Source: Actinomycetota bacterium
GTDB taxonomy: Bacteria > Actinomycetota > Acidimicrobiia > Spongiisociales > UBA4744
DNA: 64,000 bases
Assembly (NCBI GenBank): GCA_013152275.1
Contig: JAADGS010000063.1
Location: 1-64,000, forward strand
Direction of reading: 5' to 3'
Positions within the stretch are counted from its first letter, which is position 1. Each line of letters begins with the position of its first letter. Shown here piece after piece: positions 1 through 64,000 of this stretch. The position numbers and the translations under genes were made by a program. A model generated the notes under the pieces. The model did not search any database. It saw nothing but the letters and a program-made list of their open reading frames with translations, and had not been told where the DNA came from.

Positions 1-77
1 GTCTTCCCATGATCAATATGACCCATCGTCCCCACATTCACATGCGGCTTCGTCCGCTCAAACTTCGCCTTCGCCAT
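1..77 (-). CDS. tuf: Elongation factor Tu (5' end only, runs off window)
   Basis: Reverse complement from ATG at 77 reads [26 protein letters not shown], the EF-Tu N-terminus with the G1 P-loop. Confidence 0.97.
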
Positions 78-98
78 CACAAAACCCTTTCCCGCTCG

Positions 99-172
99 TA
101 GCGGCGGGCAGACTCGAACTGCCGACCTCTCGATTATGAGTCGAGCGCTCTCACCAACTGAGCTACGCCGCC
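99..172 (-). tRNA. tRNA-Met(CAT), probably elongator
   Basis: GGCGGCGTAGCTCAGTTGGTGAGAGCG...CTCATAA...GTTCGAGT...CGCCGCTA cloverleaf, anticodon CAT, no encoded CCA. Confidence 0.92.
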
Positions 173-267
173 TCGATCTACTTCTCTTGCCCGAAGCGCT
201 TCCCACCCGGACATGCCCACCCCTCGCCGGCCTGCTCTGAGAGCCGACCCGCTCTGCGGGGAGTGCG

Positions 268-341
268 AGCCTCCTTCCGGACTCGAACCGGAGACCTCCG
301 CCTTACCATGGCGGCGCTACTACCAACTGAGCTAAGGAGGC
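268..341 (-). tRNA. tRNA-Thr(GGT)
   Basis: GCCTCCTTAGCTCAGTTGG...CCGCC-ATGGTAA-GGCGG...GGTTCGAGTCC...AGGAGGCT cloverleaf. Confidence 0.93.
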
Positions 342-369
342 TAGGTTGTCACACCGCCGTGGCGGTGGG

Positions 370-451
370 TGCCGGGAGAAGGATTTGAACCTCCGAAGGC
401 ATCGCCGGCAGATTTACAGTCTGCTCCCTTTGGCCGCTCGGGCATCCCGGC
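370..451 (-). tRNA. tRNA-Tyr(GTA)
   Basis: GCCGGGATGCCCGAGCGGCCAAAGGGAGCAGACTGTAAATCTGC, long variable arm, GGTTCAAATCC T-arm. Confidence 0.95.
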
Positions 452-651
452 AGGCCCGAAGCCAGGTCGGGCGGACCGTAGATTAGCTGCCTCTCGGCGG
501 TGCGAAAACCGGGGCAGGCCCAAGTCGGGGCCAAACGGTACCGAGGTCGACAGTCTCCCTCCGGCCATCCGCGCCACCTACCTGGTCGTGCCGGCCACAG
601 GTTGCCACGGGTGTGCTTTCGGGGCATGATGAGATCGACGAGAGGGGTTCG

Positions 652-1584
652 ATGCGAGATCTCGACGAACGTCTGACGAGATGGAAGCAAGCCGAGCTGA
701 TCTCCGACGAACAAGCCGCTTCGATCAGCCGATTCGAGGCAGCCGAGCAGCCACGCCGATCGACACTCATCGCAGAGGTTCTCGGTTATCTCGGTGGTGC
801 CCTGGCGATCGTCGCCCTGTGGGTGTTCATCGCCCAGTTCTGGGGTCGCTTGGAGATCTGGGCTCAACTCACCCTGATCGGGGCGTTGACCATCGGTTTC
901 CTCGCCGCCGGCGCCTGGTCACGCACCGGAGAGGGCGAGGCGGTCCGGCGCCTGTCGAGCTTCCTGTGGTTTCTCGGCATCGTCGGCGTCGCCGGGTGGT
1001 TCGGGGTCTTCTCCGATCGAATCATCGCCGTCCACGACGAGTTCCAGGTGCTGTGGATCACCGTACCGACGTTCGTCGCCGCCGCCTTGCTGTGGAAGGC
1101 GCTGCCCAAGGTCTTGCAGGTGATTGCCCTGGTCGGCAGTGTTCACGCCGTGGTGCTGAGCGCCTTCGCGCAATTCGACCCGTCGCCTACCGAGTGGTTC
1201 GGGCTGATCGTCTGGGGGATCGGCGTCGCCACCGTCCTGTTGGCATGGGGAGGAGCCCTGCAGCCGACGGGCACCTCATACGCCCTCGGCATCGCCGCGA
1301 TCCTCATCGGACCAAGCATGGCGGCAGGCATGCTCGATACCGCCTGGCCGCTGTGGCTCGGTCTGGTCAGCGCCGCCGTGATGCTTGCGTCGAGCGTGCC
1401 CCTGCGCGAAGTGGTGCTCCTCGTCGGCGGAGCAGGCGCCGTCTTCGTGTTCCTCCCTCAGTTGATCTTCACCTACTTCGAGGAATCCCTCGGCGTGCCG
1501 GTGGCGCTGTTCCTCTCCGGCGTGGTGCTCATCGGCGCGGCCCTGCTGATCGCAAGGCTCCGTGAGGAGGTGGCCGGAACATGA
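652..1584 (+). CDS. Multi-pass membrane protein, DUF2157-like
   Basis: N-terminal LTRWKQAELISDEQAASI motif followed by ~10 hydrophobic helices; ATG at 652 after a purine-rich RBS. Confidence 0.7.
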   Translation: MRDLDERLTRWKQAELISDEQAASISRFEAAEQPRRSTLIAEVLGYLGGALAIVALWVFIAQFWGRLEIWAQLTLIGALTIGFLAAGAWSRTGEGEAVRRLSSFLWFLGIVGVAGWFGVFSDRIIAVHDEFQVLWITVPTFVAAALLWKALPKVLQVIALVGSVHAVVLSAFAQFDPSPTEWFGLIVWGIGVATVLLAWGGALQPTGTSYALGIAAILIGPSMAAGMLDTAWPLWLGLVSAAVMLASSVPLREVVLLVGGAGAVFVFLPQLIFTYFEESLGVPVALFLSGVVLIGAALLIARLREEVAGT

Positions 1585-2300
1585 AACGCGCCACACTCGC
1601 CATCGTCTTGTCGGTCCTGGTGCTGGCACTGGTCCTTACCGTGGTGCTGGTCTTCGGCGTCATCCCGTTCCCCGAGTATCCGTCACTCGCCGAGCATCCG
1701 GACCCGTCGATCCCCGGAACGGTGGTGTTCACCTTCGGCGACGACCCCCCTTGTCTCGAGGTCGTCCCCGCCGCCGGTGGGGTCCCCAGAGAGCTTCGGT
1801 GCGACCGGAACATCGCCGGCAACGGTCTGGCATGGACATCCGACGGGCTGATCGTGACGTTCGATACCTCCACCTACCCACCCCAGTATGCGCTGATCGA
1901 CCCGGAGTCGGACCAGGTCGTCGAACGGATCGATGCCGGACCGACGGCGGGACCGGATCTTCTCTTCCCCAAGCCTGACATCGCTCGCCGGTCCGATGGA
2001 ACAGTGCTCACCGCCGATCGTTCGACACGGGGCGCAACCCTGATGATCCAGGAACCGAACAAGGAATCGCGGCTGTTGCTCGAGGTGCGCGGTCCCCGCA
2101 ACTACCGTTTCGAGATGGTGCGATGGTCCCCCGACGGTAACTGGGTGCTGGCGATCGACTCCGAGGAACGGCTCTTGATCGTGCGCGCCACCGGCGATCC
2201 CGAACCGCGAATCCTCGCGGAGGGCGTCGCGCGCTGGATGCCTGCTGCCTGGTATATCCCAGGGTTCACCGACGGAACCTTCCAGGTCCCCGGCCGGTAG
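1581..2300 (+). CDS. Membrane-anchored protein with TolB/WD40-like repeats
   Basis: N-terminal TM helix; LAWTSDG and RWSPDG beta-propeller-like motifs; ATGA overlap with upstream gene. Confidence 0.6.
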   Translation: MKRATLAIVLSVLVLALVLTVVLVFGVIPFPEYPSLAEHPDPSIPGTVVFTFGDDPPCLEVVPAAGGVPRELRCDRNIAGNGLAWTSDGLIVTFDTSTYPPQYALIDPESDQVVERIDAGPTAGPDLLFPKPDIARRSDGTVLTADRSTRGATLMIQEPNKESRLLLEVRGPRNYRFEMVRWSPDGNWVLAIDSEERLLIVRATGDPEPRILAEGVARWMPAAWYIPGFTDGTFQVPGR

Positions 2301-2484
2301 GCAGGACAGTCCCACACTGCTCCCGGCGGTGGAGGTCCTCCAGGCCGCTCTCTGCTTCCCCTGCAGGAGACGTACTCAGGATCGCCTCCCCGGAGGAGAA
2401 GAGCGAGGAAGGGGTTCCGGTGCAGCCGGGCATACGGACACAACGGGTGATGGGCCGGCGACACCGGCTCGGGTGGCCGCCAGT

Positions 2485-2592
2485 TTCCTGTCACTATGAG
2501 CGTCGATATGCGACGCCAGCATTGACAGGAATCAGACCCCCGCTTTTCCTGTCACTATGAGCGTCGGTATGCGACGCCAGCATTGACAGGAA
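2485..2592. repeat. Two tandem 47-bp palindromic (REP-like) units
   Basis: TTCCTGTCACTATGAGCGTCG(A/G)TATGCGACGCCAGCATTGACAGGAA at 2485-2531 and 2546-2592, one mismatch. Confidence 0.9.
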
Positions 2593-2610
2593 CACGACGA
2601 CGCGCCGGGA

Positions 2611-3111
2611 TCAGGCCGTCGGACCGGCCTTACTCCACACCAGGAGGCCGGGAATCAGCATCATGGCGGCCAGCACCCAGTCGAAGCGTGCCGGCGCCCC
2701 CCGCCATCGATAGTCGAGGAGTGCTATCACGACGAGCGCGACACCGACGAAGATGAGCATGCGGGCCGAGCGACGAAGGATACGTTGCTTCCCGTCCGGC
2801 GTGATCGGCGTCAGCCCACTGCTTTCGGCGACGCTCTCGAGCGACCTCGAGACGCCGCGGGACATGAACGCCACCATGCCCGTCGTGTACAAGACGCCGA
2901 TGCCGACCCAGGCGGGTCGCACGAGGATCAGGACCGCAACACCGAGCACGCTGAGCCCGATGGCGATCGGTATCGTCTTGCGGAGGTGCTCCATCGCCCA
3001 CTCGGGACCGTTGAGCGCCGCCCGGGTGCTCACCATCCCGCCCCACAGCCCGCCGAGCACTCCGACGGTGGCGACCACATCGACGGCCACCTCGAGCGAA
3101 AGGGTGATCAC
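2611..3111 (-). CDS. Hypothetical membrane protein
   Basis: Several hydrophobic segments; GTG start directly after htpX stop; high-GC third-position codon usage. Confidence 0.7.
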   Translation of the reverse strand: MITLSLEVAVDVVATVGVLGGLWGGMVSTRAALNGPEWAMEHLRKTIPIAIGLSVLGVAVLILVRPAWVGIGVLYTTGMVAFMSRGVSRSLESVAESSGLTPITPDGKQRILRRSARMLIFVGVALVVIALLDYRWRGAPARFDWVLAAMMLIPGLLVWSKAGPTA

Positions 3112-3978
3112 CTACCGGTCCCCGTTCGCTATCTCTTCGAGGCGTCGGATCCGATCCTCGATCGGCGGGTGCGTCGAGAACAGCTTGCCAAACCCACCGC
3201 GATTCCGTCCCTTGACCGCCTTGAGTGGGTCGGCGATGAACAGCTGGCTGACCGCCGGATTGACGTTCATCGGAACGCGCGACGTCCCCATCTCGAGTTT
3301 ACGCAACGCGCTCGCCAGATTGAGTGGCTGCCCGGTGAGTGTCGCTCCGGATGCGTCTGCCTGATACTCACGGGCACGGGAGATGGCCAGACGAATGATC
3401 ATCGCCGCGATGGGGGCGAGGATGAGGCTCACCAGGGCAACGATCCCGCCGAGCGGGTTGTCACGGCTGCTGCGCCGCCCGCCACCGAACCAAAACGCCA
3501 TGCGGGCGGAAATCGACAGGGCGGCGGCAAGCATCGCGGCGATGGAGCTGATGAGGATATCCCGATTGCGGACGTGTGACAGCTCGTGCCCGAGAACGCC
3601 CTCGAGCTCGCCACGGTCGAGGATCCCCAGAATGCCGGTGGTGACGGCCACGGCGGCGTGGCTCGGGTTGCGCCCGGTGGCGAACGCGTTGGGCTGTGGC
3701 GAGTCGATCACGTAGATGCGAGGCATCGGCATGTCGGCCTGGGTGGTGAGGTTCCGCACGATGGAGTAGACCTGAGGAAGTTCCTGCTCGGTGACCGGGC
3801 GAGCCCGTGACGCGGCCAGGGCCATCTTGTCGCTGAAAAAGTAGGCCACAAGGTTGATACCGACGGCGAAGATCAGTCCCACGTAGAAACCGCCGGAACC
3901 GCGAAACAAGGCCATCCCGAGATACCAGACCAACGCGGAGAGGAACCCGAGGAGGGCGACGGTCTTGAGGTTGTTCAT
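3112..3978 (-). CDS. htpX: Zinc metalloprotease HtpX (M48)
   Basis: PNAFATG, HELSH zinc motif, SRAREYQAD, LFSTHPP. Confidence 0.95.
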   Translation of the reverse strand: MNNLKTVALLGFLSALVWYLGMALFRGSGGFYVGLIFAVGINLVAYFFSDKMALAASRARPVTEQELPQVYSIVRNLTTQADMPMPRIYVIDSPQPNAFATGRNPSHAAVAVTTGILGILDRGELEGVLGHELSHVRNRDILISSIAAMLAAALSISARMAFWFGGGRRSSRDNPLGGIVALVSLILAPIAAMIIRLAISRAREYQADASGATLTGQPLNLASALRKLEMGTSRVPMNVNPAVSQLFIADPLKAVKGRNRGGFGKLFSTHPPIEDRIRRLEEIANGDR

Positions 3979-4141
3979 GGACGAATGCTACCGCGCCGCC
4001 GGTATCAGCAGGAGATACGGATTACCCCCTCACTCTGTGTGCACCGCTCAACCGCCGAGGGTAGAGTCGACAATGGTCGCTGGGGGCGATCTCTGAGTGT
4101 TCCTCAGCGGGGGTACCTGAACGCAACTCGGGAGGAGCGCA

Positions 4142-7100
4142 GTGAAACGCTACATCATTCTCCTTGCCGTCATGGCTTTGACGGTAGGACTATTGGCAGC
4201 ACCGGCAGGGGCGACAAACCCCCTGGACCGTGCGACACCACAGCGCGTCGGGGACAGGCCCGTCGTGCTGGACGAGACGTTGACGATGGCGGCGGGGAGC
4301 ACCATCCAGGTGTTCGTCCAGATGTCCGAGAAGTCGGTCGCCGACTTCGTCGCGAGTGCGGTCGAGTCGGGTGCTCGCAGGCCGTCGCACAACGCCCAAA
4401 TGGCCCAGAAAGCCAAGGTCGAACGCGAGCAGGCGGATGCCGAACACGACGTGACGGCTGCAGGAGCCACGGTGATCGCCTCGCTCGATGTGGGCGCCAA
4501 CGGCTTCATCGTCGATGTGGCTCCGGGCGATCTGGTCAAGCTGGCCGAGATCCCCGGCGTGGTGTCGGTGGCACGGGTGACCACGTTCACGCCGGCCAAC
4601 GAGACGAGCGTCCCGTGGATAGGCGCGCCGTCAGCATGGCATGATCTGTCGCTCACCGGCGCCGGTATCACCGTGGCGGTGATCGACACGGGTGTCGACT
4701 ACGACCACAAGGACTTCGGTGGACTTGGCGCGGCCGCGTACGCCACGAACGACACGGCGATCGTCGAGCCCGGCAGCTTCCCGACCGCGAAGGTGATCGG
4801 CGGATACGACTTCGCCGGGACCTCCTACGACGCCGCCGGGATCCTGGGCTCGGCGACCCCGACTCCCGACCCCGACCCGCTCGACGTGTACGGCCACGGC
4901 ACCCACGTTGCCGGCTCGGCGGCGGGTGAGGGCGTGCTGTCCGACGGGACGACCTTCACGGGTCCCTATGGTCCGGATGCCTACACGGCCAATACCTTCG
5001 AGATCGGTCCGGGCGTGGCACCGGAGGCGCTCATCTACGCCTACAAGGTGTTCGGCGATCAGGCGGGAAGCACCAACCTGACGTCGCTCGCCATCGAGCG
5101 GGCACTCGACCCGAACCAGGATGGCTCGATCGACGACCATGTGGATGTCATCAACATGAGCCTCGGCGCAGCGTTCGGCTCGCCGAACGACCCGTCGGCC
5201 ATCGCCTCGGAGAACGCATCTCGCCTCGGCGTGGTGGTCGTGGCCTCGGCCGGCAACGAGGGCGACATTCCCTACGTGACCGGCGCTCCGGCCGTGGCGC
5301 CCGGCGCCATCTCGGTGGCGGCATCGGTCGACGGCGGCTACTCGGTACTCGGGATCCGGGTGAATTCACCTTCGGACGTGGCAGGACTGTACGAAGCGGC
5401 CGAAGCGGCGATCACACCGCCTCTGGACGACACCGGAGTCACCGGAGACCTGGCGGTGGCCTACCCGTTGAACGGATGCTCAACACTCGGCAACCCGAGC
5501 GAGATCAGCGGAAAGATCGCGTTGATCCAACGCGGATCGTGCTACTTCTCGGAGAAGATCCTCAACGCCCAGGCGGCGGGTGCGGTAGCCGTTGTGGTGT
5601 TCAACAACAAACCCGGCCCACCGATCGTGATGGGCGGAAGCAGCGGCGGAATCACCATCCCGGCGGTCATGATCAGCGACATCGACGGAGCCACTCTGAA
5701 GGATGTCCTCGATTCGGGGACACCGGTCAATGTGACCCTGAGCGCCGCATTCATCCTGCCGCGGCCGGATCTGGCCGACACACTCGCCTCGTTCAGCTCG
5801 CGGGGACCCGGCGTGACCAACCTGTTCAAGCCCGACGTGGCGGCTCCCGGGTTCGGGATCACATCCGCCGCGGTCGGTACCGGCACGCTCGGGGCGACGT
5901 TCAGCGGCACCTCGATGGCCTCGCCCCACGTGGCAGGCCTGGCGGCCCTCGTGGTGCAACAGCACCCCGACTGGTCACCGGCGCAGGTGAAGGCGCTGAT
6001 CCAGAACGGCACCGTTGTGGGTCACGACCAGAGCGGCGCCACCTATCCGCTGGCCCGCCAGGGCGTCGGCGTGGTGCGAGCCGATCGGACGCTCGGCCTG
6101 GGCTCGATGGCGATGCCCGGTGGCGTGTCGTTCGGCTACCTGGACCCGACCCGGCGCGACCGTGAGGAGGCCGAGGTGAGGGTCACCAACTTCGGTGACA
6201 CCACCAAGACCTACTCGATCACCGTAACGCCCAACCAGACGGTTCCCGGTGTCACGGTGACGGCGCCGAGCCTGGTGAAGGTCAGGGCGGGACGAACGAA
6301 GAAGATCGAGGTCAAGATCAGCCTCGATCCCGCGGCGATGCCGGCCGACTTCGGCTATTACTCCCAGACCGAGGTGGACGGGTGGCTCACCCTCACCAGC
6401 GGTACCGAGGAACTCCAGGTCGGCTACCTGGCGGTGCTCGATCCTGCGGCGAAGTTCGAGGTGCATAGAGCCGGTAGTGACTCGATCACCATCAGGAACT
6501 ACTCGCGGACGATCGGGTTCGCCGAGGGCTTCACCCTGGCGGAGCGGGGCGGACAGTTGCTCGACAAGACCCCGTTCGCCATCGACGCCACCGGCTACCG
6601 CACGAACGCGTTCGGTCCGTACGACGTCGTGCAATTCGGCGTGTCGATGGACAGGGCCTGGAGTGCCCCGTCGGAGGGCGAGGTCGATATCTACCTCGAC
6701 ACCAACCAGGACGGGAGCCCCGACTATGTGCTGGTCGCAGCCGACCTCGGGTTCCTCCTCGGCAGTGCTCCCACCGGCCAGGTCGTCACGGCGCTGTTCG
6801 ACATAGTGAACGGGGGAGGCTTCCTCGAATGGTACGCGGACGCCGACTACAACGACCGGGTGATGACGCTCACGGTCGATCGCTGGGGCCTGAGCGGCTT
6901 CCTGGCGCCCGACGACACCACCTTCGACTACCAGATGGTCGTGTTCGGATCGGCCGGTTCCGTCGATGTCCAGAGCGGGAGCATCGACCTCGCCGACGAG
7001 GTGGTGCCGAGTGTCGGCTCGTTCGGCCTGGCACCGGGTGAAAGGACCACGGTGGACCTGGCACCCGCCTCCGGAACGATGGTGTGGTTCTTCCCCAACA

Positions 7101-7204
7101 ACGAGGAGAGGAAGCAGGTCAAGATCGTCGAGCTCGAAGAGGAATGCAGAATGGGCAGGTGCATGGACCACGGGAGCACGGACAGGGATCACAGGATCCG
7201 CTGA
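4142..7204 (+). CDS. Secreted S8 subtilisin-like protease with propeptide, PA domain and C-terminal beta domains
   Basis: Signal peptide; catalytic triad VIDTG / HGTHVAG / GTSMASPHVAG; PA domain KIALIQRGSCYFSEK. Confidence 0.93.
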   Translation: MKRYIILLAVMALTVGLLAAPAGATNPLDRATPQRVGDRPVVLDETLTMAAGSTIQVFVQMSEKSVADFVASAVESGARRPSHNAQMAQKAKVEREQADAEHDVTAAGATVIASLDVGANGFIVDVAPGDLVKLAEIPGVVSVARVTTFTPANETSVPWIGAPSAWHDLSLTGAGITVAVIDTGVDYDHKDFGGLGAAAYATNDTAIVEPGSFPTAKVIGGYDFAGTSYDAAGILGSATPTPDPDPLDVYGHGTHVAGSAAGEGVLSDGTTFTGPYGPDAYTANTFEIGPGVAPEALIYAYKVFGDQAGSTNLTSLAIERALDPNQDGSIDDHVDVINMSLGAAFGSPNDPSAIASENASRLGVVVVASAGNEGDIPYVTGAPAVAPGAISVAASVDGGYSVLGIRVNSPSDVAGLYEAAEAAITPPLDDTGVTGDLAVAYPLNGCSTLGNPSEISGKIALIQRGSCYFSEKILNAQAAGAVAVVVFNNKPGPPIVMGGSSGGITIPAVMISDIDGATLKDVLDSGTPVNVTLSAAFILPRPDLADTLASFSSRGPGVTNLFKPDVAAPGFGITSAAVGTGTLGATFSGTSMASPHVAGLAALVVQQHPDWSPAQVKALIQNGTVVGHDQSGATYPLARQGVGVVRADRTLGLGSMAMPGGVSFGYLDPTRRDREEAEVRVTNFGDTTKTYSITVTPNQTVPGVTVTAPSLVKVRAGRTKKIEVKISLDPAAMPADFGYYSQTEVDGWLTLTSGTEELQVGYLAVLDPAAKFEVHRAGSDSITIRNYSRTIGFAEGFTLAERGGQLLDKTPFAIDATGYRTNAFGPYDVVQFGVSMDRAWSAPSEGEVDIYLDTNQDGSPDYVLVAADLGFLLGSAPTGQVVTALFDIVNGGGFLEWYADADYNDRVMTLTVDRWGLSGFLAPDDTTFDYQMVVFGSAGSVDVQSGSIDLADEVVPSVGSFGLAPGERTTVDLAPASGTMVWFFPNNEERKQVKIVELEEECRMGRCMDHGSTDRDHRIR

Positions 7205-7229
7205 TCCGTTCACGACCATGCGACGAGCC

Positions 7230-7260
7230 GGAGGGGCGCCGACAGGATCGGCGCCCCTCC
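7230..7260. terminator. Hairpin between convergent genes, probable terminator
   Basis: GGAGGGGCGCCGA-CAGGA-TCGGCGCCCCTCC, 13-bp stem. Confidence 0.65.
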
Positions 7261-7340
7261 CTGTGTCGGGCTTTCTTCGGCTTCGGCGGCCTCGCCGGGG
7301 ACCGAGAGTCGAGCGGCCTGGCCGGAAGAAGAGCCGGCCG

Positions 7341-7952
7341 CTACTTGAAGGCGACGATCTGAGGTTCGCCGGGGAGTGAGCACACAACGAAGTTGCCGCT
7401 GGTATCGGCGTGGACCGAATAGGTGCTCTGCCCCACCTGGAAGTACATGAGATACCCGTCGATGATGACCTGCAGGTACACCATCCCCTTCTCCGGACAG
7501 CCCAGAGCCGAGCTCGGCCACTGCACCGCCATCGCCCCCAGAGAGACCACTTCGGCCTCGGAGACGTCGAGATCGGCTGCCAAACGCTTGCGCGCCGCCG
7601 ATTCCAACGAGGCGGGCACGGTCGTGTCGGCCACGAACCACGACGGAACCGCGGCAGCGATCGGTTCTCCGATACGTTCGGAAGGCGGAACCGTCACGGT
7701 GGTAACCGTAGTGCTTTCCTGAGCGGTCGTGGTCGGTGCCGGTGCGGGCTCGGTGGTCGTGGTGGCATTCGCACCGGCCGCAGGTTCGACGGCCGTCGTG
7801 TTCGCAGCCGCCGTCGTCTCGGCCGTCGGTACCGTTGTCGCCGCGGGGACCACCGTCGTGGACGTCCCCGAGACGGCCGCAGGCACCTGGCCGGGTGCAC
7901 CGCAGGCCGTCAGCACGATGGCGGTGACGATGACAAGTGTGATCGATCTCAT
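7341..7952 (-). CDS. Lipoprotein with Thr/Ala/Pro-rich linker and conserved C-terminal domain
   Basis: Lipobox LTAC; low-complexity linker; WPSSALGCP...YLQVIIDGY motif. Confidence 0.75.
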   Translation of the reverse strand: MRSITLVIVTAIVLTACGAPGQVPAAVSGTSTTVVPAATTVPTAETTAAANTTAVEPAAGANATTTTEPAPAPTTTAQESTTVTTVTVPPSERIGEPIAAAVPSWFVADTTVPASLESAARKRLAADLDVSEAEVVSLGAMAVQWPSSALGCPEKGMVYLQVIIDGYLMYFQVGQSTYSVHADTSGNFVVCSLPGEPQIVAFK

Positions 7953-8245
7953 CGTTCTCGTCTCCTGATGAACCACCACTTCGACGATCCCGACCGGTTC
8001 AACGGTTCCCGATGCTCCTGAATCCTACCCCGACGCGGTTCGGTGCACTCCCGGAAGCCAACGAGCATCGGCCATGCACACCGCCCGAGGCGATCGTTAC
8101 CTCGAACAGAGATCGCCTTCGGACCGGTCCTTCGGTTTGCCCTGTCGTGACGCACCTGCCGGCATGATCCTCCCAGGACACCGCCGCCACTCGCTCGACG
8201 ACCCGTCGAGCGGTGGAGTGAACCGGGCGGGACTTGCACGCCTTT

Positions 8246-9406
8246 TCACTTGTGTGCGATCAACACCCGGAAGTCGCCCAGACCGCGAGGATGCATGAGT
8301 GTCTCCGCGTTCGTCCGATCGGACCGCACTTTCAAGCGTTCCATGGGGTCACCGTCGCGAGCGAGGGCCAGTTCCTGTTCCCGCAGTCCGCGGACACGGT
8401 CGGCCAGACCGAGGGAAGCCAGGAACTCGTCCTGACGGTGCATCTCGGCCGAGGCTCCGGCAGCTTCGGCGACGGCCAGGAGTGCGCTGAAGTTCACATC
8501 GGCCGTGATATCGGTCTCACCCGGCTCTGCCAACGGATCGGGGCCGAGATGGTGCGCTCGGTAGGTGCGCAGCGTGCCTTCGGCACGACGGTGCTCCAAC
8601 TTCTCGGCGGTCTCGCCATAGTCGACCACCACGACTGCTCCCCACACCAGCGCGTCGAGAGCCCGGCGGAGCCACTCGGATGCGGCAAGCTGCACCTCGA
8701 CACGTCCCCCTTCTGGACAGGGCAGACCGAACCGATTCGCCCATGCGGTCACTTCCGGGCGCGCCGGATGTGGAACCGGCACGAGACGACCGTCCTCGAC
8801 ACCGACCCAACGCTCCTCCCACGTCTCGCCCTTGCGAACGGCGATGGAGACAGGCAGGTTGTCGAGCAGCTCATTGGCGATGATGACACCCGAGAACGGC
8901 GCAGGGATCTCGTCGAGGGATGAGACGATGTCCTGTCCGGGGAGTATCTCCCCGAGAGCCGCCCGGGCCGCCACGGAAGCCTCCACCGCCCACGCATCTA
9001 CAGGATGCTCGAGCGAGGCGAGGAGCGGTCTCAGAAGGGAGCCGGAGCCGGCGCCGACCTCGACGAGGATGTGCCCGCCTCCAGCCGCCCCGGCTCCACA
9101 CCTGCCCCCATCGCCGCCGGTTCGTTCCTCGCCGGGGCCTCTTCCCTCCGAGGGGGAAGAGAAGATCCGGTCGACGAACTTGGCGAGCGTCTCGCCGAAC
9201 AGGGGGCTCACCTCCGGGCTCGTCAGGAAGTCGCCTTCCTTGGTCGACCGCAGCTTCCCGGAGCCGAAGAAACCGTCCTCAGGGTCGTAGAGGGCGATCG
9301 CCTGGAACTCCTCGAACGGCATCGGGCCTTCCTGACGGATCTGTTCGATCAGTTGATCCCGCAACGGCCGACGCCCCGAATCAGTCCTCACGACCGATCG
9401 AACCAT
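8246..9406 (-). CDS. SAM-dependent methyltransferase, MidA/NDUFAF7 family
   Basis: GDFLTSPE..LFGE, VEVGAGSG, IANELLDNLP, DYG, DITADVNF, LG.FRVL motifs. Confidence 0.88.
   Translation of the reverse strand: MVRSVVRTDSGRRPLRDQLIEQIRQEGPMPFEEFQAIALYDPEDGFFGSGKLRSTKEGDFLTSPEVSPLFGETLAKFVDRIFSSPSEGRGPGEERTGGDGGRCGAGAAGGGHILVEVGAGSGSLLRPLLASLEHPVDAWAVEASVAARAALGEILPGQDIVSSLDEIPAPFSGVIIANELLDNLPVSIAVRKGETWEERWVGVEDGRLVPVPHPARPEVTAWANRFGLPCPEGGRVEVQLAASEWLRRALDALVWGAVVVVDYGETAEKLEHRRAEGTLRTYRAHHLGPDPLAEPGETDITADVNFSALLAVAEAAGASAEMHRQDEFLASLGLADRVRGLREQELALARDGDPMERLKVRSDRTNAETLMHPRGLGDFRVLIAHK
9106..9161. repeat. Palindromic dispersed repeat inside the MidA-like CDS
   Basis: CCCCATCGCCGCCGGTTCGTTCCTCGCCGGGGCCTCTTCCCTCCGAGGGGGAAGAG aligns to intergenic 47330-47383. 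Confidence 0.75.
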
Positions 9407-9515
9407 GCAGCCTCGTGAACGTTGCCGCCGTATGTAACGAAACCGCGTTTCTCCACAAGACGGAGTATCCCATCAGATCGGCACAGATTGAGCGGCTCTC
9501 CTCCTCGCACCGGCA

Positions 9516-11396
9516 TCACCCGGCATGCTTCAGAAAGACCGCGCCGAGGGGAGGTACGGTGACGTTGACCGAGAACGGCCTGCCGTGTGAGGGAGAGTCA
9601 TGAGCCTCGATTCCCCCGAGGTTACCCATGCCCGAGCCGCCGTACACGGCTGCGTCACTGTTGAGGATCTCGGTCCACACACCGTCTCGCGGCACTCCCA
9701 ACCGGTAGTTGTAGCGTGGCACCGGTGTGTAGTTCATCACCACGAGCACCATGTCGTCGGGACCTTTGCGAAGATAGGCCAGGACACTCGATCCCGGATC
9801 GTTCGCCTCGACCCACTCGAACCCCGCCGGGTCGCAGTCCATCTCGTGCAACGCCGGTTCCTCGCGGTACAGGCGCGCCAGGTCGGCCACCAGACTGCGC
9901 ACCCCGCGGTGGGGCTCCCACTCGAGCAGGCTCCAGTCCACGCTCGCGTCGTGATCCCACTCGGACCACTGGGCGATCTCCCCGCCCATGAACAGCAGCT
10001 TCTTGCCGGGCTGACCGAACATCGAGGAGAACAGCAGGCGCAGGTTGGCGAACTTGCGCCAGTCGTCACCGGGCATCTTGCCGATCAGCGATCCCTTCCC
10101 GTGCACGACCTCGTCGTGGGACAGCGGCAGGATGTAGCTCTCGGTGAACGCGTACAAGCCTCGAAAGGTCAGCTCGTTGTGATGGAACCGACGGTAGATG
10201 GGATCCAGCGAGAAGTAGGCGAGCGTGTCGTGCATCCAGCCCATGTCCCATTTGAACCCGAACCCGAGGCCGCCCAGGTAGGTGGGGCGGGACACCATCG
10301 GCCAGGCGGTCGACTCCTCGGCGAATGTCTGCACGTCCGGATACGCCCCGTACACCTCCTCGTTGAAGCGGCGCAGGAAGTCGATCGCCTCGAGGTTCTC
10401 GTTGCCACCGTACCGATTCGGAATCCACTCGCCCTCTTTGCGTGAGTAGTCGAGATAGAGCATCGAGGCGACCGCGTCGACCCTGATGCCGTCGGCGTGG
10501 TAGCGGTCGAGCCAGGACAGCGCAGATGAGAGGAGGAACGAGCGAACCTCATTCCGTCCGTGGTTGAACACATAGCTGCCCCAGTCGGGATGGAAGCCCT
10601 GACGGGGATCGGCATGCTCGTACAGGTGGGTGCCGTCGAAGAGGCCCAGTCCATGCTCGTCGGTGGCGAAGTGTGAAGGCACCCAGTCCAGGATCACCCC
10701 GATACCGGCCTGGTGAAGCGTGTCGACGAGGAACATGAAGTCCTGCGGTGTCCCGAAACGCGATGTCGGCGAGAAGTAGCCGGTGGTCTGGTAGCCCCAC
10801 GAGCCGCCGAACGGATGCTCCATCACGGGAAGGAACTCGACATGGGTGAACTCGAGTTCCCGCACGTACTCGGCGAGCAGCGGTGCCATCTCCCGGTAGC
10901 CGAGTGTGCCGCCATCCCCGCCCTTGCGCCAGGAACCGAGGTGCACCTCGTAGATGGCGATCGGACCGTCGGCACGGTTGTGGTCGCCCCGCGAGGCCAT
11001 CCAGTCACCGTCCTCCCACTCGTAGTCGAGATCCCACACGACCGAGGCGGATCGAGGCGGTATCTCCGCGTAGGTTGCGTACGGATCCGCCTTGTACACC
11101 TCGTTGCCCGAATCTCGATTCCGAACCAGGTACTTGTACGTCTGGCCCTTCTCGACACCCGGTACGAACCCTGCCCAGATGCCGGAGTCGCCTTGGGGCT
11201 CCAGCGGGTTGGCCGTTTCGTCGTAGTCGTTGAAGTCACCGGCCACCGACACATAGCCGGCGTCGGGAGCCCACACCGCGAAACGACAGCCGTCATCGAC
11301 CAGGTGCGCGCCCAGCTTCTCGTACAGGCGCGTGTGGGACCCTTCGTTGAAGAGGTAAAGATCGTCGGCAGTCAAGTCTTCGGGTTTGGCACTCAT
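9516..11396 (-). CDS. glgB: 1,4-alpha-glucan branching enzyme (GH13)
   Basis: [44 protein letters not shown]. Confidence 0.97.
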
Positions 11397-11412
11397 GCCG
11401 CCAGCCTAGGCT

Positions 11413-11468
11413 CCCGCTTCTCGTGACGCCTCGCGGGAATAATCCCTGTCAAACGTCACGAGAACGGG
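11413..11468. terminator. Long inverted repeat downstream of nuoN
   Basis: CCCG(C)TTCTCGTGACG ... CGTCACGAGAACGGG enclosing GGGAATAATCCC. Confidence 0.5.
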
Positions 11469-11471
11469 GAA

Positions 11472-12959
11472 TTAGAAGCCGCCGGCCAGAACTTTCGTCG
11501 CATCCGAGAAGAACGTCACGATGCCCGGGACCGCACCGGCGACCAGCACGACCGCTGCGGTGATCCCCAGCGCCAGGCTCAACGCCATCGAGGTCGGGCG
11601 CTCCCGGATCTCGGCCTCGGGAACCGTCGCCGGGACCGGATCCATCCACATCGCCTTCACGACCCGTGCGTAGTAGTAGATCGCCACCACCGAGTTGAGT
11701 GCTGCAATCACTGCAAGCGCGACCGCCCAACCGCTCCCCGCGGTCAACGCGACCCGGAACATCACGAACTTGGCGAACCATCCGGCGAGCGGCGGGATCC
11801 CCGCCAGGCCGAAGAAGAACACGACGCCGAGAGAGGCGAGGCCCGGAGCGTAGGTGGCCATCCCCGCCCACCCGTCGATATCCCCCGACCCGGCCTTGCG
11901 GGAGCCGGCGATCACGAGGGCAAAGGCGCCCAGGTTCATGAACGCGTAGATCACCAGATAGGTCACGGTGGCGGCCACGGCGTCCCCGAGGCCCTCGGGT
12001 CCCACGTAGGGCGCGACCACGAACGGGACCAGCATGAACCCTGCGTGGGAGATCGACGAGTACGCGAGCATCCGGACGATGTTGTCCTGTTTGAGCGCCG
12101 ACAGGTTGGCGAGCGTCATCGACAGCGCCGCCATCACCCACACCATCGGCGCCCACACCGCCGAGGCCGGGCCGAATGCCCGGTACGCGATCGCCATCAG
12201 CGCAACGAACCCGGCCGTCTTCGAGCTCACCGACAGGTACGCGGCAATCGGAATGGGTGCACCCTCGTAGGTGTCCGGTGCCCAAAAGTGAAACGGCACC
12301 GCCGACACCTTGAACCCGATCCCGGCAAGGATGAACAGCACCGCCATGATGAATGCCGGCTCATGCACGAGACCCCCGGCCGCGGCGGCGATCCGATCGT
12401 ACGTGAGGGCCCCGGTGAGACCGTACACGAACGAAGACCCGTAGAGCAGCAGCGCAGACGCGAGGACACCCAGCAGGTAGTACTTGAGGGCAGCCTCATT
12501 CGACTTCAGATCGCCCTTACGGAACCCGGACAACACGTACATGGGAGTGGCCACCAGCTCGATCCCGATGAACAGGCTGATCAGATCCCGGCCGGACGCA
12601 AGCACCAGCGAACCGAGAATCGACAGCAACAGCAGGAAGTAGTACTCGCCTTCGTAGTAGCGGTCCGATTCCACGTACGAGAACGACATCAGCAACACGA
12701 CGTAGCCCGCCATGAGGAACACACCCTTCATGACGAGTGCGAATGGATCGACGACATAGCTGCCGTCGAACAGGACCCTGACCCCGACCGGGGACAACGC
12801 CATCACGACCAACGGCACCGCAGCGAGCGTCGTTCCGATCACCGCGATGATGGCGGCCCAGAACTTGCGTTCCTTCGACAGCCACAAGTCGGCAAGCAGC
12901 ACCACCATGGCGGTGGCCGCAATGATGATCTCGGGCGCCAGTGCCAGGTAGTCGATCAC
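11472..12959 (-). CDS. nuoN: NADH-quinone oxidoreductase subunit N
   Basis: EAALKY, GFKVSAVPFHFWAPDTYEGAP, RMLAYSSISH, GIPPLAGWFAK. Confidence 0.95.
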   Translation of the reverse strand: MIDYLALAPEIIIAATAMVVLLADLWLSKERKFWAAIIAVIGTTLAAVPLVVMALSPVGVRVLFDGSYVVDPFALVMKGVFLMAGYVVLLMSFSYVESDRYYEGEYYFLLLLSILGSLVLASGRDLISLFIGIELVATPMYVLSGFRKGDLKSNEAALKYYLLGVLASALLLYGSSFVYGLTGALTYDRIAAAAGGLVHEPAFIMAVLFILAGIGFKVSAVPFHFWAPDTYEGAPIPIAAYLSVSSKTAGFVALMAIAYRAFGPASAVWAPMVWVMAALSMTLANLSALKQDNIVRMLAYSSISHAGFMLVPFVVAPYVGPEGLGDAVAATVTYLVIYAFMNLGAFALVIAGSRKAGSGDIDGWAGMATYAPGLASLGVVFFFGLAGIPPLAGWFAKFVMFRVALTAGSGWAVALAVIAALNSVVAIYYYARVVKAMWMDPVPATVPEAEIRERPTSMALSLALGITAAVVLVAGAVPGIVTFFSDATKVLAGGF

Positions 12960-12962
12960 CCG

Positions 12963-14525
12963 TCAGCCCCCAAACGCCTTGGTCACCAGCGCCACGACGG
13001 CGCCGTTGGTTGCCCCGAACACCAACCGGGGGAACACGCCGATGGCCACGACGAACACCATGAGTGGCACCCATGCGCTCAGCTCGTAAGGATCGGCATC
13101 GACCAGTGCATGGCCTTCCCATTCGGCACTCGGCTCACCGAGGTTCACCCGTTGCAGCATCCACAGCATGTATCCGGCCGTCAGCACGGTGCCGATCGCG
13201 CCGAGCACCATCGCCGTACGGAATACGCCCAGGCTCAGACCTGCCGCCGGGTTGTACGATCCGACCAGCGACAGGAACTCGCCCCAGAAGCCTGCGAGGC
13301 CGGGCAGACCCAGCGAGGCGATCGCGGCAAAGCCGAGGATGGCGCCCATCTTCGGCATCAGCTTCTGGTTGCCGCCCAGTCGGGCCATATCTCGTGTGTG
13401 ATAGCGGTGCGCCATCGACCCCGCCACGAAGAACAGCAGGCCCGTGATCAACCCGTGAGCGACCATCCCGATCACCGCCGCGTTGATGCCCACCACCGTG
13501 AGCGTCGAGATGCCCAGCATGACAAACCCCATGTGACCGACCGACGAGAACGCGATCAGCCGTTTCATGTCCGACTGAGCCAGACAGGCGAGCGCTCCAT
13601 AGATGATCCCGATCACCGCCAGGACCGCAATGGCAGGCGCCCAGTGCCGCGCCTCCTGGGGAAGGATCGGCAGGCTGATCCGAATGAACCCGTACGAGCC
13701 GAGTTTCAGCAGGATTCCGGCCAACAGCACGGAACCCACCGTCGGTGCGGCCGTGTGGGCATCCGGAAGCCAGGTGTGCAGCGGCCACATCGGCACCTTC
13801 ACCGCAAACCCGAGGAACAGGGCCCCGAAGACGAGGAACGCGAACGTGCCGCCGAATGCGCCTGACGTGCCGAGGTCGATCAGCTTCGGAATGTCGAACG
13901 TTCGGACGAAGGGCGCGGAGGCGCCGGAGCGGTAGTAGAGCGCCAGGAATCCCAGCAGCATGAACGCAGACCCGAACAAGGTGAACACGAAGAACTTGAT
14001 CGCGGCGTAAAGACGTGTCTCCGCCTCGATCTTGAACCCGGGAACCTTCATCTTCGTCTTGTCGCCCCAGATACCGATCATGAAGTACATCGGGAGGAGC
14101 ACCAGCTCGAAGAACACGAAGAACAGCACCAGGTCGAGAGCAACGAACGTTCCGTTCATCGCCGTGCCCAGGATCAGGATGAGGGCCATGAACGCCTTCG
14201 GGTTGTACGGCTCCGGCCAATGGTTGAACGTGTAGATCACCGCCAGCATCGTGAGCACGACCGACAGGGCCAGCATCGGCAACGAGATCCCGTCGACGCC
14301 GATGTGGTACCGGGCGTTGATCGAGACGATCCACGGAAGATTCGTGCCGAACTGGAATGCGGAAGATCCTGCGCCGTAGTTGAAGCGGGCGATCATCACG
14401 GCGGCGAGCACGACGGGCAGTGCGGTGAACGTCAACCCGAGCCCCTTGACAGCGGCCAGGTTCTTCTTCGAGGTGAGCATCACCGCCAGTGCTCCTGCCA
14501 GCGGCAAGAACACGACAAGCCCCAT
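12963..14525 (-). CDS. nuoM: NADH-quinone oxidoreductase subunit M (true start may be 14545, see findings)
   Basis: GVDGIS, FFELVLLPMY, KVPMWPLHTWLPDAH, KRLIAFSSVGHMG. Confidence 0.95.
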   Translation of the reverse strand: MGLVVFLPLAGALAVMLTSKKNLAAVKGLGLTFTALPVVLAAVMIARFNYGAGSSAFQFGTNLPWIVSINARYHIGVDGISLPMLALSVVLTMLAVIYTFNHWPEPYNPKAFMALILILGTAMNGTFVALDLVLFFVFFELVLLPMYFMIGIWGDKTKMKVPGFKIEAETRLYAAIKFFVFTLFGSAFMLLGFLALYYRSGASAPFVRTFDIPKLIDLGTSGAFGGTFAFLVFGALFLGFAVKVPMWPLHTWLPDAHTAAPTVGSVLLAGILLKLGSYGFIRISLPILPQEARHWAPAIAVLAVIGIIYGALACLAQSDMKRLIAFSSVGHMGFVMLGISTLTVVGINAAVIGMVAHGLITGLLFFVAGSMAHRYHTRDMARLGGNQKLMPKMGAILGFAAIASLGLPGLAGFWGEFLSLVGSYNPAAGLSLGVFRTAMVLGAIGTVLTAGYMLWMLQRVNLGEPSAEWEGHALVDADPYELSAWVPLMVFVVAIGVFPRLVFGATNGAVVALVTKAFGG

Positions 14526-14557
14526 CCGTTATCGAACCATGCCATCTGTCCATCCTC

Positions 14558-16567
14558 CTAGGTGAATATCACGATTGCGATCACCAGTAGCGCCACACCG
14601 ACAAGCGTCATGGCGGCGTACTGCTGCACCTTCCCGGTCTGCAACCGTCGTACCCGCCCGCCCGCCGAGCCGGTGACGATCGCTGCGGTGTTCACCGCCA
14701 GGTCGATGCCCTTCTGGTCGAGGTCCCCGTACACGAAACGGGAGATCAGGCGGGCGAGAACGCCTGCGCCGTTGACGACCCCGTCGATGATGTACGAGTT
14801 GCTCCAGTCGACTGCTCTGGCGATCGGCCCCTTGATCGGGTTGACCAGCATCGCCAGGTACAAGTCGTCGAGGTAGTACTTGTGCTCCAGGAACGGCCAC
14901 AGTACCGGGATTCGCACCCGATCCCGCGCGACCTGCGTGTCCGCATCCGCGTAGTAGAAGAAGTAGGCGATGATCAGACCCGCCAGCGCAAAACCCAGCC
15001 CGGTGAGCATCACCGGCACATCGAACGCCTCCGGTGCAAACGAGGGGAAGGTGATGGCTCGCACGCCCACCCACTCGTGGAACCCCTCGTAGATGCCGGG
15101 GATGTTCACCCATCCTGCGACGAGCGCGGCGACTCCCAGGATCGCCATGGGAACAGCCATGACCGCCGGGGATTCGTGAACATGCGCGTCGCCCTTGTAC
15201 GTGCCGAAGAACGTGAGGAACATGGCGCGCCCCATGTAGAAGGCAGTGATGAACGCCCCCAGGATCCCTACCCACATGGCAGCCCGATATCCGTTCTGAC
15301 CGAGCGTCGCCAAGATCTCGTCTTTGGAGAAGAACCCGGCGAACGGGATGATGGCCACGAGAGCGAGCGTGGCCGAGGTGAACGACCAGAACGTCACCGG
15401 CATCTTCTTGCGCAAACCCCCCATATCGCTCATGTTGTTGGAGTGCACCGCGTGGATCACCGAGCCTGCGGTGAGGAACAACAGACCCTTGAAGAAGGCG
15501 TGGGTCCACAGATGGAACAGCCCGGCCGTGTACCCGCCGGCGCCGAGTGCTGCCACCATGTAGCCCAGTTGGCTCACCGTGGAATAGGCGAGGACGCGCT
15601 TCAGGTCGTCCTGGACGATCGCCAGCAGCCCAGCGATGAGGAGGGTGATGGTACCGATCACGACGATCAGTACCCTCATGTCGGCGGCCATCCCGGCATA
15701 CAGGGGGTACATGCGGGCGATGAGGTACACGCCGGCGGTCACCATGGTGGCCGCATGCATCAGTGACGACACCGGCGTCGGCCCCGCCATCGCATCCGGC
15801 AGCCAGACGTGGAACGGGAACTGGGCGCTCTTGCCCATCGCCCCGATGAACAACAGCACGCCACCGAGCACCGCGACCGGTCGCAGAACGGCGGCGTTCG
15901 CCGTGGCCGCGTCGAGGATGCTCGAATAGCGGAACGAACCGACGGCAGTCCCGAGGATGATCGCCCCGATGATCAGGCCGATGTCGGCGACCTTGTTCGT
16001 ATAGAAAGCCTTCATGCCGGCAGAGGAGTTCTCTTTCTGCTCCCAGTAGTGGCCGATCAACAGATAGGAGGCAATCCCGACGCCCTCCCATCCGACGATC
16101 AGCTGGATGAGGTTCGGGGCCGACACGAGTACGAGCATCGACCCGGCGAAGAACGTGAATGCGGCAAAGAACCATGTCACACGCACGTCGCCCTTCATAT
16201 ACCCGAGGGCGTACGTAAAGACCAGGAATGACAGGGTCCCGACGACGAAGTACATCATCGTCGAAAGCCCGTCGACGACCCATCCCCACTCGACGGTGAC
16301 GCTGCCGATCTGTGCCACCTGGATGCTGTGTTCGTAGACGACTCCCTGGGTGATGTTGAGGATCAACAGCACCGCGGCGTAGACGAACACGAATCCCATC
16401 GCACCGACGGCGATCTCGCCGCCTTCGCGCGGCATGCGCTTGCCGAAGAAGATGATCGCAAGCATGGCGGCAAACGGAACGACGACGATCAGCCATGCCC
16501 ACTGTGCGAGCCATCCGCCGGTGGTTGCGTGGACGATCTCTTCAGAAGCGAGGATCTGGGGTATCAC
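14558..16567 (-). CDS. nuoL: NADH-quinone oxidoreductase subunit L
   Basis: WEGVG, KSAQFPFHVWLPDAMAGPTPVS, KRVLAYSTVSQLG, C-terminal QTGKVQQY. Confidence 0.96.
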   Translation of the reverse strand: MIPQILASEEIVHATTGGWLAQWAWLIVVVPFAAMLAIIFFGKRMPREGGEIAVGAMGFVFVYAAVLLILNITQGVVYEHSIQVAQIGSVTVEWGWVVDGLSTMMYFVVGTLSFLVFTYALGYMKGDVRVTWFFAAFTFFAGSMLVLVSAPNLIQLIVGWEGVGIASYLLIGHYWEQKENSSAGMKAFYTNKVADIGLIIGAIILGTAVGSFRYSSILDAATANAAVLRPVAVLGGVLLFIGAMGKSAQFPFHVWLPDAMAGPTPVSSLMHAATMVTAGVYLIARMYPLYAGMAADMRVLIVVIGTITLLIAGLLAIVQDDLKRVLAYSTVSQLGYMVAALGAGGYTAGLFHLWTHAFFKGLLFLTAGSVIHAVHSNNMSDMGGLRKKMPVTFWSFTSATLALVAIIPFAGFFSKDEILATLGQNGYRAAMWVGILGAFITAFYMGRAMFLTFFGTYKGDAHVHESPAVMAVPMAILGVAALVAGWVNIPGIYEGFHEWVGVRAITFPSFAPEAFDVPVMLTGLGFALAGLIIAYFFYYADADTQVARDRVRIPVLWPFLEHKYYLDDLYLAMLVNPIKGPIARAVDWSNSYIIDGVVNGAGVLARLISRFVYGDLDQKGIDLAVNTAAIVTGSAGGRVRRLQTGKVQQYAAMTLVGVALLVIAIVIFT

Positions 16568-16571
16568 GGCG

Positions 16572-16877
16572 TCACCACCTCATCAGATCGAGCTCGTCTA
16601 CGTTCGCAGAACGTCGATTCCGGAAGATGAGCAGCACGATGGCAAGACCGATGCCGACCTCGGCGGCAGCCACGCTGATCACGAAGATCGCGAACACCTG
16701 GCCTCCGGCGAACGACGTGCGCAACGCGGCTTCGAAGGCGATGAGGTTGAGGTTGACGGCGTTGAGCATCAACTCGATCGCCAGCAGGACCATGACGGCG
16801 TTGCGGCGGATCAACAGGCCATACACTCCAAGCGAGAACATCAGCGCACCGAGGATCAGGTACTGGACGAGGGTCAT
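16572..16877 (-). CDS. nuoK: NADH-quinone oxidoreductase subunit K
   Basis: RRNAVMVLLAIELMLNA, VAAAEVGIGLA; start MTLVQY at 16877. Confidence 0.95.
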   Translation of the reverse strand: MTLVQYLILGALMFSLGVYGLLIRRNAVMVLLAIELMLNAVNLNLIAFEAALRTSFAGGQVFAIFVISVAAAEVGIGLAIVLLIFRNRRSANVDELDLMRW

Positions 16878-16947
16878 TCGTGTCCTCCCGTCGGACGGCC
16901 GCGATGTTCGGCACTCGGCACCTCGTGCCCGGGGGATGTCGGCCGTG

Positions 16948-17499
16948 TCATGTCGTCTCCCCTTCATCGGCTTCGTCATCCGCAGGCGACTCGTCGGCCC
17001 GAGCGAGTGTGATCCCGCCGATGAGGGCTGCCAACAGGACGAACGAGACGACCTCGAACGGGAGAACGAAGCGACTCATCAACTGGTTGCCGATGAGCTC
17101 CGTTGCCGTCCCGGTGCCGACTTTGCTCACCATCCGACCTCCGAACGCCGAGATGGACGAGAACGCCATCACGGCGAACGTCAGCAGAGCTGCCGTGGCG
17201 GCCAAACCTTTGCGGGGGTTGTCGACTTCGGCTTTCGGGCCGGTCGGAGCCCTGGTGATCATGATGCCGAACAGGAAGAGCACGATTACGGCACCGATAT
17301 AGACGAGCACGAGCACCCAGGCAACGAACTGCGCGCCGAGCACGAGGAACAGCCCGGCCGTGCCGGCGAGTGCGGCGACGAGGAACAGCGCCGCATGCAC
17401 GATATTGGTCGCCGTCACGACCCGCAGGGCAGAGACGGCGATGAACACCGCCAGCACGAGGAACCACCAGTTGGAAGCTTCTGCGAACCAGCCGTCCAT
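16948..17499 (-). CDS. nuoJ: NADH-quinone oxidoreductase subunit J
   Basis: NIVHAAL, VLVYIGAVIVLFLF, LPFEVVSFVLLAALIG; start MDGWF overlaps nuoI stop. Confidence 0.94.
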   Translation of the reverse strand: MDGWFAEASNWWFLVLAVFIAVSALRVVTATNIVHAALFLVAALAGTAGLFLVLGAQFVAWVLVLVYIGAVIVLFLFGIMITRAPTGPKAEVDNPRKGLAATAALLTFAVMAFSSISAFGGRMVSKVGTGTATELIGNQLMSRFVLPFEVVSFVLLAALIGGITLARADESPADDEADEGETT

Positions 17500-17963
17500 C
17501 ACTTCTCCTCCAACGCCGGAGGCTCCGGCACCGTTGCGAGCCACTCGCCCAACTTGGCCTTGTCGTGCAGCAGCGACTGCATGTCGTACTCGCCGTATTC
17601 GTACTCGGGGCTCCAGAACAGAGCGTCGAAAGGGCACACTTCGACACAGATCCCGCAGTACATGCACAGTGCGTAGTCGATGTCGAAGCGGTCGAGAACC
17701 GCACGACTGCGCGGGCGGCCGCCCGGCCTGCTCGGCGGCTTCTCCTCCTTGTGCCCTTCGATGTAGATGCACCAGTCCGGGCAGTTGCGGGCGCACAGCA
17801 TGCAGACCGTGCACGCTTCCTCATCGAGTGCGATGACGCCGCGGGCCCTCGTCACCGGGACTTCTTTCTCGTCCGGATACATCACCGTGACGGGCTTCGT
17901 GAACATGGTGCTGAAGGTCACCCAAAGACCTTTGAGAAGTCCCTTGCCGGTGTAGAGCGCCAT
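17499..17963 (-). CDS. nuoI: NADH-quinone oxidoreductase subunit I
   Basis: Two CxxCxxCxxxCP motifs ([24 protein letters not shown]); start MALYTG at 17963. Confidence 0.95.
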
Positions 17964-18127
17964 CAGTGCCCCATCCCGTGGGTAGCGTGCGGACGGCACC
18001 GAGCCGTCGGTGTCGAAGGCGAGGACGCGGGAAGAAGACGTATCCGGCGCGGTGCTCGAAGGACGAGGGTGAAGCATCCGGCGTCGATGGCCTGCGGAAC
18101 GTGGGCGATGCGTGCGAATCGGCGCAT

Positions 18128-19105
18128 TCAGAACACCACCTTGAAGACTGCCGTGACGGCGATGTTGGCAAGCGCCAGCGGGACGAGCCACTTCCATGCG
18201 ATCGCCTGCAGTTGGTCCTCCCGAAAGCGTGGGAACGTCCAGCGGAGCCAGATCACCAGGAATGAGAGCGCCAACGTCTTGGCGACCACGATGAATGGAC
18301 CCGCCACCGGTGTCGTTACCCCCCAGAAGCCCCAGCCACCCAGGAAGAGGGTCGCTGCGATCGCCGAGTAGGCGAAGATGCCGGCGTACTCGGCGAGGAA
18401 GAAGAAGAGGAACCGGAACCCCGAGTACTCGGTGAGGTATCCGGTCACCAACTCGGACTCGGCGATCGGCATGTCGAATGGGGTTCGGTTCATCTCGGCG
18501 AGGGCGGCCAGCAGGAACAGGAAGAATCCGACGAACTGGGTGAACGCGAACGGCCATCCCTGAACGATCTGCGCTTCGACGATGCCCTGCATCGACATGG
18601 TGCCGGCCTGGATGACGACGCCCACGACGGCAAGCACCATCGGCAGTTCATATGCGATGAGTTGGCCACCGGCCCGCAGTGCGCCGATCAGTGAATACTT
18701 GTTGCCGGACGACCACCCGGCCATGAGCACCCCGAGCGTACCAACCGAGCAGATCGCCAGGGCGTAGAAGATGCCCAGGCCGAGATCGGCGCCGATGGCG
18801 TAAGCACTCGAACCGAAGGGAATGATCAAGAACACGGCAACGGTCGAGATCATCACGAGAACCGGCGCCAGAGAGAACACCGGACGGTCGGCGTTGTTGG
18901 GAATGATGTCCTCTTTCTGGAGGAACTTCAGACCGTCGGCGATGAGTTGCGCCCAGCCCCATCGGCCCCCTGCGTAGTACGGACCGACCCGTGACTGCAT
19001 GTGCGCGGACAGCTTCAACTCGGCGTATCCGACGACGAGCGCCGTCGCCGGCACGATCGCGAAGACCACCACCAGCTTGATGACGAGTTCGAGACCGAAG
19101 CTCAC
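18128..19105 (-). CDS. nuoH: NADH-quinone oxidoreductase subunit H
   Basis: [42 protein letters not shown]. Confidence 0.96.
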
Positions 19106-19127
19106 CGGCCCACCTCCGGCGGGCCGA

Positions 19128-19206
19128 AGTCAACGGTCAGCAGTCGACAGTCGCCCGGCACGGTGTGGGGAACTGAAGACTGAATACCGATGACTGAGAA
19201 CCGGCT
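19128..19206. repeat. Degenerate heptamer repeats in two opposed arrays
   Basis: AGTCAAC GGTCAGC AGTCGAC AGTCGCC (19128-19155) and ACTGAAG ACTGAAT ACCGATG ACTGAGA ACCGGCT (19172-19206). Confidence 0.65.
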
Positions 19207-20396
19207 CATCGATCCACGTCTCCCAATACGAAGTCGAAGCTGCCGAAGATGGCGATGAGGTCCGGAACCAACACCCCTTCGAGCAACTCCGGAAGCACCG
19301 AGATGTTCGAGAACGAGGCGGTGCGCACCTTGAACCGGTACGGGCCCGTGCCCCCCTCGGAGACCAGGTAGTAGCCCATCTCGCCCTTCGGGTTCTCGGC
19401 CCGCATGTAGATCTCGCCCTTCGGAAGCTTGATCACCTTCGGCACCTTGGCGATGATCGGCCCTTCCGGGATTCCGTCGATGGCCTCGAGAATGAGCTTG
19501 GCCGACACTCGGATCTCGTGGAGCCGCATGATGTAGCGGTCGTAGCAGTCCCCCGCTTCACCGGTCGGCACCCAGAAATCGAAGTCGTCATACGGCAGGT
19601 AATCCTCGGTCCTGCGAAGGTCGAACTCCGGGCCGGACGCACGCAGGTTCGGGCCGGAGACTCCGTACGCAGCGGCGAGTTCGGCGCTCATCACGCCGAT
19701 GCCCTTCGTCCGGCCGAACAGGATCTCGTTGCCGACGATCAGATCGTACAGCTCGTCACAAACGGCGAGGACTTTCGCCATTGCCTCCCGAGTCTCCGCG
19801 TAGAAGCCCTTCGGGAGGTCCTGCACGACCTTCTTCTGGGTGGCACCGGCGCCGGCCACGGGTTTGATACCGCCGATCCGATTGAAGTTCGGATGGAACC
19901 GCCCTCCGGTCACCGACTCGATGAGGTCGAGCACTCGCTCGCGTTCACGAAAGGCGAAGAAGAACGGGGAAGCGGCACCCAACTCCAGCGGGTAGGACGC
20001 CATGAACAGGAAGTGCGATCCGATACGCGCCATCTCGGTGAGGATGAGCCTGATGTACTGCGCTCGCGGTGGTGGCTCGATCTCCATCAGGCGCTCTGCC
20101 GCGACCACGAACGGGATCTCGTTGGCATACCCGGACACCCAATCGATCCGGTTCAACAAAGCGATGATCTGCGGGTACGTGCGTACCTCGGCGAGTTTCT
20201 CGTACCCTCGGTGCATATAGCCGATCACCGGTTGAACGTCGACGATACGTTCTCCATCGATCCGGGCCTTGAGTCGCAGCACGCCGTGCGTCGATGGGTG
20301 TTGCGGGCCGATATTCAGTGTCATCTCGGGGGTTTCGAGCTCCAGTGACACTGCCGCTTCGGCAAGGTGCATCATGGCACGCGGGTCGACGTTCAT
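19206..20396 (-). CDS. nuoD: NADH-quinone oxidoreductase subunit D
   Basis: GPQHPSTHGVLRL, IGYMHRGYEK, ENPKGE, C-terminal GDVDR. Confidence 0.96.
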   Translation of the reverse strand: MNVDPRAMMHLAEAAVSLELETPEMTLNIGPQHPSTHGVLRLKARIDGERIVDVQPVIGYMHRGYEKLAEVRTYPQIIALLNRIDWVSGYANEIPFVVAAERLMEIEPPPRAQYIRLILTEMARIGSHFLFMASYPLELGAASPFFFAFRERERVLDLIESVTGGRFHPNFNRIGGIKPVAGAGATQKKVVQDLPKGFYAETREAMAKVLAVCDELYDLIVGNEILFGRTKGIGVMSAELAAAYGVSGPNLRASGPEFDLRRTEDYLPYDDFDFWVPTGEAGDCYDRYIMRLHEIRVSAKLILEAIDGIPEGPIIAKVPKVIKLPKGEIYMRAENPKGEMGYYLVSEGGTGPYRFKVRTASFSNISVLPELLEGVLVPDLIAIFGSFDFVLGDVDR

Positions 20397-20968
20397 GAGG
20401 TCGCCTCAGGCATCGGCTCGACGTCGACAGACCCGGGCCACGGCCGCAGCTCACGGCTCAACAACGGGAAGGACTTGCGCATCGGGTTGCCTTCGAACCC
20501 TTCCGGAAGGTAGATATTGCAGAGGTCCGGGTGGCCGATGAACTCGATGCCGAACATCTCGAACGCTTCACGCTCGTGCCAGTTGGCGCCCTTGTACACG
20601 GACACGAGACTGTCGATATGGGGGGTGTCTTTCGCAATGCCGGTCGTAAACGTGACCCGGCGCCCCTCGGTGATATCGGCGACAGTCGCGAGAATCTCGA
20701 AGCGCTCCACGACATGATCGGCGGGCGCGTCCCCAACCTGCACCTCGTTGGACCACTCGATCACCGACAGCCAGGAGAAGAAGACGAGTCCGAGATCGTT
20801 CTGCGCCTTTCGGAGTGCGTCGACCCAACGGTCCGGCTTCACGTGTGCCTTGACCGTGCGGTGACGCACCGCCACCGGATCGGCGAAACCCAGCACGTCG
20901 TACACGTGCTCCGCATAGGCAAAGAGGATCTCGTGGGGAGTCTGAACTTCAGACGGGCCGCTGCTCAT
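20393..20968 (-). CDS. nuoC: NADH-quinone oxidoreductase subunit C
   Basis: [29 protein letters not shown]; start MSSGP at 20968. Confidence 0.93.
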
Positions 20969-21446
20969 GCTCTCTCCACTTCTCCTGCATGTCTTCTCCC
21001 TGGATCTTCTGCTGCAACAAGACGACGCCTTCGAGCAGCGCCTCGGGGCGGGGAGGACACCCAGGAACATACACGTCGACGGGGATGATCTGATCGACGC
21101 CCTTGGTGACCGAGTAGGAGTCCCAGTAGGGGCCACCGCTGTTCGAGCAGGATCCCATGGAGATGACGTATTTGGGATCGGGCATCTGCTCGTAGAGGCG
21201 ACGTAGGGAGGGAGCCATCTTGTCGGTGAGCGTTCCCGCCACGATCATCAGGTCTGCCTGCCGTGGGGAAGCAGGAAACGGAATCACGCCAAAACGCATG
21301 ATGTCATACCGGGGGGCGGCAGCGGCCATCATCTCGATTGCACAGCAGGCAAGGCCGAAGTTGAACATCCACAGCGAGTACTTGCGGCTCCAGTTCAGCA
21401 ACCACGACACCGGCTTCGGTACGCCAAACTTGTCGATCACACCCAC
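20949..21446 (-). CDS. nuoB: NADH-quinone oxidoreductase subunit B
   Basis: [29 protein letters not shown] (cluster N2 ligands); GTG start at 21446. Confidence 0.96.
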
Positions 21447-21802
21447 TTGAGGACCCCTTTGCGGATCGCATACACGAGACCGGCCGCCAGCACGGCGATG
21501 AAGATGAGCATCTCGACGAGACCGAACATGCCGAGCTTCTCGAGGATGAGTGCCCACGGGAAGATGAAGACGGCCTCGACATCGAATACGACGAACAGCA
21601 GGGCGTAGATGTAGTAGCGGACCTGACTCTGGCTCCAGTCTTCGCCGACGGGGTCGACGCCACATTCGTAGGTCAGCAACTTCGCTGCATGCGGGTTGGC
21701 GGGCCGGAGAGCGGAGGCGATTCCGAGGAAGAGAAGCACGAGGACCACGCCCAATCCAATGAAGGCGGCAACACTCACGTAGTCCTGGAAGTAAGCGCTC
21801 AA
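21437..21802 (-). CDS. nuoA: NADH-quinone oxidoreductase subunit A
   Basis: [32 protein letters not shown] start at 21802. Confidence 0.94.
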
Positions 21803-21841
21803 CGCCCCACCCTTCTCGCCACGACGGGGCACGCCGCCCCG

Positions 21842-21857
21842 TCGTGAACGCAGTATA
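21842..21857 (-). promoter_or_regulatory. Candidate -10 element plus Rex-like half-site upstream of nuoA
   Basis: Minus strand TATACT-GCGTTCACGA; same 10-mer as at 52096-52105. Confidence 0.4.
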
Positions 21858-22105
21858 GGAATCAGAGTGAGGCCCTCCGAACTCGGCCGCATATCGCGGC
21901 TCGCGGCTCGCAGGCAGGATGTTTCCTCCCCCGGGAGACCGAAGGCCTGCGCCGGGCCGCTCCCCCTCCCGGCTTCGCCGTATCCTCCCCTCGCGGCGCG
22001 CTGCGGCCCGGAGGGACAGGCACGTTCCACCGGTTTGCGCACTGTCCACATGGCGCTTCGCGAAACGCCCCGTCATCGAGGGATCCCCGCCCACATCGCG
22101 TTCCG

Positions 22106-22135
22106 GCCGGGCTCCCCCAAACGGGGGAGCCCGGC
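22106..22135. repeat. GC-rich hairpin in divergent intergenic region
   Basis: GCCGGGCTCCCCC-AAAC-GGGGGAGCCCGGC, 13-bp stem. Confidence 0.6.
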
Positions 22136-22243
22136 TTGTGACCTTTGCAGAAGCACACGTGACCTTCAGCCGTGTTCGTTACCCAGGCCCATGTGATTCA
22201 CTGGTCACAGATAACCACTCCCTATGGTTTTGGAGGATCCCTC

Positions 22244-22693
22244 ATGATCGCATCGAAGAATGTTCGGATCATCGCAACGGTCGTCATCCTCTTTGGCCTC
22301 CTGTTCACACTCGCCGGAGCCGCAACCTGGTTGACGGTCCGGTCCGCTCTCGCCGACGAGCACATCACCGTATCGAAAGACGCGGCGAGTTTCGGCGGCA
22401 AGACGGTCACGGGTCCGCTCACGGCCTACGCTCAGGCCGAGATCATCAAGGAACACGCGCTGAAGGCGACCGGCGGCAAAACCTACGCTCAACTGGATCG
22501 TGAAGATCCTGTCCGGCAGACGGCGATGACCGCCTCCTTCCTGCGGGCGTCGCTGTTCACCTCCGTAGTTGCCTTCGGCGTGGCGGCCATGGCGATCGGA
22601 CTCGGATTGGTCCTGATACTGATCGGTTTCGTGGTGCTCCAAACCGCTCGAGGCCTCGCAACCGTTCCCAGGAGGACCCCGGCTGTCCCGTAG
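22244..22693 (+). CDS. Conserved actinobacterial two-TM membrane protein, function unknown
   Basis: GGAGG RBS; GPLTAYAQAEII..HAL..TGGKTYA, ASFLRASLFTSVVAFG. Confidence 0.75.
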   Translation: MIASKNVRIIATVVILFGLLFTLAGAATWLTVRSALADEHITVSKDAASFGGKTVTGPLTAYAQAEIIKEHALKATGGKTYAQLDREDPVRQTAMTASFLRASLFTSVVAFGVAAMAIGLGLVLILIGFVVLQTARGLATVPRRTPAVP

Positions 22694-22716
22694 CCGTTCT
22701 GGGCGAACCGGTCGGC

Positions 22717-22747
22717 AGCGACCCCCACCGGCCCGGTGGGGGTCGCT
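22717..22747 (+). terminator. Probable intrinsic terminator
   Basis: AGCGACCCCCACCG-GCC-CGGTGGGGGTCGCT hairpin after stop codon. Confidence 0.6.
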
Positions 22748-22787
22748 CTCGTGGGAAGCCTCCGGGCCATCCAGGTACCCTTGTGTC

Positions 22788-23642
22788 ATGTACGACAAGA
22801 AACGAATCGAGATACTCGGTCACACGATGGCCTATGTCGAGGTCGGCCAAGGGAACCCGATCGTCTTCTTGCACGGCAATCCGACGTCGTCTTATCTGTG
22901 GCGCAACGTCATCCCCCACCTCGAAGGTCTTGGGCGGTGCATCGCCCCCGATCTGATCGGCATGGGCGATTCGGACAAGATTCCCGGCTCGAAATACCGG
23001 TTCGTCGACCATGCAGCCTATCTCGAAGGCTTTCTGCACGCCCTCGAGGTCCAAGACCGTGTGATCCTCGTCCTGCACGACTGGGGCTCCGGGCTCGGCT
23101 TCGAATGGGCAGAACGGCACCGCGCAGCCGTCAACGGCATCGCGTACATGGAGGCCGTCGTACGTCCCGTCACCTGGGAAGAATGGCCTGAGACGGCCAG
23201 ACCGATGTTCGAGGCGATGCGCTCTCCTGCCGGAGAAGAGATCATTCTCGAAAAGAACGTCTTCATCGAACGGATCCTGCCGGCATCGATCATGCGCACA
23301 CTCACCGAGGAGGAGATGAACGAGTATCGCCGGCCCTATCTGACTCCTGGAGAGGGCCGCCGGCCGATGCTGACCTGGCCACGGGAGATCCCCATCAACG
23401 GAGAGCCCGCCGATATGCACGAGGTCGTCTCGCACTATTCGAGATGGTTGTCGACATCGCTCGTCTCCAAGCTGTTCATCGATGCCGACCCCGGCATCAT
23501 CCTCACCGGACCGCAACGGGAGTTCTGCAGGACGTGGCCGAACCAGGAGGAGGTGACGGTGCGAGGTCTGCACTTCATCCAGGAGGACTCTCCACACGAG
23601 ATCGGTGAGGCGATCGCCCGTTTCGTCCGTAGGATCGGATAG
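22788..23642 (+). CDS. Haloalkane dehalogenase (LinB/DhaA-like alpha/beta hydrolase)
   Basis: HGNPTSSYLWRN, nucleophile LHDWG, acid YME, base GLHFIQED. Confidence 0.9.
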   Translation: MYDKKRIEILGHTMAYVEVGQGNPIVFLHGNPTSSYLWRNVIPHLEGLGRCIAPDLIGMGDSDKIPGSKYRFVDHAAYLEGFLHALEVQDRVILVLHDWGSGLGFEWAERHRAAVNGIAYMEAVVRPVTWEEWPETARPMFEAMRSPAGEEIILEKNVFIERILPASIMRTLTEEEMNEYRRPYLTPGEGRRPMLTWPREIPINGEPADMHEVVSHYSRWLSTSLVSKLFIDADPGIILTGPQREFCRTWPNQEEVTVRGLHFIQEDSPHEIGEAIARFVRRIG

Positions 23643-23665
23643 TTGCAGCAGAACGTCACAAGAAC

Positions 23666-25927
23666 GTGAGAGTTCGCATCGAGATACGGGGCGCAGTCCA
23701 GGGCGTGGGTTTTCGCCCCTACGTCTACCGCCTCGCTGCCGAAGAGGGCCTCGCCGGATGGGTGGTCAACGACACTCGCGGAGTGTTCATCGAGGTGGAA
23801 GGACCGGAGCGAGCGATCACCCGATTCATGGATCGCCTCCCGGTGGAGCACCCCCCACTCGCGCATGTCGAGTCGATACGCAGCGCCGGGACGGAACCTC
23901 TTGGCGAACGGAACTTCCACATCAGGGTCAGTGACTACCAGGGGGCCAAGACGGCATTGATCCTTCCGGATGCCGCGACGTGTGCAGCCTGCATGAGCGA
24001 GGTCTTCGATCCCCAGGATCGCCGTTTCCGCTACCCGTTCACGAACTGTACGAACTGCGGGCCCCGATTCAGCATCATCGCCGATCTGCCGTACGACCGA
24101 CCGAACACGACGATGGTCGGATTCACCATGTGCGACCGGTGCCGCACGGAATACGAAGATCCGGCGAACCGCCGTTTCCATGCCCAGCCGAACGCCTGCC
24201 CGGACTGCGGACCGCAACTCGAGCTGTTGGAACGCGAGGGGGACCGGTTCCGTCCGGTTGCCCGAAGCGATGAGGCGCTGGCCGGAGCCGCAGCGGCGCT
24301 CGCCGACGGCAAGATCGTCGCAGTGAAGGGCCTCGGAGGGTTCCACCTGATGGTCGACGCCGCCGATGCGAGGGCGATCTCGATGCTGCGAAGCCGCAAA
24401 CCTCGACCCGACAAGCCACTCGCGTTGATGGCTCGCGACCTCGACCAGGTCCGGACGCTCGTCGAGACCGATCGAGTTGCAGACGCTCTCCTCACCTCTC
24501 CTGAGGCACCGATCGTCCTGCTGCGCCGGAGGCCGGGGGCGCCTGCAGCCGGAAACGTGGCACCCGGCAACCCGACGCTGGGCGTCATGCTTGCGTACAC
24601 GCCGCTGCATCATCTGTTGCTCGACGCCGTTGGTTTCCCGGTCGTCGCGACGAGTGGAAACCTGACCGACGAGCCGATCTGCACGAGTGCGACAGACGCG
24701 ATCGAACGTCTCGGTCACATCGCGGACCACTTCCTCGTCCACGACCGCCCGATCCAACGGCACGTCGACGACAGTGTCACCTGGATTGTCAACGGTCACC
24801 CGAGCCTGCTGAGGAGGGCGCGCGGCTACGCTCCGATGCCGGTGCCGCTGTCGCATCCCTCCCCTCCGATTCTCGCCGTGGGTGCTCACCTGAAGAACAC
24901 GGTCACTCTGGCGATCGGCGAACGAGCCTTCGTCGGTCAGCACATCGGGGACCTCGAGACGCCACAGGCGCAGGAGGCGTTCGAAAGAGTCATCACGGAC
25001 TTCCTCCGAATCTATGACGTCACTCCGGAGGTGATTGCCCACGACCTGCACCCTGACTACGTTTCGACGCGATGGGCTCACGCCTCGAACCTGACAGATC
25101 GACTGGTCGCCGTCCAGCACCACCACGCCCACCTGGCCTCCTGCCTTGCGGAGAACCAGATCGACGGGCCGGCACTCGGGATCACCTGGGACGGCACCGG
25201 CTACGGGAGTGATGGGACCATCTGGGGCGGGGAGTTCCTCGTTGGTGACGCCTCGGGGTTCGACCGCGTGGCACACCTGCGAACGTTCGGACTCCCCGGC
25301 GGTGACGCAGCCGCCGCGGAACCGAGACGGGTTGCGCTGGCGTTGCTCTGGGAACATCTCGGCGAAGACGCCCTCGACCATCCCAAGGTTCGCCGGACGT
25401 TCACGGACGCCGAGCTGCTCCCTCTGAGCCGCATGCTGCAGACGGGATTTCGTACCCCTCGGACATCGAGCGTCGGGCGCCTCTTCGACGGCGTCGCTTC
25501 GCTGCTCGATCTGCACCAACGGGTCTCCTTTGAAGGACAAGCGGCGATGGCGCTCGAGTTTGCCGCAGATCCGACCGTCGATGATGCGTACCCCCGAATG
25601 GAAGGAACGGTCCTCGACTGGGGTCCGTTGCTCGATGCAATCATCGACGACCTCGCGCGAGGGGCTGCCACCGGCGTGATCGCCGCCCGGTTCCACAATG
25701 CGCTGGCAACCTCGATCGTCGGGGTCGCTCGGCGCATCGATACTCCCCGGGTCGCCCTCACCGGCGGATGCTTCCAGAACCGGCTGCTCACCGAACGAGC
25801 GACAAAGCTGCTTCGTGACGCGGGATACGAGGTGTTGCTGCACCGACTCGTGCCACCGAACGACGGCGGGATCAGCCTCGGACAAGTGGCCGTCGCAGCG
25901 GAGTATCTCCGTAGCGGCCGGCCGTGA
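23666..25927 (+). CDS. hypF: Hydrogenase maturation carbamoyltransferase HypF
   Basis: Acylphosphatase GAVQGVGFRP, zinc fingers CTNCGPRF / HAQPNACPDCGP, QHHHAH, PPNDGGISLGQ. Confidence 0.97.
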   Translation: MRVRIEIRGAVQGVGFRPYVYRLAAEEGLAGWVVNDTRGVFIEVEGPERAITRFMDRLPVEHPPLAHVESIRSAGTEPLGERNFHIRVSDYQGAKTALILPDAATCAACMSEVFDPQDRRFRYPFTNCTNCGPRFSIIADLPYDRPNTTMVGFTMCDRCRTEYEDPANRRFHAQPNACPDCGPQLELLEREGDRFRPVARSDEALAGAAAALADGKIVAVKGLGGFHLMVDAADARAISMLRSRKPRPDKPLALMARDLDQVRTLVETDRVADALLTSPEAPIVLLRRRPGAPAAGNVAPGNPTLGVMLAYTPLHHLLLDAVGFPVVATSGNLTDEPICTSATDAIERLGHIADHFLVHDRPIQRHVDDSVTWIVNGHPSLLRRARGYAPMPVPLSHPSPPILAVGAHLKNTVTLAIGERAFVGQHIGDLETPQAQEAFERVITDFLRIYDVTPEVIAHDLHPDYVSTRWAHASNLTDRLVAVQHHHAHLASCLAENQIDGPALGITWDGTGYGSDGTIWGGEFLVGDASGFDRVAHLRTFGLPGGDAAAAEPRRVALALLWEHLGEDALDHPKVRRTFTDAELLPLSRMLQTGFRTPRTSSVGRLFDGVASLLDLHQRVSFEGQAAMALEFAADPTVDDAYPRMEGTVLDWGPLLDAIIDDLARGAATGVIAARFHNALATSIVGVARRIDTPRVALTGGCFQNRLLTERATKLLRDAGYEVLLHRLVPPNDGGISLGQVAVAAEYLRSGRP

Positions 25928-26278
25928 CAACCGGGGACGTTGTCCCTGGCGGGATGGTGTGACGCGGAGAGCCCTCCCAACGAGACCGCGGGTTGAACGA
26001 CTCACGGATCCCATGGAGGGCCCTTGGCCTACGGCAGGACACGGCATCCGAATGCGCCGGTCGTCCCGCTCCATGGTGAAAGAAGTCCGTCCGTCGCAGC
26101 CTGCGATCGGCCGGATGTGGCGGACGCTCGGCCTCGAAGCCGTTTCTGATCCAGACCTCGTCGCCGGAAGTCCCCCATCGGCGAGGCTCACGACATCGTC
26201 ACGCCGCGGATCGACCCGCTCGATGATGCTCTGCGTGAACGAAATGACCCGGATTCGGCCGTCAGGCCGCCGGCACCC

Positions 26279-27625
26279 TCAAGACACGAAACGTGCGGGC
26301 GGGGTCCGACCCAGGAGCGACCGGGTCCGCTCCAACCCCCAGGCATCGAGACTCGCCAGTCGGTCACTCGATGCCATCAGCCCACCACAACGTTCCACGT
26401 GTGCCGCCCACTCGACGCGGCGCTCGACCTCGGGTCTCACGATCAGGCAATCGGGGTCGTTCACCCAGAACCGTCCGTGCTGGAACGCTCGAGCTTCACC
26501 GGTGACCGTCGCGGCGAGGATCGACGGCTGGCTGAAATCACCGTCGGAGGGCAGGTATTCGGGCCCCGTATCGGGGCTCACCCGCATCGCGTCGAACAGC
26601 CCGATGCTCGGGAGGATGGGGGCCCCGCAACCCAGCAGGTACCCGTCGCCGATCGACGTGCGGATCATTTCGACGCCGCGCCGATAGGCCGCCAGTGGGG
26701 ATTCGGAACCGTACCGCCCTCCCGGGATGGCTCCCGCATAGATGAAATCGATCTTGAAGTAGTCGATCCCCCAGCCGGCCATCGTGGAGAAGACGTCGTG
26801 GAGATAGGCCAACGCAGCGGGATGTGTGGTGTCGAGCGCATACAGATCGGTACCCCAGTTGTGACCGGCGAAGGCCGGCGCCCCGTCGACGCCCCGCACG
26901 AGCCATTCGGGATGGTCTGCCGCCAGTCGCGACGCGGGGTCTACCAGAAAAGGCGCCACCCAGATCCCCACACGGCGCCCGGCCTCGCGGATGCGACCGG
27001 CCAGCGCCTCGAGGGAGGCGAACCTTCCGGAGAGCGACAGCCAGTCTCCCAGGGCGGCCTGATAGCCGTCATCGATCTGGATGACGTCGATCGGGAGATC
27101 GAGGCGCTCGGCCATCTCGACGTTCTCCCAGATGTCGTCCTCGGTCACCTGGGTGAAATAGTGATACCACGAACACCACACCGTGGGGGCGGGTCGAGGG
27201 GCGGGCAGGGAATGTCGGGCCACGATGTCGTCTGCCCAGGCTGCCAATGCGCCAACGATGTCCTCCCCGTCACGGCGCCACTCGACATCTCCGTCCACAT
27301 CCACCGCAAGCGTGGTCGGACCCGACAACGTCGCACGGATCGACGGCACCTGCTCCACCGGCGAAACGGCCGCGAACACCTGGACGGCGCCCCCATCGCC
27401 CGGATCCACCGCCAGGAGACCCTCGCCTCGGAATCCGGGCCCGTCCGAGACGGACTCGGGTCGGTAGCACAGGACGTGTCGCCGCTCCCCTACGGGATGT
27501 GGACCACGGTCGAGCGCCGGGTAGGTCCCCGACGGACTCCACGACTGCCACCCATGCTCGTAGATCCGGGCGGTATCCGGAGCGATCTCGATCTCCGCGA
27601 TGCGTGTCACTGCCATAGACGTCAT
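26279..27625 (-). CDS. Alpha-galactosidase (GH36-like)
   Basis: WCSWY, QIDDGYQ, WVAPF, YFKIDF, LGCGAP, MRVSPD, NDPDC. Confidence 0.88.
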   Translation of the reverse strand: MTSMAVTRIAEIEIAPDTARIYEHGWQSWSPSGTYPALDRGPHPVGERRHVLCYRPESVSDGPGFRGEGLLAVDPGDGGAVQVFAAVSPVEQVPSIRATLSGPTTLAVDVDGDVEWRRDGEDIVGALAAWADDIVARHSLPAPRPAPTVWCSWYHYFTQVTEDDIWENVEMAERLDLPIDVIQIDDGYQAALGDWLSLSGRFASLEALAGRIREAGRRVGIWVAPFLVDPASRLAADHPEWLVRGVDGAPAFAGHNWGTDLYALDTTHPAALAYLHDVFSTMAGWGIDYFKIDFIYAGAIPGGRYGSESPLAAYRRGVEMIRTSIGDGYLLGCGAPILPSIGLFDAMRVSPDTGPEYLPSDGDFSQPSILAATVTGEARAFQHGRFWVNDPDCLIVRPEVERRVEWAAHVERCGGLMASSDRLASLDAWGLERTRSLLGRTPPARFVS

Positions 27626-28512
27626 CCCTTCGTCGCACCGAGCGTAAGCCCCCGCACGAATTGGCCCTGGAGGGCGAAGAAGACGATCAGGGTGGGGATC
27701 GCCACCAGGATCGAGGCGGCGGCGATGAGGTTGTTGTCAACGAAGTAGAGCCCCTGGAGGTTGTTCAGTGCCGAGGTCACCGGGCGCTTGGAACCGGTGC
27801 TCATCAGCACGAGTGCCCAGAAGAAATCGTTGTAGATCCACGTGAAGAGCAGAGTCGCCAGCGCCGCCAAAGGCGGCCTGCTGAGAGGCAGAATCACGGA
27901 TCGGTACTGGCGCCACACCGAAGCTCCATCCATGACGGCCGCCTCGCCCAATTCCATGGGGATGGTTTTCATGTAGTTCGACAGCACGAACACGCAGAAC
28001 CCCACCTGAAACGCCACGTGGATGGCGATGATCCCGAAGAAGCTGTCGTACCAGACGCCGGTGTCGCTGAGAAACGACGGCAGTGGAAGCGCGAGGTACA
28101 GCCGGTACAGGGGTGTGATGATCACCTGCTGCGGCAAGAGATTCCCCGCGGTGAAGATCATGAGCAGGGCCAGGTTGAAGCGGAACGTGAACCTGCTCAG
28201 GGCGAAGGCGACCATCGTCGCCAGGAAGAGCGTAAGTATGACAGCCGGCACGGTGATCACGAACGAGTTCCAGAAGAAGTGCGGCAGATCGGCGTTGCGC
28301 CATGCCGTGGTGTAGTTGGCGATGGTCAGAACGCCCGGAAGCGACACGTACCCCCGCTCCGCCGTGTCGGAGTACGGTCGGAGCGACGTGTACAGCGCCC
28401 AGACCAGCGGGAACAACCAGACCAGCGACGTCACGATCAGGAATGCCTGGAGCACGACACGAGCCGGAGTGACCTTGCGGCGGCTCGTCGGCACGGTGTC
28501 GGCCCGGTTCAT
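27622..28512 (-). CDS. Carbohydrate ABC transporter permease (MalG-like)
   Basis: EAA loop ELGEAAVMDGAS; WIYNDFFW. Confidence 0.92.
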   Translation of the reverse strand: MNRADTVPTSRRKVTPARVVLQAFLIVTSLVWLFPLVWALYTSLRPYSDTAERGYVSLPGVLTIANYTTAWRNADLPHFFWNSFVITVPAVILTLFLATMVAFALSRFTFRFNLALLMIFTAGNLLPQQVIITPLYRLYLALPLPSFLSDTGVWYDSFFGIIAIHVAFQVGFCVFVLSNYMKTIPMELGEAAVMDGASVWRQYRSVILPLSRPPLAALATLLFTWIYNDFFWALVLMSTGSKRPVTSALNNLQGLYFVDNNLIAAASILVAIPTLIVFFALQGQFVRGLTLGATKG

Positions 28513-29492
28513 TCGGCCGCCTCCCGCCTGAATGTCCAGTACAGAAACGTGAGGATGCCGCTGAGCGAGATCACCAACAGAATCGTCCCGATCGCCGAGC
28601 CGAACCCGATCCGGCTGGCCTCACCGATGATGTTGTTCGTGACCAGCACCGACAACAGTTCGAGACCATTGGTCCCTTTGTTGATGATGTAGACGATGTC
28701 GAATGCCCGAAGGGCCTCGATGGTGGTGATGACGAGGATGACGATGTTGATGGGTTTCAGCACCGGGAACACGACCCGAAAGAAGCTCTGAATCTCGCCT
28801 GCCCCGTCGATGGCGGCTGCCTCCTTGAGTGTCGGATCCACGCTCTTCAGCCCGGCGACATACAGGATCATCACGTACCCGGCCTGCCTCCAGCTCGCCA
28901 CGAGCAAGACGGCCCAAAGATTCAGGCTCGGGTTCCCGAGCCAGTCGATCAGATCGTTCGGCTGTGTCCGACCGATGAGGTTGTTGATGAATCCCTGATC
29001 CGGGGAGAAGATCAACTGGGCGATGAACCCGATGATCGCCAGCGACAGCACCACGGGGAGGTAGAAGGCGCTCTGGTAGATCCGTGACCCGGCCACGTCG
29101 CGGTCCAGCAGAACTGCGAGGAACATTCCGAACGGTGTCGCCAGGATGGCGAAGAAACCGAACCAGATGAGGTTGTGCCGGAGGGCGGGATCGAACGGCG
29201 GGTAGATCGTGAAGATGTTGCGATAGTTCTCGAGCCCGACCGGCTTGATGGCCGCAATGCCTCCGATTCCGTCCCACCGGGTGAACGACAACAGCACCGA
29301 TGCCAGTGTCGGCCCCCACACCAACGCGACGTGGATGATGAGCGGAAACACGATCATCGCCGCCAGCACCCATCGGTCACCGCGTGTCAGCAGCGAGTGG
29401 CGGCGCTTCCGCACAAACACGGAGGTGACGCCTCCGGGCGTGGAGGCGTCACCTTCATGCACAGGCCGGATGGCGTGGGAGTCATCCGCCAT
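28509..29492 (-). CDS. Carbohydrate ABC transporter permease (MalF-like)
   Basis: LSFTRWDG, VGLENY, EAAAIDGA. Confidence 0.92.
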   Translation of the reverse strand: MADDSHAIRPVHEGDASTPGGVTSVFVRKRRHSLLTRGDRWVLAAMIVFPLIIHVALVWGPTLASVLLSFTRWDGIGGIAAIKPVGLENYRNIFTIYPPFDPALRHNLIWFGFFAILATPFGMFLAVLLDRDVAGSRIYQSAFYLPVVLSLAIIGFIAQLIFSPDQGFINNLIGRTQPNDLIDWLGNPSLNLWAVLLVASWRQAGYVMILYVAGLKSVDPTLKEAAAIDGAGEIQSFFRVVFPVLKPINIVILVITTIEALRAFDIVYIINKGTNGLELLSVLVTNNIIGEASRIGFGSAIGTILLVISLSGILTFLYWTFRREAAE

Positions 29493-29501
29493 CGGTAACC
29501 G

Positions 29502-30848
29502 TCAGCTCGCGAAGATCGAGACCTTTTGGGCCTGGATGCTCTTCTGGAGACCTGTAATGTCCTTCGGGTTGTTCAGGAACGACTGCAGTGCCGGGATCAT
29601 CACCGTCGAGGCGAAGTCGGGTCGCGTATCGCGATCCATGAACTGGCTGATGTGTTTGGCACCAGAGATCAGCTCCGCCGCCTTCTTCTGAAGGGCGTTG
29701 TAACCGGTCGTGCTGACGTCCTTCGCTGCCGCAACGTTGTTCGGGTCCGACGCCAGGTACATCAGCTGGGCCTCGGGCGTGCCGAGGTACTCCAGCAACG
29801 CGACCGCCGCGTCCCGATTCGACGGGCTCTTGCTCATCATGAATCCGTCGATCGGCGCCTCGACCGAGTCCGTCCCGTACGTCGGGTTGATCTCCGGGAA
29901 GGCGAAGAAGTCCAGATCCGACCGGTCGGCATCGGGGAACTGCTGGCCGACGAACATGCCGAGCAGATACATGCCCGACTCCTTCTTCACCAGCGACTGG
30001 GCGGCCTCCTGCCAGGTTCGACCCAGAGCGCCGGGCTGCAGGTACTCCAACAGCCCTGCCCACTGCTCGAACACGTCGGTGACTTTCTTGTCTTCCCACG
30101 ATTCCTTGCCGGCCATCAGGCCAATGTGGAAGTCGTATCCGTTGATTCGCATGTCAAGGTAGTCGAACGTACCCATGGCCGGCCATCCGTCCTTGTCGGC
30201 GAAGGCGATCGGAACCAGTCCGTCGCTCTTCATCTGGTCGCCGAGCTTCTTGAGTTCGTCCATCGTCTTGGGGATCTGATACCCCTTCTCGGAGAACACG
30301 CTCTTTCGATAGAAGATTGCCCACGGGTAGTTGTAGAAGGGGACGAAGTACTTCTTTCCATCCAGCCCCGTCGATGCTTGCGCCATGGCGGAGGAGTAGT
30401 TGGAACCGATCTTGGCCCACACATCGTCGATGGGTGACGCCAGCCCCTTTTCGGCGAAGAACTGCATCCGGAAGCCGGCGAACCAGGTGAACAGATCGTC
30501 GGGCTTGCCCTGGAGGTAGCTGTTGATCTGCTCCTGAAAGGTGTTGTGGTCGACGGTGTTGACGTTGACGGTGATGCCCGACGCCTGCTGGAAGGCGTCA
30601 TACACTTTCTGATACGCGTCCTTCGGAACCTGGTCGGAGGCGTTCGATCCGACTGTCACACTTCCGGTGGCCTTCCCGCCTCCGGTGGCAGCCGTCGTCG
30701 ATGTGCCAGATGTGCTCGAGCACGCCGCCAACAACCCTGGAAACGCAGCGAGGCCGGCAGCCCCGGCGATTCCTCTCAGTAGTTGCCGCCGGTTGATCTC
30801 CGGAAGCACCAAACCCGTATCGGCTCGCCAATCGTCTGTCCGACTCAT
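29502..30848 (-). CDS. Sugar ABC transporter substrate-binding lipoprotein
   Basis: Tat motif NRRQLL, lipobox LAAC, family-1 SBP motifs (IFYRKSVF...PKTMDEL). Confidence 0.92.
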   Translation of the reverse strand: MSRTDDWRADTGLVLPEINRRQLLRGIAGAAGLAAFPGLLAACSSTSGTSTTAATGGGKATGSVTVGSNASDQVPKDAYQKVYDAFQQASGITVNVNTVDHNTFQEQINSYLQGKPDDLFTWFAGFRMQFFAEKGLASPIDDVWAKIGSNYSSAMAQASTGLDGKKYFVPFYNYPWAIFYRKSVFSEKGYQIPKTMDELKKLGDQMKSDGLVPIAFADKDGWPAMGTFDYLDMRINGYDFHIGLMAGKESWEDKKVTDVFEQWAGLLEYLQPGALGRTWQEAAQSLVKKESGMYLLGMFVGQQFPDADRSDLDFFAFPEINPTYGTDSVEAPIDGFMMSKSPSNRDAAVALLEYLGTPEAQLMYLASDPNNVAAAKDVSTTGYNALQKKAAELISGAKHISQFMDRDTRPDFASTVMIPALQSFLNNPKDITGLQKSIQAQKVSIFAS

Positions 30849-31130
30849 CGCACATCCTCCTCATCGCGCCTGAATCCGATATCACACTTCCACTCAGATC
30901 CGCACACCACGTTAGGTTCGGCACGTCCCGCTCGTCAAGTGGTTCCCGAGGAAGACTTTTCGCGTTCAAGCAACAGAAAGACTATGATGTCTCTTGGTAT
31001 CCGTTGGAAACGTAACCGGCCTGGCTCCACCACACACTTCATACGAATCGGTGGCAACACACACCGTGGCTTGACTAGCCTTGCAGATCATGTTGTTCGG
31101 CTATGTTCGATTATGGAAGATGAACGGTAC

Positions 31131-33140
31131 ATGATGCGTATCACCGACCGGCTGACGGGATTGGCGTTCGGCGGAGACTACAACCCCGAACAGTGGCCAC
31201 CCGAGGTGTGGGACGAGGACATCGCGCTCATGATCGAGGCCGCGGTGACGATGGTCACGGTCGGCGTGTTCTCGTGGGCCATGCTCGAGCCGTCACCAGG
31301 CTACGTCGACTTCGGATGGCTCGACGACATCCTCGATCGACTGCACCGCGCCGGGATCGCCGTCGACCTCGCCACCGCCACCGCCTCGCCGCCGCCGTGG
31401 CTCGTCCGAACCCATCCCGAGATCCTCCCGATCACCCGAGATGGTCTCCGCCTGTATCCGGGATCGCGCCAGACCTGGTGCCCCAGCTCTCCCGTGTATC
31501 GGGAAGCTGCCGTCACGTTGGCCGCTCGGATGGCGAAGCGGTACGGCAACCACCCTGGATTGGCGATGTGGCATGTCGGCAACGAATACGGTTGTCACAA
31601 CGCCCACTGCCACTGTCCGGTGAGCACGGTGGCCTTCCGGCGCTGGCTTGCGAAACGATACGGCTCGATCGGCGCCCTCAACGACGCATGGGGTACCACG
31701 TTCTGGAGCCAGCGATACCGTGACTTCGAGGAGATCCACACCCCACGCCTCAGCCCGACGTTCGTGAACCCCACCCAGCAGCTCGACTACGCCCGATTCT
31801 CCTCCGACGAGCTGCTCGAGTGCTTCCGGGCGGAACGAGACGTTCTCCGAGAGATCACGCCCGAGATTCCGATCACGACGAACTTCATGGTCATGCAGTT
31901 CTCCCGAAACCTGGACTACTGGCGATGGGCACCCGAAGTGGACATGGTGAGCAACGACCACTATCTCGATGCCGCCGATCCCGAAGCCCACGTCGAGCTG
32001 TCGTTCTCGGCCGATCTCACCCGCGGGCTGGCAGAGGGAAACCCGTGGCTGCTCATGGAACATTCGACCGGTGCAGTCAACTGGCAGCCGCGCAACACTC
32101 CCAAGATGCCGGGGCAGATGGCCCGAAACAGCATTGCCCACATCGCCCGCGGCTCCGAAGGAGCGATGTTCTTCCAGTGGCGGGCGTCTCGCGCCGGTAC
32201 CGAGAAGTTCCACTCGGCGATGCTGCCTCATGCCGGAACCGACTCGCGGATATGGCGAGAGGTCGTCGAACTGGGCAAACTCGTCGCGAACCTGGCGCCG
32301 ATCGCCCGCACGACGGTCGAGGCGGACGTGGCGATGGTATTCGACTGGAATGCGTGGTGGGCGACCGAGCTCGATTCACATCCCAGCACAGACGTGCGCT
32401 ACCTGGACCGGGCCCATGCCTGGTATCGCGCGCTGTGGCAACACAACATCACGTGTGACATGGTAAAGCCGGGTGAGTCCCTGGAAGGGTACCGGCTCGT
32501 CATCGTCCCTACGCTCTACCTCGCGTCCGAAGCCGCCGCCTCGGAGGTAGGCCGATTCGTGAAGTCGGGGGGAACGGCGGTCATCACCTACTTCAGCGGG
32601 ATCGTCGACGAGTCCGACCACGTTCATCCTGGCGCATACCCGGGGGCGTTTCGCCACCTCCTGGGCATACGGACCGAAGAGTTTGTTCCCCTCCGAGCCG
32701 ACCAGACGATCGACCTCGACATCGGAGGAAAGGCCGACGTCTGGGCGGAGTATGTCCATCTGGAAGGAGCAGAGGCCGTCGCCAGATTCGTGGGCACACC
32801 GCTCGACGGATGGCCGGCCGTCACGAGCCATCGATTCGGCGATGGAACGGCATGGTACGTGGCTACGCGCACCGACTCCTCCACCACCATGGCCCTGGCC
32901 CACCGGATCCTGACGGCATCGGGAATCGACACGGCCGAATACGGCTCCGACGTGGAGGTGGTCACCCGGTCGGGATCCGGTGGTCGGTTCAGATTCATCA
33001 TCAACCACGGCGCCGAGGACACCGCGATCGGCGTGGCAGGGCACGATCTCGTGACCGACCGCGCGGTCAGGCCCGCCGACACGGTCGCTGCAGGCGGCGT
33101 GGCAGTGGTGCACGAGGCGCCGGACGACGGAGACGACTGA
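31131..33140 (+). CDS. Beta-galactosidase (GH42)
   Basis: FGGDYNPEQW, WHVGNEY, TTNFM, WLLMEH, FFQWR...EKFHS. Confidence 0.93.
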   Translation: MMRITDRLTGLAFGGDYNPEQWPPEVWDEDIALMIEAAVTMVTVGVFSWAMLEPSPGYVDFGWLDDILDRLHRAGIAVDLATATASPPPWLVRTHPEILPITRDGLRLYPGSRQTWCPSSPVYREAAVTLAARMAKRYGNHPGLAMWHVGNEYGCHNAHCHCPVSTVAFRRWLAKRYGSIGALNDAWGTTFWSQRYRDFEEIHTPRLSPTFVNPTQQLDYARFSSDELLECFRAERDVLREITPEIPITTNFMVMQFSRNLDYWRWAPEVDMVSNDHYLDAADPEAHVELSFSADLTRGLAEGNPWLLMEHSTGAVNWQPRNTPKMPGQMARNSIAHIARGSEGAMFFQWRASRAGTEKFHSAMLPHAGTDSRIWREVVELGKLVANLAPIARTTVEADVAMVFDWNAWWATELDSHPSTDVRYLDRAHAWYRALWQHNITCDMVKPGESLEGYRLVIVPTLYLASEAAASEVGRFVKSGGTAVITYFSGIVDESDHVHPGAYPGAFRHLLGIRTEEFVPLRADQTIDLDIGGKADVWAEYVHLEGAEAVARFVGTPLDGWPAVTSHRFGDGTAWYVATRTDSSTTMALAHRILTASGIDTAEYGSDVEVVTRSGSGGRFRFIINHGAEDTAIGVAGHDLVTDRAVRPADTVAAGGVAVVHEAPDDGDD

Positions 33141-33937
33141 TGCTCCCACAACAACGACAAGCCTTGATCCTTGAACGTATCCGCGACTCGGGCGCGGTCC
33201 GGGTCTCCGATCTGGCCCGTGAGTTCGACGTATCAGAGATGACGGTGCGACGAGACCTCGATCTCCTCGAGGAACGCGGCCTCCTCGAGAAAGTTCACGG
33301 TGGTGCCACCCTGCTCGACGCCGGTACCGCCTTCGAGCCGTCCTTCGCCTCCAAGGCAACCCGCAACACCGCCGAGAAGCTGCACATCGGGCGGGCGGCC
33401 GCCGCGCTGGTAAGCCCGGGTCAGGCCGTTGCGTTGAGCGCCGGGACAACAACGTTCCAGGTGGCCCGCTTCCTGAGGGACGTCCCGGGCCTCACGGTCG
33501 TCACCAACTCGGTCCAGGTGGCCGAGGAGCTCCACCACAATCGAACAGGCGATCAGACCGTGATCCTCACGGGGGGCGTCCGGACACCGTCGGATGCACT
33601 CGTGGGGCCGTTCACGGTGGCAGCGCTGCGCCACATCCATGTGGACATCGTGTTCCTCGGCGTCCACGGTATGGACCTGGATGCAGGCTTCACGACGCCG
33701 AACATGCTCGAGGCCGAGGCCAATCGGGCGCTCATCCGAGCCGGCCGGCGTCTCGCCGTGGTGGCGGACCATTCGAAGTGGGGAGTCGTCGGGATAGCGA
33801 CCATGGCCGCGATCGAGGATGCCGCCGTGCTCGTCACGGACCGCGGTCTATCCCAGGATGCTCTCGGTCCGTTGCGAGAGCGCATCGACGACGTCATCGT
33901 CACCGACCCGACCACCCTCGCCACCGAGGTGTCATGA
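33140..33937 (+). CDS. DeoR/GlpR-family transcriptional regulator
   Basis: HTH FDVSEMTVRRDL, KVHGGA, AGTTT, VVTNS, ADHSK; TGATG overlap. Confidence 0.93.
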   Translation: MLPQQRQALILERIRDSGAVRVSDLAREFDVSEMTVRRDLDLLEERGLLEKVHGGATLLDAGTAFEPSFASKATRNTAEKLHIGRAAAALVSPGQAVALSAGTTTFQVARFLRDVPGLTVVTNSVQVAEELHHNRTGDQTVILTGGVRTPSDALVGPFTVAALRHIHVDIVFLGVHGMDLDAGFTTPNMLEAEANRALIRAGRRLAVVADHSKWGVVGIATMAAIEDAAVLVTDRGLSQDALGPLRERIDDVIVTDPTTLATEVS

Positions 33938-35004
33938 ACCGCACCAAGATCCTTCTCGCAGATGGGCGCGAGTTGTTCTACTACGACGAGGAGTCCGGTG
34001 TCACGCACAGACGTCGCGACCTCAGGGATCTCTCCCCGGTCGAAACGGTATCCGAGTTGCGGTGGGACCCGTTGGCATCGGAATGGATCATCCTGGCGGC
34101 CAACCGCCAGTCTCGGACGTTCCTCCCGCCGGCAGACCGATGCCCACTCGACCCGAGCCGCCCAGGACACCCCACCGAGATCCCCGATTCCTCATACGAT
34201 GTGGCCGTGTTCGAAAACCGGTTCCCCAGCCTCGTCGAACACCCCACATCGCCCGACACCCGATCCGGCGACTTCCCGATCAGGCCGGGGCTGGGCCGCT
34301 GTGAGGTAGTGAGCTTCACAAGTGACCACGAGGGATCCTTCGCCACACTGTCACCCCGGCGGGCCCGGTTGGTCATGGATGTCTGGGCCGATCGCACCAC
34401 CGAGTTGGCAACAATCCCAGGTGTCGAATACGTCTTCGTATTCGAGAATCGCGGTGAGGAGATCGGAGTCACCCTGCACCATCCCCATGGCCAGATCTAC
34501 TCCTACCCCTTCGTGCCACCGGCGATGGTGAAGATGCTCGACTCCGCACGCGTGCACCGGGAGACCATCGGCGGCGACCTCTTCGCCCGGATCATCGAGC
34601 ACGAGCGGAAGGCGCACATTCGGGTTGTCGCCGCGAACGACCACTGGGTGGCATTCGTGCCGTCGGCGGCCCGCTGGCCCATCGAGGTCCATGTGTACCC
34701 GCTCAGGAAAGTACCCGACATCCCATCGCTGGACCCGGACGAACGTTCGGCCTTCGTCGACCTGTACCTCGACCTGCTGCAACGCCTCGACCGCCTCTTC
34801 GACGCGCCCCTCCCCTACATCGCCGCCTGGTATCAGGCCCCACTCCACATCGATCGAGATCTGAGCCACCTCCATCTGCGGGTGTCCTCGATCCGCCGGG
34901 CGGACGACAAGCTCAAGTACCTCGCCGGGTCCGAGACCGCCATGGGTGCGTTCATCAACGACATCCCTCCCGAGGCCACCGCCGAGCGTATCCGGAGCGT
35001 GTGA
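33934..35004 (+). CDS. galT: Galactose-1-phosphate uridylyltransferase
   Basis: VFENRFPS, FENRG, HPHGQ active site, KLKYLAGSE. Confidence 0.95.
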   Translation: MNRTKILLADGRELFYYDEESGVTHRRRDLRDLSPVETVSELRWDPLASEWIILAANRQSRTFLPPADRCPLDPSRPGHPTEIPDSSYDVAVFENRFPSLVEHPTSPDTRSGDFPIRPGLGRCEVVSFTSDHEGSFATLSPRRARLVMDVWADRTTELATIPGVEYVFVFENRGEEIGVTLHHPHGQIYSYPFVPPAMVKMLDSARVHRETIGGDLFARIIEHERKAHIRVVAANDHWVAFVPSAARWPIEVHVYPLRKVPDIPSLDPDERSAFVDLYLDLLQRLDRLFDAPLPYIAAWYQAPLHIDRDLSHLHLRVSSIRRADDKLKYLAGSETAMGAFINDIPPEATAERIRSV

Positions 35005-36147
35005 GTGCAGCGCGTCGTCGATACATTCGAGGAGGCGTTCGGCCACCGTCCCGACGGCGTGTGGTCGGCGCCCGGACGCGTCAACCTGATCGGTGAGCAC
35101 ACCGACTACAACGATGGGCTTGCCTTGCCGTTCGCCATCCAACTTCGCACCTACGCGGCCATCGGGTTGCGACCGGACACGGAGGCAAGGGCCGTTTCGG
35201 TGCAGTCCCCCGACACGTCGGTGGCCACCGACGTGACGACAATCCGTCCCGGGACGGACCTCGGATGGGCGGGCTATGCGCTCGGAATGGCATGGAGCCT
35301 TGGTGTCGACCATGGGTTCGATGTCGCCGTCGACGGGCAGGTCCCGGTAGGTGCAGGCCTGAGCTCGTCGTCCGCACTCGAGTGCGCCGTCGGCTTGGGC
35401 CTGGCGGCACTCTCCGGCATCGAGATCGACCGGATGGATCTCGCCCGAGCCGCACAGCAGACCGAGAACCGGATCGTAGGCGCACCGACCGGCATGATGG
35501 ACCAGGTCGCATCACTGGAAGGACGAGCAGGCATGGGGATCCTGTTCGACGTGGCCGCCGGCTCCATCCGACGCGTCCCCCTGGATCTCGACGCCGCGGG
35601 ACTCGAGATCATCGTCATCGACACCCGCGTGTCGCACGCCCACGCCGCCGGCGAATACGCCACCCGTAGACGTGAATGCGAGGAGGCCGCCCGCCGGCTC
35701 GGTCGCGCCTCGCTGCGCGGGATCACCGTGAGAGAACTCGGTGCTGCCGGGCGTCGATTGGCAGACTCGACCCTGGTTCGTCGGGTGCGGCACGTCGTCA
35801 CCGAGAATGACCGCGTCCTGCGAGTTTCCGACGCTCTCACCCACAATGACTGGCCGACGGTCGGCACCGCCCTCATCGAGTCACACCACTCCCTTGCCGA
35901 CGACTTCGAGGTGAGCTGCCCGGAGCTGGACGCCGCGGTGGAAACCGCTCTCGATGCCGGAGCGATCGGGGCCCGCATGGTCGGCGGCGGGTTCGGAGGA
36001 TCGGCCATCGCTCTCATCCCCTCTTCGATCCGGCGGCATGTCACCGCCTCGGTGGCGTCACGATTCTCGAGAGAAGCATGGCCCATCCCACGAACGTTCA
36101 CCGCTCGGCCCAGCGCCGGGGCCCGTCTGGTGCGCCGATTCGGCTAG
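35005..36147 (+). CDS. galK: Galactokinase
   Basis: APGRVNLIGEHTDYN, GAGLSSS, GMMDQ, GARMVGGGFGG. Confidence 0.96.
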   Translation: MQRVVDTFEEAFGHRPDGVWSAPGRVNLIGEHTDYNDGLALPFAIQLRTYAAIGLRPDTEARAVSVQSPDTSVATDVTTIRPGTDLGWAGYALGMAWSLGVDHGFDVAVDGQVPVGAGLSSSSALECAVGLGLAALSGIEIDRMDLARAAQQTENRIVGAPTGMMDQVASLEGRAGMGILFDVAAGSIRRVPLDLDAAGLEIIVIDTRVSHAHAAGEYATRRRECEEAARRLGRASLRGITVRELGAAGRRLADSTLVRRVRHVVTENDRVLRVSDALTHNDWPTVGTALIESHHSLADDFEVSCPELDAAVETALDAGAIGARMVGGGFGGSAIALIPSSIRRHVTASVASRFSREAWPIPRTFTARPSAGARLVRRFG

Positions 36148-36284
36148 TGCCTCGACCGGCAACCGTTGCGGCGTTCTGTGGGCCGGGAACGTAGCTCGCA
36201 GCGTTCTCCGCCCCGACGCACCTGCCGGTGCGCCTTCGTTGTGCGGCCTTGCCATCGACACCCCGAACGTTGCCTGTCGAGGTA

Positions 36285-36719
36285 CTAAAGACCGAGAAAC
36301 CTTCGTCGGTCCGGGTCTGACGCCTCCGCCGATTCGTAGGCTCTCCGCACGGCGTCGCGAAACGGCTCCGCCAGAGAACGCGCCACAACGCGGGCCTGCT
36401 CCTGCGTTTGAAACGTCAAGATGTCTCCTACGAGATTGACGGCACCATAGGTTCCCAGCCCATCGATGCTGTTCCTCAGAACCTTGTAGGTCTTCGAGGC
36501 GACGGTGAGTTCGCCCGGATAGTCTTCATCTTCCGCGAACAACATGCCGATCAGCGTCCATGGAGCGATGAGGATGAGGGTGCCGATGCCTTCGACCTCG
36601 GCCGCCTCGACCACTTCGACACGAAGCCTCGAGTTCGTCGAAGGATCGCCCAAGAACACCCGCCTATGGATCCCCTCGAACGTTGCCTGGACCGAGTCGA
36701 CGAGTGATGCAAAATCCAT
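36285..36719 (-). CDS. hybE: [NiFe]-hydrogenase assembly chaperone, HybE/HupJ-like
   Basis: N.RL.VE, LIAPWTL, FQTQEQAR, C-terminal RRRFL; divergent from hydrogenase operon. Confidence 0.72.
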   Translation of the reverse strand: MDFASLVDSVQATFEGIHRRVFLGDPSTNSRLRVEVVEAAEVEGIGTLILIAPWTLIGMLFAEDEDYPGELTVASKTYKVLRNSIDGLGTYGAVNLVGDILTFQTQEQARVVARSLAEPFRDAVRRAYESAEASDPDRRRFLGL

Positions 36720-36871
36720 ATTTCGAGTCTACTTCAGCCGACGCGGCGGTCATCAAACCGCTATGTTAGTTTCCAGTGGCCCTGGTTATGAGGCTACGAG
36801 CCCGTAGCTCAGGGCCCGGCATCTCAGGTTCGACGACCGGCGATTCGTACGCCGAGAGGGAGGGGAGAACC

Positions 36872-37999
36872 ATGCCGGCCATGGAGACGCGCGAAAGAGC
36901 ACTGGGTGACCGTCTGGCGCAGTTTGGCGTAAACCGCCGAACATTTCTCAAGTACTGCGCAACCTTGACTGCCGTGCTTGCGCTCCCTGCACGCTTCACC
37001 GAACGTGTCGCACGAGCACTCGAGTCGGTGGAGAAACCATCGATCATCTGGCTCGAATTCCAAGACTGTGCAGGGGATACCGAGTCGTTTCTCCGTTCGC
37101 GCAATCCGGGAGTCGGCGATCTCATCCTCGACCTGCTCTCTGTCGACTATCACGAGACGATCATGGCGGCTGCCGGGTTTCAGGCGGAGGCGGCCAAGGA
37201 GGCCACGATCGCCAAAGGCGGCTACATCGTCGTCGTCGAAGGGTCGGTGCCGATGGGCGACGGCGGCGTCTACTGCACGATCGGTGGGAAGACCGCCATC
37301 CAGATTCTCGAGGAGGCGGCGGTCGGCGCCGCAGCGATCATCAACGTGGGTACATGCTCCGCCTACGGTGGCCTCCCCAAGGCTGCGCCCAACCCCACGC
37401 GCGCCGTCGGCGTGGCCTCGGTGGTGAGCGGAGTCCCGATCATCAACCTGCCCGGCTGTCCGGCCAATGCGGACAACATCACTGCCACACTCGTCCACTA
37501 CCTCACGTTCGGCTCGCTCCCGGCAACCGACTCGAAGGGCAGACCCCTCTTCGCGTACGGGACCCGGATACACGACGCCTGCGAACGCCGGGCACACTTC
37601 GACGCGGGCCAGTTCGTCCTCGAATGGGGCGACGCCGGGCACAAGAGGGGCTGGTGTCTCTACAAAATGGGCTGCAAAGGCCCCTCCACGTTCCACAACT
37701 GCCCCATCATCCGCTGGAACGAGGCGACGAGCTGGCCGGTCGGTTCAGGGCATGGGTGCGTCGGATGCTCCGAGCCCGACTTCTGGGACACCATGACCGA
37801 CTTCTACGTCCGGCTTCCCAAGGTCACCGGTTTCGGAGCGGAAGCCACCGCAGACAAGATCGGGCTGGGAATCGCCGCAGCCACCGCCGTCGGGTTCGGC
37901 GCCCACGGCATCGCCAAGGCGATTCAGAGACGGGCGGGTCTCGGCTCGGAAGGTCCCGCTCCCGGCTCCATGGAAGATGACACGGACGGGAGCGAATGA
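36872..37999 (+). CDS. Group 1 [NiFe]-hydrogenase small subunit
   Basis: Tat NRRTFLK, DCAGDTES, GTC, PGCP, HDAC, WCLYKMGCKGP, GHGCVGCSE, C-terminal TM anchor. Confidence 0.95.
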   Translation: MPAMETRERALGDRLAQFGVNRRTFLKYCATLTAVLALPARFTERVARALESVEKPSIIWLEFQDCAGDTESFLRSRNPGVGDLILDLLSVDYHETIMAAAGFQAEAAKEATIAKGGYIVVVEGSVPMGDGGVYCTIGGKTAIQILEEAAVGAAAIINVGTCSAYGGLPKAAPNPTRAVGVASVVSGVPIINLPGCPANADNITATLVHYLTFGSLPATDSKGRPLFAYGTRIHDACERRAHFDAGQFVLEWGDAGHKRGWCLYKMGCKGPSTFHNCPIIRWNEATSWPVGSGHGCVGCSEPDFWDTMTDFYVRLPKVTGFGAEATADKIGLGIAAATAVGFGAHGIAKAIQRRAGLGSEGPAPGSMEDDTDGSE

Positions 38000-39717
38000 T
38001 GGCAACAATCGTGGTCGATCCAATCACTCGCATCGAGGGACACCTCCGCATCGAAGCAGAGGTCGCCGATGGTGCAATCACGCAGGCCTGGTCCTCCGCG
38101 ACCATGTGGCGCGGCATCGAGACGATTCTCGAAGGCCGCGATCCTCGGGACGCCTGGTACTTCACGCAGCGCATCTGTGGCGTGTGCACGACCGTTCATG
38201 CGCTGGCATCGGTTCGTACGGTCGAGAACGCCTTGGACATCGTCCCTCCGCCCAACGCCCAGAGGATCAGGAACCTGATCGCCCTCAGCCAGTTCGTCCA
38301 GGACCATGTCGTGCACTTCTACCACTTGCACGCTCTCGACTGGGTGGACATCGTGTCTGCGCTGGATGCGGACCCACAGGCGACGGCCGAGCTGGCCGGC
38401 TCCATCTCCGACTATCCGCGCTCGAGCGTGGGCGTGTTTCGACAGGTGAAGAACAGGCTCGCCGCATTCGTCGAGGGAGGACAACTCGGTCCTTTCGCGG
38501 GAGGATACTGGGGCCACCCCGCCTACAAGCTTCCTCCCGAAGCGAACCTGATGGCAGTCAGCCACTATCTCGATGCGCTCGAGTTCCAGCGGGATTACAT
38601 CCGCATCCATGCCCTGCTTGGAGGCAAGAACCCCCACCCGCAGACGTACCTCGTGGGTGGAATGGCAACGCCCATCGATCCCGACTCGCAGGCGGCGATC
38701 AACGCAGGCTTGCTCGCAGAACTGCGCAAGCTGCTGAAACGGGGACTTGCCTTCGTCCAGCAGGCATACATCCCCGACCTGCTCGCGGTTGCGTCGTTCT
38801 ACAAGGACTGGGCTTCCATCGGCCGGGGGCTCGGGAACTACATGTCCTTCGGCGAATTCCCGACCGGGACCAACAATCCCGCGAAGGAACCGGACACGAT
38901 GTACCTGCCGCGAGGCGTGATTCTCGGCGGGGACCTCTCCCAGGTCCACCCGCTGGATCCGACCAGGATCGCCGAGTACGTAACGCACTCCTGGTACTCG
39001 TACTCTTCCGGTGACGCCACGCCTCTCGCGCCGTTCAACGGAGAGACGGTGCCCAACTTCACCGGTCCGCAGCCGCCCTACGAGTTCCTCGACACCGACT
39101 CGAAGTACTCCTGGCTGAAGGCTCCCCGGTACGACGACACCGCCATGGAGGTCGGTCCTTTGGCGCGCATGTTGGTTGCGTTCGCCTCCGGCCACACACG
39201 GGTCCAGGAGATCGTCGGATACGTCTTGGACACACTCGGTGTAGGGCCCGAAGTCCTCTTCAGCACGCTCGGACGGACGGCGGCGCGCGGCGTGGAGACA
39301 CTGCTTCTTGCGGAGCGCTCCCTGGAAGAGCTCGATCAGCTGATCGCCAACATCTCGACCGGAGATTACCGCACACATAACGGTGAGCGCTGGGACCCGA
39401 AGACATGGCCGGACGCGGCCCAGGGCTTCGGCATGCATGAAGCCCCCCGAGGCTCGCTGTCGCATTGGATCACGATCAAGGACAAGCGTATCGAGCACTA
39501 CCAGATCGTTGTTCCCTCCACGTGGAACGGAAGTCCTCGGGACGCGAAGGGAAACCCCGGTGCCTACGAGGCCGCACTCGTGGGTACTCCCGTGGCAATC
39601 GAGACCCAGCCACTGGAGATTCTGCGGACGATCCACTCCTTCGATCCTTGCATGGCATGCGCAGCACACCTGATCGACACGGACGGCAACCCCTTGGTGG
39701 AGGTGCGGGTGTCATGA
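37996..39717 (+). CDS. Group 1 [NiFe]-hydrogenase large subunit
   Basis: DPITRIEGH, L1 QRICGVCTTVH, L2 SFDPCMACAAH plus cleavable tail. Confidence 0.97.
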   Translation: MMATIVVDPITRIEGHLRIEAEVADGAITQAWSSATMWRGIETILEGRDPRDAWYFTQRICGVCTTVHALASVRTVENALDIVPPPNAQRIRNLIALSQFVQDHVVHFYHLHALDWVDIVSALDADPQATAELAGSISDYPRSSVGVFRQVKNRLAAFVEGGQLGPFAGGYWGHPAYKLPPEANLMAVSHYLDALEFQRDYIRIHALLGGKNPHPQTYLVGGMATPIDPDSQAAINAGLLAELRKLLKRGLAFVQQAYIPDLLAVASFYKDWASIGRGLGNYMSFGEFPTGTNNPAKEPDTMYLPRGVILGGDLSQVHPLDPTRIAEYVTHSWYSYSSGDATPLAPFNGETVPNFTGPQPPYEFLDTDSKYSWLKAPRYDDTAMEVGPLARMLVAFASGHTRVQEIVGYVLDTLGVGPEVLFSTLGRTAARGVETLLLAERSLEELDQLIANISTGDYRTHNGERWDPKTWPDAAQGFGMHEAPRGSLSHWITIKDKRIEHYQIVVPSTWNGSPRDAKGNPGAYEAALVGTPVAIETQPLEILRTIHSFDPCMACAAHLIDTDGNPLVEVRVS

Positions 39718-40427
39718 AGACGAAGGAAGCCCGTGTACGCGAAGTGCTCCAAGACCCGACGGTCGAGCGCACTCCGGGAATCGTGACCATCCGGGTGTGG
39801 GAACTGCCGGTACGCGTGCTGCACTGGACGGTTGTCGCCGCGGTACTGGTGCTGGCCGGCACCGGCTACTACATCGGCAACCCGTACATCCTCGTCGGCA
39901 GCGAACCAGGGTTCGTGATGGGTCTGATACGCTCCATCCACCTTGCCTCGGCGTGGGTGTTCAGTGTGGCCATCATCTGTCGCATCATCTGGTCGTTCAT
40001 CGGCAACCGGTGGTCACGCTGGGATCAACTCGTGCCTGTTCACCGCGAGCGGCGCGTCTGGCTGTGGAAGACTCTCGGGTACTACCTGTTCCTCAGGAAA
40101 GAGCCGCCCCCGGCAGCAGGGCACAACCCTTTGGCGGGAGTCACCTACCTGGTCGTCTTCGTCATGTTCGTCGTGCAGATCATCACCGGCCTTGCCCTGG
40201 CCGCATTGGCCAATCCTCAGGGGGTGCTGTGGTCGACCACCGGTTGGGTCTTCAGTCTGTTTGCGATCCAGACGGTCCGCCTCGTCCACCATCTGATCAT
40301 GTGGCTGACGATCGGCTTCGTCATCCACCACGTCTACTCGGCGGTGCTGGTCGATATCGAAGAGAAGTCGGGCTTGGTTTCATCGATCTTCACCGGCTAC
40401 AAACGACTGCCGATCGATCGCCTGTGA
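39714..40427 (+). CDS. Hydrogenase b-type cytochrome subunit
   Basis: VWELPVRVLHW, HNPLA, RLVHH, IHHVY; four TM helices. Confidence 0.92.
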   Translation: MKTKEARVREVLQDPTVERTPGIVTIRVWELPVRVLHWTVVAAVLVLAGTGYYIGNPYILVGSEPGFVMGLIRSIHLASAWVFSVAIICRIIWSFIGNRWSRWDQLVPVHRERRVWLWKTLGYYLFLRKEPPPAAGHNPLAGVTYLVVFVMFVVQIITGLALAALANPQGVLWSTTGWVFSLFAIQTVRLVHHLIMWLTIGFVIHHVYSAVLVDIEEKSGLVSSIFTGYKRLPIDRL

Positions 40428-40900
40428 CCGATCGGGCACCGATCCTGGTTCTTGGACTTGGGAATGAACTCTTCACCGACGAAGGTCTCGGCATACATGC
40501 GGCCCGCCGTATCGAGGCCATGCAGCTGCATGGTGTGGACGTGCTCGATGGCGGCACCCTGGGCATCGCCCTCCTCCCCGAGTTGGAAGGGCGCGACGCC
40601 GTGCTGATCCTGGATGCGGTGATCATGGCGGAAGGATCACCGGGCACAGTCGTCAAACTCCAGGAGAACGAACTGGACCGGCCGGTCCAGATGCTGTTCT
40701 CCGCGCATCAGTTCGGGATCGGCGAGACGATCGCCGCTGCACGCCTCGTGGGCCAGGCGCCCGCCCGCCTGACGGCCGTGGGCATGGTCCCCTTCTCCCT
40801 CGAAACCGGATACGGACTGAGCGCCGAAGCAGATGAGGCGCTCGCCGGCATGATCGAAGAGGCGTTGGGGGTCTTGACGGAATGGGGAGTCGATGCATGA
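40424..40900 (+). CDS. Hydrogenase maturation endopeptidase (HyaD-like)
   Basis: VLGLGN...DEGLG, DGGT, LDAV, SAHQ. Confidence 0.92.
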   Translation: MTDRAPILVLGLGNELFTDEGLGIHAARRIEAMQLHGVDVLDGGTLGIALLPELEGRDAVLILDAVIMAEGSPGTVVKLQENELDRPVQMLFSAHQFGIGETIAAARLVGQAPARLTAVGMVPFSLETGYGLSAEADEALAGMIEEALGVLTEWGVDA

Positions 40901-41216
40901 GCAAGGTCTGATCGCCGGCGTCGCCGCCGAAGTCGTCGAACGTGCCGGCGGCGGACGCGTGGGGCGTGTGGTCATTACCGTCGGTCCGGAGATAGACCCT
41001 CTGATCGTGACGACGGCATGGCAGTCGACGGTCATCGGAACGACGGCCGAGACGGCCGACCTCGTCGTCGAGAAGGCCCTCGATACGATGCAGTGCTTCA
41101 CGTGTGGCATCGAATACGAAGGAGCGAAGCTCGATCCGTGTCCCAAGTGCGGCCTCGACGGCCTCGTGATCCGAGCTGCTCCCGAAATCGCCCTGAAGTC
41201 CTGGAGCCCCGCATGA
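40893..41216 (+). CDS. hypA: Nickel metallochaperone HypA
   Basis: MHE N-terminus, CFTC and CPKC. Confidence 0.88.
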   Translation: MHEQGLIAGVAAEVVERAGGGRVGRVVITVGPEIDPLIVTTAWQSTVIGTTAETADLVVEKALDTMQCFTCGIEYEGAKLDPCPKCGLDGLVIRAAPEIALKSWSPA

Positions 41217-41316
41217 GGACAAAGCCGTACGACTCCCTTGGCTCACGGCGCATCAGGTGTGACGAAGACACCCAGAAACGCGATCCTTCGGACAACGGCA
41301 GGATGGAGTGGCCCAC

Positions 41317-41577
41317 ATGTGCCTAGGCGTCCCCGGCAAGGTGCTCGAAATCACCCCCAACGATACGGGGATGACCATGGGGAAAGTCAGCTTCGCAGGG
41401 ATCATCAAGGACGTTTGCCTCGCCTACATCCCCGAGGTGAAGATCGACGACTATGTGATCGTCCACGTCGGATTCGCCATCAGCAGAATCGACGAGACCG
41501 AGGCTCAGGAAGTGTTCCGGTTCCTCGACCAGATGGGTGACCTGGGCGAACTCGAGATTCCCGAGATCGGACTGTGA
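41317..41577 (+). CDS. hypC: HypC chaperone
   Basis: [16 protein letters not shown]. Confidence 0.95.
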
Positions 41578-42659
41578 AGTACGTCGACGAGTACCGTAGC
41601 GAAGCCTCCGCGCGGCAACTCTTTGCCGCCATCCGTGATGCGACCACCCGACCGTGGACGATCATGGAGATCTGTGGAGGGCAAACCCACACGTTGATCA
41701 AGTTCGGAATCGACAACATGCTTCCCGACGAGATAACCCTCGTCCACGGCCCCGGCTGTCCCGTGTGCGTCACACCTTTGGAGATGATCGACAAGGCGAT
41801 CGCCATCGCCAGACGTCCCGAAGTGATCTTCACATCCTTCGGCGACATGCTGCGCGTGCCCGGTTCCGACACGGATCTGCTGGCCGTGAAGGCGGAAGGC
41901 GGCGATGTGCGAATGGTGTACTCACCACTGGACGCCGTGAGGCTTGCCCAGCGGTATCCGGACCGACACGTCGTGTTCTTCGCAGTCGGATTCGAGACGA
42001 CCGCCCCGGCCAACGCCATGGCGGTACGGCATGCGCGAGCGCTCGAACTCACGAACTTCTCGATCCTGTCCTCCCATGTCCTCGTGCCGCCGGCGATGGA
42101 AGCGATCCTCGGCTCCCCCGACAACCTGGTGCAGGGGTTCCTGGCTGCCGGACACGTCTGCGCGGTGATGGGCTATTGGGAATACGAACCGATCGCAGAA
42201 CGGTACAAAGTCCCGATCGTCGTGACCGGGTTCGAACCGCTCGACCTCCTCCAGGGCATCTACATGGCGGTACGCATGCTCGAAGAAGGGCGTGTGGGCG
42301 TCGAAAACCAGTACGCGAGGGCTGTCGTCAAGGAAGGCAACGTCCCCGCCCAGGCGATGTTGCGAGAAGTATTCCGGCCCTGTGACCGACCGTGGAGGGG
42401 CATCGGGATCATCCCTCTGAGCGGGTTCGGTCTGAACCCCGAGTACGCGGCGTTCGATGCCACACTCCGATTCGACGTGGAGACGGTGACGGCCTCCGAG
42501 TCGGAGATCTGCATTGCCGGCGAGATCATGCGTGGCCTTCGCAAACCAAACGACTGCCCGGTGTTCGGGACCGACTGCACACCGGAACACCCTGTGGGTG
42601 CGCCCATGGTCTCGTCTGAAGGTGCCTGCGCGGCCTACTACCAATACGGGAGGGTCTGA
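41574..42659 (+). CDS. hypD: HypD
   Basis: [34 protein letters not shown]. Confidence 0.97.
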
Positions 42660-42661
42660 CC

Positions 42662-43714
42662 ATGGATGTCTCCGGGCTCGGAGTGTGCCCGATTCCCATC
42701 ACCGACTACCCGCATGTGCTCCTTGCCCACGGCGGGGGCGGCTCACTGTCGCAGATGCTGATCGAGCGGATGTTCGTGCCGACGTTCGGGAACCCGGTCC
42801 TGAACCAGCTTCATGATGGCGCCGTGCTCGACATGGAAATGAACCGGATCGCCGTCTCGACGGATTCTTTCGTGATCAGCCCGCTCTTCTTTCCTGGAGG
42901 CGACATCGGTTCGCTCGCCGTCCACGGCACCGTGAACGACGTCGCCATGTGCGGCGCAACCCCACGATTCCTCACCGTCGCGTTCATCCTCGAAGAAGGC
43001 CTTCCCATGGATGATCTGTGGCGCATCGTCTCGTCGATGAGGACCGCGGCAGACGGTGCCGGAGTCACGATCGTGACCGGGGACACCAAGGTCGTCGACC
43101 GAGGCAAGGGCGACGGCATCTACATCAATACGACCGGGGTCGGCGTCGTACCAGAAGGGATCGAAGTCTCTCCGGTGCGTGCCGAGCCAGGGGATGTCGT
43201 ATTGATCTCGGGTCGTATCGCCGAGCACGGCATCGCCGTCATGTCGGTCCGGGAAGGCCTCGAGTTCGAGACGCGCATCGGGAGTGATTCGGCGTCACTC
43301 AACGGCCTCGTGGAGGCGATCCTCGGAGCAGGCGGGTCCCGTGTTCACGTCCTGCGAGACCCGACTCGGGGCGGCCTGGCAAGCGCAACCAACGAGATCG
43401 CCGGGAGCGCCCGACGCGGGATTCGACTCGTCGAGTCGACCATCCCGATCCTGGATGAAGTTCGGGGTGCCTGCGAGATTCTCGGGTTCGACCCTCTCTA
43501 CGTTGCCAACGAGGGCAAACTGATCGCCATCGTCGCACCGGATGCCGCCGGGGCCGTACTTGCCGCAATGCAGACCCACCCCCTGGGAAGGGATGCTGCA
43601 GTGATCGGCGAGGTGACCGCGGAGCATCCTGGCCGCGTGTTCCTTCGAAGCAGTGTCGGCGGTAGCCGAGTCGTGGACATGCTGAGTGGGGAGCAGCTGC
43701 CGAGGATCTGTTGA
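42662..43714 (+). CDS. hypE: HypE
   Basis: AHGGGG, GTVND, GDTKVV, RDPTRGG, C-terminal PRIC. Confidence 0.97.
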   Translation: MDVSGLGVCPIPITDYPHVLLAHGGGGSLSQMLIERMFVPTFGNPVLNQLHDGAVLDMEMNRIAVSTDSFVISPLFFPGGDIGSLAVHGTVNDVAMCGATPRFLTVAFILEEGLPMDDLWRIVSSMRTAADGAGVTIVTGDTKVVDRGKGDGIYINTTGVGVVPEGIEVSPVRAEPGDVVLISGRIAEHGIAVMSVREGLEFETRIGSDSASLNGLVEAILGAGGSRVHVLRDPTRGGLASATNEIAGSARRGIRLVESTIPILDEVRGACEILGFDPLYVANEGKLIAIVAPDAAGAVLAAMQTHPLGRDAAVIGEVTAEHPGRVFLRSSVGGSRVVDMLSGEQLPRIC

Positions 43715-43828
43715 GGTTCGGCTCCGCCGCCACCGTGCGGCAATCGACGCCAAAGTGCCCCCGCAAAACCCCCCGCCTCCAATCACCGAAAGCAGCCGCC
43801 GCCGATTGCACAGCTACTCTGCACCTCG

Positions 43829-44914
43829 ATGCTCATCCCCGACTACGCCGGTGGTTCCCTCGCCAACCTCTCCGCAGAGCTGGAGCTACGACTCACCGGC
43901 GCCACCGCCGCGACGCCGATGCACTCCTCGCTCTCGACACTGATCCCCGAAGCGGGAACCTACGTGATCGTGCTCTTCGACGGGCTCGGCGATCATCAAC
44001 TCGACCATCCTGCGGCCGCCACCCTGCGAGCATCTCGGGTCGACGCCATCGACGCGGTGTTCCCCACGACCACGAGCGTCAACCTCGCATCGCTCGTGAC
44101 GGGCTTCACGCCGGTCCGCCATGGACTCATCGCCCACCAGTTGTTCATGCGCGGCGCGGTCGTCAACACGCTCAAGTGGAAGACCCTTGGCGGAAACCCC
44201 GTGGCATTCGACACGAGGAGCGTGCTACCGAGCCCGAACCTGTGGGAACGTCTCACCATGGCCGGCATCGAGCCGATCACCGTGCAGCCCGGTGCCTTCG
44301 AGTCCAGTCCACTCAGCCGTGCCCTGTATCGCGGATGCCGGTTCGAGCCTGCATGGAGCCACCAGGAACTCATCGACGCAAGCGTGCAACTCGCCGCCGG
44401 TCGGAAACGGCTCATCGTCACCTATGTTCCCAACGTCGACGTTGCGGCACACGTCCACGGGCTCGCATCGGGCGAGTACACGGAGGCGATGCAGGTCGCC
44501 GATGGTGTGTGGAGCAGCATCGCTGCCCGGCTGCCCGCAGACACGGTGATGATCGGAATCGCCGACCATGGCCTCGTCGACTATCCCGAGAGCGCCAAAG
44601 TCCAGCTGCGACGGCCTGAGGGCCTGCAGTACTACGGCGATCCGCGCGGCGTACTCGTGCGTGGCCCGGCACCGTCGGCGGAGGAACTCGCTGCGACGGT
44701 GCCGGCGACATGGGTGCCGATCGAGACACTCCGGGCCTGGTGGGGACACGAACACCCCCATGGCGATCTACGACGCCGCTCCCCCGTGGGAGCGTTGGTC
44801 CCCGATCGTGACCATGTGCTCCTGCCCAGCGGGATGGACAAGCGGATGGTCGGCTACCACGGCGGCTTGGATGAGCGAGAGGTGAAGGTGCCACTGTTGG
44901 TCGCCACAGGCTGA
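43829..44914 (+). CDS. Alkaline phosphatase superfamily / nucleotide pyrophosphatase-phosphodiesterase
   Basis: DGLG, FPTTT, D..AH..G, ADHG, GYHGG. Confidence 0.82.
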   Translation: MLIPDYAGGSLANLSAELELRLTGATAATPMHSSLSTLIPEAGTYVIVLFDGLGDHQLDHPAAATLRASRVDAIDAVFPTTTSVNLASLVTGFTPVRHGLIAHQLFMRGAVVNTLKWKTLGGNPVAFDTRSVLPSPNLWERLTMAGIEPITVQPGAFESSPLSRALYRGCRFEPAWSHQELIDASVQLAAGRKRLIVTYVPNVDVAAHVHGLASGEYTEAMQVADGVWSSIAARLPADTVMIGIADHGLVDYPESAKVQLRRPEGLQYYGDPRGVLVRGPAPSAEELAATVPATWVPIETLRAWWGHEHPHGDLRRRSPVGALVPDRDHVLLPSGMDKRMVGYHGGLDEREVKVPLLVATG

Positions 44915-45176
44915 GGCACCGGGCAGACCGTTGAGCAATGGGACGTGTTCTCCCCCGCCCCGGCGCGCCCCTGCGGTACCTCCGGCCCGCGGCCCAACGC
45001 CGACCTAAGGTCGCGATACGGAATACCAGGCACCGGAGTAGCGAATAAGGGGAACGAAGCGAGCCTGTGTGCTCGAGTCGACATCCCCAACCGGAGATCG
45101 CCATACTGCGCCGCGTGGAACATCCTCCACTTCCCAGAGGAACCGTCGTCCTGCCCGGCACGAACATCGAAGGCGC

Positions 45177-45891
45177 ATGGACGCGCTTCTATCCGTTCGA
45201 GGCGTTGCACCATCTCCATTCGATCTGCAACCCGATGTCCTCAGAGGATCTCGACCGCCTCGTCGATGTTCTCGATCCTCGAGACGGAGACCAGGCGCTC
45301 GACCTCGCATGCGGCCACGGCGAACTCCTCAGACGCCTTTCCCGGCGCGCCGCCATCGGGGGAACCGGGGTGGATCTCTCCCCGTGGGCGCTGCGACGAG
45401 CCACAACACACTCGACGGCGATTGCCTGGTGGCTCGGGGACGCCGCCGAAGTTCCCGAAGTGCCGGACTGGGAGATCGTGACCTGTCTCGGCGCTTCGTG
45501 GATCTGGGATGGCTTCGCCGGTACGGTATCTTCCCTCGCGGCCAGGGCCACATCCGGCGGTCGGATCGCCATTGGAGACCTTCGACTCGCGACGCCACAC
45601 GCTCGCGAAGCTCTCGGCAACGCCCCTGAGGCGGCCTCGCCCACCGAGGACGAACAGCTCGCAACGTTGCGGAGTATCGGACTTCAACCGGTCGAACAGA
45701 TCGTCCCGGACCCGCAAGCATGGAAGACCTACCACGACCTCGTCATCGAGTCTGCCGAGGCCTACGCCGCCAGACATCCCGAGGATCCGGCCGCAGACCA
45801 CAGAGCCATGGCCCGAGCGTGGATGCACAACGACTACGAGCGTCTACGTGCCCACCTCGCCTGGACCGTGTGGGTGGCGCGCACGCCGTGA
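45177..45891 (+). CDS. Class I SAM-dependent methyltransferase (start uncertain)
   Basis: ICNPMS, LDLACGHGE, GVDLS, CLGASW; start shown is an out-of-frame ATG (see findings), in-frame ORF track begins at 45067. Confidence 0.75.
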
Positions 45892-45892
45892 G

Positions 45893-46717
45893 TCATACCG
45901 CCGGCGCAGGCACAGGACGGCGGCCCGTCATCTTCAAGAAAGCGACGAGCACCGGGATCAGGTATGCCCAGTAGCCGCCGAGCGTCAGTAAAGACGGGTT
46001 GTACGAGATGCCGAAAAGTGCCTTGGCGAAGCTGCCGAACAGGCTCGTGGAAGGGTCGAGAAACCCGAGCGTCCACACGTGCTCGACGACCACCGGCAGA
46101 AAGCCGGCCTCCTGAAACTCGTGGATCCCCTTGCCGATCAGACCGGCGGCCACGACGACGATCAGAGTCCCCGTAATCCGGAAGAAGAGGCGCAGATCGA
46201 TCCGGCGGCCTCCTCGATACACGAGATATCCGATGCCGACCGCAACGATCAGACCGAACAACCCGCCGACGAATTGAACACCCTGAGCCTCGACTCCCAC
46301 CGCAACCGAAATCATGAACAGTGCCGATTCAAGCCCCTCTCGCAGCACCGCCACGAACGCAACCGCCGCGAGGCCAAGCATGCCGCCGGAGGCGAGAACG
46401 GACCCGGCTTCGTTCTCGAGGTGCGCCTTGAGTAGATGCGCCCTGCTCCCCATCCAGAAGATCATCCATGTCAGCAGTCCTACTGCGGCGAGTGCCACAG
46501 CCCCTTCCGCAATCTGTTCCGCACGACCTTCGAGCGATCCGATCGTCCGGAAGATCACTGCACCCGCGACCAGTGACACACCCGCTGCGGCAGCGGTCCC
46601 GGACCAAACCCAACGCACCCCCCGGTATTGCTTCGACCGCACGAGATAGGCAAGCAGGATCGCGACGATCAGGGCTGCTTCGACTCCTTCACGGAGCATC
46701 ACCAGGAATCCGGCCAT
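45893..46717 (-). CDS. FTR1/EfeU-family iron permease
   Basis: Two REGxE motifs (LREGVE, LREGLE), HEFQEAG, seven TM helices. Confidence 0.92.
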   Translation of the reverse strand: MAGFLVMLREGVEAALIVAILLAYLVRSKQYRGVRWVWSGTAAAAGVSLVAGAVIFRTIGSLEGRAEQIAEGAVALAAVGLLTWMIFWMGSRAHLLKAHLENEAGSVLASGGMLGLAAVAFVAVLREGLESALFMISVAVGVEAQGVQFVGGLFGLIVAVGIGYLVYRGGRRIDLRLFFRITGTLIVVVAAGLIGKGIHEFQEAGFLPVVVEHVWTLGFLDPSTSLFGSFAKALFGISYNPSLLTLGGYWAYLIPVLVAFLKMTGRRPVPAPAV

Positions 46718-46755
46718 AGGACGACGCCTCCATCGCTGAAAGCATCAGCCTATTA

Positions 46756-46773
46756 GCACTACGCGCGTAGTGC
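46756..46773. promoter_or_regulatory. Perfect 18-bp palindrome upstream of FTR1, candidate operator
   Basis: GCACTACGCGCGTAGTGC about 40 bp before start, next to a TAGGCT -10-like hexamer on the minus strand. Confidence 0.4.
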
Positions 46774-46852
46774 GAACCATATGATCGCGCTCACGCCCTC
46801 ATCGGGTTCGAGGTCGCGGGAACACCCCACCGCCTCGCCGGCACTCGGCACT

Positions 46853-47630
46853 TCCCCCTGAGGGGAAGACAAACCCTGGCGCTCTCAGCCGTTCTGGACG
46901 GATCGGATGTAGTCCAGGACCGCCCGGATCTCCTCATCGGAGAACGCCGGCATGGCCGTGCCCGCCACACCGTTCTCGATGGCTCCAAGTAGTTCTGCGT
47001 CGGGATCACCGGCCGCAGGCGAGTTCGCATCGAGAGCCTTACCGACACCACCCTCCAGATTCGCGCCATGACAGGCGGCACACTTCGCCGTGTAGATCGC
47101 CTTGCCATCGACGCCGCTCGAAGGCGCCGTCGTGGCGGTCGACCCGCCGCTCGAACACGCTGCTACCAGCAGCGCCAACACTGCAATGACAATGACCATG
47201 CGTCTCATGGATTCCTCCCCTTGGCAGGTCGAAACCTATCACGCAACACGGGTTTGTGGGGCCAACACCGCCTCAGGTCCTTGCTTCCTCCAACGCAGAT
47301 CGGGAGAAACCGAGTCGGATCGAAGACATCCCCATCACTTCGGCTCGTTCCTCGCCGAGCCCACATCCCCCTGAGGGGAAGACAAACCCTGGCGCTCTCA
47401 GCCGTTCTGGACGGATCGGATGTAGTCCAGGACCGCCCGGATCTCCTCATCGGAGAGCCGCTCCACGCCGGCATGGCCGTGCCCGCCACACCGTTCTCGA
47501 TCGTCCCGAGTAGTTCCTCGTCGGGATCACCGGCCGCAGGCGAGTTCGCATCGAGAGCCTTACCGACACCACCCTCCAGATTCGCGCCATGACAGGCAGC
47601 ACACTTCGCCGTGTAGATCGCCTTGCCATC
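46853..47630. repeat. Direct duplication of a cytochrome c domain plus 3' flank
   Basis: 46853-47109 and 47366-47630 near-identical; second copy has 8 extra nt at 47457-47464. Confidence 0.93.
46885..47208 (-). CDS. Monoheme cytochrome c lipoprotein
   Basis: Lipobox LVAAC, CAACH, distal Met in AMPAF; GGAGG RBS. Confidence 0.9.
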   Translation of the reverse strand: MRRMVIVIAVLALLVAACSSGGSTATTAPSSGVDGKAIYTAKCAACHGANLEGGVGKALDANSPAAGDPDAELLGAIENGVAGTAMPAFSDEEIRAVLDYIRSVQNG

Positions 47631-48134
47631 CGGTCCGGCTGCTCCAACGGTGGTCGTGGTACCGCCTCCGGTGGCGGACGGTGCCGCCAGTGGCTCCCGC
47701 CAGTTCGGACGATCGGGTGCGCCCTTTTCCAGCGAGCGCAGGTAGGAGGACAAGGCATTGATCTGTTCGAGGGTGAACGGACCGTTGAAGTCCTGCAGGT
47801 AGGCACTCATCTGCGTCCCCGGAATACCGACCGAGACGAGCGAGCGAATCTGCTCGTCTGACACCGAGCCGAGAAACTGCTTCGAATTGAGTGCAGGACC
47901 GATCCCCCCGGTGGCGTTCTGGCCATGGCAGGCAGCGCAGTTCTGCACGAAGAGTTCATCACCGGTGGCAATCAGATTGGCGACATGCTGCGCTTTTGCC
48001 TCCGCGCGCCTGTTCGGTTCGACCAGCCTGTAGGCGACAAACGCCAGCACGAGGAGCACCAGCAGACCGACACCCCACAGCATCCACCTGTTCGTAGATT
48101 CATCCATCTTCGGATCTGGTGGTCGTTCAGGCAC
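47398..48134 (-). CDS. Membrane-anchored diheme cytochrome c, frameshifted near 3' end
   Basis: N-terminal TM, two CAACH motifs; homologous stop at 47398-47400 is out of frame because of the indel at ~47460, so the ORF as read runs to 47205. Confidence 0.85.
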
Positions 48135-48630
48135 TTTCTGTCCCCCCGCAGTTTGGGCCACGCAGCGGTTCATCGATCGTCTCGGGGCCGCGTGGAGGCC
48201 CGAGAGTCACCAAACCCGTGTCCACTTGAACGATGCCGTCGACGATCTCCACCGCGTAGCGATCCATGCCTCGGGGAGCAGGGCCCTCCCGCCACTCTCC
48301 AAGTCGGTTGAACTTCGAGCCATGGCATGGGCACTCGAACTCGCCAGACGAATCGCACCACGGCACCCGGCATCCCAGGTGTGGACATTTCCACGAGAGT
48401 GCCACGGTCTCGCCCTCGATTTCGGCCACATACCCACGAATGGCCGGCAACTCGGCGACATCCACGGTCGGGACGTCGGCGACGGGGCCTGCTTTCACCA
48501 TTCCCCCGAAACCGGAGGTCTCGCCCGGCTTGAACATGTCCCAGCTTGTCCAGGCACCGGCAACACCAACGAGACCGAAACCCCATTTCCAGCCTCTGGC
48601 CAGCAGCTCTCTTCGGTTGATCTTGCTCAT
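48127..48630 (-). CDS. Rieske [2Fe-2S] protein of a Rieske/cytochrome b complex
   Basis: Tat NRRELL, CPHLGC and CPCHGSKF, GPAPR. Confidence 0.93.
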   Translation of the reverse strand: MSKINRRELLARGWKWGFGLVGVAGAWTSWDMFKPGETSGFGGMVKAGPVADVPTVDVAELPAIRGYVAEIEGETVALSWKCPHLGCRVPWCDSSGEFECPCHGSKFNRLGEWREGPAPRGMDRYAVEIVDGIVQVDTGLVTLGPPRGPETIDEPLRGPNCGGTESA

Positions 48631-49148
48631 AGCTCTCCGTACCAATCCTTCCACGGCCAGACCCAACCCCAGTCGGGACCTCTGAACATGAACCCGATCA
48701 GCGTGAGCAGGATCCAGACGACCATGAAGATCGTGAACGTGGCGACGGCCACCTTACGGAATCTTGGCTGAAGGTGAGGGTTCCGGTCGATGTACGGCAA
48801 CGCGGCCAAGCCGAGCACGATCGCGCCCGGCAAGAGGACTCCCGCCACCAGCGGATGGAAATGCGACAGGAGTTCCTGCAAGGCTGCAAAGTACCAAGGG
48901 GCCTTCTCGGGGTTCGGGGTCAAGTTCGGATTGGCGATCTCCCGCAGCGGAGCATTGAACACGACCGCAAGAAGCACGACGACTGCAACGACGACCAGAG
49001 CCGTCACGGCATGACGCACGAGCAGATGTGGCCACACCATCACCGGATCCTCCTCCGACAACACCTTCCGCTTCCCACCGGGCGGGATGCCGGGTACCAC
49101 GCCAAGGACACGATGCCCCTTGATCACCTTCGGTTCCTGGTCGTCCAT
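48627..49148 (-). CDS. Cytochrome b C-terminal half (subunit IV / PetD-like)
   Basis: VWPHLL, ANP..TPNPEKAPWYF, LPYIDR. Confidence 0.88.
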   Translation of the reverse strand: MDDQEPKVIKGHRVLGVVPGIPPGGKRKVLSEEDPVMVWPHLLVRHAVTALVVVAVVVLLAVVFNAPLREIANPNLTPNPEKAPWYFAALQELLSHFHPLVAGVLLPGAIVLGLAALPYIDRNPHLQPRFRKVAVATFTIFMVVWILLTLIGFMFRGPDWGWVWPWKDWYGEL

Positions 49149-49150
49149 GG

Positions 49151-49909
49151 TCACCTCCCCACCGCTGCGACGTCCTCTTCGGCACGCTCCTCGTCGGTCG
49201 ACTGCGTCAACATCGAGTCCTTCCTCCAACGCCAGAGATGGAACGTCACCACGATCACCAGCACCGTCGGCAGCACGGCGACATGCAGCACGTAGAAGCG
49301 GAGCAGGGTGGAAGAGCCGACTTCGGAACCGCCCAACAGGATCTTCTCGATGAGGCCTCCCAGCACCGGCACGAAACCTGCCATCGAGCTTCCGACCGTC
49401 ACCGCCCAATACGCCAACTGATCCCAGGGAAGCAGATAGCCCGTGAACGAGAGCAGCAATGTGATGACGAGCAGGACGACTCCGATGACCCAGTTGAACT
49501 CCTTCGGCTTCTTGTACGCACCGCGATAGAACACCCGGGCCATGTGGATTGCCACGATGAGCACCATCAGGTGGGCAGACCAGCGGTGAACGTTACGCAC
49601 GTATTGCCCGAACGGAATACTCGTCTGGATGCGCAGAATATCGAGGTACGCCGACGCCGGAGACGGCACATAGAAGAACATCAGATAGATGCCCGACAGC
49701 ACGAGTGAGCCGAAGAGGACCAGAGCTGCAACACCCAGATACCACGAGTAGCGGAAGCCGATCTCCTTCCTCCTCATCTTCACGGGGTAGATGTGCAACA
49801 AGAAGCTCGCCCAGTGGCCGGCGGCACGGTCGCGCTCCGTCACGCGGTCGGGAGTCCTCCAGATGGAGCGCCCGATCGTGGACTCTCTCACTTGTTTCAT
49901 CAGATTCAT
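49151..49909 (-). CDS. Cytochrome b N-terminal half (cytochrome b6 / PetB-like)
   Basis: HRWSAH...HMARV, NWVIG, TGYLLPWDQLAYWA, RFYVLH...FH heme ligands. Confidence 0.93.
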   Translation of the reverse strand: MNLMKQVRESTIGRSIWRTPDRVTERDRAAGHWASFLLHIYPVKMRRKEIGFRYSWYLGVAALVLFGSLVLSGIYLMFFYVPSPASAYLDILRIQTSIPFGQYVRNVHRWSAHLMVLIVAIHMARVFYRGAYKKPKEFNWVIGVVLLVITLLLSFTGYLLPWDQLAYWAVTVGSSMAGFVPVLGGLIEKILLGGSEVGSSTLLRFYVLHVAVLPTVLVIVVTFHLWRWRKDSMLTQSTDEERAEEDVAAVGR

Positions 49910-51708
49910 ACTTGCACTCCCACTTTTGGCACCCCCACTCCCGTCCACAATCCCATGGACAGGGCGTCCGTCGGGCACCGCTCGATACAAAGCGCGCACC
50001 GAATGCATGCACGCTCGTCGAACATCAGCGCCGTCGACCCTGCCGGACCGGCCCCAACCTCCTCTGCCGGAACGAGCGAGATCACATCGATCGGACACAC
50101 GTCGGCGCACAGCGCGCACAGCACGCACTCACTGGCGTCGAGGAGGATGTTGGCAAAACAGCGTAGGCATCGTTTGGCCTCACACCGAGCCATCTCCTCG
50201 GTGAACCCTGTCTCGACCTCCGTCAGGCCGATGCGACGATCGGTCGGAGTCGTGGGGACATCGATGCGCCCGATACGGTCGTAGATGTCATCGAGACGGT
50301 GAAACTGCTCCAGCCGGACCATCTGGCCTCTCTGTTGCTCCTGGATCTCGCCACCGAACGCCTTGTGGATCTGCGCCGCGGCGATCCGACCGTCGGCGAT
50401 ACCGAGGATCAGTGTTCGGGGCCCTTTTGCGGCGTCGCCACCGGCCCACACCATGGGTATCGACGTCTCGAGGGTGTCGGGATCGATCTGGATCGTCCTG
50501 CGGGGGGAGACCTGCGGACCGTCGGCGCCGAGCGCCTCGACATCGACCGACTGACCGATGGCCAGGATGATCGTGTCCGCCTCGTGCAGTTGAACATCAT
50601 CGTGGTCGAACTTTGGCGCGAATCTCCCGTTCTCGTCGAACACCGACAGCACACCAATCGTTTCGAGTCCGGTAACGCGGCCACGAGTGTCCGTCAGGAT
50701 GCGAGCGGGCCCGCGACGGTGCACGAACGCGATGTTCTCATTCACGGCCTCTTCGAGCTCGAACTCCGAGGCAGGCAACTCCTCGACCGATTCGAGCGAG
50801 ATGACCTTCACGTGTGTCGCTCCGGCTCGAGCCGCGGTGCGGGCAACGTCGAGAGCTTCGGTGATAGCGGCCGTCTCTTCCACCTGTTCGAACCGGCTTT
50901 CCAGAGCCTTGGTCTCGTAGGCGTCGCGCCGCAACGCAGTCCGTGCGGCATCCATCGCCACGTCGCCGCCGCCGATGACGATCACCTTCTCGCCGATGTC
51001 CACCTCAAAACCTTGATTGGCGTTGAGGAGGAACTCGACGGCCTTCAAGACGCCATCTGCGTCGCCTCCGGGGATGTCGAGACCGCGTCCCAAGAACGCG
51101 CCGAACGACAAGAAGACGGCGTCGTGACGCTCTCGTAGTTGATCCAGCGTGACATCGGCACCGAGTCTCGTATTCAGCTGCACCTCGACACCCATGTCGA
51201 CGATTGCACGGATCTCCGCCGCGAGCAGGCTTCGATCGAGGCGATATTCGGGAATGCCGAGAACCATCATCCCGCCGAGAACTCCCGTCGCTTCATACAC
51301 CGTCACCTTGTAGCCGAGACGTCGCAGGTCGTGCGCCGCCGACAGCCCTGTCGGCCCACCACCTACGATCCCCACGCTGTAGGGGAGATCGACGAGTGGT
51401 GCTCCAGCCACTTCCTTGTACATGTCGCTGCCTGCTTCGACCCCGTACCTCTCGGTGACGAACCTCTTCAACGCCCGAATGGCGATCGGCCGGTCGATCT
51501 CCCCCCGGCGACACTCGTCTTCGCATGGTGCAGCGCACACACGACCGCAGACCGAGGCAAATGGGTTCGGCAACCGGGCGGTCAAATAGGCGAACTCGTC
51601 CTCACCGTCCGCGATGGCGGCCACGTATGCGCCTGCGTTCGTGTGAACGGGGCATGCGGCCAGACACGGGATGTTCTCGTCGTAGAACTGGAGGGGCCCG
51701 ATCGTCAT
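49906..51708 (-). CDS. Fe-S flavoprotein, GltD/DsrL-like NAD(P)H oxidoreductase with C-terminal 2x[4Fe-4S] ferredoxin
   Basis: CLAACP and CGRVCAAPCEDEC, GGGPTG, GIPEYRL, IGGGDVAMD, EAKRCLRC, CVLCALCADVCP, CIRCALCIERCP. Confidence 0.9.
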   Translation of the reverse strand: MTIGPLQFYDENIPCLAACPVHTNAGAYVAAIADGEDEFAYLTARLPNPFASVCGRVCAAPCEDECRRGEIDRPIAIRALKRFVTERYGVEAGSDMYKEVAGAPLVDLPYSVGIVGGGPTGLSAAHDLRRLGYKVTVYEATGVLGGMMVLGIPEYRLDRSLLAAEIRAIVDMGVEVQLNTRLGADVTLDQLRERHDAVFLSFGAFLGRGLDIPGGDADGVLKAVEFLLNANQGFEVDIGEKVIVIGGGDVAMDAARTALRRDAYETKALESRFEQVEETAAITEALDVARTAARAGATHVKVISLESVEELPASEFELEEAVNENIAFVHRRGPARILTDTRGRVTGLETIGVLSVFDENGRFAPKFDHDDVQLHEADTIILAIGQSVDVEALGADGPQVSPRRTIQIDPDTLETSIPMVWAGGDAAKGPRTLILGIADGRIAAAQIHKAFGGEIQEQQRGQMVRLEQFHRLDDIYDRIGRIDVPTTPTDRRIGLTEVETGFTEEMARCEAKRCLRCFANILLDASECVLCALCADVCPIDVISLVPAEEVGAGPAGSTALMFDERACIRCALCIERCPTDALSMGLWTGVGVPKVGVQV

Positions 51709-51944
51709 ATCTTCTGCGCCTTCTGCAGGTGGCGAAGCGCCACCATACCGACCGCCAGCGCCGTAAACCAGACCCCCGAGACCACAATGTCCTGGACGGC
51801 TCTCGGGGCGCCGGAGATCGGGGCCACCTTGAACAGCACCGAAGGCAACCACACGGTCATGAGGAAGAAGGAGAAGAACAGGACGAAGGCGCGCGCATAC
51901 GCGCCTTTCCAGGTGAACGATTCGTGACCCGGTTTCACGACCAT
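51705..51944 (-). CDS. Small two-TM membrane protein homologous to the NarI C-terminal extension
   Basis: 79 aa, GGAAGG RBS, ATGA overlap with flavoprotein start, TVWLPS...SGAPR.VQD motif shared with NarI tail. Confidence 0.82.
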   Translation of the reverse strand: MVVKPGHESFTWKGAYARAFVLFFSFFLMTVWLPSVLFKVAPISGAPRAVQDIVVSGVWFTALAVGMVALRHLQKAQKI

Positions 51945-52095
51945 GACCACGAATCCTTCCGAGCGGACGAGGGCTGTGAAACTACCCGACGGGACCCGAA
52001 GCCACCGGCCTCTCGATGCACCGCACCGTTGCACTCGAAGAGAACTTCCACCGTGGATGCGAGCAACATCAAGCGGACCATCGGTTCTCTCCCTC

Positions 52096-52113
52096 TCGTG
52101 AACGCGTGCATCA
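52096..52113 (-). promoter_or_regulatory. Candidate Rex operator overlapping a -10 element
   Basis: Minus strand TGATGCACGCGTTCACGA, 15/18 match to TTGTGCACGCGTTCACAA, overlapping TATGAT. Confidence 0.55.
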
Positions 52114-52308
52114 TATCCCCGTGTCTGACCGTACCTCTGGCTGTCGTCTTCGAGCGCTCGGGAACTCGCAGATTCGAGCCGGCCATCCGAGCCTACCGCG
52201 CAACGGATCATCAGCGAACTCGAATACTATGACACGAGGATCCTTATTGATAAGATCCACCAATCCCTAGGCGATAACGGGGTCGAGGGAATAATGATCG
52301 GAGGGATC

Positions 52309-53784
52309 ATGAGACGGACCCGCCTTTTCGCCGTGCTGTTTGTGTTCACACTTGTCGCTGCCGCCTGTTCGAGTACAGCCGAGACGACAACGACCACGAC
52401 ACCGGTACAGACGACGACAACGACGAAAGCCGCCACCACGACAACCGCCATGAAGGTCGCCCAAGGAGATGTCGTCAAAGGCGGCCTCTTGTACGACAAG
52501 TGGTGGAAAGCCCTCGGTATCGACGAGCCATCCGGCGACATGCCACTGTGGGCAACCCAGAGTACGAATACCCGATCCGGAGCCGCCACCTGGCGCTGCA
52601 AAGAGTGCCACGGCTGGGACTACAAGGGCGCCGAGGGTGTCTATGCCTCCGGTTCCCACGCGACCGGATTCCCCGGAATCTGGGATGCGCGGTCCAAGTC
52701 GTATGACGATTTGAAGGCCATCCTCACGACGGGGGATCACGATTTCTCCGTGATGGGCGACGCAGCCCTGGAGGACTTGATCACGTTCGTCCAACAGGGC
52801 CTCGTGGACACGTCGAAGTACATCAACGCCGACAAGACCCTCATCGGGGCCGATCCCGACCGAGGCGACGGACTCTTCGACAGTGCCTGTGCGGCCTGTC
52901 ACGGTGCGGACGGCACGACGATCAATTTCGGTTCTGACGAAGAGCCCGAGTTCGTGGGTACCGTCGCATCGGACAACCCGTGGGAAGCGCTTCACAAGAT
53001 TCGCGTCGGCCAGCCGGGCGCGGCGATGCCGGCGGCGCTGAACGGCGACTGGACCATCCAGGACATGATCGACGTCATTGGCCATGCCCAGACGTTCCCC
53101 ACCGAGAAGACCGGGGAGGATCTGAGCGCAATAGCGTTGGGCGGCAGACTCTACGACAAGTGGTTCAAAGTCGCGGGCGTGGACGCGCCCGACGGCGACA
53201 TGCCGCTGTGGGCAAACCAGTCCACGAACACCCGTAGCGGCGCCGATACCTGGCGCTGCAAAGAGTGCCACGGCTGGGACTACAAGGGTGCCGACGGTGT
53301 CTATGCCTCCGGTTCCCACGCGACCGGATTCCCCGGAGTCTGGGATGCACGAGACTGGACCAGCGAACAGATCGTTGCCCAGATCTCCGGCAAGAACGAC
53401 CCGAATCACGACTTCTCGCCGTATCTGTCCCATGACCAGCTGCACGCACTCGCCGTGTTCATCACCAACGGCATGTTCGACAAGTCGACGCTGTTCGATC
53501 CGGCCACGAAGACACCCACGGCAGGCGATGCCGCCGAAGGGAAGAAGCTCTACGACGCAGGATGCGCGGCGTGCCACGGTGCGGACGGCACGCAGATCAA
53601 CTTCGGTGACGACGCCGAACCCGAGTATGTGGGGACGGTCATGGTCGACAACCCGTGGGAAGGTTCGCACAAGATCATGTTCGGCCAGCCCGGAACCGGT
53701 ATGCCGACCGGGATCGAGAGCGGCTTGAGCATCGAGCAGCTTCTCGACCTGATCAAGTACATGCAGACGTTCCCGACCAGCTAG
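52309..53784 (+). CDS. Tetraheme cytochrome c lipoprotein with tandem diheme repeats
   Basis: Lipobox AAAC, Thr-rich linker, (CKECH + CAACH) x2 at 220-aa spacing. Confidence 0.9.
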   Translation: MRRTRLFAVLFVFTLVAAACSSTAETTTTTTPVQTTTTTKAATTTTAMKVAQGDVVKGGLLYDKWWKALGIDEPSGDMPLWATQSTNTRSGAATWRCKECHGWDYKGAEGVYASGSHATGFPGIWDARSKSYDDLKAILTTGDHDFSVMGDAALEDLITFVQQGLVDTSKYINADKTLIGADPDRGDGLFDSACAACHGADGTTINFGSDEEPEFVGTVASDNPWEALHKIRVGQPGAAMPAALNGDWTIQDMIDVIGHAQTFPTEKTGEDLSAIALGGRLYDKWFKVAGVDAPDGDMPLWANQSTNTRSGADTWRCKECHGWDYKGADGVYASGSHATGFPGVWDARDWTSEQIVAQISGKNDPNHDFSPYLSHDQLHALAVFITNGMFDKSTLFDPATKTPTAGDAAEGKKLYDAGCAACHGADGTQINFGDDAEPEYVGTVMVDNPWEGSHKIMFGQPGTGMPTGIESGLSIEQLLDLIKYMQTFPTS

Positions 53785-53808
53785 AGACCCTCGCCAACAT
53801 CGACAATT

Positions 53809-53834
53809 GCGGCCCCCGGATTGCCGGGGGCCGC
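53809..53834 (+). terminator. Probable intrinsic terminator
   Basis: GCGGCCCCCGG-ATTG-CCGGGGGCCGC followed by TGCTTT. Confidence 0.65.
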
Positions 53835-53854
53835 TGCTTTGGTAACGTCGCCCC

Positions 53855-54427
53855 ATGGCACTCGGAGTCATCCTCGCCGGCGGAATGTCACGACGCATGG
53901 GAACCGACAAGGCACTCGTCGACGTGGCCGGACGCCCCATGGTCGAATGGGTTGCCGCAGCACTCCACCGCGTGTGTGACACGACGATCGTCGTCGGCCG
54001 CGAGGATCTCGATGGCCTGCGATGTGTGCCGGACACACAGACGCGCGTTCGTGGCCCGCTCGCCGGCCTCGTGACTGCGCTCGGGTCGGCGCACGGCCAG
54101 GCCGTCCTACTGGTTGCAGTGGACCAACCCTTCCTTCGATCCCAGACGATGCAGAGGCTGCTCGACCTGGCTTCGAACGAGGCAGTGGTACCGATCGATG
54201 GAGCCAGGCAGGTGACCTGCGCCGTCTATCCGGCCTCCTGGGCATCCGAGACGATCGACGAGGTCGAATCCGGCGGCTCGATCCAGTCGCTCCTCGACCG
54301 GCTGGCACATCGCCGGGTCGAAGAATCGGAGTGGCGCGCGTGGGACGAGGATGGGCGCTCCTGGTTCAGCGTCGACACTTCCGGGGCACTGACCGAAGGC
54401 CTGGCCCGGTACGGGCCCCCCGGATAG
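53855..54427 (+). CDS. mobA: Molybdenum cofactor guanylyltransferase
   Basis: ILAGGMSRRMGTDKA, GPLAGL, AVDQP. Confidence 0.9.
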   Translation: MALGVILAGGMSRRMGTDKALVDVAGRPMVEWVAAALHRVCDTTIVVGREDLDGLRCVPDTQTRVRGPLAGLVTALGSAHGQAVLLVAVDQPFLRSQTMQRLLDLASNEAVVPIDGARQVTCAVYPASWASETIDEVESGGSIQSLLDRLAHRRVEESEWRAWDEDGRSWFSVDTSGALTEGLARYGPPG

Positions 54428-54507
54428 CAGCCGGCAGGGACACTCGCCCCGGTTGCCCACTCCCACGCCGGGTACCGGATACGAAGCACGGGCAGGCGAA
54501 GCCTGGC

Positions 54508-55530
54508 CTATCCCCCGATATAGCTCATCTCCACTCTGGGCAGGTCCGAGGTCCGCGACGAGCGGAGTTCCGAGTATCGGTCATCACGGCGCTCCCATAG
54601 ACGTGTGATCTGCGCCGAGATCTCGTCATCGGACGCGCCGGACCGCAGTGGGGACCGCAGATCACGACCAGTCGTCGCGAACAGGCATGTGTACAGCGAC
54701 CCGTCGGCCGAGACCCGAACCCTCGTGCACGAGCCACAAAACGGCATCGTGACGGAAGCGATCACCCCGATCTCACCACCACCGTCGACGTAGCGAAAGC
54801 GCCTGGCGACCTCTCCCGGGTAACGCGGCGCCAGCGCTTCGATTGGATAGACCGCATCGACCGTCTCGATGATCTCGCCGGCGGGTACCACGTCATCGAG
54901 ACGCCAGCCGTTCGTGCCTCCCACGTCCATGTACTCGATGAACCGCAGGATGTGACCCGTGCCCCGGAACTCTCGTGCCATGTCGACGATCGTATGATCG
55001 TTGATACCACGTTGGATCACGGCGTTGATCTTCACCGGTCCCAGTCCGACCTCTGCTGCGACGTTGATCCCGTCCAGAACCCTGGCGACAGGAAAGTCGA
55101 CGTCATTCATCGCACGGAACACGGTGTCATCCAGCGAATCGAGACTGACGGACACCCGATCGAGACCGGCGTCCTTCAAGTCGGCCGCATGCTGGGCCAA
55201 GAGAGCCCCGTTTGTCGTCAGGGTGAGATCATCGATTCCATCGATCGCACTCAGGCCGGCAATCAGATGACCCAGATTCCTCCGCAGTAGCGGTTCGCCA
55301 CCGGTGATACGAACCTTGCGAACCCCGAGTCCGGCGAAGATCCGCACCAACCGCTCGATCTCCTCGAGGCTGAGCAGGAGATCCCGGCTGAGAAACTCCC
55401 ACTCCCGATTGAAGATCTCCTTCGGCATGCAATACGTGCAACGAAAGTTGCAGCGGTCGGTGACCGAGATACGCAGATCTCGAAGGCATCGCTCAAACGT
55501 GTCCGCTATGGCAGTACGGTCATCAGTCAT
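54508..55530 (-). CDS. moaA: GTP 3',8-cyclase
   Basis: [25 protein letters not shown]...TC, C-terminal IGG. Confidence 0.96.
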
Positions 55531-55542
55531 CAGTCATCAGTC
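55518..55542. repeat. Heptamer tandem repeat over the moaA start
   Basis: GGTCATC AGTCATC AGTCATC AGTC. Confidence 0.7.
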
Positions 55543-55731
55543 TATGTTCGGACCGCAGTATGCAGATCCGATCCGCCTGCGGCAAAACGCCCAGCGCCTT
55601 GGCCGGTGACATTCGTGGTGTCGATGCCGAGGCAGGGGCGTCGGGTCGACACGGATCGACCCGTCCCATTCGTTCGAGTCGAGTTGTCGGGTCGATCCGA
55701 TGTCGATCGCAAGACCCGCACAACGACGGCG

Positions 55732-56631
55732 CTAGATCCTGGCGGTCCGTTGTGCCCAGCGCAGACCGAAGATCACGAAGGCCAGCAGGACCAGCCAGGT
55801 ACCGCTGGCCGCGAGATCCTGCACCAGACGCGGGGCGCCCGACAGCGCCGAGCTCTCCAGCAGCGCCGAGGGCAGCCAGACGGTACCGACTGCGAAGACA
55901 ACGACGATGAGCACACCCCGCAGCCAGGCCGAGCCCCAGCTGATCCCCGACAGCCTCGGGACTTCTCTCCGCACCCAGACGACGATCTGCCACGGCCGTA
56001 TCAGGTATCCGAGCGGCACCGTGATGATGTGTACCAGCCGGGAGAAGGGGAAGAGCGCGAGGAAGACGAAGAACAACACGACGTGCGTCTGCGTAATGAA
56101 CGGCATCGAAGCCAACAGATCCGCACGGGGCTGAAGCGACAGCAGTGAGCGCACGTAGGGGACCATCACGCCGAGCCCCCACACCGACCCGAACCGGTAC
56201 AACACCGCGGTCAGCACTCCAGTGAGCACCTGGAAGCCGACAAGTGTCAGCACGATGCCATCCATCAATGAGGTCACCGCGCGGACTCTGTGCTCCGTCA
56301 GACGTCGATACCCGAGCACGAGCAGCCCACCGAGTGCCCAAACGCCGAGAGCGAACCCCGTGGCCTCCAGCAGGTAGAGGCGGACCGGAGCCCTATTCCA
56401 GACGAGGAATGTCTCCGGTACCACCAAGGCAACGAGGTGGGCGGTGAGGATGACCACGACCCCCCAGTGGAACGACACCGAGCCCCAGAAGAGCTTCTTG
56501 CGCTCCAGCAGTTGCGAGGACAATGACGACATGGTGAACGGACGGCGAACGGCACGATAGAACGTGCCGATCACCGCCACGGCGGTCGCCACGTACGGGA
56601 AGATCACGAACAACAACAGGTTCCAGTTCAT
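55732..56631 (-). CDS. narI: Respiratory nitrate reductase gamma subunit with C-terminal extension
   Basis: PY, SSQLLE, FHWG...H, H...FPFSRLVH, YLIRP.Q; then ~75 extra residues. Confidence 0.94.
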   Translation of the reverse strand: MNWNLLLFVIFPYVATAVAVIGTFYRAVRRPFTMSSLSSQLLERKKLFWGSVSFHWGVVVILTAHLVALVVPETFLVWNRAPVRLYLLEATGFALGVWALGGLLVLGYRRLTEHRVRAVTSLMDGIVLTLVGFQVLTGVLTAVLYRFGSVWGLGVMVPYVRSLLSLQPRADLLASMPFITQTHVVLFFVFLALFPFSRLVHIITVPLGYLIRPWQIVVWVRREVPRLSGISWGSAWLRGVLIVVVFAVGTVWLPSALLESSALSGAPRLVQDLAASGTWLVLLAFVIFGLRWAQRTARI

Positions 56632-57130
56632 GCGGCACCTCCAACGGGCATCGATACCGCCCTCGTCGCCTCGAGAAGGAAGCGGTAGGGGTTGTCGGGT
56701 TCGGCCTTGGCGAGCGCCTTCACCATCCGATCCAGGGCATTCGGAAAGATCTCGACCAGACCCGGCAGCGGCTCGGACGCCACGGCAAGGTAGCGCAGCA
56801 CGGGGTCGAGATGGTCCGACAGTTCTCCGAGCGGGTCGATCCCGGCTTCCTTCTCGACCCGCTGCATGTCTGCGAGGAACGCTCCTCGCTGGTAGCTGTC
56901 CTCCCAGATCACGTAGCCCACATAGGGAACGAACAGGGGCGAAAGGTCCAGCGTCCGGGTGTGCAGCTCCTCCCAGCCCTCCTGACCGAGAGATCCGATC
57001 ACGTCGACGAATCGACCGAAGTGGCGGCGAATCGACGAATCCTCGACCGAGCCCGCGGCCGACCGCAGGAACTCGAGACTTTCCGGGCCCGGATAGCGAA
57101 ACCCGGCGGCGAGCGCATCCAGATCGGTCA

Positions 57131-57134
<4 letters not shown>
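56628..57134 (-). CDS. narJ: Nitrate reductase assembly chaperone
   Basis: YP, TLDL...PYVG, RG, ELSDHL, NPY; between narH and narI. Confidence 0.88.
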
Positions 57135-58645
<1,511 letters not shown>

Positions 58646-58656
58646 GCGATTCCTCC

Positions 58657-61600
58657 TCAGTACTCGGGTCGATCGATTCGGCGCAGGTAGACGAAAGTGT
58701 CTCGGTTCACCCCGGTCGGACCCCAGTAGTTGAAGGAGTAGGTGAACTGGCCATATCCGCCGCTCATGAGCACGGGCTTCAACCGCGCTCGTGTCAACGA
58801 GTTGTTCATACCGGCTCTTCGCTTCCGCAAAGGAGAGATCGGGATGCCGACGGTGCGCTCGGTGGCGTGGTAGACGAATACGGCGCCTCGTGGAATGCGA
58901 GAAGACGTTACGCATCGCTGGACGAAGACGCCGTTGTCGTTGAACAGCTCCACCCAGTCGTTGTCGGTGATACCCAGTTCCGCGGCATCCTTGGCGTTCA
59001 GCCACACCGGGTAGCCGCCGCGAGACAGGGTCTTCATCCGGATGTTCTCGGAGTACGTCGAGTGGATACTCCACTTGCCGTGCGGAGTGATGTAGTTGAA
59101 GAGCTTCCCCTGGGCTTCGACCTTGACCCGCTCCGTCTCCAGCAACATCGTGTGGTCGGGTCGCGGTTTGAAGGTCGGAAGCGACTCACCCCAGGTCAGG
59201 TAATTCTCATGGTCAAGGTAGAAGTGCTGGCGTCCGGTCAGCGTGCGCCACGGGACATCACGTTCCACGTTCAGCGTGTAGGGACTGTATGCCCTGCCGT
59301 CGTTCACGATTCCGCTCCACGTCGGAGTCGTGAGCACCCTTCGCGGCTGGGCAACGATATCTGCGAACGTGGTTCGCGTGCTCCGCCGGCCATCGGCGAG
59401 ATCGACCAGGTCCAACCCCGTCTTGGCGCCTTCGGCCTCGAAAGCCCGATAGGCGAGTTCGCCGTTCGACGCAGGGTCGAGATGCAGAATGGCCTCGCAC
59501 ACCTGCCGATCGAACTCGAGCGAAGGGTACGGTCTGCCATTGAGCGCCTCGATCCCGATGGTTCGAGGCTGGCGCTCGATCAGCTGCCGGTAGAAGTCCG
59601 CGACAGGGAACTTGATCCCATGTGCGCCAACCCCGTTCTTCTCGATTCCCCGTCCGAGCGACACCATCCGTTCGTAGAGGCCGGTGTAGTCACGCTCAAC
59701 GACCTTGAACTTGGGCATCGTCTTGCCGGGAATCCCCTCGACCTCGCCCTTGGTCCAGTCGCGCGTGTCGGTCTGGGCGATCTCATCGACGGTGTCGTGC
59801 TGCAGCGGCAGCATGACGATGTCCTTCAGGGGACCCGACAGGTGAGCCTCTGCAAGTTCGGAGATCTTGTGAGCGATCGCCTTGTAGATCGCCCAATCCG
59901 ACTTCGACTCCCACGCCGGCGCCACCGCCGCCTGCATCGGGTTGATGAAACTGTGTAGGTCGGTCGTATTCAGATCGTCCTTCTCGTACCAGGTCGCCGC
60001 CGGAAGGACGATGTCCGAGTAGAGGGCGCTCGTGTCCATCCGGAAGTTCAGATCGACGATGAGGTCCATCTTGCCGATTGGCGCCTCGGGTCGGAACGTG
60101 ACCTCTTTCACCGAGTCGCCGGCGTGTTCTTCGGCGACTGCGTTCGAGTGCGTGCCGAGATAGTGGCGCAGGAAGTATTCGTGGCCCTTGGCGGAGGTGC
60201 CGATGGCGTTGCCCCGCCAGATGAACCAGGTTCGCGGCCAGTTCTCAGGGGCGTCCGGGTCGTCGATGGCAAACCGAATGTCGCCGGATTTGAGGCCCTC
60301 GACGACGAAGTCGATGATCTCGGCGTCGGTGGTCGCCCCTGCAGCCTGCGCCCTCCGGGCAAGGTCCAGCGAGTTCTCGCCGAACTGTGGAAAGAACGGC
60401 AGCCAACCCTTGTGGACGGCTCGCACCTGATGATCGATGGTGTGGTCGTCGAGACCGGCGTTCCCGGGCAGCGTGTCGTAGTCGGAGTAGCCCCGCTCGT
60501 AACGCCACTGGTCGCTGTGCACATAGTGAAACGAGGGCGTGTTCTGGTGACGGGGAACCATCCCCCAGTCCCCTCCGAAGGCGATCGGAGCCCACGAAGC
60601 ATGCGTCACGAGCTTCTCCTGCCCGACGTAGTGCGCCAGACCGCCGCCGTTGACGCCAACCGAGCCGGTGAGCATCAAGGCGGTGATCCCTGCCCGGTAC
60701 AGCAGGTTGTTGTGATACCAGTGGTTGACGCCGGCGCCGATGATGATCAGGTTCTTGCCCTTGGTCTGCTCCCCGTTTGCCAGCCACTCGCGGGCGAACC
60801 GGATGACGGTGTCACGATGGATGCCGGTCTGCGATTCCTGCCACGCAGGAGTGAACGGCGCCTCCACATCGTCGTACCCGGTCGCGTACGCTCCTCCGAG
60901 ACCGCGATCGACACCGAACTGGGCCATCATCAGGTCGAAGACGGTGGTGACGGCGACCCGACCTTCCTCGGTCTCGATGTACCGGACGGGCACGCCGCGT
61001 GTCCGGGTCGTCCCCTCCGCAAAGTCGTCGAAGGCGACCTGCTCGACGGCGTCGTGACGCTCGACGAACGTCAGGTCCGGATCGAGCGCCTCGCCGGTGG
61101 TCGCATCCTCCGGTTTGAGATTCCACTTGCCCTTTTCCTTGTCGGCCCACCGGAATCCGATCGTGCCCTTGGGCATACGAGGGCGGTTCGACGTGCGGTC
61201 CCACCAGAGCATCTTCCAGTCGCCATGCTCGGTGCCGGCGTACTCGGCGACACGACCGGCGCGCAGGTACTTCCCCGCCGTTCCACCGCTGATCTCGACG
61301 AGGAACGGCATGTCGGTGGTTCGCTTCACGTAGCTCGTGAAATACGGGACCTGGCGATCGGCATACGCCTCTTTGAGGATGACGTGATCGACGGCCAGCC
61401 AGAAGGCCGTGTCCTGCCCGGGATGGGCCGGGATCCACCAGTCGGCGTACTTGGCGACCTGGGAGAAGTCGGGGCTGAACACGGTGAGTTTCGCGCCCGC
61501 GTGCCGGACCTCGGCGATGAAGTGACAGTCGGGAGTCCGGGTCATGTTGAGGTTCGAACCGACCACGGCGATGAACCTCGAGTTGTACCAGTCGGCGGAT

Positions 61601-62271
61601 TCGGCCACGTCGGTCTGCTCACCCCACACTTCGGGAGAGGCCGGCGGCAGGTCGCAGTACCAGTCGTAGAAACTCATGACGACGCCGCCGAAGAGGGAGA
61701 GAAACCGGCTCCCCGAGGCGTAGCTGATCTGAGACATGGCAGGGATCGGAGAGAACCCGATGACACGGTCGGGGCCGTGCTTCTTCGCCGTGTGGACCGA
61801 TGACGCGGCAGCGATCTCGAGCGCCTCGTCCCAGCGGATGCGGCGGAACCCGCCCTTGCCCCGCGCCTGCTGGATCCGGCTGCGCTTCTCGGGATCCGCC
61901 ATGATCGATGCCCATGCGTCCACCGGGTCGTTGTGCAGCCGCCTGGCGGCGCGCCACAGGTCGATGAGTGCCCCGCGAGCATACGGATACTTGACGCGAA
62001 TCGGGCTGTACAGGTACCACGAGAAGGAGATCCCCCGTTGGCACCCTCTCGGCTCGTACGGTGGAAGGCCGTCTTCGAGACGCGGATAATCGGTGGCCTG
62101 CAACTCCCAGGTCACGATGCCGTCCTTGACGAACACCTCCCAGGAACAACTCCCCGTGCAGTTCACCCCGTGGGTGGTGCGCACCCGCTTGTCGTGCTGG
62201 AAGCGGTTTCGGTAGAACTCCTCCCACTTGCGCTCCGCCGGAGCGACTTTCTCTTGCGTCCAATCCTTCAT
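58657..62271 (-). CDS. narG: Respiratory nitrate reductase alpha subunit (cytoplasm-facing, no Tat signal)
   Basis: [10 protein letters not shown] (FS0), [36 protein letters not shown]; start MKDW at 62271. Confidence 0.97.
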
Positions 62272-63074
62272 CGCCCGCTCCTCAGTCGTTCCACATAACT
62301 CGTCCGTGATCTCCTGAATATCAACATCACCCCGAACAACACCACTGCACCGATCACACCCAGGACCAACAGCAGATCGACCCCGCCCGACGAAGGCTGT
62401 GTCGTCGCGAAGTATGCGGCGAGGTCGGCCCGCTCCGCGTCCGTGAAGGGGCTCGCCCCGAACACCGGTTGCATCGTCGGGGACGGCGGGTTGGCCAGGA
62501 CGGCGAAGACACCGTCGGTGCCTCCGAATCGAGCAGACAGGTCGGTGAGGTCCGGTCCCAGCGTGCTGCCACCGAGGTTGGTGTGGCTGCCTGCACTGTG
62601 ACATGCGATGCAGGCCGGTCCGCCTCCGTCCAGCCGCTGCACACCGACGAAGATCGCCTCGCCACGCTCGGCGGAGCCGGTCACGGCCGCCGCGGTCGGC
62701 ACGGTTACACCCGCGGTAGTAGTGGTCCCGGCCGGCGACCCTTGCAGATCACCCTGCACGTGACCGATCAGCGCGGCGATGTCTGCGTCGCTCAGTGAGG
62801 AGAACGGAGGCATGACGCCGTCGTATTGGACTCCGAGCACCTCGATCGGCCCCGAAAGCCCCCCGGTGATCACGGTGCGCACGAACTCGGCATCCTGAAC
62901 TGCCGGGTTGCCGGCGAGAGGGGGGAACGATCCTGCAACGCCTTCGCCGGTGGGACCGTGGCACGCCGCACAATTCGTCTGGTAGATGGTGGCGCCGTCG
63001 GGTTCGGCGGCCGAGGCCGCAGGCACGACGGCCATCGTCATGAACAGCGTCGCCGCGACGAGGTAGCGGATCAT
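62268..63074 (-). CDS. Diheme cytochrome c, NarC-like
   Basis: Signal peptide, CAACH and CIACH, C-terminal TM anchor, ATGA-coupled to narG. Confidence 0.85.
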
Positions 63075-63481
63075 GGATGGACTCCTTCCTCGATGTCCGA
63101 GATCTTGGTGTTCGCGAGTTCGGCCAAGAGGGCGTCACGGGCCCGACTCCATGCATCGTGCAAGGCGCAATGCTCGGTCACCGGACAGGGGGTTCCTCTC
63201 AGCACGCAGCTGCCGTCGACGGTCGGGCCCTCGACCGCCTCGATGAGATTCAGCAACGAAATCTCCGACGTGTTCGTATCCAGCCGGTAGCCCCCTGTAG
63301 GGCCCGGCTCGGAGACCACCCAGCCCTTCACTACCAGCGGCTTCATCACCTGGGCGATGAATGGAGCCGTGGTCCCGATGATCCCGGCCAGGTCTGCGCC
63401 CTTGACGAGACCATCGGTGTGATCGAGCTCGAGTACTGCCTTCAATGCGAGATCGGCTTTCTTCGTGATCTCGAGCCGCAT
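63071..63481 (-). CDS. Rrf2-family transcriptional regulator
   Basis: GPTGGYRL, ISLL.LIEAVEG, C-x5-C-x5-C-x2-H. Confidence 0.92.
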   Translation of the reverse strand: MRLEITKKADLALKAVLELDHTDGLVKGADLAGIIGTTAPFIAQVMKPLVVKGWVVSEPGPTGGYRLDTNTSEISLLNLIEAVEGPTVDGSCVLRGTPCPVTEHCALHDAWSRARDALLAELANTKISDIEEGVHP

Positions 63482-64000
63482 CACACCACCTGGGCCACCG
63501 GGTGTTGCGCGGCCCTCTTCAGCCCATAGGCTACGCCGAGTGACAGCACGGCGAGGATCACGAATACGACAAACCCCGTCGCGTATCCCGAGAGATCCGT
63601 GCCTTTGACGAAGAGACCCATCAACGGGGGAACGGCGAAGCCTCCGAAAGCGCCCAGGCCTCCGACCCACCCGGCTGCACCGCCGACCGCCTCGGGGACT
63701 TCCTGTGGTACCAGTTTGAAGACGGCGGCGTTGTTCACGCCCATGCCGATCGCCATGAGGATCTCTGCAAACAGCGAAAGCCCGACACTCGTCGAGAGCG
63801 TCATCAGCACGGCACCTGCCAGCAGCGAGGCAAGCGACAAGATGGCCGTCAGCTCTCCGCCGATTCGGTCCGCGACCGAGCCACCGACGATGCGAATCAA
63901 CGAAGCGAGGATCGAGAACGTCGCGGTGAACGCTCCCGCCGCGACAAGGGAGACCCCCAGGTACTCTTTCCAGTAGGTGGGAAGCCACGCGGTCAGGGCT
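63481..64000 (-). CDS. narK: NarK-like nitrate/nitrite MFS transporter (3' part)
   Basis: RIVGG.VADRIG, GMG..NAAVFKLVP, GWVGGLGAFGGF; 5' end outside window. Confidence 0.85.
   Translation of the reverse strand, partial: ALTAWLPTYWKEYLGVSLVAAGAFTATFSILASLIRIVGGSVADRIGGELTAILSLASLLAGAVLMTLSTSVGLSLFAEILMAIGMGVNNAAVFKLVPQEVPEAVGGAAGWVGGLGAFGGFAVPPLMGLFVKGTDLSGYATGFVVFVILAVLSLGVAYGLKRAAQHPVAQVV

Follow-up and report, generated by a model that had tools for sequence, protein, structure and literature searches.

The proposal that Rieske/cytochrome b complexes of anammox bacteria bifurcate quinol electrons to NAD(P)+ dates from 2013. Its basis is still one of potentials and models, and the largest problem left to solve is that electrons might short-circuit to quinone where heme cN sits (PMC12954380). 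The complexes Kustd1480-1485 and Kuste4569-4574 of Kuenenia stuttgartiensis (Hauser et al. 2025, PMC12954380) combine a split cytochrome b and subunit IV, an APWY motif, a Rieske protein with a Ser/Phe pair (measured at +335 mV for Kustd1480), and a four-cluster FAD oxidoreductase with a lysine at the proximal cluster; His62, Arg266, Lys267 and Arg550 are named there as residues of a predicted central-heme site. Short cytochromes b and APWY also mark subfamily G (Dibrova et al. 2017, PMC5600118) and the APWY clade (Kao and Hunte 2014, PMC4122944), for which an adjacent NAD(P)-binding Fe-S oxidoreductase 'in many other cases' and a split cytochrome b in Ilumatobacter coccineus have been reported.

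The operon described here is of this already known kind, that of anammox Kustd1480-1485 and Dibrova subfamily G. It lies in a window of 64,000 nucleotides, the whole stretch analysed, from contig JAADGS010000063.1 of an Actinomycetota bacterium, where seven open reading frames were confirmed in position and order, all on the minus strand. They are listed below with two genes outside the operon that bear on it.

51705..51944, minus strand: accessory protein with 2 TM, 79 aa, matching no Pfam or NCBIfam family
49906..51708, minus strand: Fe-S flavoprotein, 600 aa, with Fer4_20, Pyr_redox_2 and two Fer4 domains
49151..49909, minus strand: short, four-helix (b6-type) cytochrome b, 252 aa, ligands H108/H122/H209/H224
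48627..49148, minus strand: subunit IV, 173 aa, 3 TM, Qo motif APWY
48127..48630, minus strand: Rieske protein, 167 aa, N-terminus twin-arginine-like
47398..48134, minus strand: membrane-anchored cytochrome c with two CxxCH, 4-nt deletion at ~47456 in the assembly
46885..47208, minus strand: monoheme lipoprotein cytochrome c, duplicate of the second heme domain
55732..56631, minus strand: NarI fused to a second 2-TM copy (~residues 225-299), outside the operon
62268..63074, minus strand: NarC-like diheme cytochrome c heading narGHJI, its likeness to Thermus NarC being one of layout, unaligned

An earlier note on this DNA had given the gene order as small TM protein, flavoprotein, cytochrome b, subunit IV, Rieske protein and diheme cytochrome c, with a monoheme cytochrome c behind them; all of these reading frames were found so, and starts and stops overlap or abut between neighbours from the 2-TM gene through the diheme gene. 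The monoheme gene does not belong to this string. The diheme reading frame is shifted at ~47456, and the in-frame letters occur in the contigs of three runs and the diheme gene of a congener is intact; the frameshift is thus probably an assembly artefact, and the true stop falls at ~47398, with no abutting monoheme gene. The monoheme gene shares a 261-nt repeat, 96-99% identical, with the second heme domain of the diheme protein and is skipped by the contig of one run, which identifies it as a recent, strain-variable duplication and not a core subunit. The cytochrome c itself is of class I, with two CxxCH here and one in most relatives.

In all 80 of the related loci, most of them from Acidimicrobiia, the flavoprotein gene immediately precedes the gene of this cytochrome b. 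The linkage, which is far above chance level, recurs in 29/29 kin, 15/15 sister loci and 13 of 14 loci of other actinobacterial classes; in one of the last group, L348, a multiheme gene sits between the two. Conservation across genomes, a check that the earlier note had proposed, is thus borne out, the flavoprotein travelling with this cytochrome b. The operon is present in 55 of the 301 Acidimicrobiia sampled as well as in other actinobacterial classes, and no species-named isolate appears among the best 120 matches of two protein searches.

The operon is not a standard actinobacterial qcrCAB, as had been claimed before: the Rieske/cytochrome b core is shared, but QcrB is a long cytochrome b whose model scores 124 bits against a cut-off of 500, and the Qo motif is APWY, not PDWY. 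The ligand spacing of the cytochrome b is H209-x14-H224 and its best matches are b6. A bound heme cn as in cytochrome b6f is not expected with Y57 at the Cys35 position, and a class I cytochrome c replaces cytochrome f. Geobacter ExtP/ExtQ also share the Rieske/cytochrome b core; ExtP is the best NCBIfam match of the cytochrome b (257 bits, below the cut-off of 290), and the NCBIfam models of both systems all fall below cut-off.

The comparison with anammox made in the earlier note holds residue by residue against a Kustd1481/1483-type locus, to which identities are 46% for cytochrome b, 42% for subunit IV and 37% for the flavoprotein. H39, R229, K230 and R577 align to H62, R266, K267 and R550, K81 of the flavoprotein corresponds to K85, and the four aligned residues are present in 60/60 sequences of this clade, as is APWY in subunit IV. 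The Rieske protein carries Ser105 and Phe107, the same pair as Kustd1480, which is also its best match in the PDB; Ser105 occurs in 80 of 86 sequences, with Thr in the remaining 6, and is missing from a second Rieske complex of the same genome. Unlike the Kustd type, this lineage has a subunit IV of 3 TM, by hydropathy, where the other has 5, and a 2-TM protein of its own; it has a mono- or diheme cytochrome c (2 CxxCH) instead of a hexa- or octaheme one (6-8), and a different gene order. The phylogenies that the earlier note had called for were run against the anammox type, and place it and this lineage on separate branches in both trees.

The most informative feature of the operon, overlooked in the earlier note, is the loss of the heme cn site. 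Alignments indicate that the residues that bind heme cn, CxGG and the subunit IV Glu, are lost across the lineage. The cytochrome b has Y57 and V60 in place of CxGG, Y57 aligning to Cys35 of b6, and a cysteine at this position is found in 0/60 sequences of this clade, 0/15 of the sister clade and 0/14 from other actinobacterial classes; Arg45-His46 of subunit IV replaces the x-Glu of heme cn complexes. The Kustd type, which keeps heme cN, has C80/G83 and E48 at these places. The subfamily G and APWY papers (PMC5600118, PMC4122944) associate short sequences of this subfamily with CxGG, a motif that the short cytochromes b of this lineage lack. The pocket also appears to hold a bulky residue. 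In this clade it is W228, aligned to b6 I206, which belongs to the Qn site (PMC11570496); in the sister clade an F/Y takes the place of the second Gly. A further bis-His heme, ligated by cytochrome b His32 and subunit IV His46, is a speculative idea: His32 stands in 60/60 cytochromes b of this clade and is absent from the sister clade. The operon differs from the known kind in that cytochrome b lacks the cysteine for heme cn, subunit IV has His in place of Glu, a pocket position holds Trp, and the nucleotide site reads SLE. From the pattern we infer a loss of Qi function; protonatable residues that persist at the inner pocket (R229, R45, H41, H46) count against it, and the Qi site of Rhodobacter stays active after a His217-to-Arg change (PMC5001787). 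Structure prediction adds little: the AlphaFold2 model of cytochrome b alone (pLDDT 64, pTM 0.45, residues 32-45 below 50) is too poor for pocket geometry and in a fold search matched b6 and b only, and a predicted complex of two cytochromes b, two subunits IV and flavoprotein residues 455-597 stayed under the mark of 0.32, at 0.27 and 0.26, and counts neither for nor against an assembly.

The same order also has an APWY paralog (L169-L188), a sister complex in which the heme cn site is retained and a ferredoxin stands alone in place of the flavoprotein; the two make a natural control pair. Its cytochrome b is 53-58% identical and shares His39 and APWY, it has a homolog of the C-terminal ferredoxin as a gene of its own and a homologous small membrane protein, and it keeps CLGG (the cysteine in 20/20) and the subunit IV Glu and is without the FAD/NAD domain. 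It is near-universal in the order and was not found in this genus. As His39 and Arg229/Lys230 are kept in this ferredoxin-only paralog, they would mark an inner-face Fe-S dock and not NAD chemistry or direction; His39 as a mark of flavoprotein binding is ruled out by its presence in 20/20 of these paralogs.

The flavoprotein comprises two N-terminal clusters, FAD and an NAD-type site, and a C-terminal 2[4Fe-4S] ferredoxin with Arg577, which agrees with the folds, the EAxRCxxC linker (EAKRCLRC at 510) and the terminal ferredoxin described before. Lys81 occupies the fourth-ligand place of the proximal cluster, and Cys514/Cys517 likely complete the distal one; K81, E306, C514, C517 and R577 are each conserved in 60/60. 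The GltD-like modules of StnC (8oh5) and NfnA (9bov, 9n5u) are the best solved matches (E 1e-75 to 1e-86) and share the Lys and, behind the Rossmann domains, the EAxRC motif; they are large soluble subunits with YRR sites and no membrane cytochrome. SLES at 304 (S304-L305-E306) aligns with YRRT/YRRS of these proteins and with the NADP-type YRR found in 17/17 Kustd-type loci. Judged by the kinetics of DsrL (Loeffler et al. 2020, PMC7596348), in whose type DsrL-1 a site other than YRR is associated with NAD(H), SLE in place of YRR points to an NAD(H) preference, in line with the hint at NADH drawn earlier.

The 2-TM gene is present in 74/74 loci with a profile built from the same set, and in 15/15 sister loci, which are independent of the profile. 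The first gene of the ferredoxin-linked paralogous operon encodes a 4-TM protein whose C-terminal half matches the 2-TM protein (hhalign 74%, E 2.9e-5; each of five TM controls scored below 1%), and the C-terminal extension of NarI in the genome studied here is homologous to the 2-TM protein as well (39%, E 1.6e-12). An ESM Atlas search gave no match above 0.86. That it is a split-off part of a 5-TM subunit IV was rejected, no match being found to subunit IV of the paralog or of this clade, the two sets covered.

The host genome has Nar, cytochrome bd and many multiheme cytochromes, with nuo (complex I) genes on the same contig; no heme-copper oxidase was found in it or in any of the three genomes of the genus, and neither nirK nor nosZ was found in it. 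An oxidase is present in most operon hosts. The earlier placing of the complex in nitrate respiration is too narrow: the operon occurs in 20 of the 22 narG-bearing Acidimicrobiia, but narG was not found in 35 of the 55 flavoprotein-bearing ones, and nitrate reductase lies within 8 kb in 7/80 loci, compared with a nearby ba3-like oxidase in 33/80. Autotrophy as a reason for making NADH was rejected, there being no acetyl-CoA synthase and only a weak RuBisCO-like match; CoxL-like genes in this genome are all below cut-off, and NrfA-like matches are limited to weak multiheme ones.

Our preferred reading, to which we give a probability of about 45%, is that this split-cytochrome-b Rieske complex without heme cn residues bifurcates the two electrons of menaquinol between cytochrome c and NAD+, the flavoprotein likely sitting on its cytoplasmic face. 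With the ligands of the usual extra inner heme gone, one quinol electron would likely go to NAD+ instead of back to quinone. Quinol would be oxidised at the APWY site, the first electron passing by way of the Rieske protein and cytochrome c to a ba3-like oxidase in most hosts, or to NarC/Nar or multiheme cytochromes in the oxidase-less host here, for which the NarC-like diheme cytochrome c is a candidate acceptor of the high-potential electron. The second electron would pass from bL to bH, on to a heme that His39 ligates at the dimer axis, and then through four Fe-S clusters and FAD to NAD+, the remodelled inner pocket reducing little or no quinone. The NADH might be re-oxidised by complex I, which would stand in for the Qi site and move more protons per electron reaching a scarce acceptor, or it might go to biosynthesis. 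Calculated from assumed potentials, the loop with O2 moves 9 charges per 2 electrons and is feasible to ~199 mV, and with nitrate it is feasible only below ~124 mV; bifurcation alone at 150 mV gives a calculated net of -52 to +35 mV. The fuller scheme, a complex III without a working Qi site in which heme cn is deleted, the inner pocket closed, bH wired to NAD+ and the Q cycle closed by complex I, with the 2-TM subunit (NarI-fused here) docking nitrate reductase, is put forward tentatively and is, taken whole, rather doubtful.

Several points weigh against the preferred reading: this host has no heme-copper oxidase, nirK or nosZ, the ceiling with nitrate is low, and under oxygen shortage heterotrophs mostly have to dispose of NADH rather than produce it. 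The electrons could also run inwards. The flavoprotein would then oxidise NADH and supply the central heme, bH and a Qi site that is remodelled and free of heme (H41/H46/R229); the complex would combine a non-pumping NADH dehydrogenase with a Q cycle and turn NADH over fast when oxygen is low or nitrate is used. This is possible, if somewhat improbable. The NAD-type site is found in 60/60, the Qi positions still hold protonatable residues, low-oxygen modules co-occur (the nearby ba3-like oxidases and the narG genomes counted above), the reaction is downhill and requires no special potentials, and a Nar-linked NADH dehydrogenase is known in Thermus, the Nrc (PMC7694296). However, the loss of three Qi-defining features together across the lineage is unexpected were Qi flux raised, a Ser-type Rieske protein would not be needed, and proton-pumping complex I would be bypassed, NADH-to-quinone flow being argued to waste energy where complex I exists (PMC12954380). 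A Qi-less enzyme fits equally well with confurcation at Qo, in which menaquinone would be reduced jointly by NADH, through bH and bL, and by reduced cytochrome c, through the Rieske protein, each giving one electron. Electrons of periplasmic donors of high potential would thereby enter the quinol pool on which Nar or cytochrome bd draws. The host has those quinol-fed enzymes, its multiheme cytochromes and no cytochrome c oxidase, and Kao and Hunte describe the APWY motif as typical of complexes that work in reverse (PMC4122944), which also counts against the preferred reading. We consider this unlikely, as the oxidase of most hosts would accept cytochrome c electrons directly, membrane potential would be spent, and no conserved high-potential donor enzyme lies near the operon.

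Gene order is no proof of a subunit, and the multiheme gene in L348 shows that the two genes can be parted; the flavoprotein might therefore be co-transcribed yet separate from the membrane complex, or exchange electrons with a ferredoxin or other partner, leaving the Rieske/cytochrome b proteins to do something else. The overlap of the genes and their unbroken linkage in the 80 loci make this distinctly improbable, as do the conservation of Arg577 and its partner residues from anammox, the co-migration of the anammox subunits (PMC12954380) and the homologous ferredoxin at the same place in the paralog (hhalign 99%). A true DsrL in sulfur metabolism is the least probable reading, its chances being very slight. 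The flavoprotein has the domain order of DsrL, and its nucleotide-binding domain carries an insertion like that of DsrL-1A; to that extent 'DsrL-like' was apt; kinship lies elsewhere, the nearest solved relatives being StnC/NfnA and the nearest named complex Kustd1483. No dsr genes are nearby, as noted before, and dsrA was not found anywhere in the 100%-complete genome; the setting is a membrane complex, the proximal cluster has Lys at a ligand place to which PMC7596348 assigns a Glu in NfnB, and no DsrL model is among the 25 NCBIfam matches listed. Context thus largely refutes the DsrL reading.

For the anammox proposal the value of this lineage is that it keeps the predicted electron exit path yet has lost the heme cn site, and that its operon has six small genes in place of large multiheme subunits. 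If bifurcation to NAD+ takes place, the 'NADH loop' would about double the charges per electron from menaquinol to O2, to 9 from 5 per two electrons, and would give menaquinone-using microaerobes a means to harvest the wide menaquinol-O2 span. Upstream of the operon, FNR, Crp and Rex consensus boxes occur in at most 4 of 68 loci and not within the 64-kb window, and promoter and terminator scans gave no signal above chance level. The genes of the flavoprotein operon are annotated in their hosts as glutamate synthase or formate dehydrogenase subunit.

The seven open reading frames were read from the window on the minus strand at the positions assigned in the earlier note, in the order two-transmembrane (2-TM) protein, flavoprotein, cytochrome b, subunit IV, Rieske protein, diheme cytochrome c and monoheme cytochrome c; the overlapping or abutting arrangement that it described holds from the 2-TM gene to the diheme gene, with start and stop codons overlapping or no more than 3 nt apart. 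The 600-aa flavoprotein contains Fer4_20, Pyr_redox_2 and Fer4 domains (Pfam), and the genes that follow match Cytochrome_B, Cytochrom_B_C, Rieske and Cytochrom_C; no Pfam family matched the 79-aa protein. The closest named relatives of the host genome (G000; 3.07 Mb, 100% complete) are Acidimicrobiia, and the three best-matching sequencing runs, one of which may be the assembly source, belong to a single study and are labelled hydrothermal vent metagenome. The surroundings of the operon and related features elsewhere in the genome are listed here.

Upstream of the operon: narC-GHJI, moaA, mobA and a divergent tetraheme gene (Pfam scan of the window)
Downstream of the operon: [NiFe] hydrogenase cluster (Pfam scan of the window)
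Further along the same contig: nuo genes, named by translation rather than family scan
Window 52294-53784 (+): product of the divergent gene, a tetraheme lipoprotein that contains an internal repeat; in locus L348 the operon includes a 52% relative
Window 36776-43714 (+): genes for an uptake-type [NiFe] hydrogenase and its maturation, on the downstream side at 3 kb from the operon
Window 45893-46717 (-): gene for an FTR1 iron permease after the operon, an arrangement that recurs in several loci from this family
G000:C10:63481-85813, past the window end: NarK-like transporter, nuo operon, Rex-like regulator and an extra subunit IV homolog
G000:C64:186945-187448 (-): orphan Rieske gene, 76% identical to that of the operon, with no cytochrome b nearby
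G000:C9:4960-8182 (-): second Rieske/cytochrome b operon, with TLGS replacing CxGG, a Rieske protein without the Ser found in that of the operon, and a fusion of subunit IV with a multiheme cytochrome (the ORF has 7 CxxCH); it adjoins 10- and 11-heme cytochromes
G000:C39:30859-31365 (+): weak match to the RuBisCO family, probably from a RuBisCO-like protein

The C10 features make up one respiratory island, with the extra subunit IV homolog at the contig end.

The association of flavoprotein and cytochrome b is strongly conserved. Cytochrome b is present at 69-94% identity in 29 of 60 relatives, and the flavoprotein gene immediately precedes it in 28 of the 29 loci fetched; a contig end cuts the remaining pair, which is joined on another contig. 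Conservation of the operon across genomes, which the earlier note had proposed as a check, is borne out by the best 80 of the 520 relatives confirmed in the species collection (genomes partly shared with the set of 60), where the two genes adjoin within 300 nt in 79 loci and at 330 nt in the 80th. Subunit IV follows in 77/77, the Rieske gene in 72/72 and a cytochrome c gene in 68/68 sufficiently long loci, and the 2-TM gene is found in 74/74 loci by a profile built on that very set, as well as in 15/15 sister loci outside it, 13 of them under E 0.01. Of 301 Acidimicrobiia genomes that are 90% complete or better, 55 encode the flavoprotein, 36 at 62% identity or more and 19 at 52-62% (the sister group); a 56th match, at 38%, has no cytochrome b beside it. 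Flavoprotein, cytochrome b and subunit IV stand in order in all 15 sister loci fetched (of 19). A search of 401 Actinomycetota gave 21 matches, 15 of them outside Acidimicrobiia, with the same gene order in 13 of 14 fetched loci from other classes, and more distant full-length relatives, found as protein matches, are named Nitrospirota and Nitrospinota. These tallies take in two unpublished genomes, G034 (negative) and G699 (one match). Four loci of one family (L044, L045, L046 and L048) carry a second Rieske-cytochrome b-subunit IV set immediately upstream of the flavoprotein operon, and in four others (L041, L042, L083 and L140) frameshifts, probably assembly errors, split the flavoprotein. 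Records titled Gemmatimonadales, Gammaproteobacteria and Kiloniellaceae (L076, L096 and L141) contain the operon at 71-77% cytochrome b identity, through either transfer or mis-binning.

Complexes of this kind are already in print (Dibrova et al. 2017, PMC5600118), as is the APWY clade of cytochrome b (Kao and Hunte 2014, PMC4122944), and the best solved match to the Rieske protein is Kustd1480 (9rk3) of the anammox bacterium Kuenenia, whose Rieske proteins were measured at +303 and +335 mV (Hauser et al. 2025, PMC12954380). In the model described there, a further b heme sits on the dimer axis, with His62 of Kustd1481 as ligand and the heme propionates near Arg266, Lys267 and, in Kustd1483, Arg550. 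A motif scan returned 115 metagenome loci; in one of these, L286, the Rieske protein is identical to 9rk3 over the stretch shown, and the four residues occur at exactly those numbers. They align to H39, R229, K230 and R577 of our operon, each present in 60/60 rows of its clade, and the anammox comparison drawn in the earlier note thus stands. Lys81 of the flavoprotein corresponds to Lys85 of the anammox type, a buried Lys according to PMC12954380, and StnC and NfnA have a Lys at the same position. Identity to L286 is 46% for cytochrome b, 42% for subunit IV and 37% for the flavoprotein.

The operon departs from the anammox type at the inner face, where the ligands of the extra heme cn (CxGG and a Glu of subunit IV) are missing. 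Cytochrome b W56-Y57-L58-G59-V60 aligns without gaps to Y34-C35-L36-G37-G38 of cytochrome b6, and the place of the Cys is taken by Tyr or Phe in 60/60 clade rows, by Arg in 15/15 sister loci, and by Arg or Gly in 14/14 loci of other classes. In subunit IV, R45-H46 stands where the anammox-type locus has K47-E48, and aligns to Lys-Asp of mammalian cytochrome b; this R-H pair is found in 60/60 clade, 15/15 sister and 13/14 other-class loci. W228, Trp in 60/60 clade rows, occupies the position of b6 I206, one of the Qn-site residues (PMC11570496); in the sister groups this position is Val or Ile, and the second Gly is mostly replaced by Phe or Tyr. Two extra inner-face His residues, cytochrome b His32 (about window 49816), confined to this sub-clade, and subunit IV His46, are each present in 60/60 and are a possible further heme or metal site. 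The nucleotide site also differs, as E306 of the flavoprotein, in an SLE-type site, is found in 60/60 whereas anammox-type loci have YRR in 17/17; among DsrL-type enzymes, YRR goes with NADP(H) and S/T-L-x with NAD(H) (PMC7596348). A cytochrome b tree of 49 rows unites clade and sister on one branch (100/99, stem 0.96) separate from anammox, its root unsure owing to two long outgroup branches, with loci L286 and L266 dropped as duplicates; a quick flavoprotein tree (58 rows, without DsrL) places ours in an xLE branch (SH-aLRT 99) separate from the anammox YRR branch.

A second APWY operon (L169-L188), near-universal in the order and with cytochrome b 53-58% identical, serves as a control. It encodes, in sequence, a 4-TM protein, a 2[4Fe-4S] ferredoxin, CLGG cytochrome b, subunit IV, Rieske protein and diheme cytochrome c, and in 20/20 fetched loci has CLGG, His39 and a 150-aa ferredoxin replacing the flavoprotein; subunit IV retains Glu in 19/19. 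Because this paralog has His39, a ferredoxin matching the flavoprotein C-terminal domain (hhalign 99%) and a 4-TM gene that matches the 2-TM protein (74% at E 2.9e-5, against under 1% for five controls), an inner-face Fe-S dock is ancestral, and His39 alone does not imply NAD chemistry. In the sampled actinobacterial operons heme cn is lost where the FAD/NAD domain is present, although this may reflect a single event, the operons being kin. The paralog subunit IV has a long low-complexity N-terminus, and a few kb off there is a divergent gene of the heme-copper family. We found no published account of the actinobacterial form lacking heme cn, which is the variant here, although Fig. S1 of Dibrova et al. 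and the tables of Kao and Hunte may list such operons; the word Rieske is absent from the available text of PMC12008989 on UBA5794 genomes.

The link to nitrate respiration made in the earlier note holds in part. All 20 of the 60 relatives with narG are among the 31 flavoprotein carriers (0/29 without), but nar genes lie within 8 kb in only 7/80 loci. In the class sample narG occurs in 20/36 genomes with the flavoprotein at 62% or more, 0/19 at 52-62% and 2/246 without it, so that the tie is tighter at the genome than at the locus level, with kinship inflating the counts. A ba3-like heme-copper oxidase, typed by motif, is within 8 kb in 33/80 loci, and neither is present in 22 of the 61 loci whose upstream DNA is long enough. 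In L076 and L078 narGHJI runs directly into the operon, and in our genome the 2-TM protein occurs a second time as part of NarI. Among the matches listed, only genomes G002 and G026 have full-length fusions, and 18 other NarI matches end before residue 230.

Window 55732-55972 (-): second 2-TM copy, within NarI
G002:C24:19236-20132: NarI-2-TM fusion, matching the fusion
G026:C2:66888-67760: NarI-like fusion, 40% identical, adjoining a heme-copper oxidase gene

No narG was found in the G026 genome, no heme-copper oxidase in the genus (0/3 genomes), and neither nirK nor nosZ in G000, which has cytochrome bd. The diheme gene before narG resembles Thermus NarC by layout (PMC7694296). Five loci (L070, L099, L105, L115 and L134) have ba3-like oxidase subunit I about 3-8 kb upstream of cytochrome b on the opposite strand, together with a 720-790-aa fusion of long cytochrome b, ferredoxin, MvhD-like domain and cytochrome c resembling the PDWF-FeS clade of PMC4122944; in many relatives the oxidase and fusion genes are transcribed away from the operon.

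The Rieske protein is of the Ser type in 80/86, and that of the genome's other complex is without that Ser. A menaquinone chain is presumed for Actinomycetota. Following the symmetry argument put forward by Hauser et al., a Ser-type Rieske protein on such a chain would lower the potential of heme bL far enough for electrons to reach NAD+. Since quinone reduction at heme cN is named the main leak in PMC12954380, and its ligands are removed in this lineage on sequence comparison, we tentatively favor transfer of electrons from quinol to NAD+ plus cytochrome c (probability roughly 0.45). Assumed potentials and stoichiometries give 9 versus 5 charges for every two electrons that reach O2, a scheme that stays feasible to about 199 mV; with nitrate the figures are 8 charges and only 124 mV. 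The favored reading therefore does well for the many hosts that have an oxidase but is borderline for this one.

Entry of NADH electrons at a remodelled Qi site is a less probable reading, and reverse confurcation distinctly more doubtful still. Both draw on the protonatable residues kept at the inner site and on the tolerance of His217-to-Arg in Rhodobacter (PMC5001787), whereas NADH-to-quinone flow is described as wasteful where complex I exists (PMC12954380).

At the cytochrome c end of the operon, the monoheme gene shares a 261-nt repeat (166 nt at 96% and 95 nt at 99%) with the part of the diheme gene that encodes its second heme domain, and the diheme frame is lost at about 47456. As judged from contigs only, run X2 has 4 extra letters there, run X3 has the same 4 letters and skips a 513-nt second copy, and a collapsed repeat contig of run X1 gives the in-frame form. 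In the congener G002 the diheme gene is intact and the monoheme copy absent. Together with the contigs, this makes an assembly error the probable cause of the frameshift, and the monoheme gene is probably a duplicate that varies between strains. Most relatives encode a membrane-anchored single-heme cytochrome of about 150 aa.

Follow-up and report, generated by a model that had tools for sequence, protein, structure and literature searches.

The window analysed here, a stretch of 64,000 nucleotides of actinobacterial DNA, raises the question of why the membrane subunit of a nitrate reductase should end in a segment resembling the small protein that heads a Rieske/cytochrome b-flavoprotein operon. 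The segment, referred to here as the module, occurs once as a free protein of 79 aa (51705..51944; this and all features below lie on the (-) strand), predicted to be a helical hairpin with both ends cytoplasmic, and once as the C-terminal 72 aa of NarI (55732..55950).

Relationship between the two copies

The initial annotation had reported an ungapped match of 28/71 residues with a common end, and this was reproduced when the last 71 residues of the free ORF were aligned with NarI (BLASTP E 4e-16). The Smith-Waterman score of the free copy against the NarI tail is 144, whereas the maximum scores reached by shuffled sequences were 64 (20,000 full shuffles) and 88 (20,000 shuffles of 8-residue blocks). 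The ATGA overlap of the small gene with the flavoprotein start is likewise present.

Matching public contigs rule out an assembly artefact behind either locus. Contigs from run X1 cover 50800-52617 with 0 differences and 55672-56800 with 2, a contig from X2 covers 51210-52455 with 1, and one from X3 covers 55697-56147 with 0, all three runs belonging to a single study that is possibly the source; in X5, from a different study, a gap-free relative extends across 55734-56666 with 72 differences. A recent local duplication is ruled out by the low identity of the tail to the operon copy of the same genome (39% in protein, 113/216 nt) and by their separate positions in the tree. The paralogy originally claimed stands, with the amendment that the two copies are distant paralogues from different parts of the tree.

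NarI and its extension

NarI (55732-56631, 299 aa) is encoded within narGHJI, with narG, narH and narJ at 56628..62271 and a dihaem cytochrome c gene first in the operon (62268..63074), in the position of Thermus narC. The NarI core of 227 aa (55951..56631) is matched by PF02665 over residues 4-219 (208 bits, cut-off 22.9) and by TIGR00351 over residues 4-217 (137 bits, cut-off 105.6), and its four conserved histidines, H55, H65, H183 and H201, align with the haem-ligand histidines of tail-less NarI. Since the profiles end at 217-219, about 75 aa are extra, as the claim of a C-terminal extension had it.

The tail retains the family residues W5, A8, P27, D45, W52, L63, R64, Q67 and I72, plus the exact C-terminal end. 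Compared with the congener G122 it is identical at 68/72 positions, the tail being 94% and the NarI core 95% conserved, and its dN/dS of 0.15 (4 nonsynonymous and 10 synonymous changes, hence an estimate from 14 substitutions in one genome pair) indicates that it is under purifying selection. In another congener, G342, the tail is frameshifted, and neither NarI nor the operon's cytochrome b and flavoprotein were found there.

Tails fused to a four-histidine NarI were found in 2 of the 63 NarI-like matches, from this genus only, plus the fragment P0035, and the intact fusion is known from one uncultured genus. Of the 63 NarI-like matches from the order, 57 are tail-less, and the module is therefore neither a general Nar anchor nor, as regards the suggested common mechanism, an anchor that Nar and the Rieske complex generally share. 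In the four remaining NarI-like proteins with a fused module, 2-3 of the 4 histidines are gone, which fits relics of operon adjacency. In G369 the module gene at the operon head is separate and is overlapped by narI, a layout that could give rise to a fusion.

These data bear on the most serious alternative, namely that the module is a complex subunit and the NarI tail a tolerated relic of an adjacent-gene fusion, kept only for its packing against NarI or for the damage that truncation would do to NarI, with no supercomplex involved. The abutting genes of G369, the many NarI-like proteins that work tail-less, the degeneracy of the other fusions and the divergence of the tail from its own operon copy are all consistent with a relic, but the tail keeps its family residues and exact end and, although one stop codon is all that a return to an ordinary NarI would take, it is conserved like the core. 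We give this reading a real but minor chance.

A two-helix membrane family and its operons

The module belongs to an unnamed two-helix membrane family. That it serves the actinobacterial APWY-type Rieske/cytochrome b complex as an additional, lineage-specific membrane subunit is, in our view, likely. For the short form, no Pfam match above cut-off and no PDB sequence match was found, nor, for the two window proteins tested, an NCBIfam match above cut-off; the long form likewise gave no described family (Pfam or NCBIfam above cut-off, PDB sequence). The initial annotation's view that the motif belongs to no described family holds for these three resources, and its two-helix membrane assignment is supported by the predicted hairpin. 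A search of the openly accessible literature, main articles only, found neither the module nor the NarI fusion described. Foldseek with AF2 models of the module gave no match at E<=0.001, and the best hits in a VIA fold search with AF2 models (Z 7.6 and 6.9) were generic hairpins; the ESM Atlas returned unnamed clusters or low-score leads only, and a single-sequence phmmer search recovered the query alone. A search for longer module proteins yielded one cytochrome c fusion, which is weak evidence about other fusions.

The module alignment offers no candidate redox ligands, the largest His/Cys column fraction being 0.08, and conservation peaks at the two ends presumed to be cytoplasmic. Lysine and arginine average 1.7 per sequence in the N-terminal part, 3.1 in the C-terminal part and 1.9 in the loop, and given that the loop is also K/R-rich, charge alone is insufficient to fix the topology; both fusion types, to cytochrome c and to NarI, would nevertheless imply a single N-in/C-in orientation.

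In the window the free module is followed by a 600-aa GltD/Nfn-like FAD/NAD(P) flavoprotein (49906..51708) with an N-terminal Fe-S domain and a C-terminal 2x[4Fe-4S] domain, a short (b6-like) cytochrome b (49151..49909) whose haem-ci motif region is devoid of Cys, a subunit IV (48627..49148) with the APWY Qo motif, which was found in 59/59 operons, a Rieske protein (48170..48630) and, last in the operon, a membrane-anchored cytochrome c (47205..48173, start codon uncertain) with two CxxCH motifs. The Cys-containing haem ci/cN pattern was matched by 0/50 accessory cytochrome b sequences. Cytochrome b and subunit IV also occur naturally fused, as in L052.

When the family was searched for in genomes and its neighbourhoods tabulated, the proposed link to respiratory operons proved very tight. 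The short form lies directly 5' of the flavoprotein in 42/48 Acidimicrobiia loci, in operons ordered flavoprotein-cytochrome b-subunit IV (APWY)-Rieske-cytochrome c; four operons that did not match our first model carry divergent copies at the same place, and the phylum-wide search returned the same gene order in 10 of the 14 loci displayed (the matches L132, L134 and L135 were rejected as unrelated). A long-loop homologue (hhalign 94%, E 1.4e-7) precedes the ferredoxin of a housekeeping operon in 18/19 loci and is present in 148/161 Acidimicrobiia genomes, including 35/37 of a family with genomes of ~1 Mb; 11 of the 13 genomes that lack it also lack a cytochrome b match. The family connects the additional membrane genes of the housekeeping and flavoprotein operons, and looks like a standing complex III subunit across Acidimicrobiia, retained even in ~1 Mb genomes. 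In places, however, the module is dispensable. Among actinobacterial-type flavoprotein loci away from contig edges, 3/39 are without it. Three f6 genomes have the operon with no module upstream and a cytochrome c-module gene at another location, where, in the two genomes inspected, it precedes a haem-copper-oxidase-like pair.

A transient assembly factor, acting in membrane insertion or haem loading on cytochrome b and, when fused, on NarI, would also suit a module that occurs with dihaem b cytochromes of two kinds, has no redox ligands and comes first in the operon. We consider this improbable, given that repeated fusion to periplasmic cytochromes c better suits a permanent subunit, that homologous complexes in other phyla are encoded without it (the module occurs in 1/50 comparable non-actinobacterial operons), and that most NarI proteins do without it. 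Very improbable, in our judgement, is a module that mainly anchors the cytoplasmic flavoprotein or ferredoxin to the membrane instead of serving as a partner of cytochrome b: it lies immediately 5' of an Fe-S gene in both operon types and is most conserved at its presumed cytoplasmic ends, but it stays beside cytochrome b where the Fe-S gene is missing (G262, and degenerate operons on contig C99 of G000 and in G122), and 0/20 flavoprotein loci of the Acidobacteriota/Bacteroidota type have it. Complex prediction for flavoprotein, cytochrome b, subunit IV and module (50-row alignment each) scored 0.27, 0.33 and 0.37, compared with 0.00 in each of the two partner-replaced controls and 0.40, above all true runs, when the flavoprotein was replaced; the prediction is given no weight for or against any reading.

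Origin of the free copy

The small gene had been described as stand-alone, which is correct for the present-day ORF and wrong for its origin. Each of the 15 further copies at the operon position in the family retains a cytochrome c-TM-module fusion, and the free gene is what a deletion left of such a fusion gene, its surviving end. Relative to G122 the locus has lost 334 nt in several deletions, and the decayed cytochrome c persists as a leader ORF of 48 aa (51935..52081) that still begins at the former start codon and whose stop overlaps the GTG forming the third codon of the free module. A Shine-Dalgarno-like site 9 nt before the module ATG (51954..51960) has a pairing energy of -9.1 kcal/mol with the genome's own 16S end, compared with -3.2 at the same place in G122; the locus has gained a predicted ribosome-binding site. 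A promoter/terminator scan was uninformative.

The dN/dS of the free copy (0.35) falls inside the range of family pairs (0.13-0.47), and the counts of unique changes (9 vs 2, 7 vs 3 and 8 vs 3 with three outgroups) are only suggestive of its faster evolution. A grouping of the fused cytochromes c with the NarC-like protein (11/14 together; FastTree support 0.918, ~90 columns) is a weak lead that the former derived from the latter.

Role of the module

The account that we favour starts from direct observations of the family, its operon position, its fusion types, the deletion history and the selection, and adds proposals as to binding, stoichiometry and a supercomplex. The cofactor-free hairpin, its ends in the cytoplasm, probably packs on the cytochrome b/subunit IV core. 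As the module invariably forms the C-terminus of its protein, it is genes lying upstream that become fused to it, and each such fusion would recruit a redox partner to the complex. In most of this family the fused partner is a periplasmic cytochrome c, whereas other lineages have NarI-like proteins in its place. The likeliest use of the NarI tail is to take up the position of the module on the complex, usually a dimer, and so keep NarGHI adjacent, and the free copy, its cytochrome c lost, could occupy the same kind of site. Docking of Nar through the tail is plausible, and we regard the account as a whole, from extra subunit through recruitment by fusion to a tail that holds NarGHI at the complex, as evenly balanced.

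A shared docking site on the cytochrome b core would explain the fusions more simply than pairing of the two module copies to bridge Nar and the Rieske/cytochrome b-flavoprotein complex, the version originally put forward and the least probable reading of all, for which one can cite the retention of both copies in G000 and G122 and the module region repeated within a single protein of L073, but for which no evidence of such pairing was found; most genomes have one short-form copy and no fused NarI, so that the basic role needs no second, Nar-borne copy.

The docking account can be extended to a genetically tethered nitrate reductase-complex III-NAD(P) reductase supercomplex with bifurcating menaquinol oxidation, an extension that we regard as doubtful. 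Here the NarI tail would plug into the module site on the APWY Rieske/cytochrome b dimer; the high-potential electron would pass from the Rieske protein through cytochrome c and the NarC-like protein/NarI to nitrate, and the low-potential electron from the b haems through the Fe-S clusters to NAD(P)+, paid for by the high-potential branch. The module would then be a reusable C-terminal docking tag recruiting varied redox partners to actinobacterial complex III.

Comparison with known systems

PetG, PetL, PetM and PetN of cytochrome b6f and the small subunits of mycobacterial bcc-aa3 are cofactor-free membrane proteins on a Rieske/cytochrome b core. Their likeness to the module is an analogy only, given the lack of a Pfam, NCBIfam or PDB sequence match for the latter and a helical hairpin too generic for fold searches to establish likeness in fold or position.

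The APWY clade of Rieske/cytochrome b complexes, to which deep-branching Actinobacteria contribute, had yet to be characterised in 2014 (Kao and Hunte 2014, PMC4122944). The window operon resembles it, by motif, in its split or short cytochrome b and the APWY at the Qo site, but the parts of that paper drawn on here mention neither an extra membrane subunit nor a NarI fusion, both of which occur in the window.

In anammox bacteria a cytoplasmic NAD(P) oxidoreductase accompanies the Rieske/cytochrome b complexes Kuste4569-4574 and Kustd1480-1485, for which bifurcation to NAD(P)+ has been proposed (PMC12954380), and the supercomplex sketched above would, if true, be a nitrate version of that scheme. 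As in the window, these clusters are described as comprising a b6-like cytochrome b, subunit IV, a Rieske protein, a c-type cytochrome and an Fe-S flavoprotein. Going by the description of Kuenenia, however, they have hexa- or octahaem cytochromes where the window operon's has two CxxCH motifs, and the operon here adds the two-helix module; in the sections consulted the anammox complexes are modelled with haem cN, unlike the Cys-free motif region here.

Thermus thermophilus has a NarCGHI whose NarC binds to NarI, and NarC has been proposed as the link from Nar to other respiratory steps (PMC7694296). There too the nar operon starts with a dihaem cytochrome c gene, the two being equated by position and haem count. 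According to the parts of that source used here, Nar is proposed to replace complex III in Thermus, whereas here NarI bears a subunit-like domain of complex III.

The Nar1 enzyme of Streptomyces coelicolor requires the bcc-aa3 supercomplex and is co-purified with it (PMC7931247), a precedent for association of Nar with complex III. Both cases would tie an actinobacterial NarGHI to complex III, the association here being proposed; in Streptomyces the partner is the canonical QcrCAB and the portions of that study considered describe no covalent tether, whereas here the complex is APWY-type and flavoprotein-linked. The natural fusions of the module, to cytochrome c and to NarI, point to complex III partners, and the NarI fusion provides a deletable handle on two questions: the one raised in Streptomyces, whether Nar associates with complex III and by what means, and whether NAD(P)H can be produced by APWY-type complexes.

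Two module copies and their gene neighbourhood

The free module is encoded by a 79-aa ORF on the minus strand (51705–51944), and the second copy forms the tail of a 299-aa NarI on the same strand (55732–56631). Domain profiles place the NarI boundary at about residue 219, confirming the extension beyond canonical NarI that the initial annotation had described. Its alignment also stood: the free ORF matches the last 71 NarI residues without gaps, with 28 identities and a common end (BLASTP E 4e-16), and the score of 144 lies far above the maxima of 64 and 88 reached in 20,000 full and 20,000 block shuffles, respectively. Both regions were gap-free in contigs from public runs, the three main ones belonging to one study and labelled hydrothermal vent metagenome, and the NarI-tail junction was present also in a relative from a second study. 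Both named homologues and neighbouring records indicate the class Acidimicrobiia.

In minus-strand order the locus comprises an Rrf2 regulator, a dihaem cytochrome c, narG, narH, narJ, the tailed narI and moaA, followed on the plus strand by mobA and a four-haem cytochrome c. The next block is the operon of free module, flavoprotein, short cytochrome b, subunit IV, Rieske and cytochrome c, joined mostly by ATGA overlaps; the 600-aa flavoprotein is GltD/Nfn-like with a 2x[4Fe-4S] domain at its C-terminus.

Several other features were observed here. Between narI and moaA, a palindromic repeat (55591–55732) with 12-nt perfect inverted arms looks like a REP/MITE-type element; it gave 12 BLAST matches in the genome including itself, four near full length, and the contig depth is high. 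A near-palindrome (52247–52259) between the operon and a divergent cytochrome c gene, perfect in the congener G122 (5-3-5 spacing), is a candidate regulatory site, possibly bound by the nearby Rrf2 protein. Divergent from the operon, a lipoprotein-like cytochrome c (52294–53784) carries four CxxCH motifs from an internal duplication. At 46885–48173 the operon cytochrome c, its ORF seemingly frameshifted at the end, precedes a separate lipoprotein-like ORF that repeats its second domain nearly unchanged (89% identity). A Ni/Fe-hydrogenase cytochrome b-like gene and hyp maturation genes, named by inspection, lie a few kb from the operon (39465–43714) and are a possible H2 source of quinol.

Distribution and forms of the module

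A two-sequence profile found the module in 45 of 401 class genomes. The raw tallies from a 42-sequence profile (72/401, including 9 short partial matches set aside), from the accessory cytochrome b, that of the flavoprotein operon, at E ≤ 1e-83 (66 genomes) and from a phylum search (23/301) take in genomes flagged unpublished, and no claim otherwise rests on such genomes; kin among the genomes are not independent, and all counts are descriptive rather than tests. The tie to respiratory operons was borne out by the profile search and neighbourhood tally, the module lying directly 5' of the flavoprotein in 42 of 48 gene-mapped loci; the six exceptions were four cytochrome c fusions elsewhere, one copy directly before cytochrome b and one remnant. 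Five of the 66 genomes with the accessory cytochrome b gave no module match, four having a divergent module at the expected place and one being cut by a contig end. Three genomes of family f6 have the operon with no module upstream. Among the 14 follow-up loci displayed from the phylum search, 10 repeated the module-then-flavoprotein order.

The module occurs free (about 70–100 aa), as a cytochrome c-TM-module protein or as a NarI-like-module protein, so that cytochrome c and NarI-like proteins are the fusion partners, and it is C-terminal in every fusion seen. AlphaFold2 predicts a helical hairpin at pLDDT 85. Conservation is highest at W5, A8, P27, L63, R64, Q67 and I72, and the family alignment contains no conserved His or Cys. 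As the initial annotation had supposed, no described family emerged, with no match in Pfam, NCBIfam or PDB sequences. The module thus constitutes a real and apparently undescribed family that resembles a subunit of a known type of complex, its genes perhaps being listed in supplements of the cited papers.

Two side observations were made. By eye, from translated sequences, a cytochrome c-module fusion in two f6 loci (L037, L038) precedes a ba3-type haem-copper oxidase-like pair away from the Rieske operon, which might reflect tethering towards an oxidase. In L038, L040, L045, L076, L210 and L212, a separate gene, roughly 3 kb distant from that of the module, fuses a cytochrome b-like domain to part of a flavoprotein/ferredoxin.

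The free gene as a deletion remnant

The small protein had been described as stand-alone. The present ORF is indeed free-standing, but the gene is the remnant of a cytochrome c-TM-module fusion. Its G122 orthologue (236 aa) begins with a signal peptide, followed by cytochrome c, a single TM helix and the module; in the window the former start (52081) survives together with scattered fragments of that gene, 334 nt having gone in several deletions. The 15 other family copies at the operon position are all cytochrome c fusions, and the free copy nests among these (99/88 support) in a tree of 79 rows and 74 columns in which many forks are unresolved.

The frame is intact, with dN/dS of 0.35 against G122. 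A Shine-Dalgarno-like site is found 9 nt 5' of the ATG (−9.1 kcal/mol versus −3.2 in G122), the stop of a 48-aa leader overlaps codon 3 as GTGA, and a predicted −29 kcal/mol hairpin spans the start; translation is thus plausible. The ORF could be kept partly for translational coupling to the flavoprotein.

Rarity and origin of the NarI fusion

Among 63 NarI-like matches in 301 genomes of the order, 57 (four partial) were without a tail and six had one; the tail and all four His occur together only in the window's genome and in G122. The fusion to intact NarI is, as far as these genomes indicate, genus-specific. The other four fused proteins (G683, G399, G802, G760) have lost two or three His and follow a cytochrome c gene, and three lie immediately upstream of the flavoprotein. 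The arrangement of a cytochrome c gene before a His-depleted fusion, seen at loci L033, L206, L207 and L208 and heading the flavoprotein operon in three of the four, is possibly a nar operon minus narGHJ that left a haem-poor membrane subunit. Protein fragment P0035 has the two C-terminal His and the module. In G369, narI overlaps a separate module gene at the operon head, an arrangement that illustrates a possible route to fusion.

The tails of the window's genome and G122 are identical at 68 of 72 residues (4 nonsynonymous and 10 synonymous changes), with dN/dS of 0.15 for the tail, 0.09 for the NarI core and 0.07 for operon genes. In G342, another genome of the genus (99% complete), NarI and the operon cytochrome b and flavoprotein were not found, and the tail persists as a frameshifted relic. 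In the module tree, weak support (88/87, unstarred) places the tail among other copies that are NarI-fused or free, and apart from the cytochrome c-fused copies of the family.

A class-wide long-loop paralogue

The class has a second, near-universal cytochrome b operon: membrane protein, 2x[4Fe-4S] ferredoxin, cytochrome b, subunit IV (APWY), Rieske and cytochrome c. The membrane protein, at its head in 18 of 19 loci by pattern search, is a long-loop homologue of the module: hhalign gave a probability of 94% (E 1.4e-7) and aligned the W, A, P, D and Q positions. Searches recovered this long form in 148 of 161 class genomes, among them 35 of the 37 from an approximately 1 Mb family, and 11 of the 13 negatives also gave no cytochrome b match.

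The window's genome matched neither the long-form model nor the standard housekeeping operon, and because of the latter its main complex III may be the flavoprotein-linked one. A third, distant copy of intermediate form precedes a divergent short cytochrome b on its contig C99 (L133:4519-6133) and in G122 (L139), with no ferredoxin gene between them; C99 stops inside the operon.

Among named GTDB loci, either form accompanies 47 of 50 actinobacterial cytochrome b loci and, among flavoprotein loci of actinobacterial type, 36 of 42 (three of the misses lie at contig ends), versus 1 of 30 cytochrome b loci (7 at contig ends) and 0 of 20 flavoprotein loci in other phyla. These counts point to an actinobacterial addition and dispose of a universal flavoprotein anchor. 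The module remains beside cytochrome b where the Fe-S gene is missing (G262; C99). The sole non-actinobacterial case seen, L227 of a Gemmatimonas genome (module-flavoprotein-cytochrome b-Rieske-cytochrome c), is a possible transfer.

Proposed role and comparison with known systems

Family, position, fusions, deletion history and selection are the observed part of our account. The NarI C-terminus is presumably cytoplasmic, and the signal peptide-cytochrome c-TM chain would also end in the cytoplasm, so the hairpin would be N-in/C-in in both fusions. Such a cofactor-free structure, tracking cytochrome b and repeatedly bearing redox partners at its N-terminus, would behave as a supernumerary subunit doubling as a tether, which in the window's genus would bear intact Nar. 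The module may hold Nar at the complex. Against such tethering, the intact fusion is rare, fusions elsewhere are degenerate and some operons are without the module.

According to the available text of PMC12954380, Rieske/cytochrome b complexes of this kind are usually dimers, and therefore the free copy and the one on NarI could occupy an equivalent site each without pairing with each other. The same text proposes NAD(P)+-reducing bifurcation for anammox complexes; nitrate could act as its exergonic sink, or the flavoprotein could instead feed electrons in.

The available portions of PMC5600118, PMC5317091 and PMC12008989 contain no mention of the module. The APWY clade delimited by Kao and Hunte takes in deep-branching Actinobacteria and, in the portion available, none of its members had been characterised (PMC4122944); its APWY Qo motif occurs in the window's subunit IV and in 59 of 59 related operons. 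As for Nar itself, the accessible texts report that Streptomyces Nar1 co-purifies with bcc-aa3 (PMC7931247) and that Thermus NarC connects Nar to other steps (PMC7694296).
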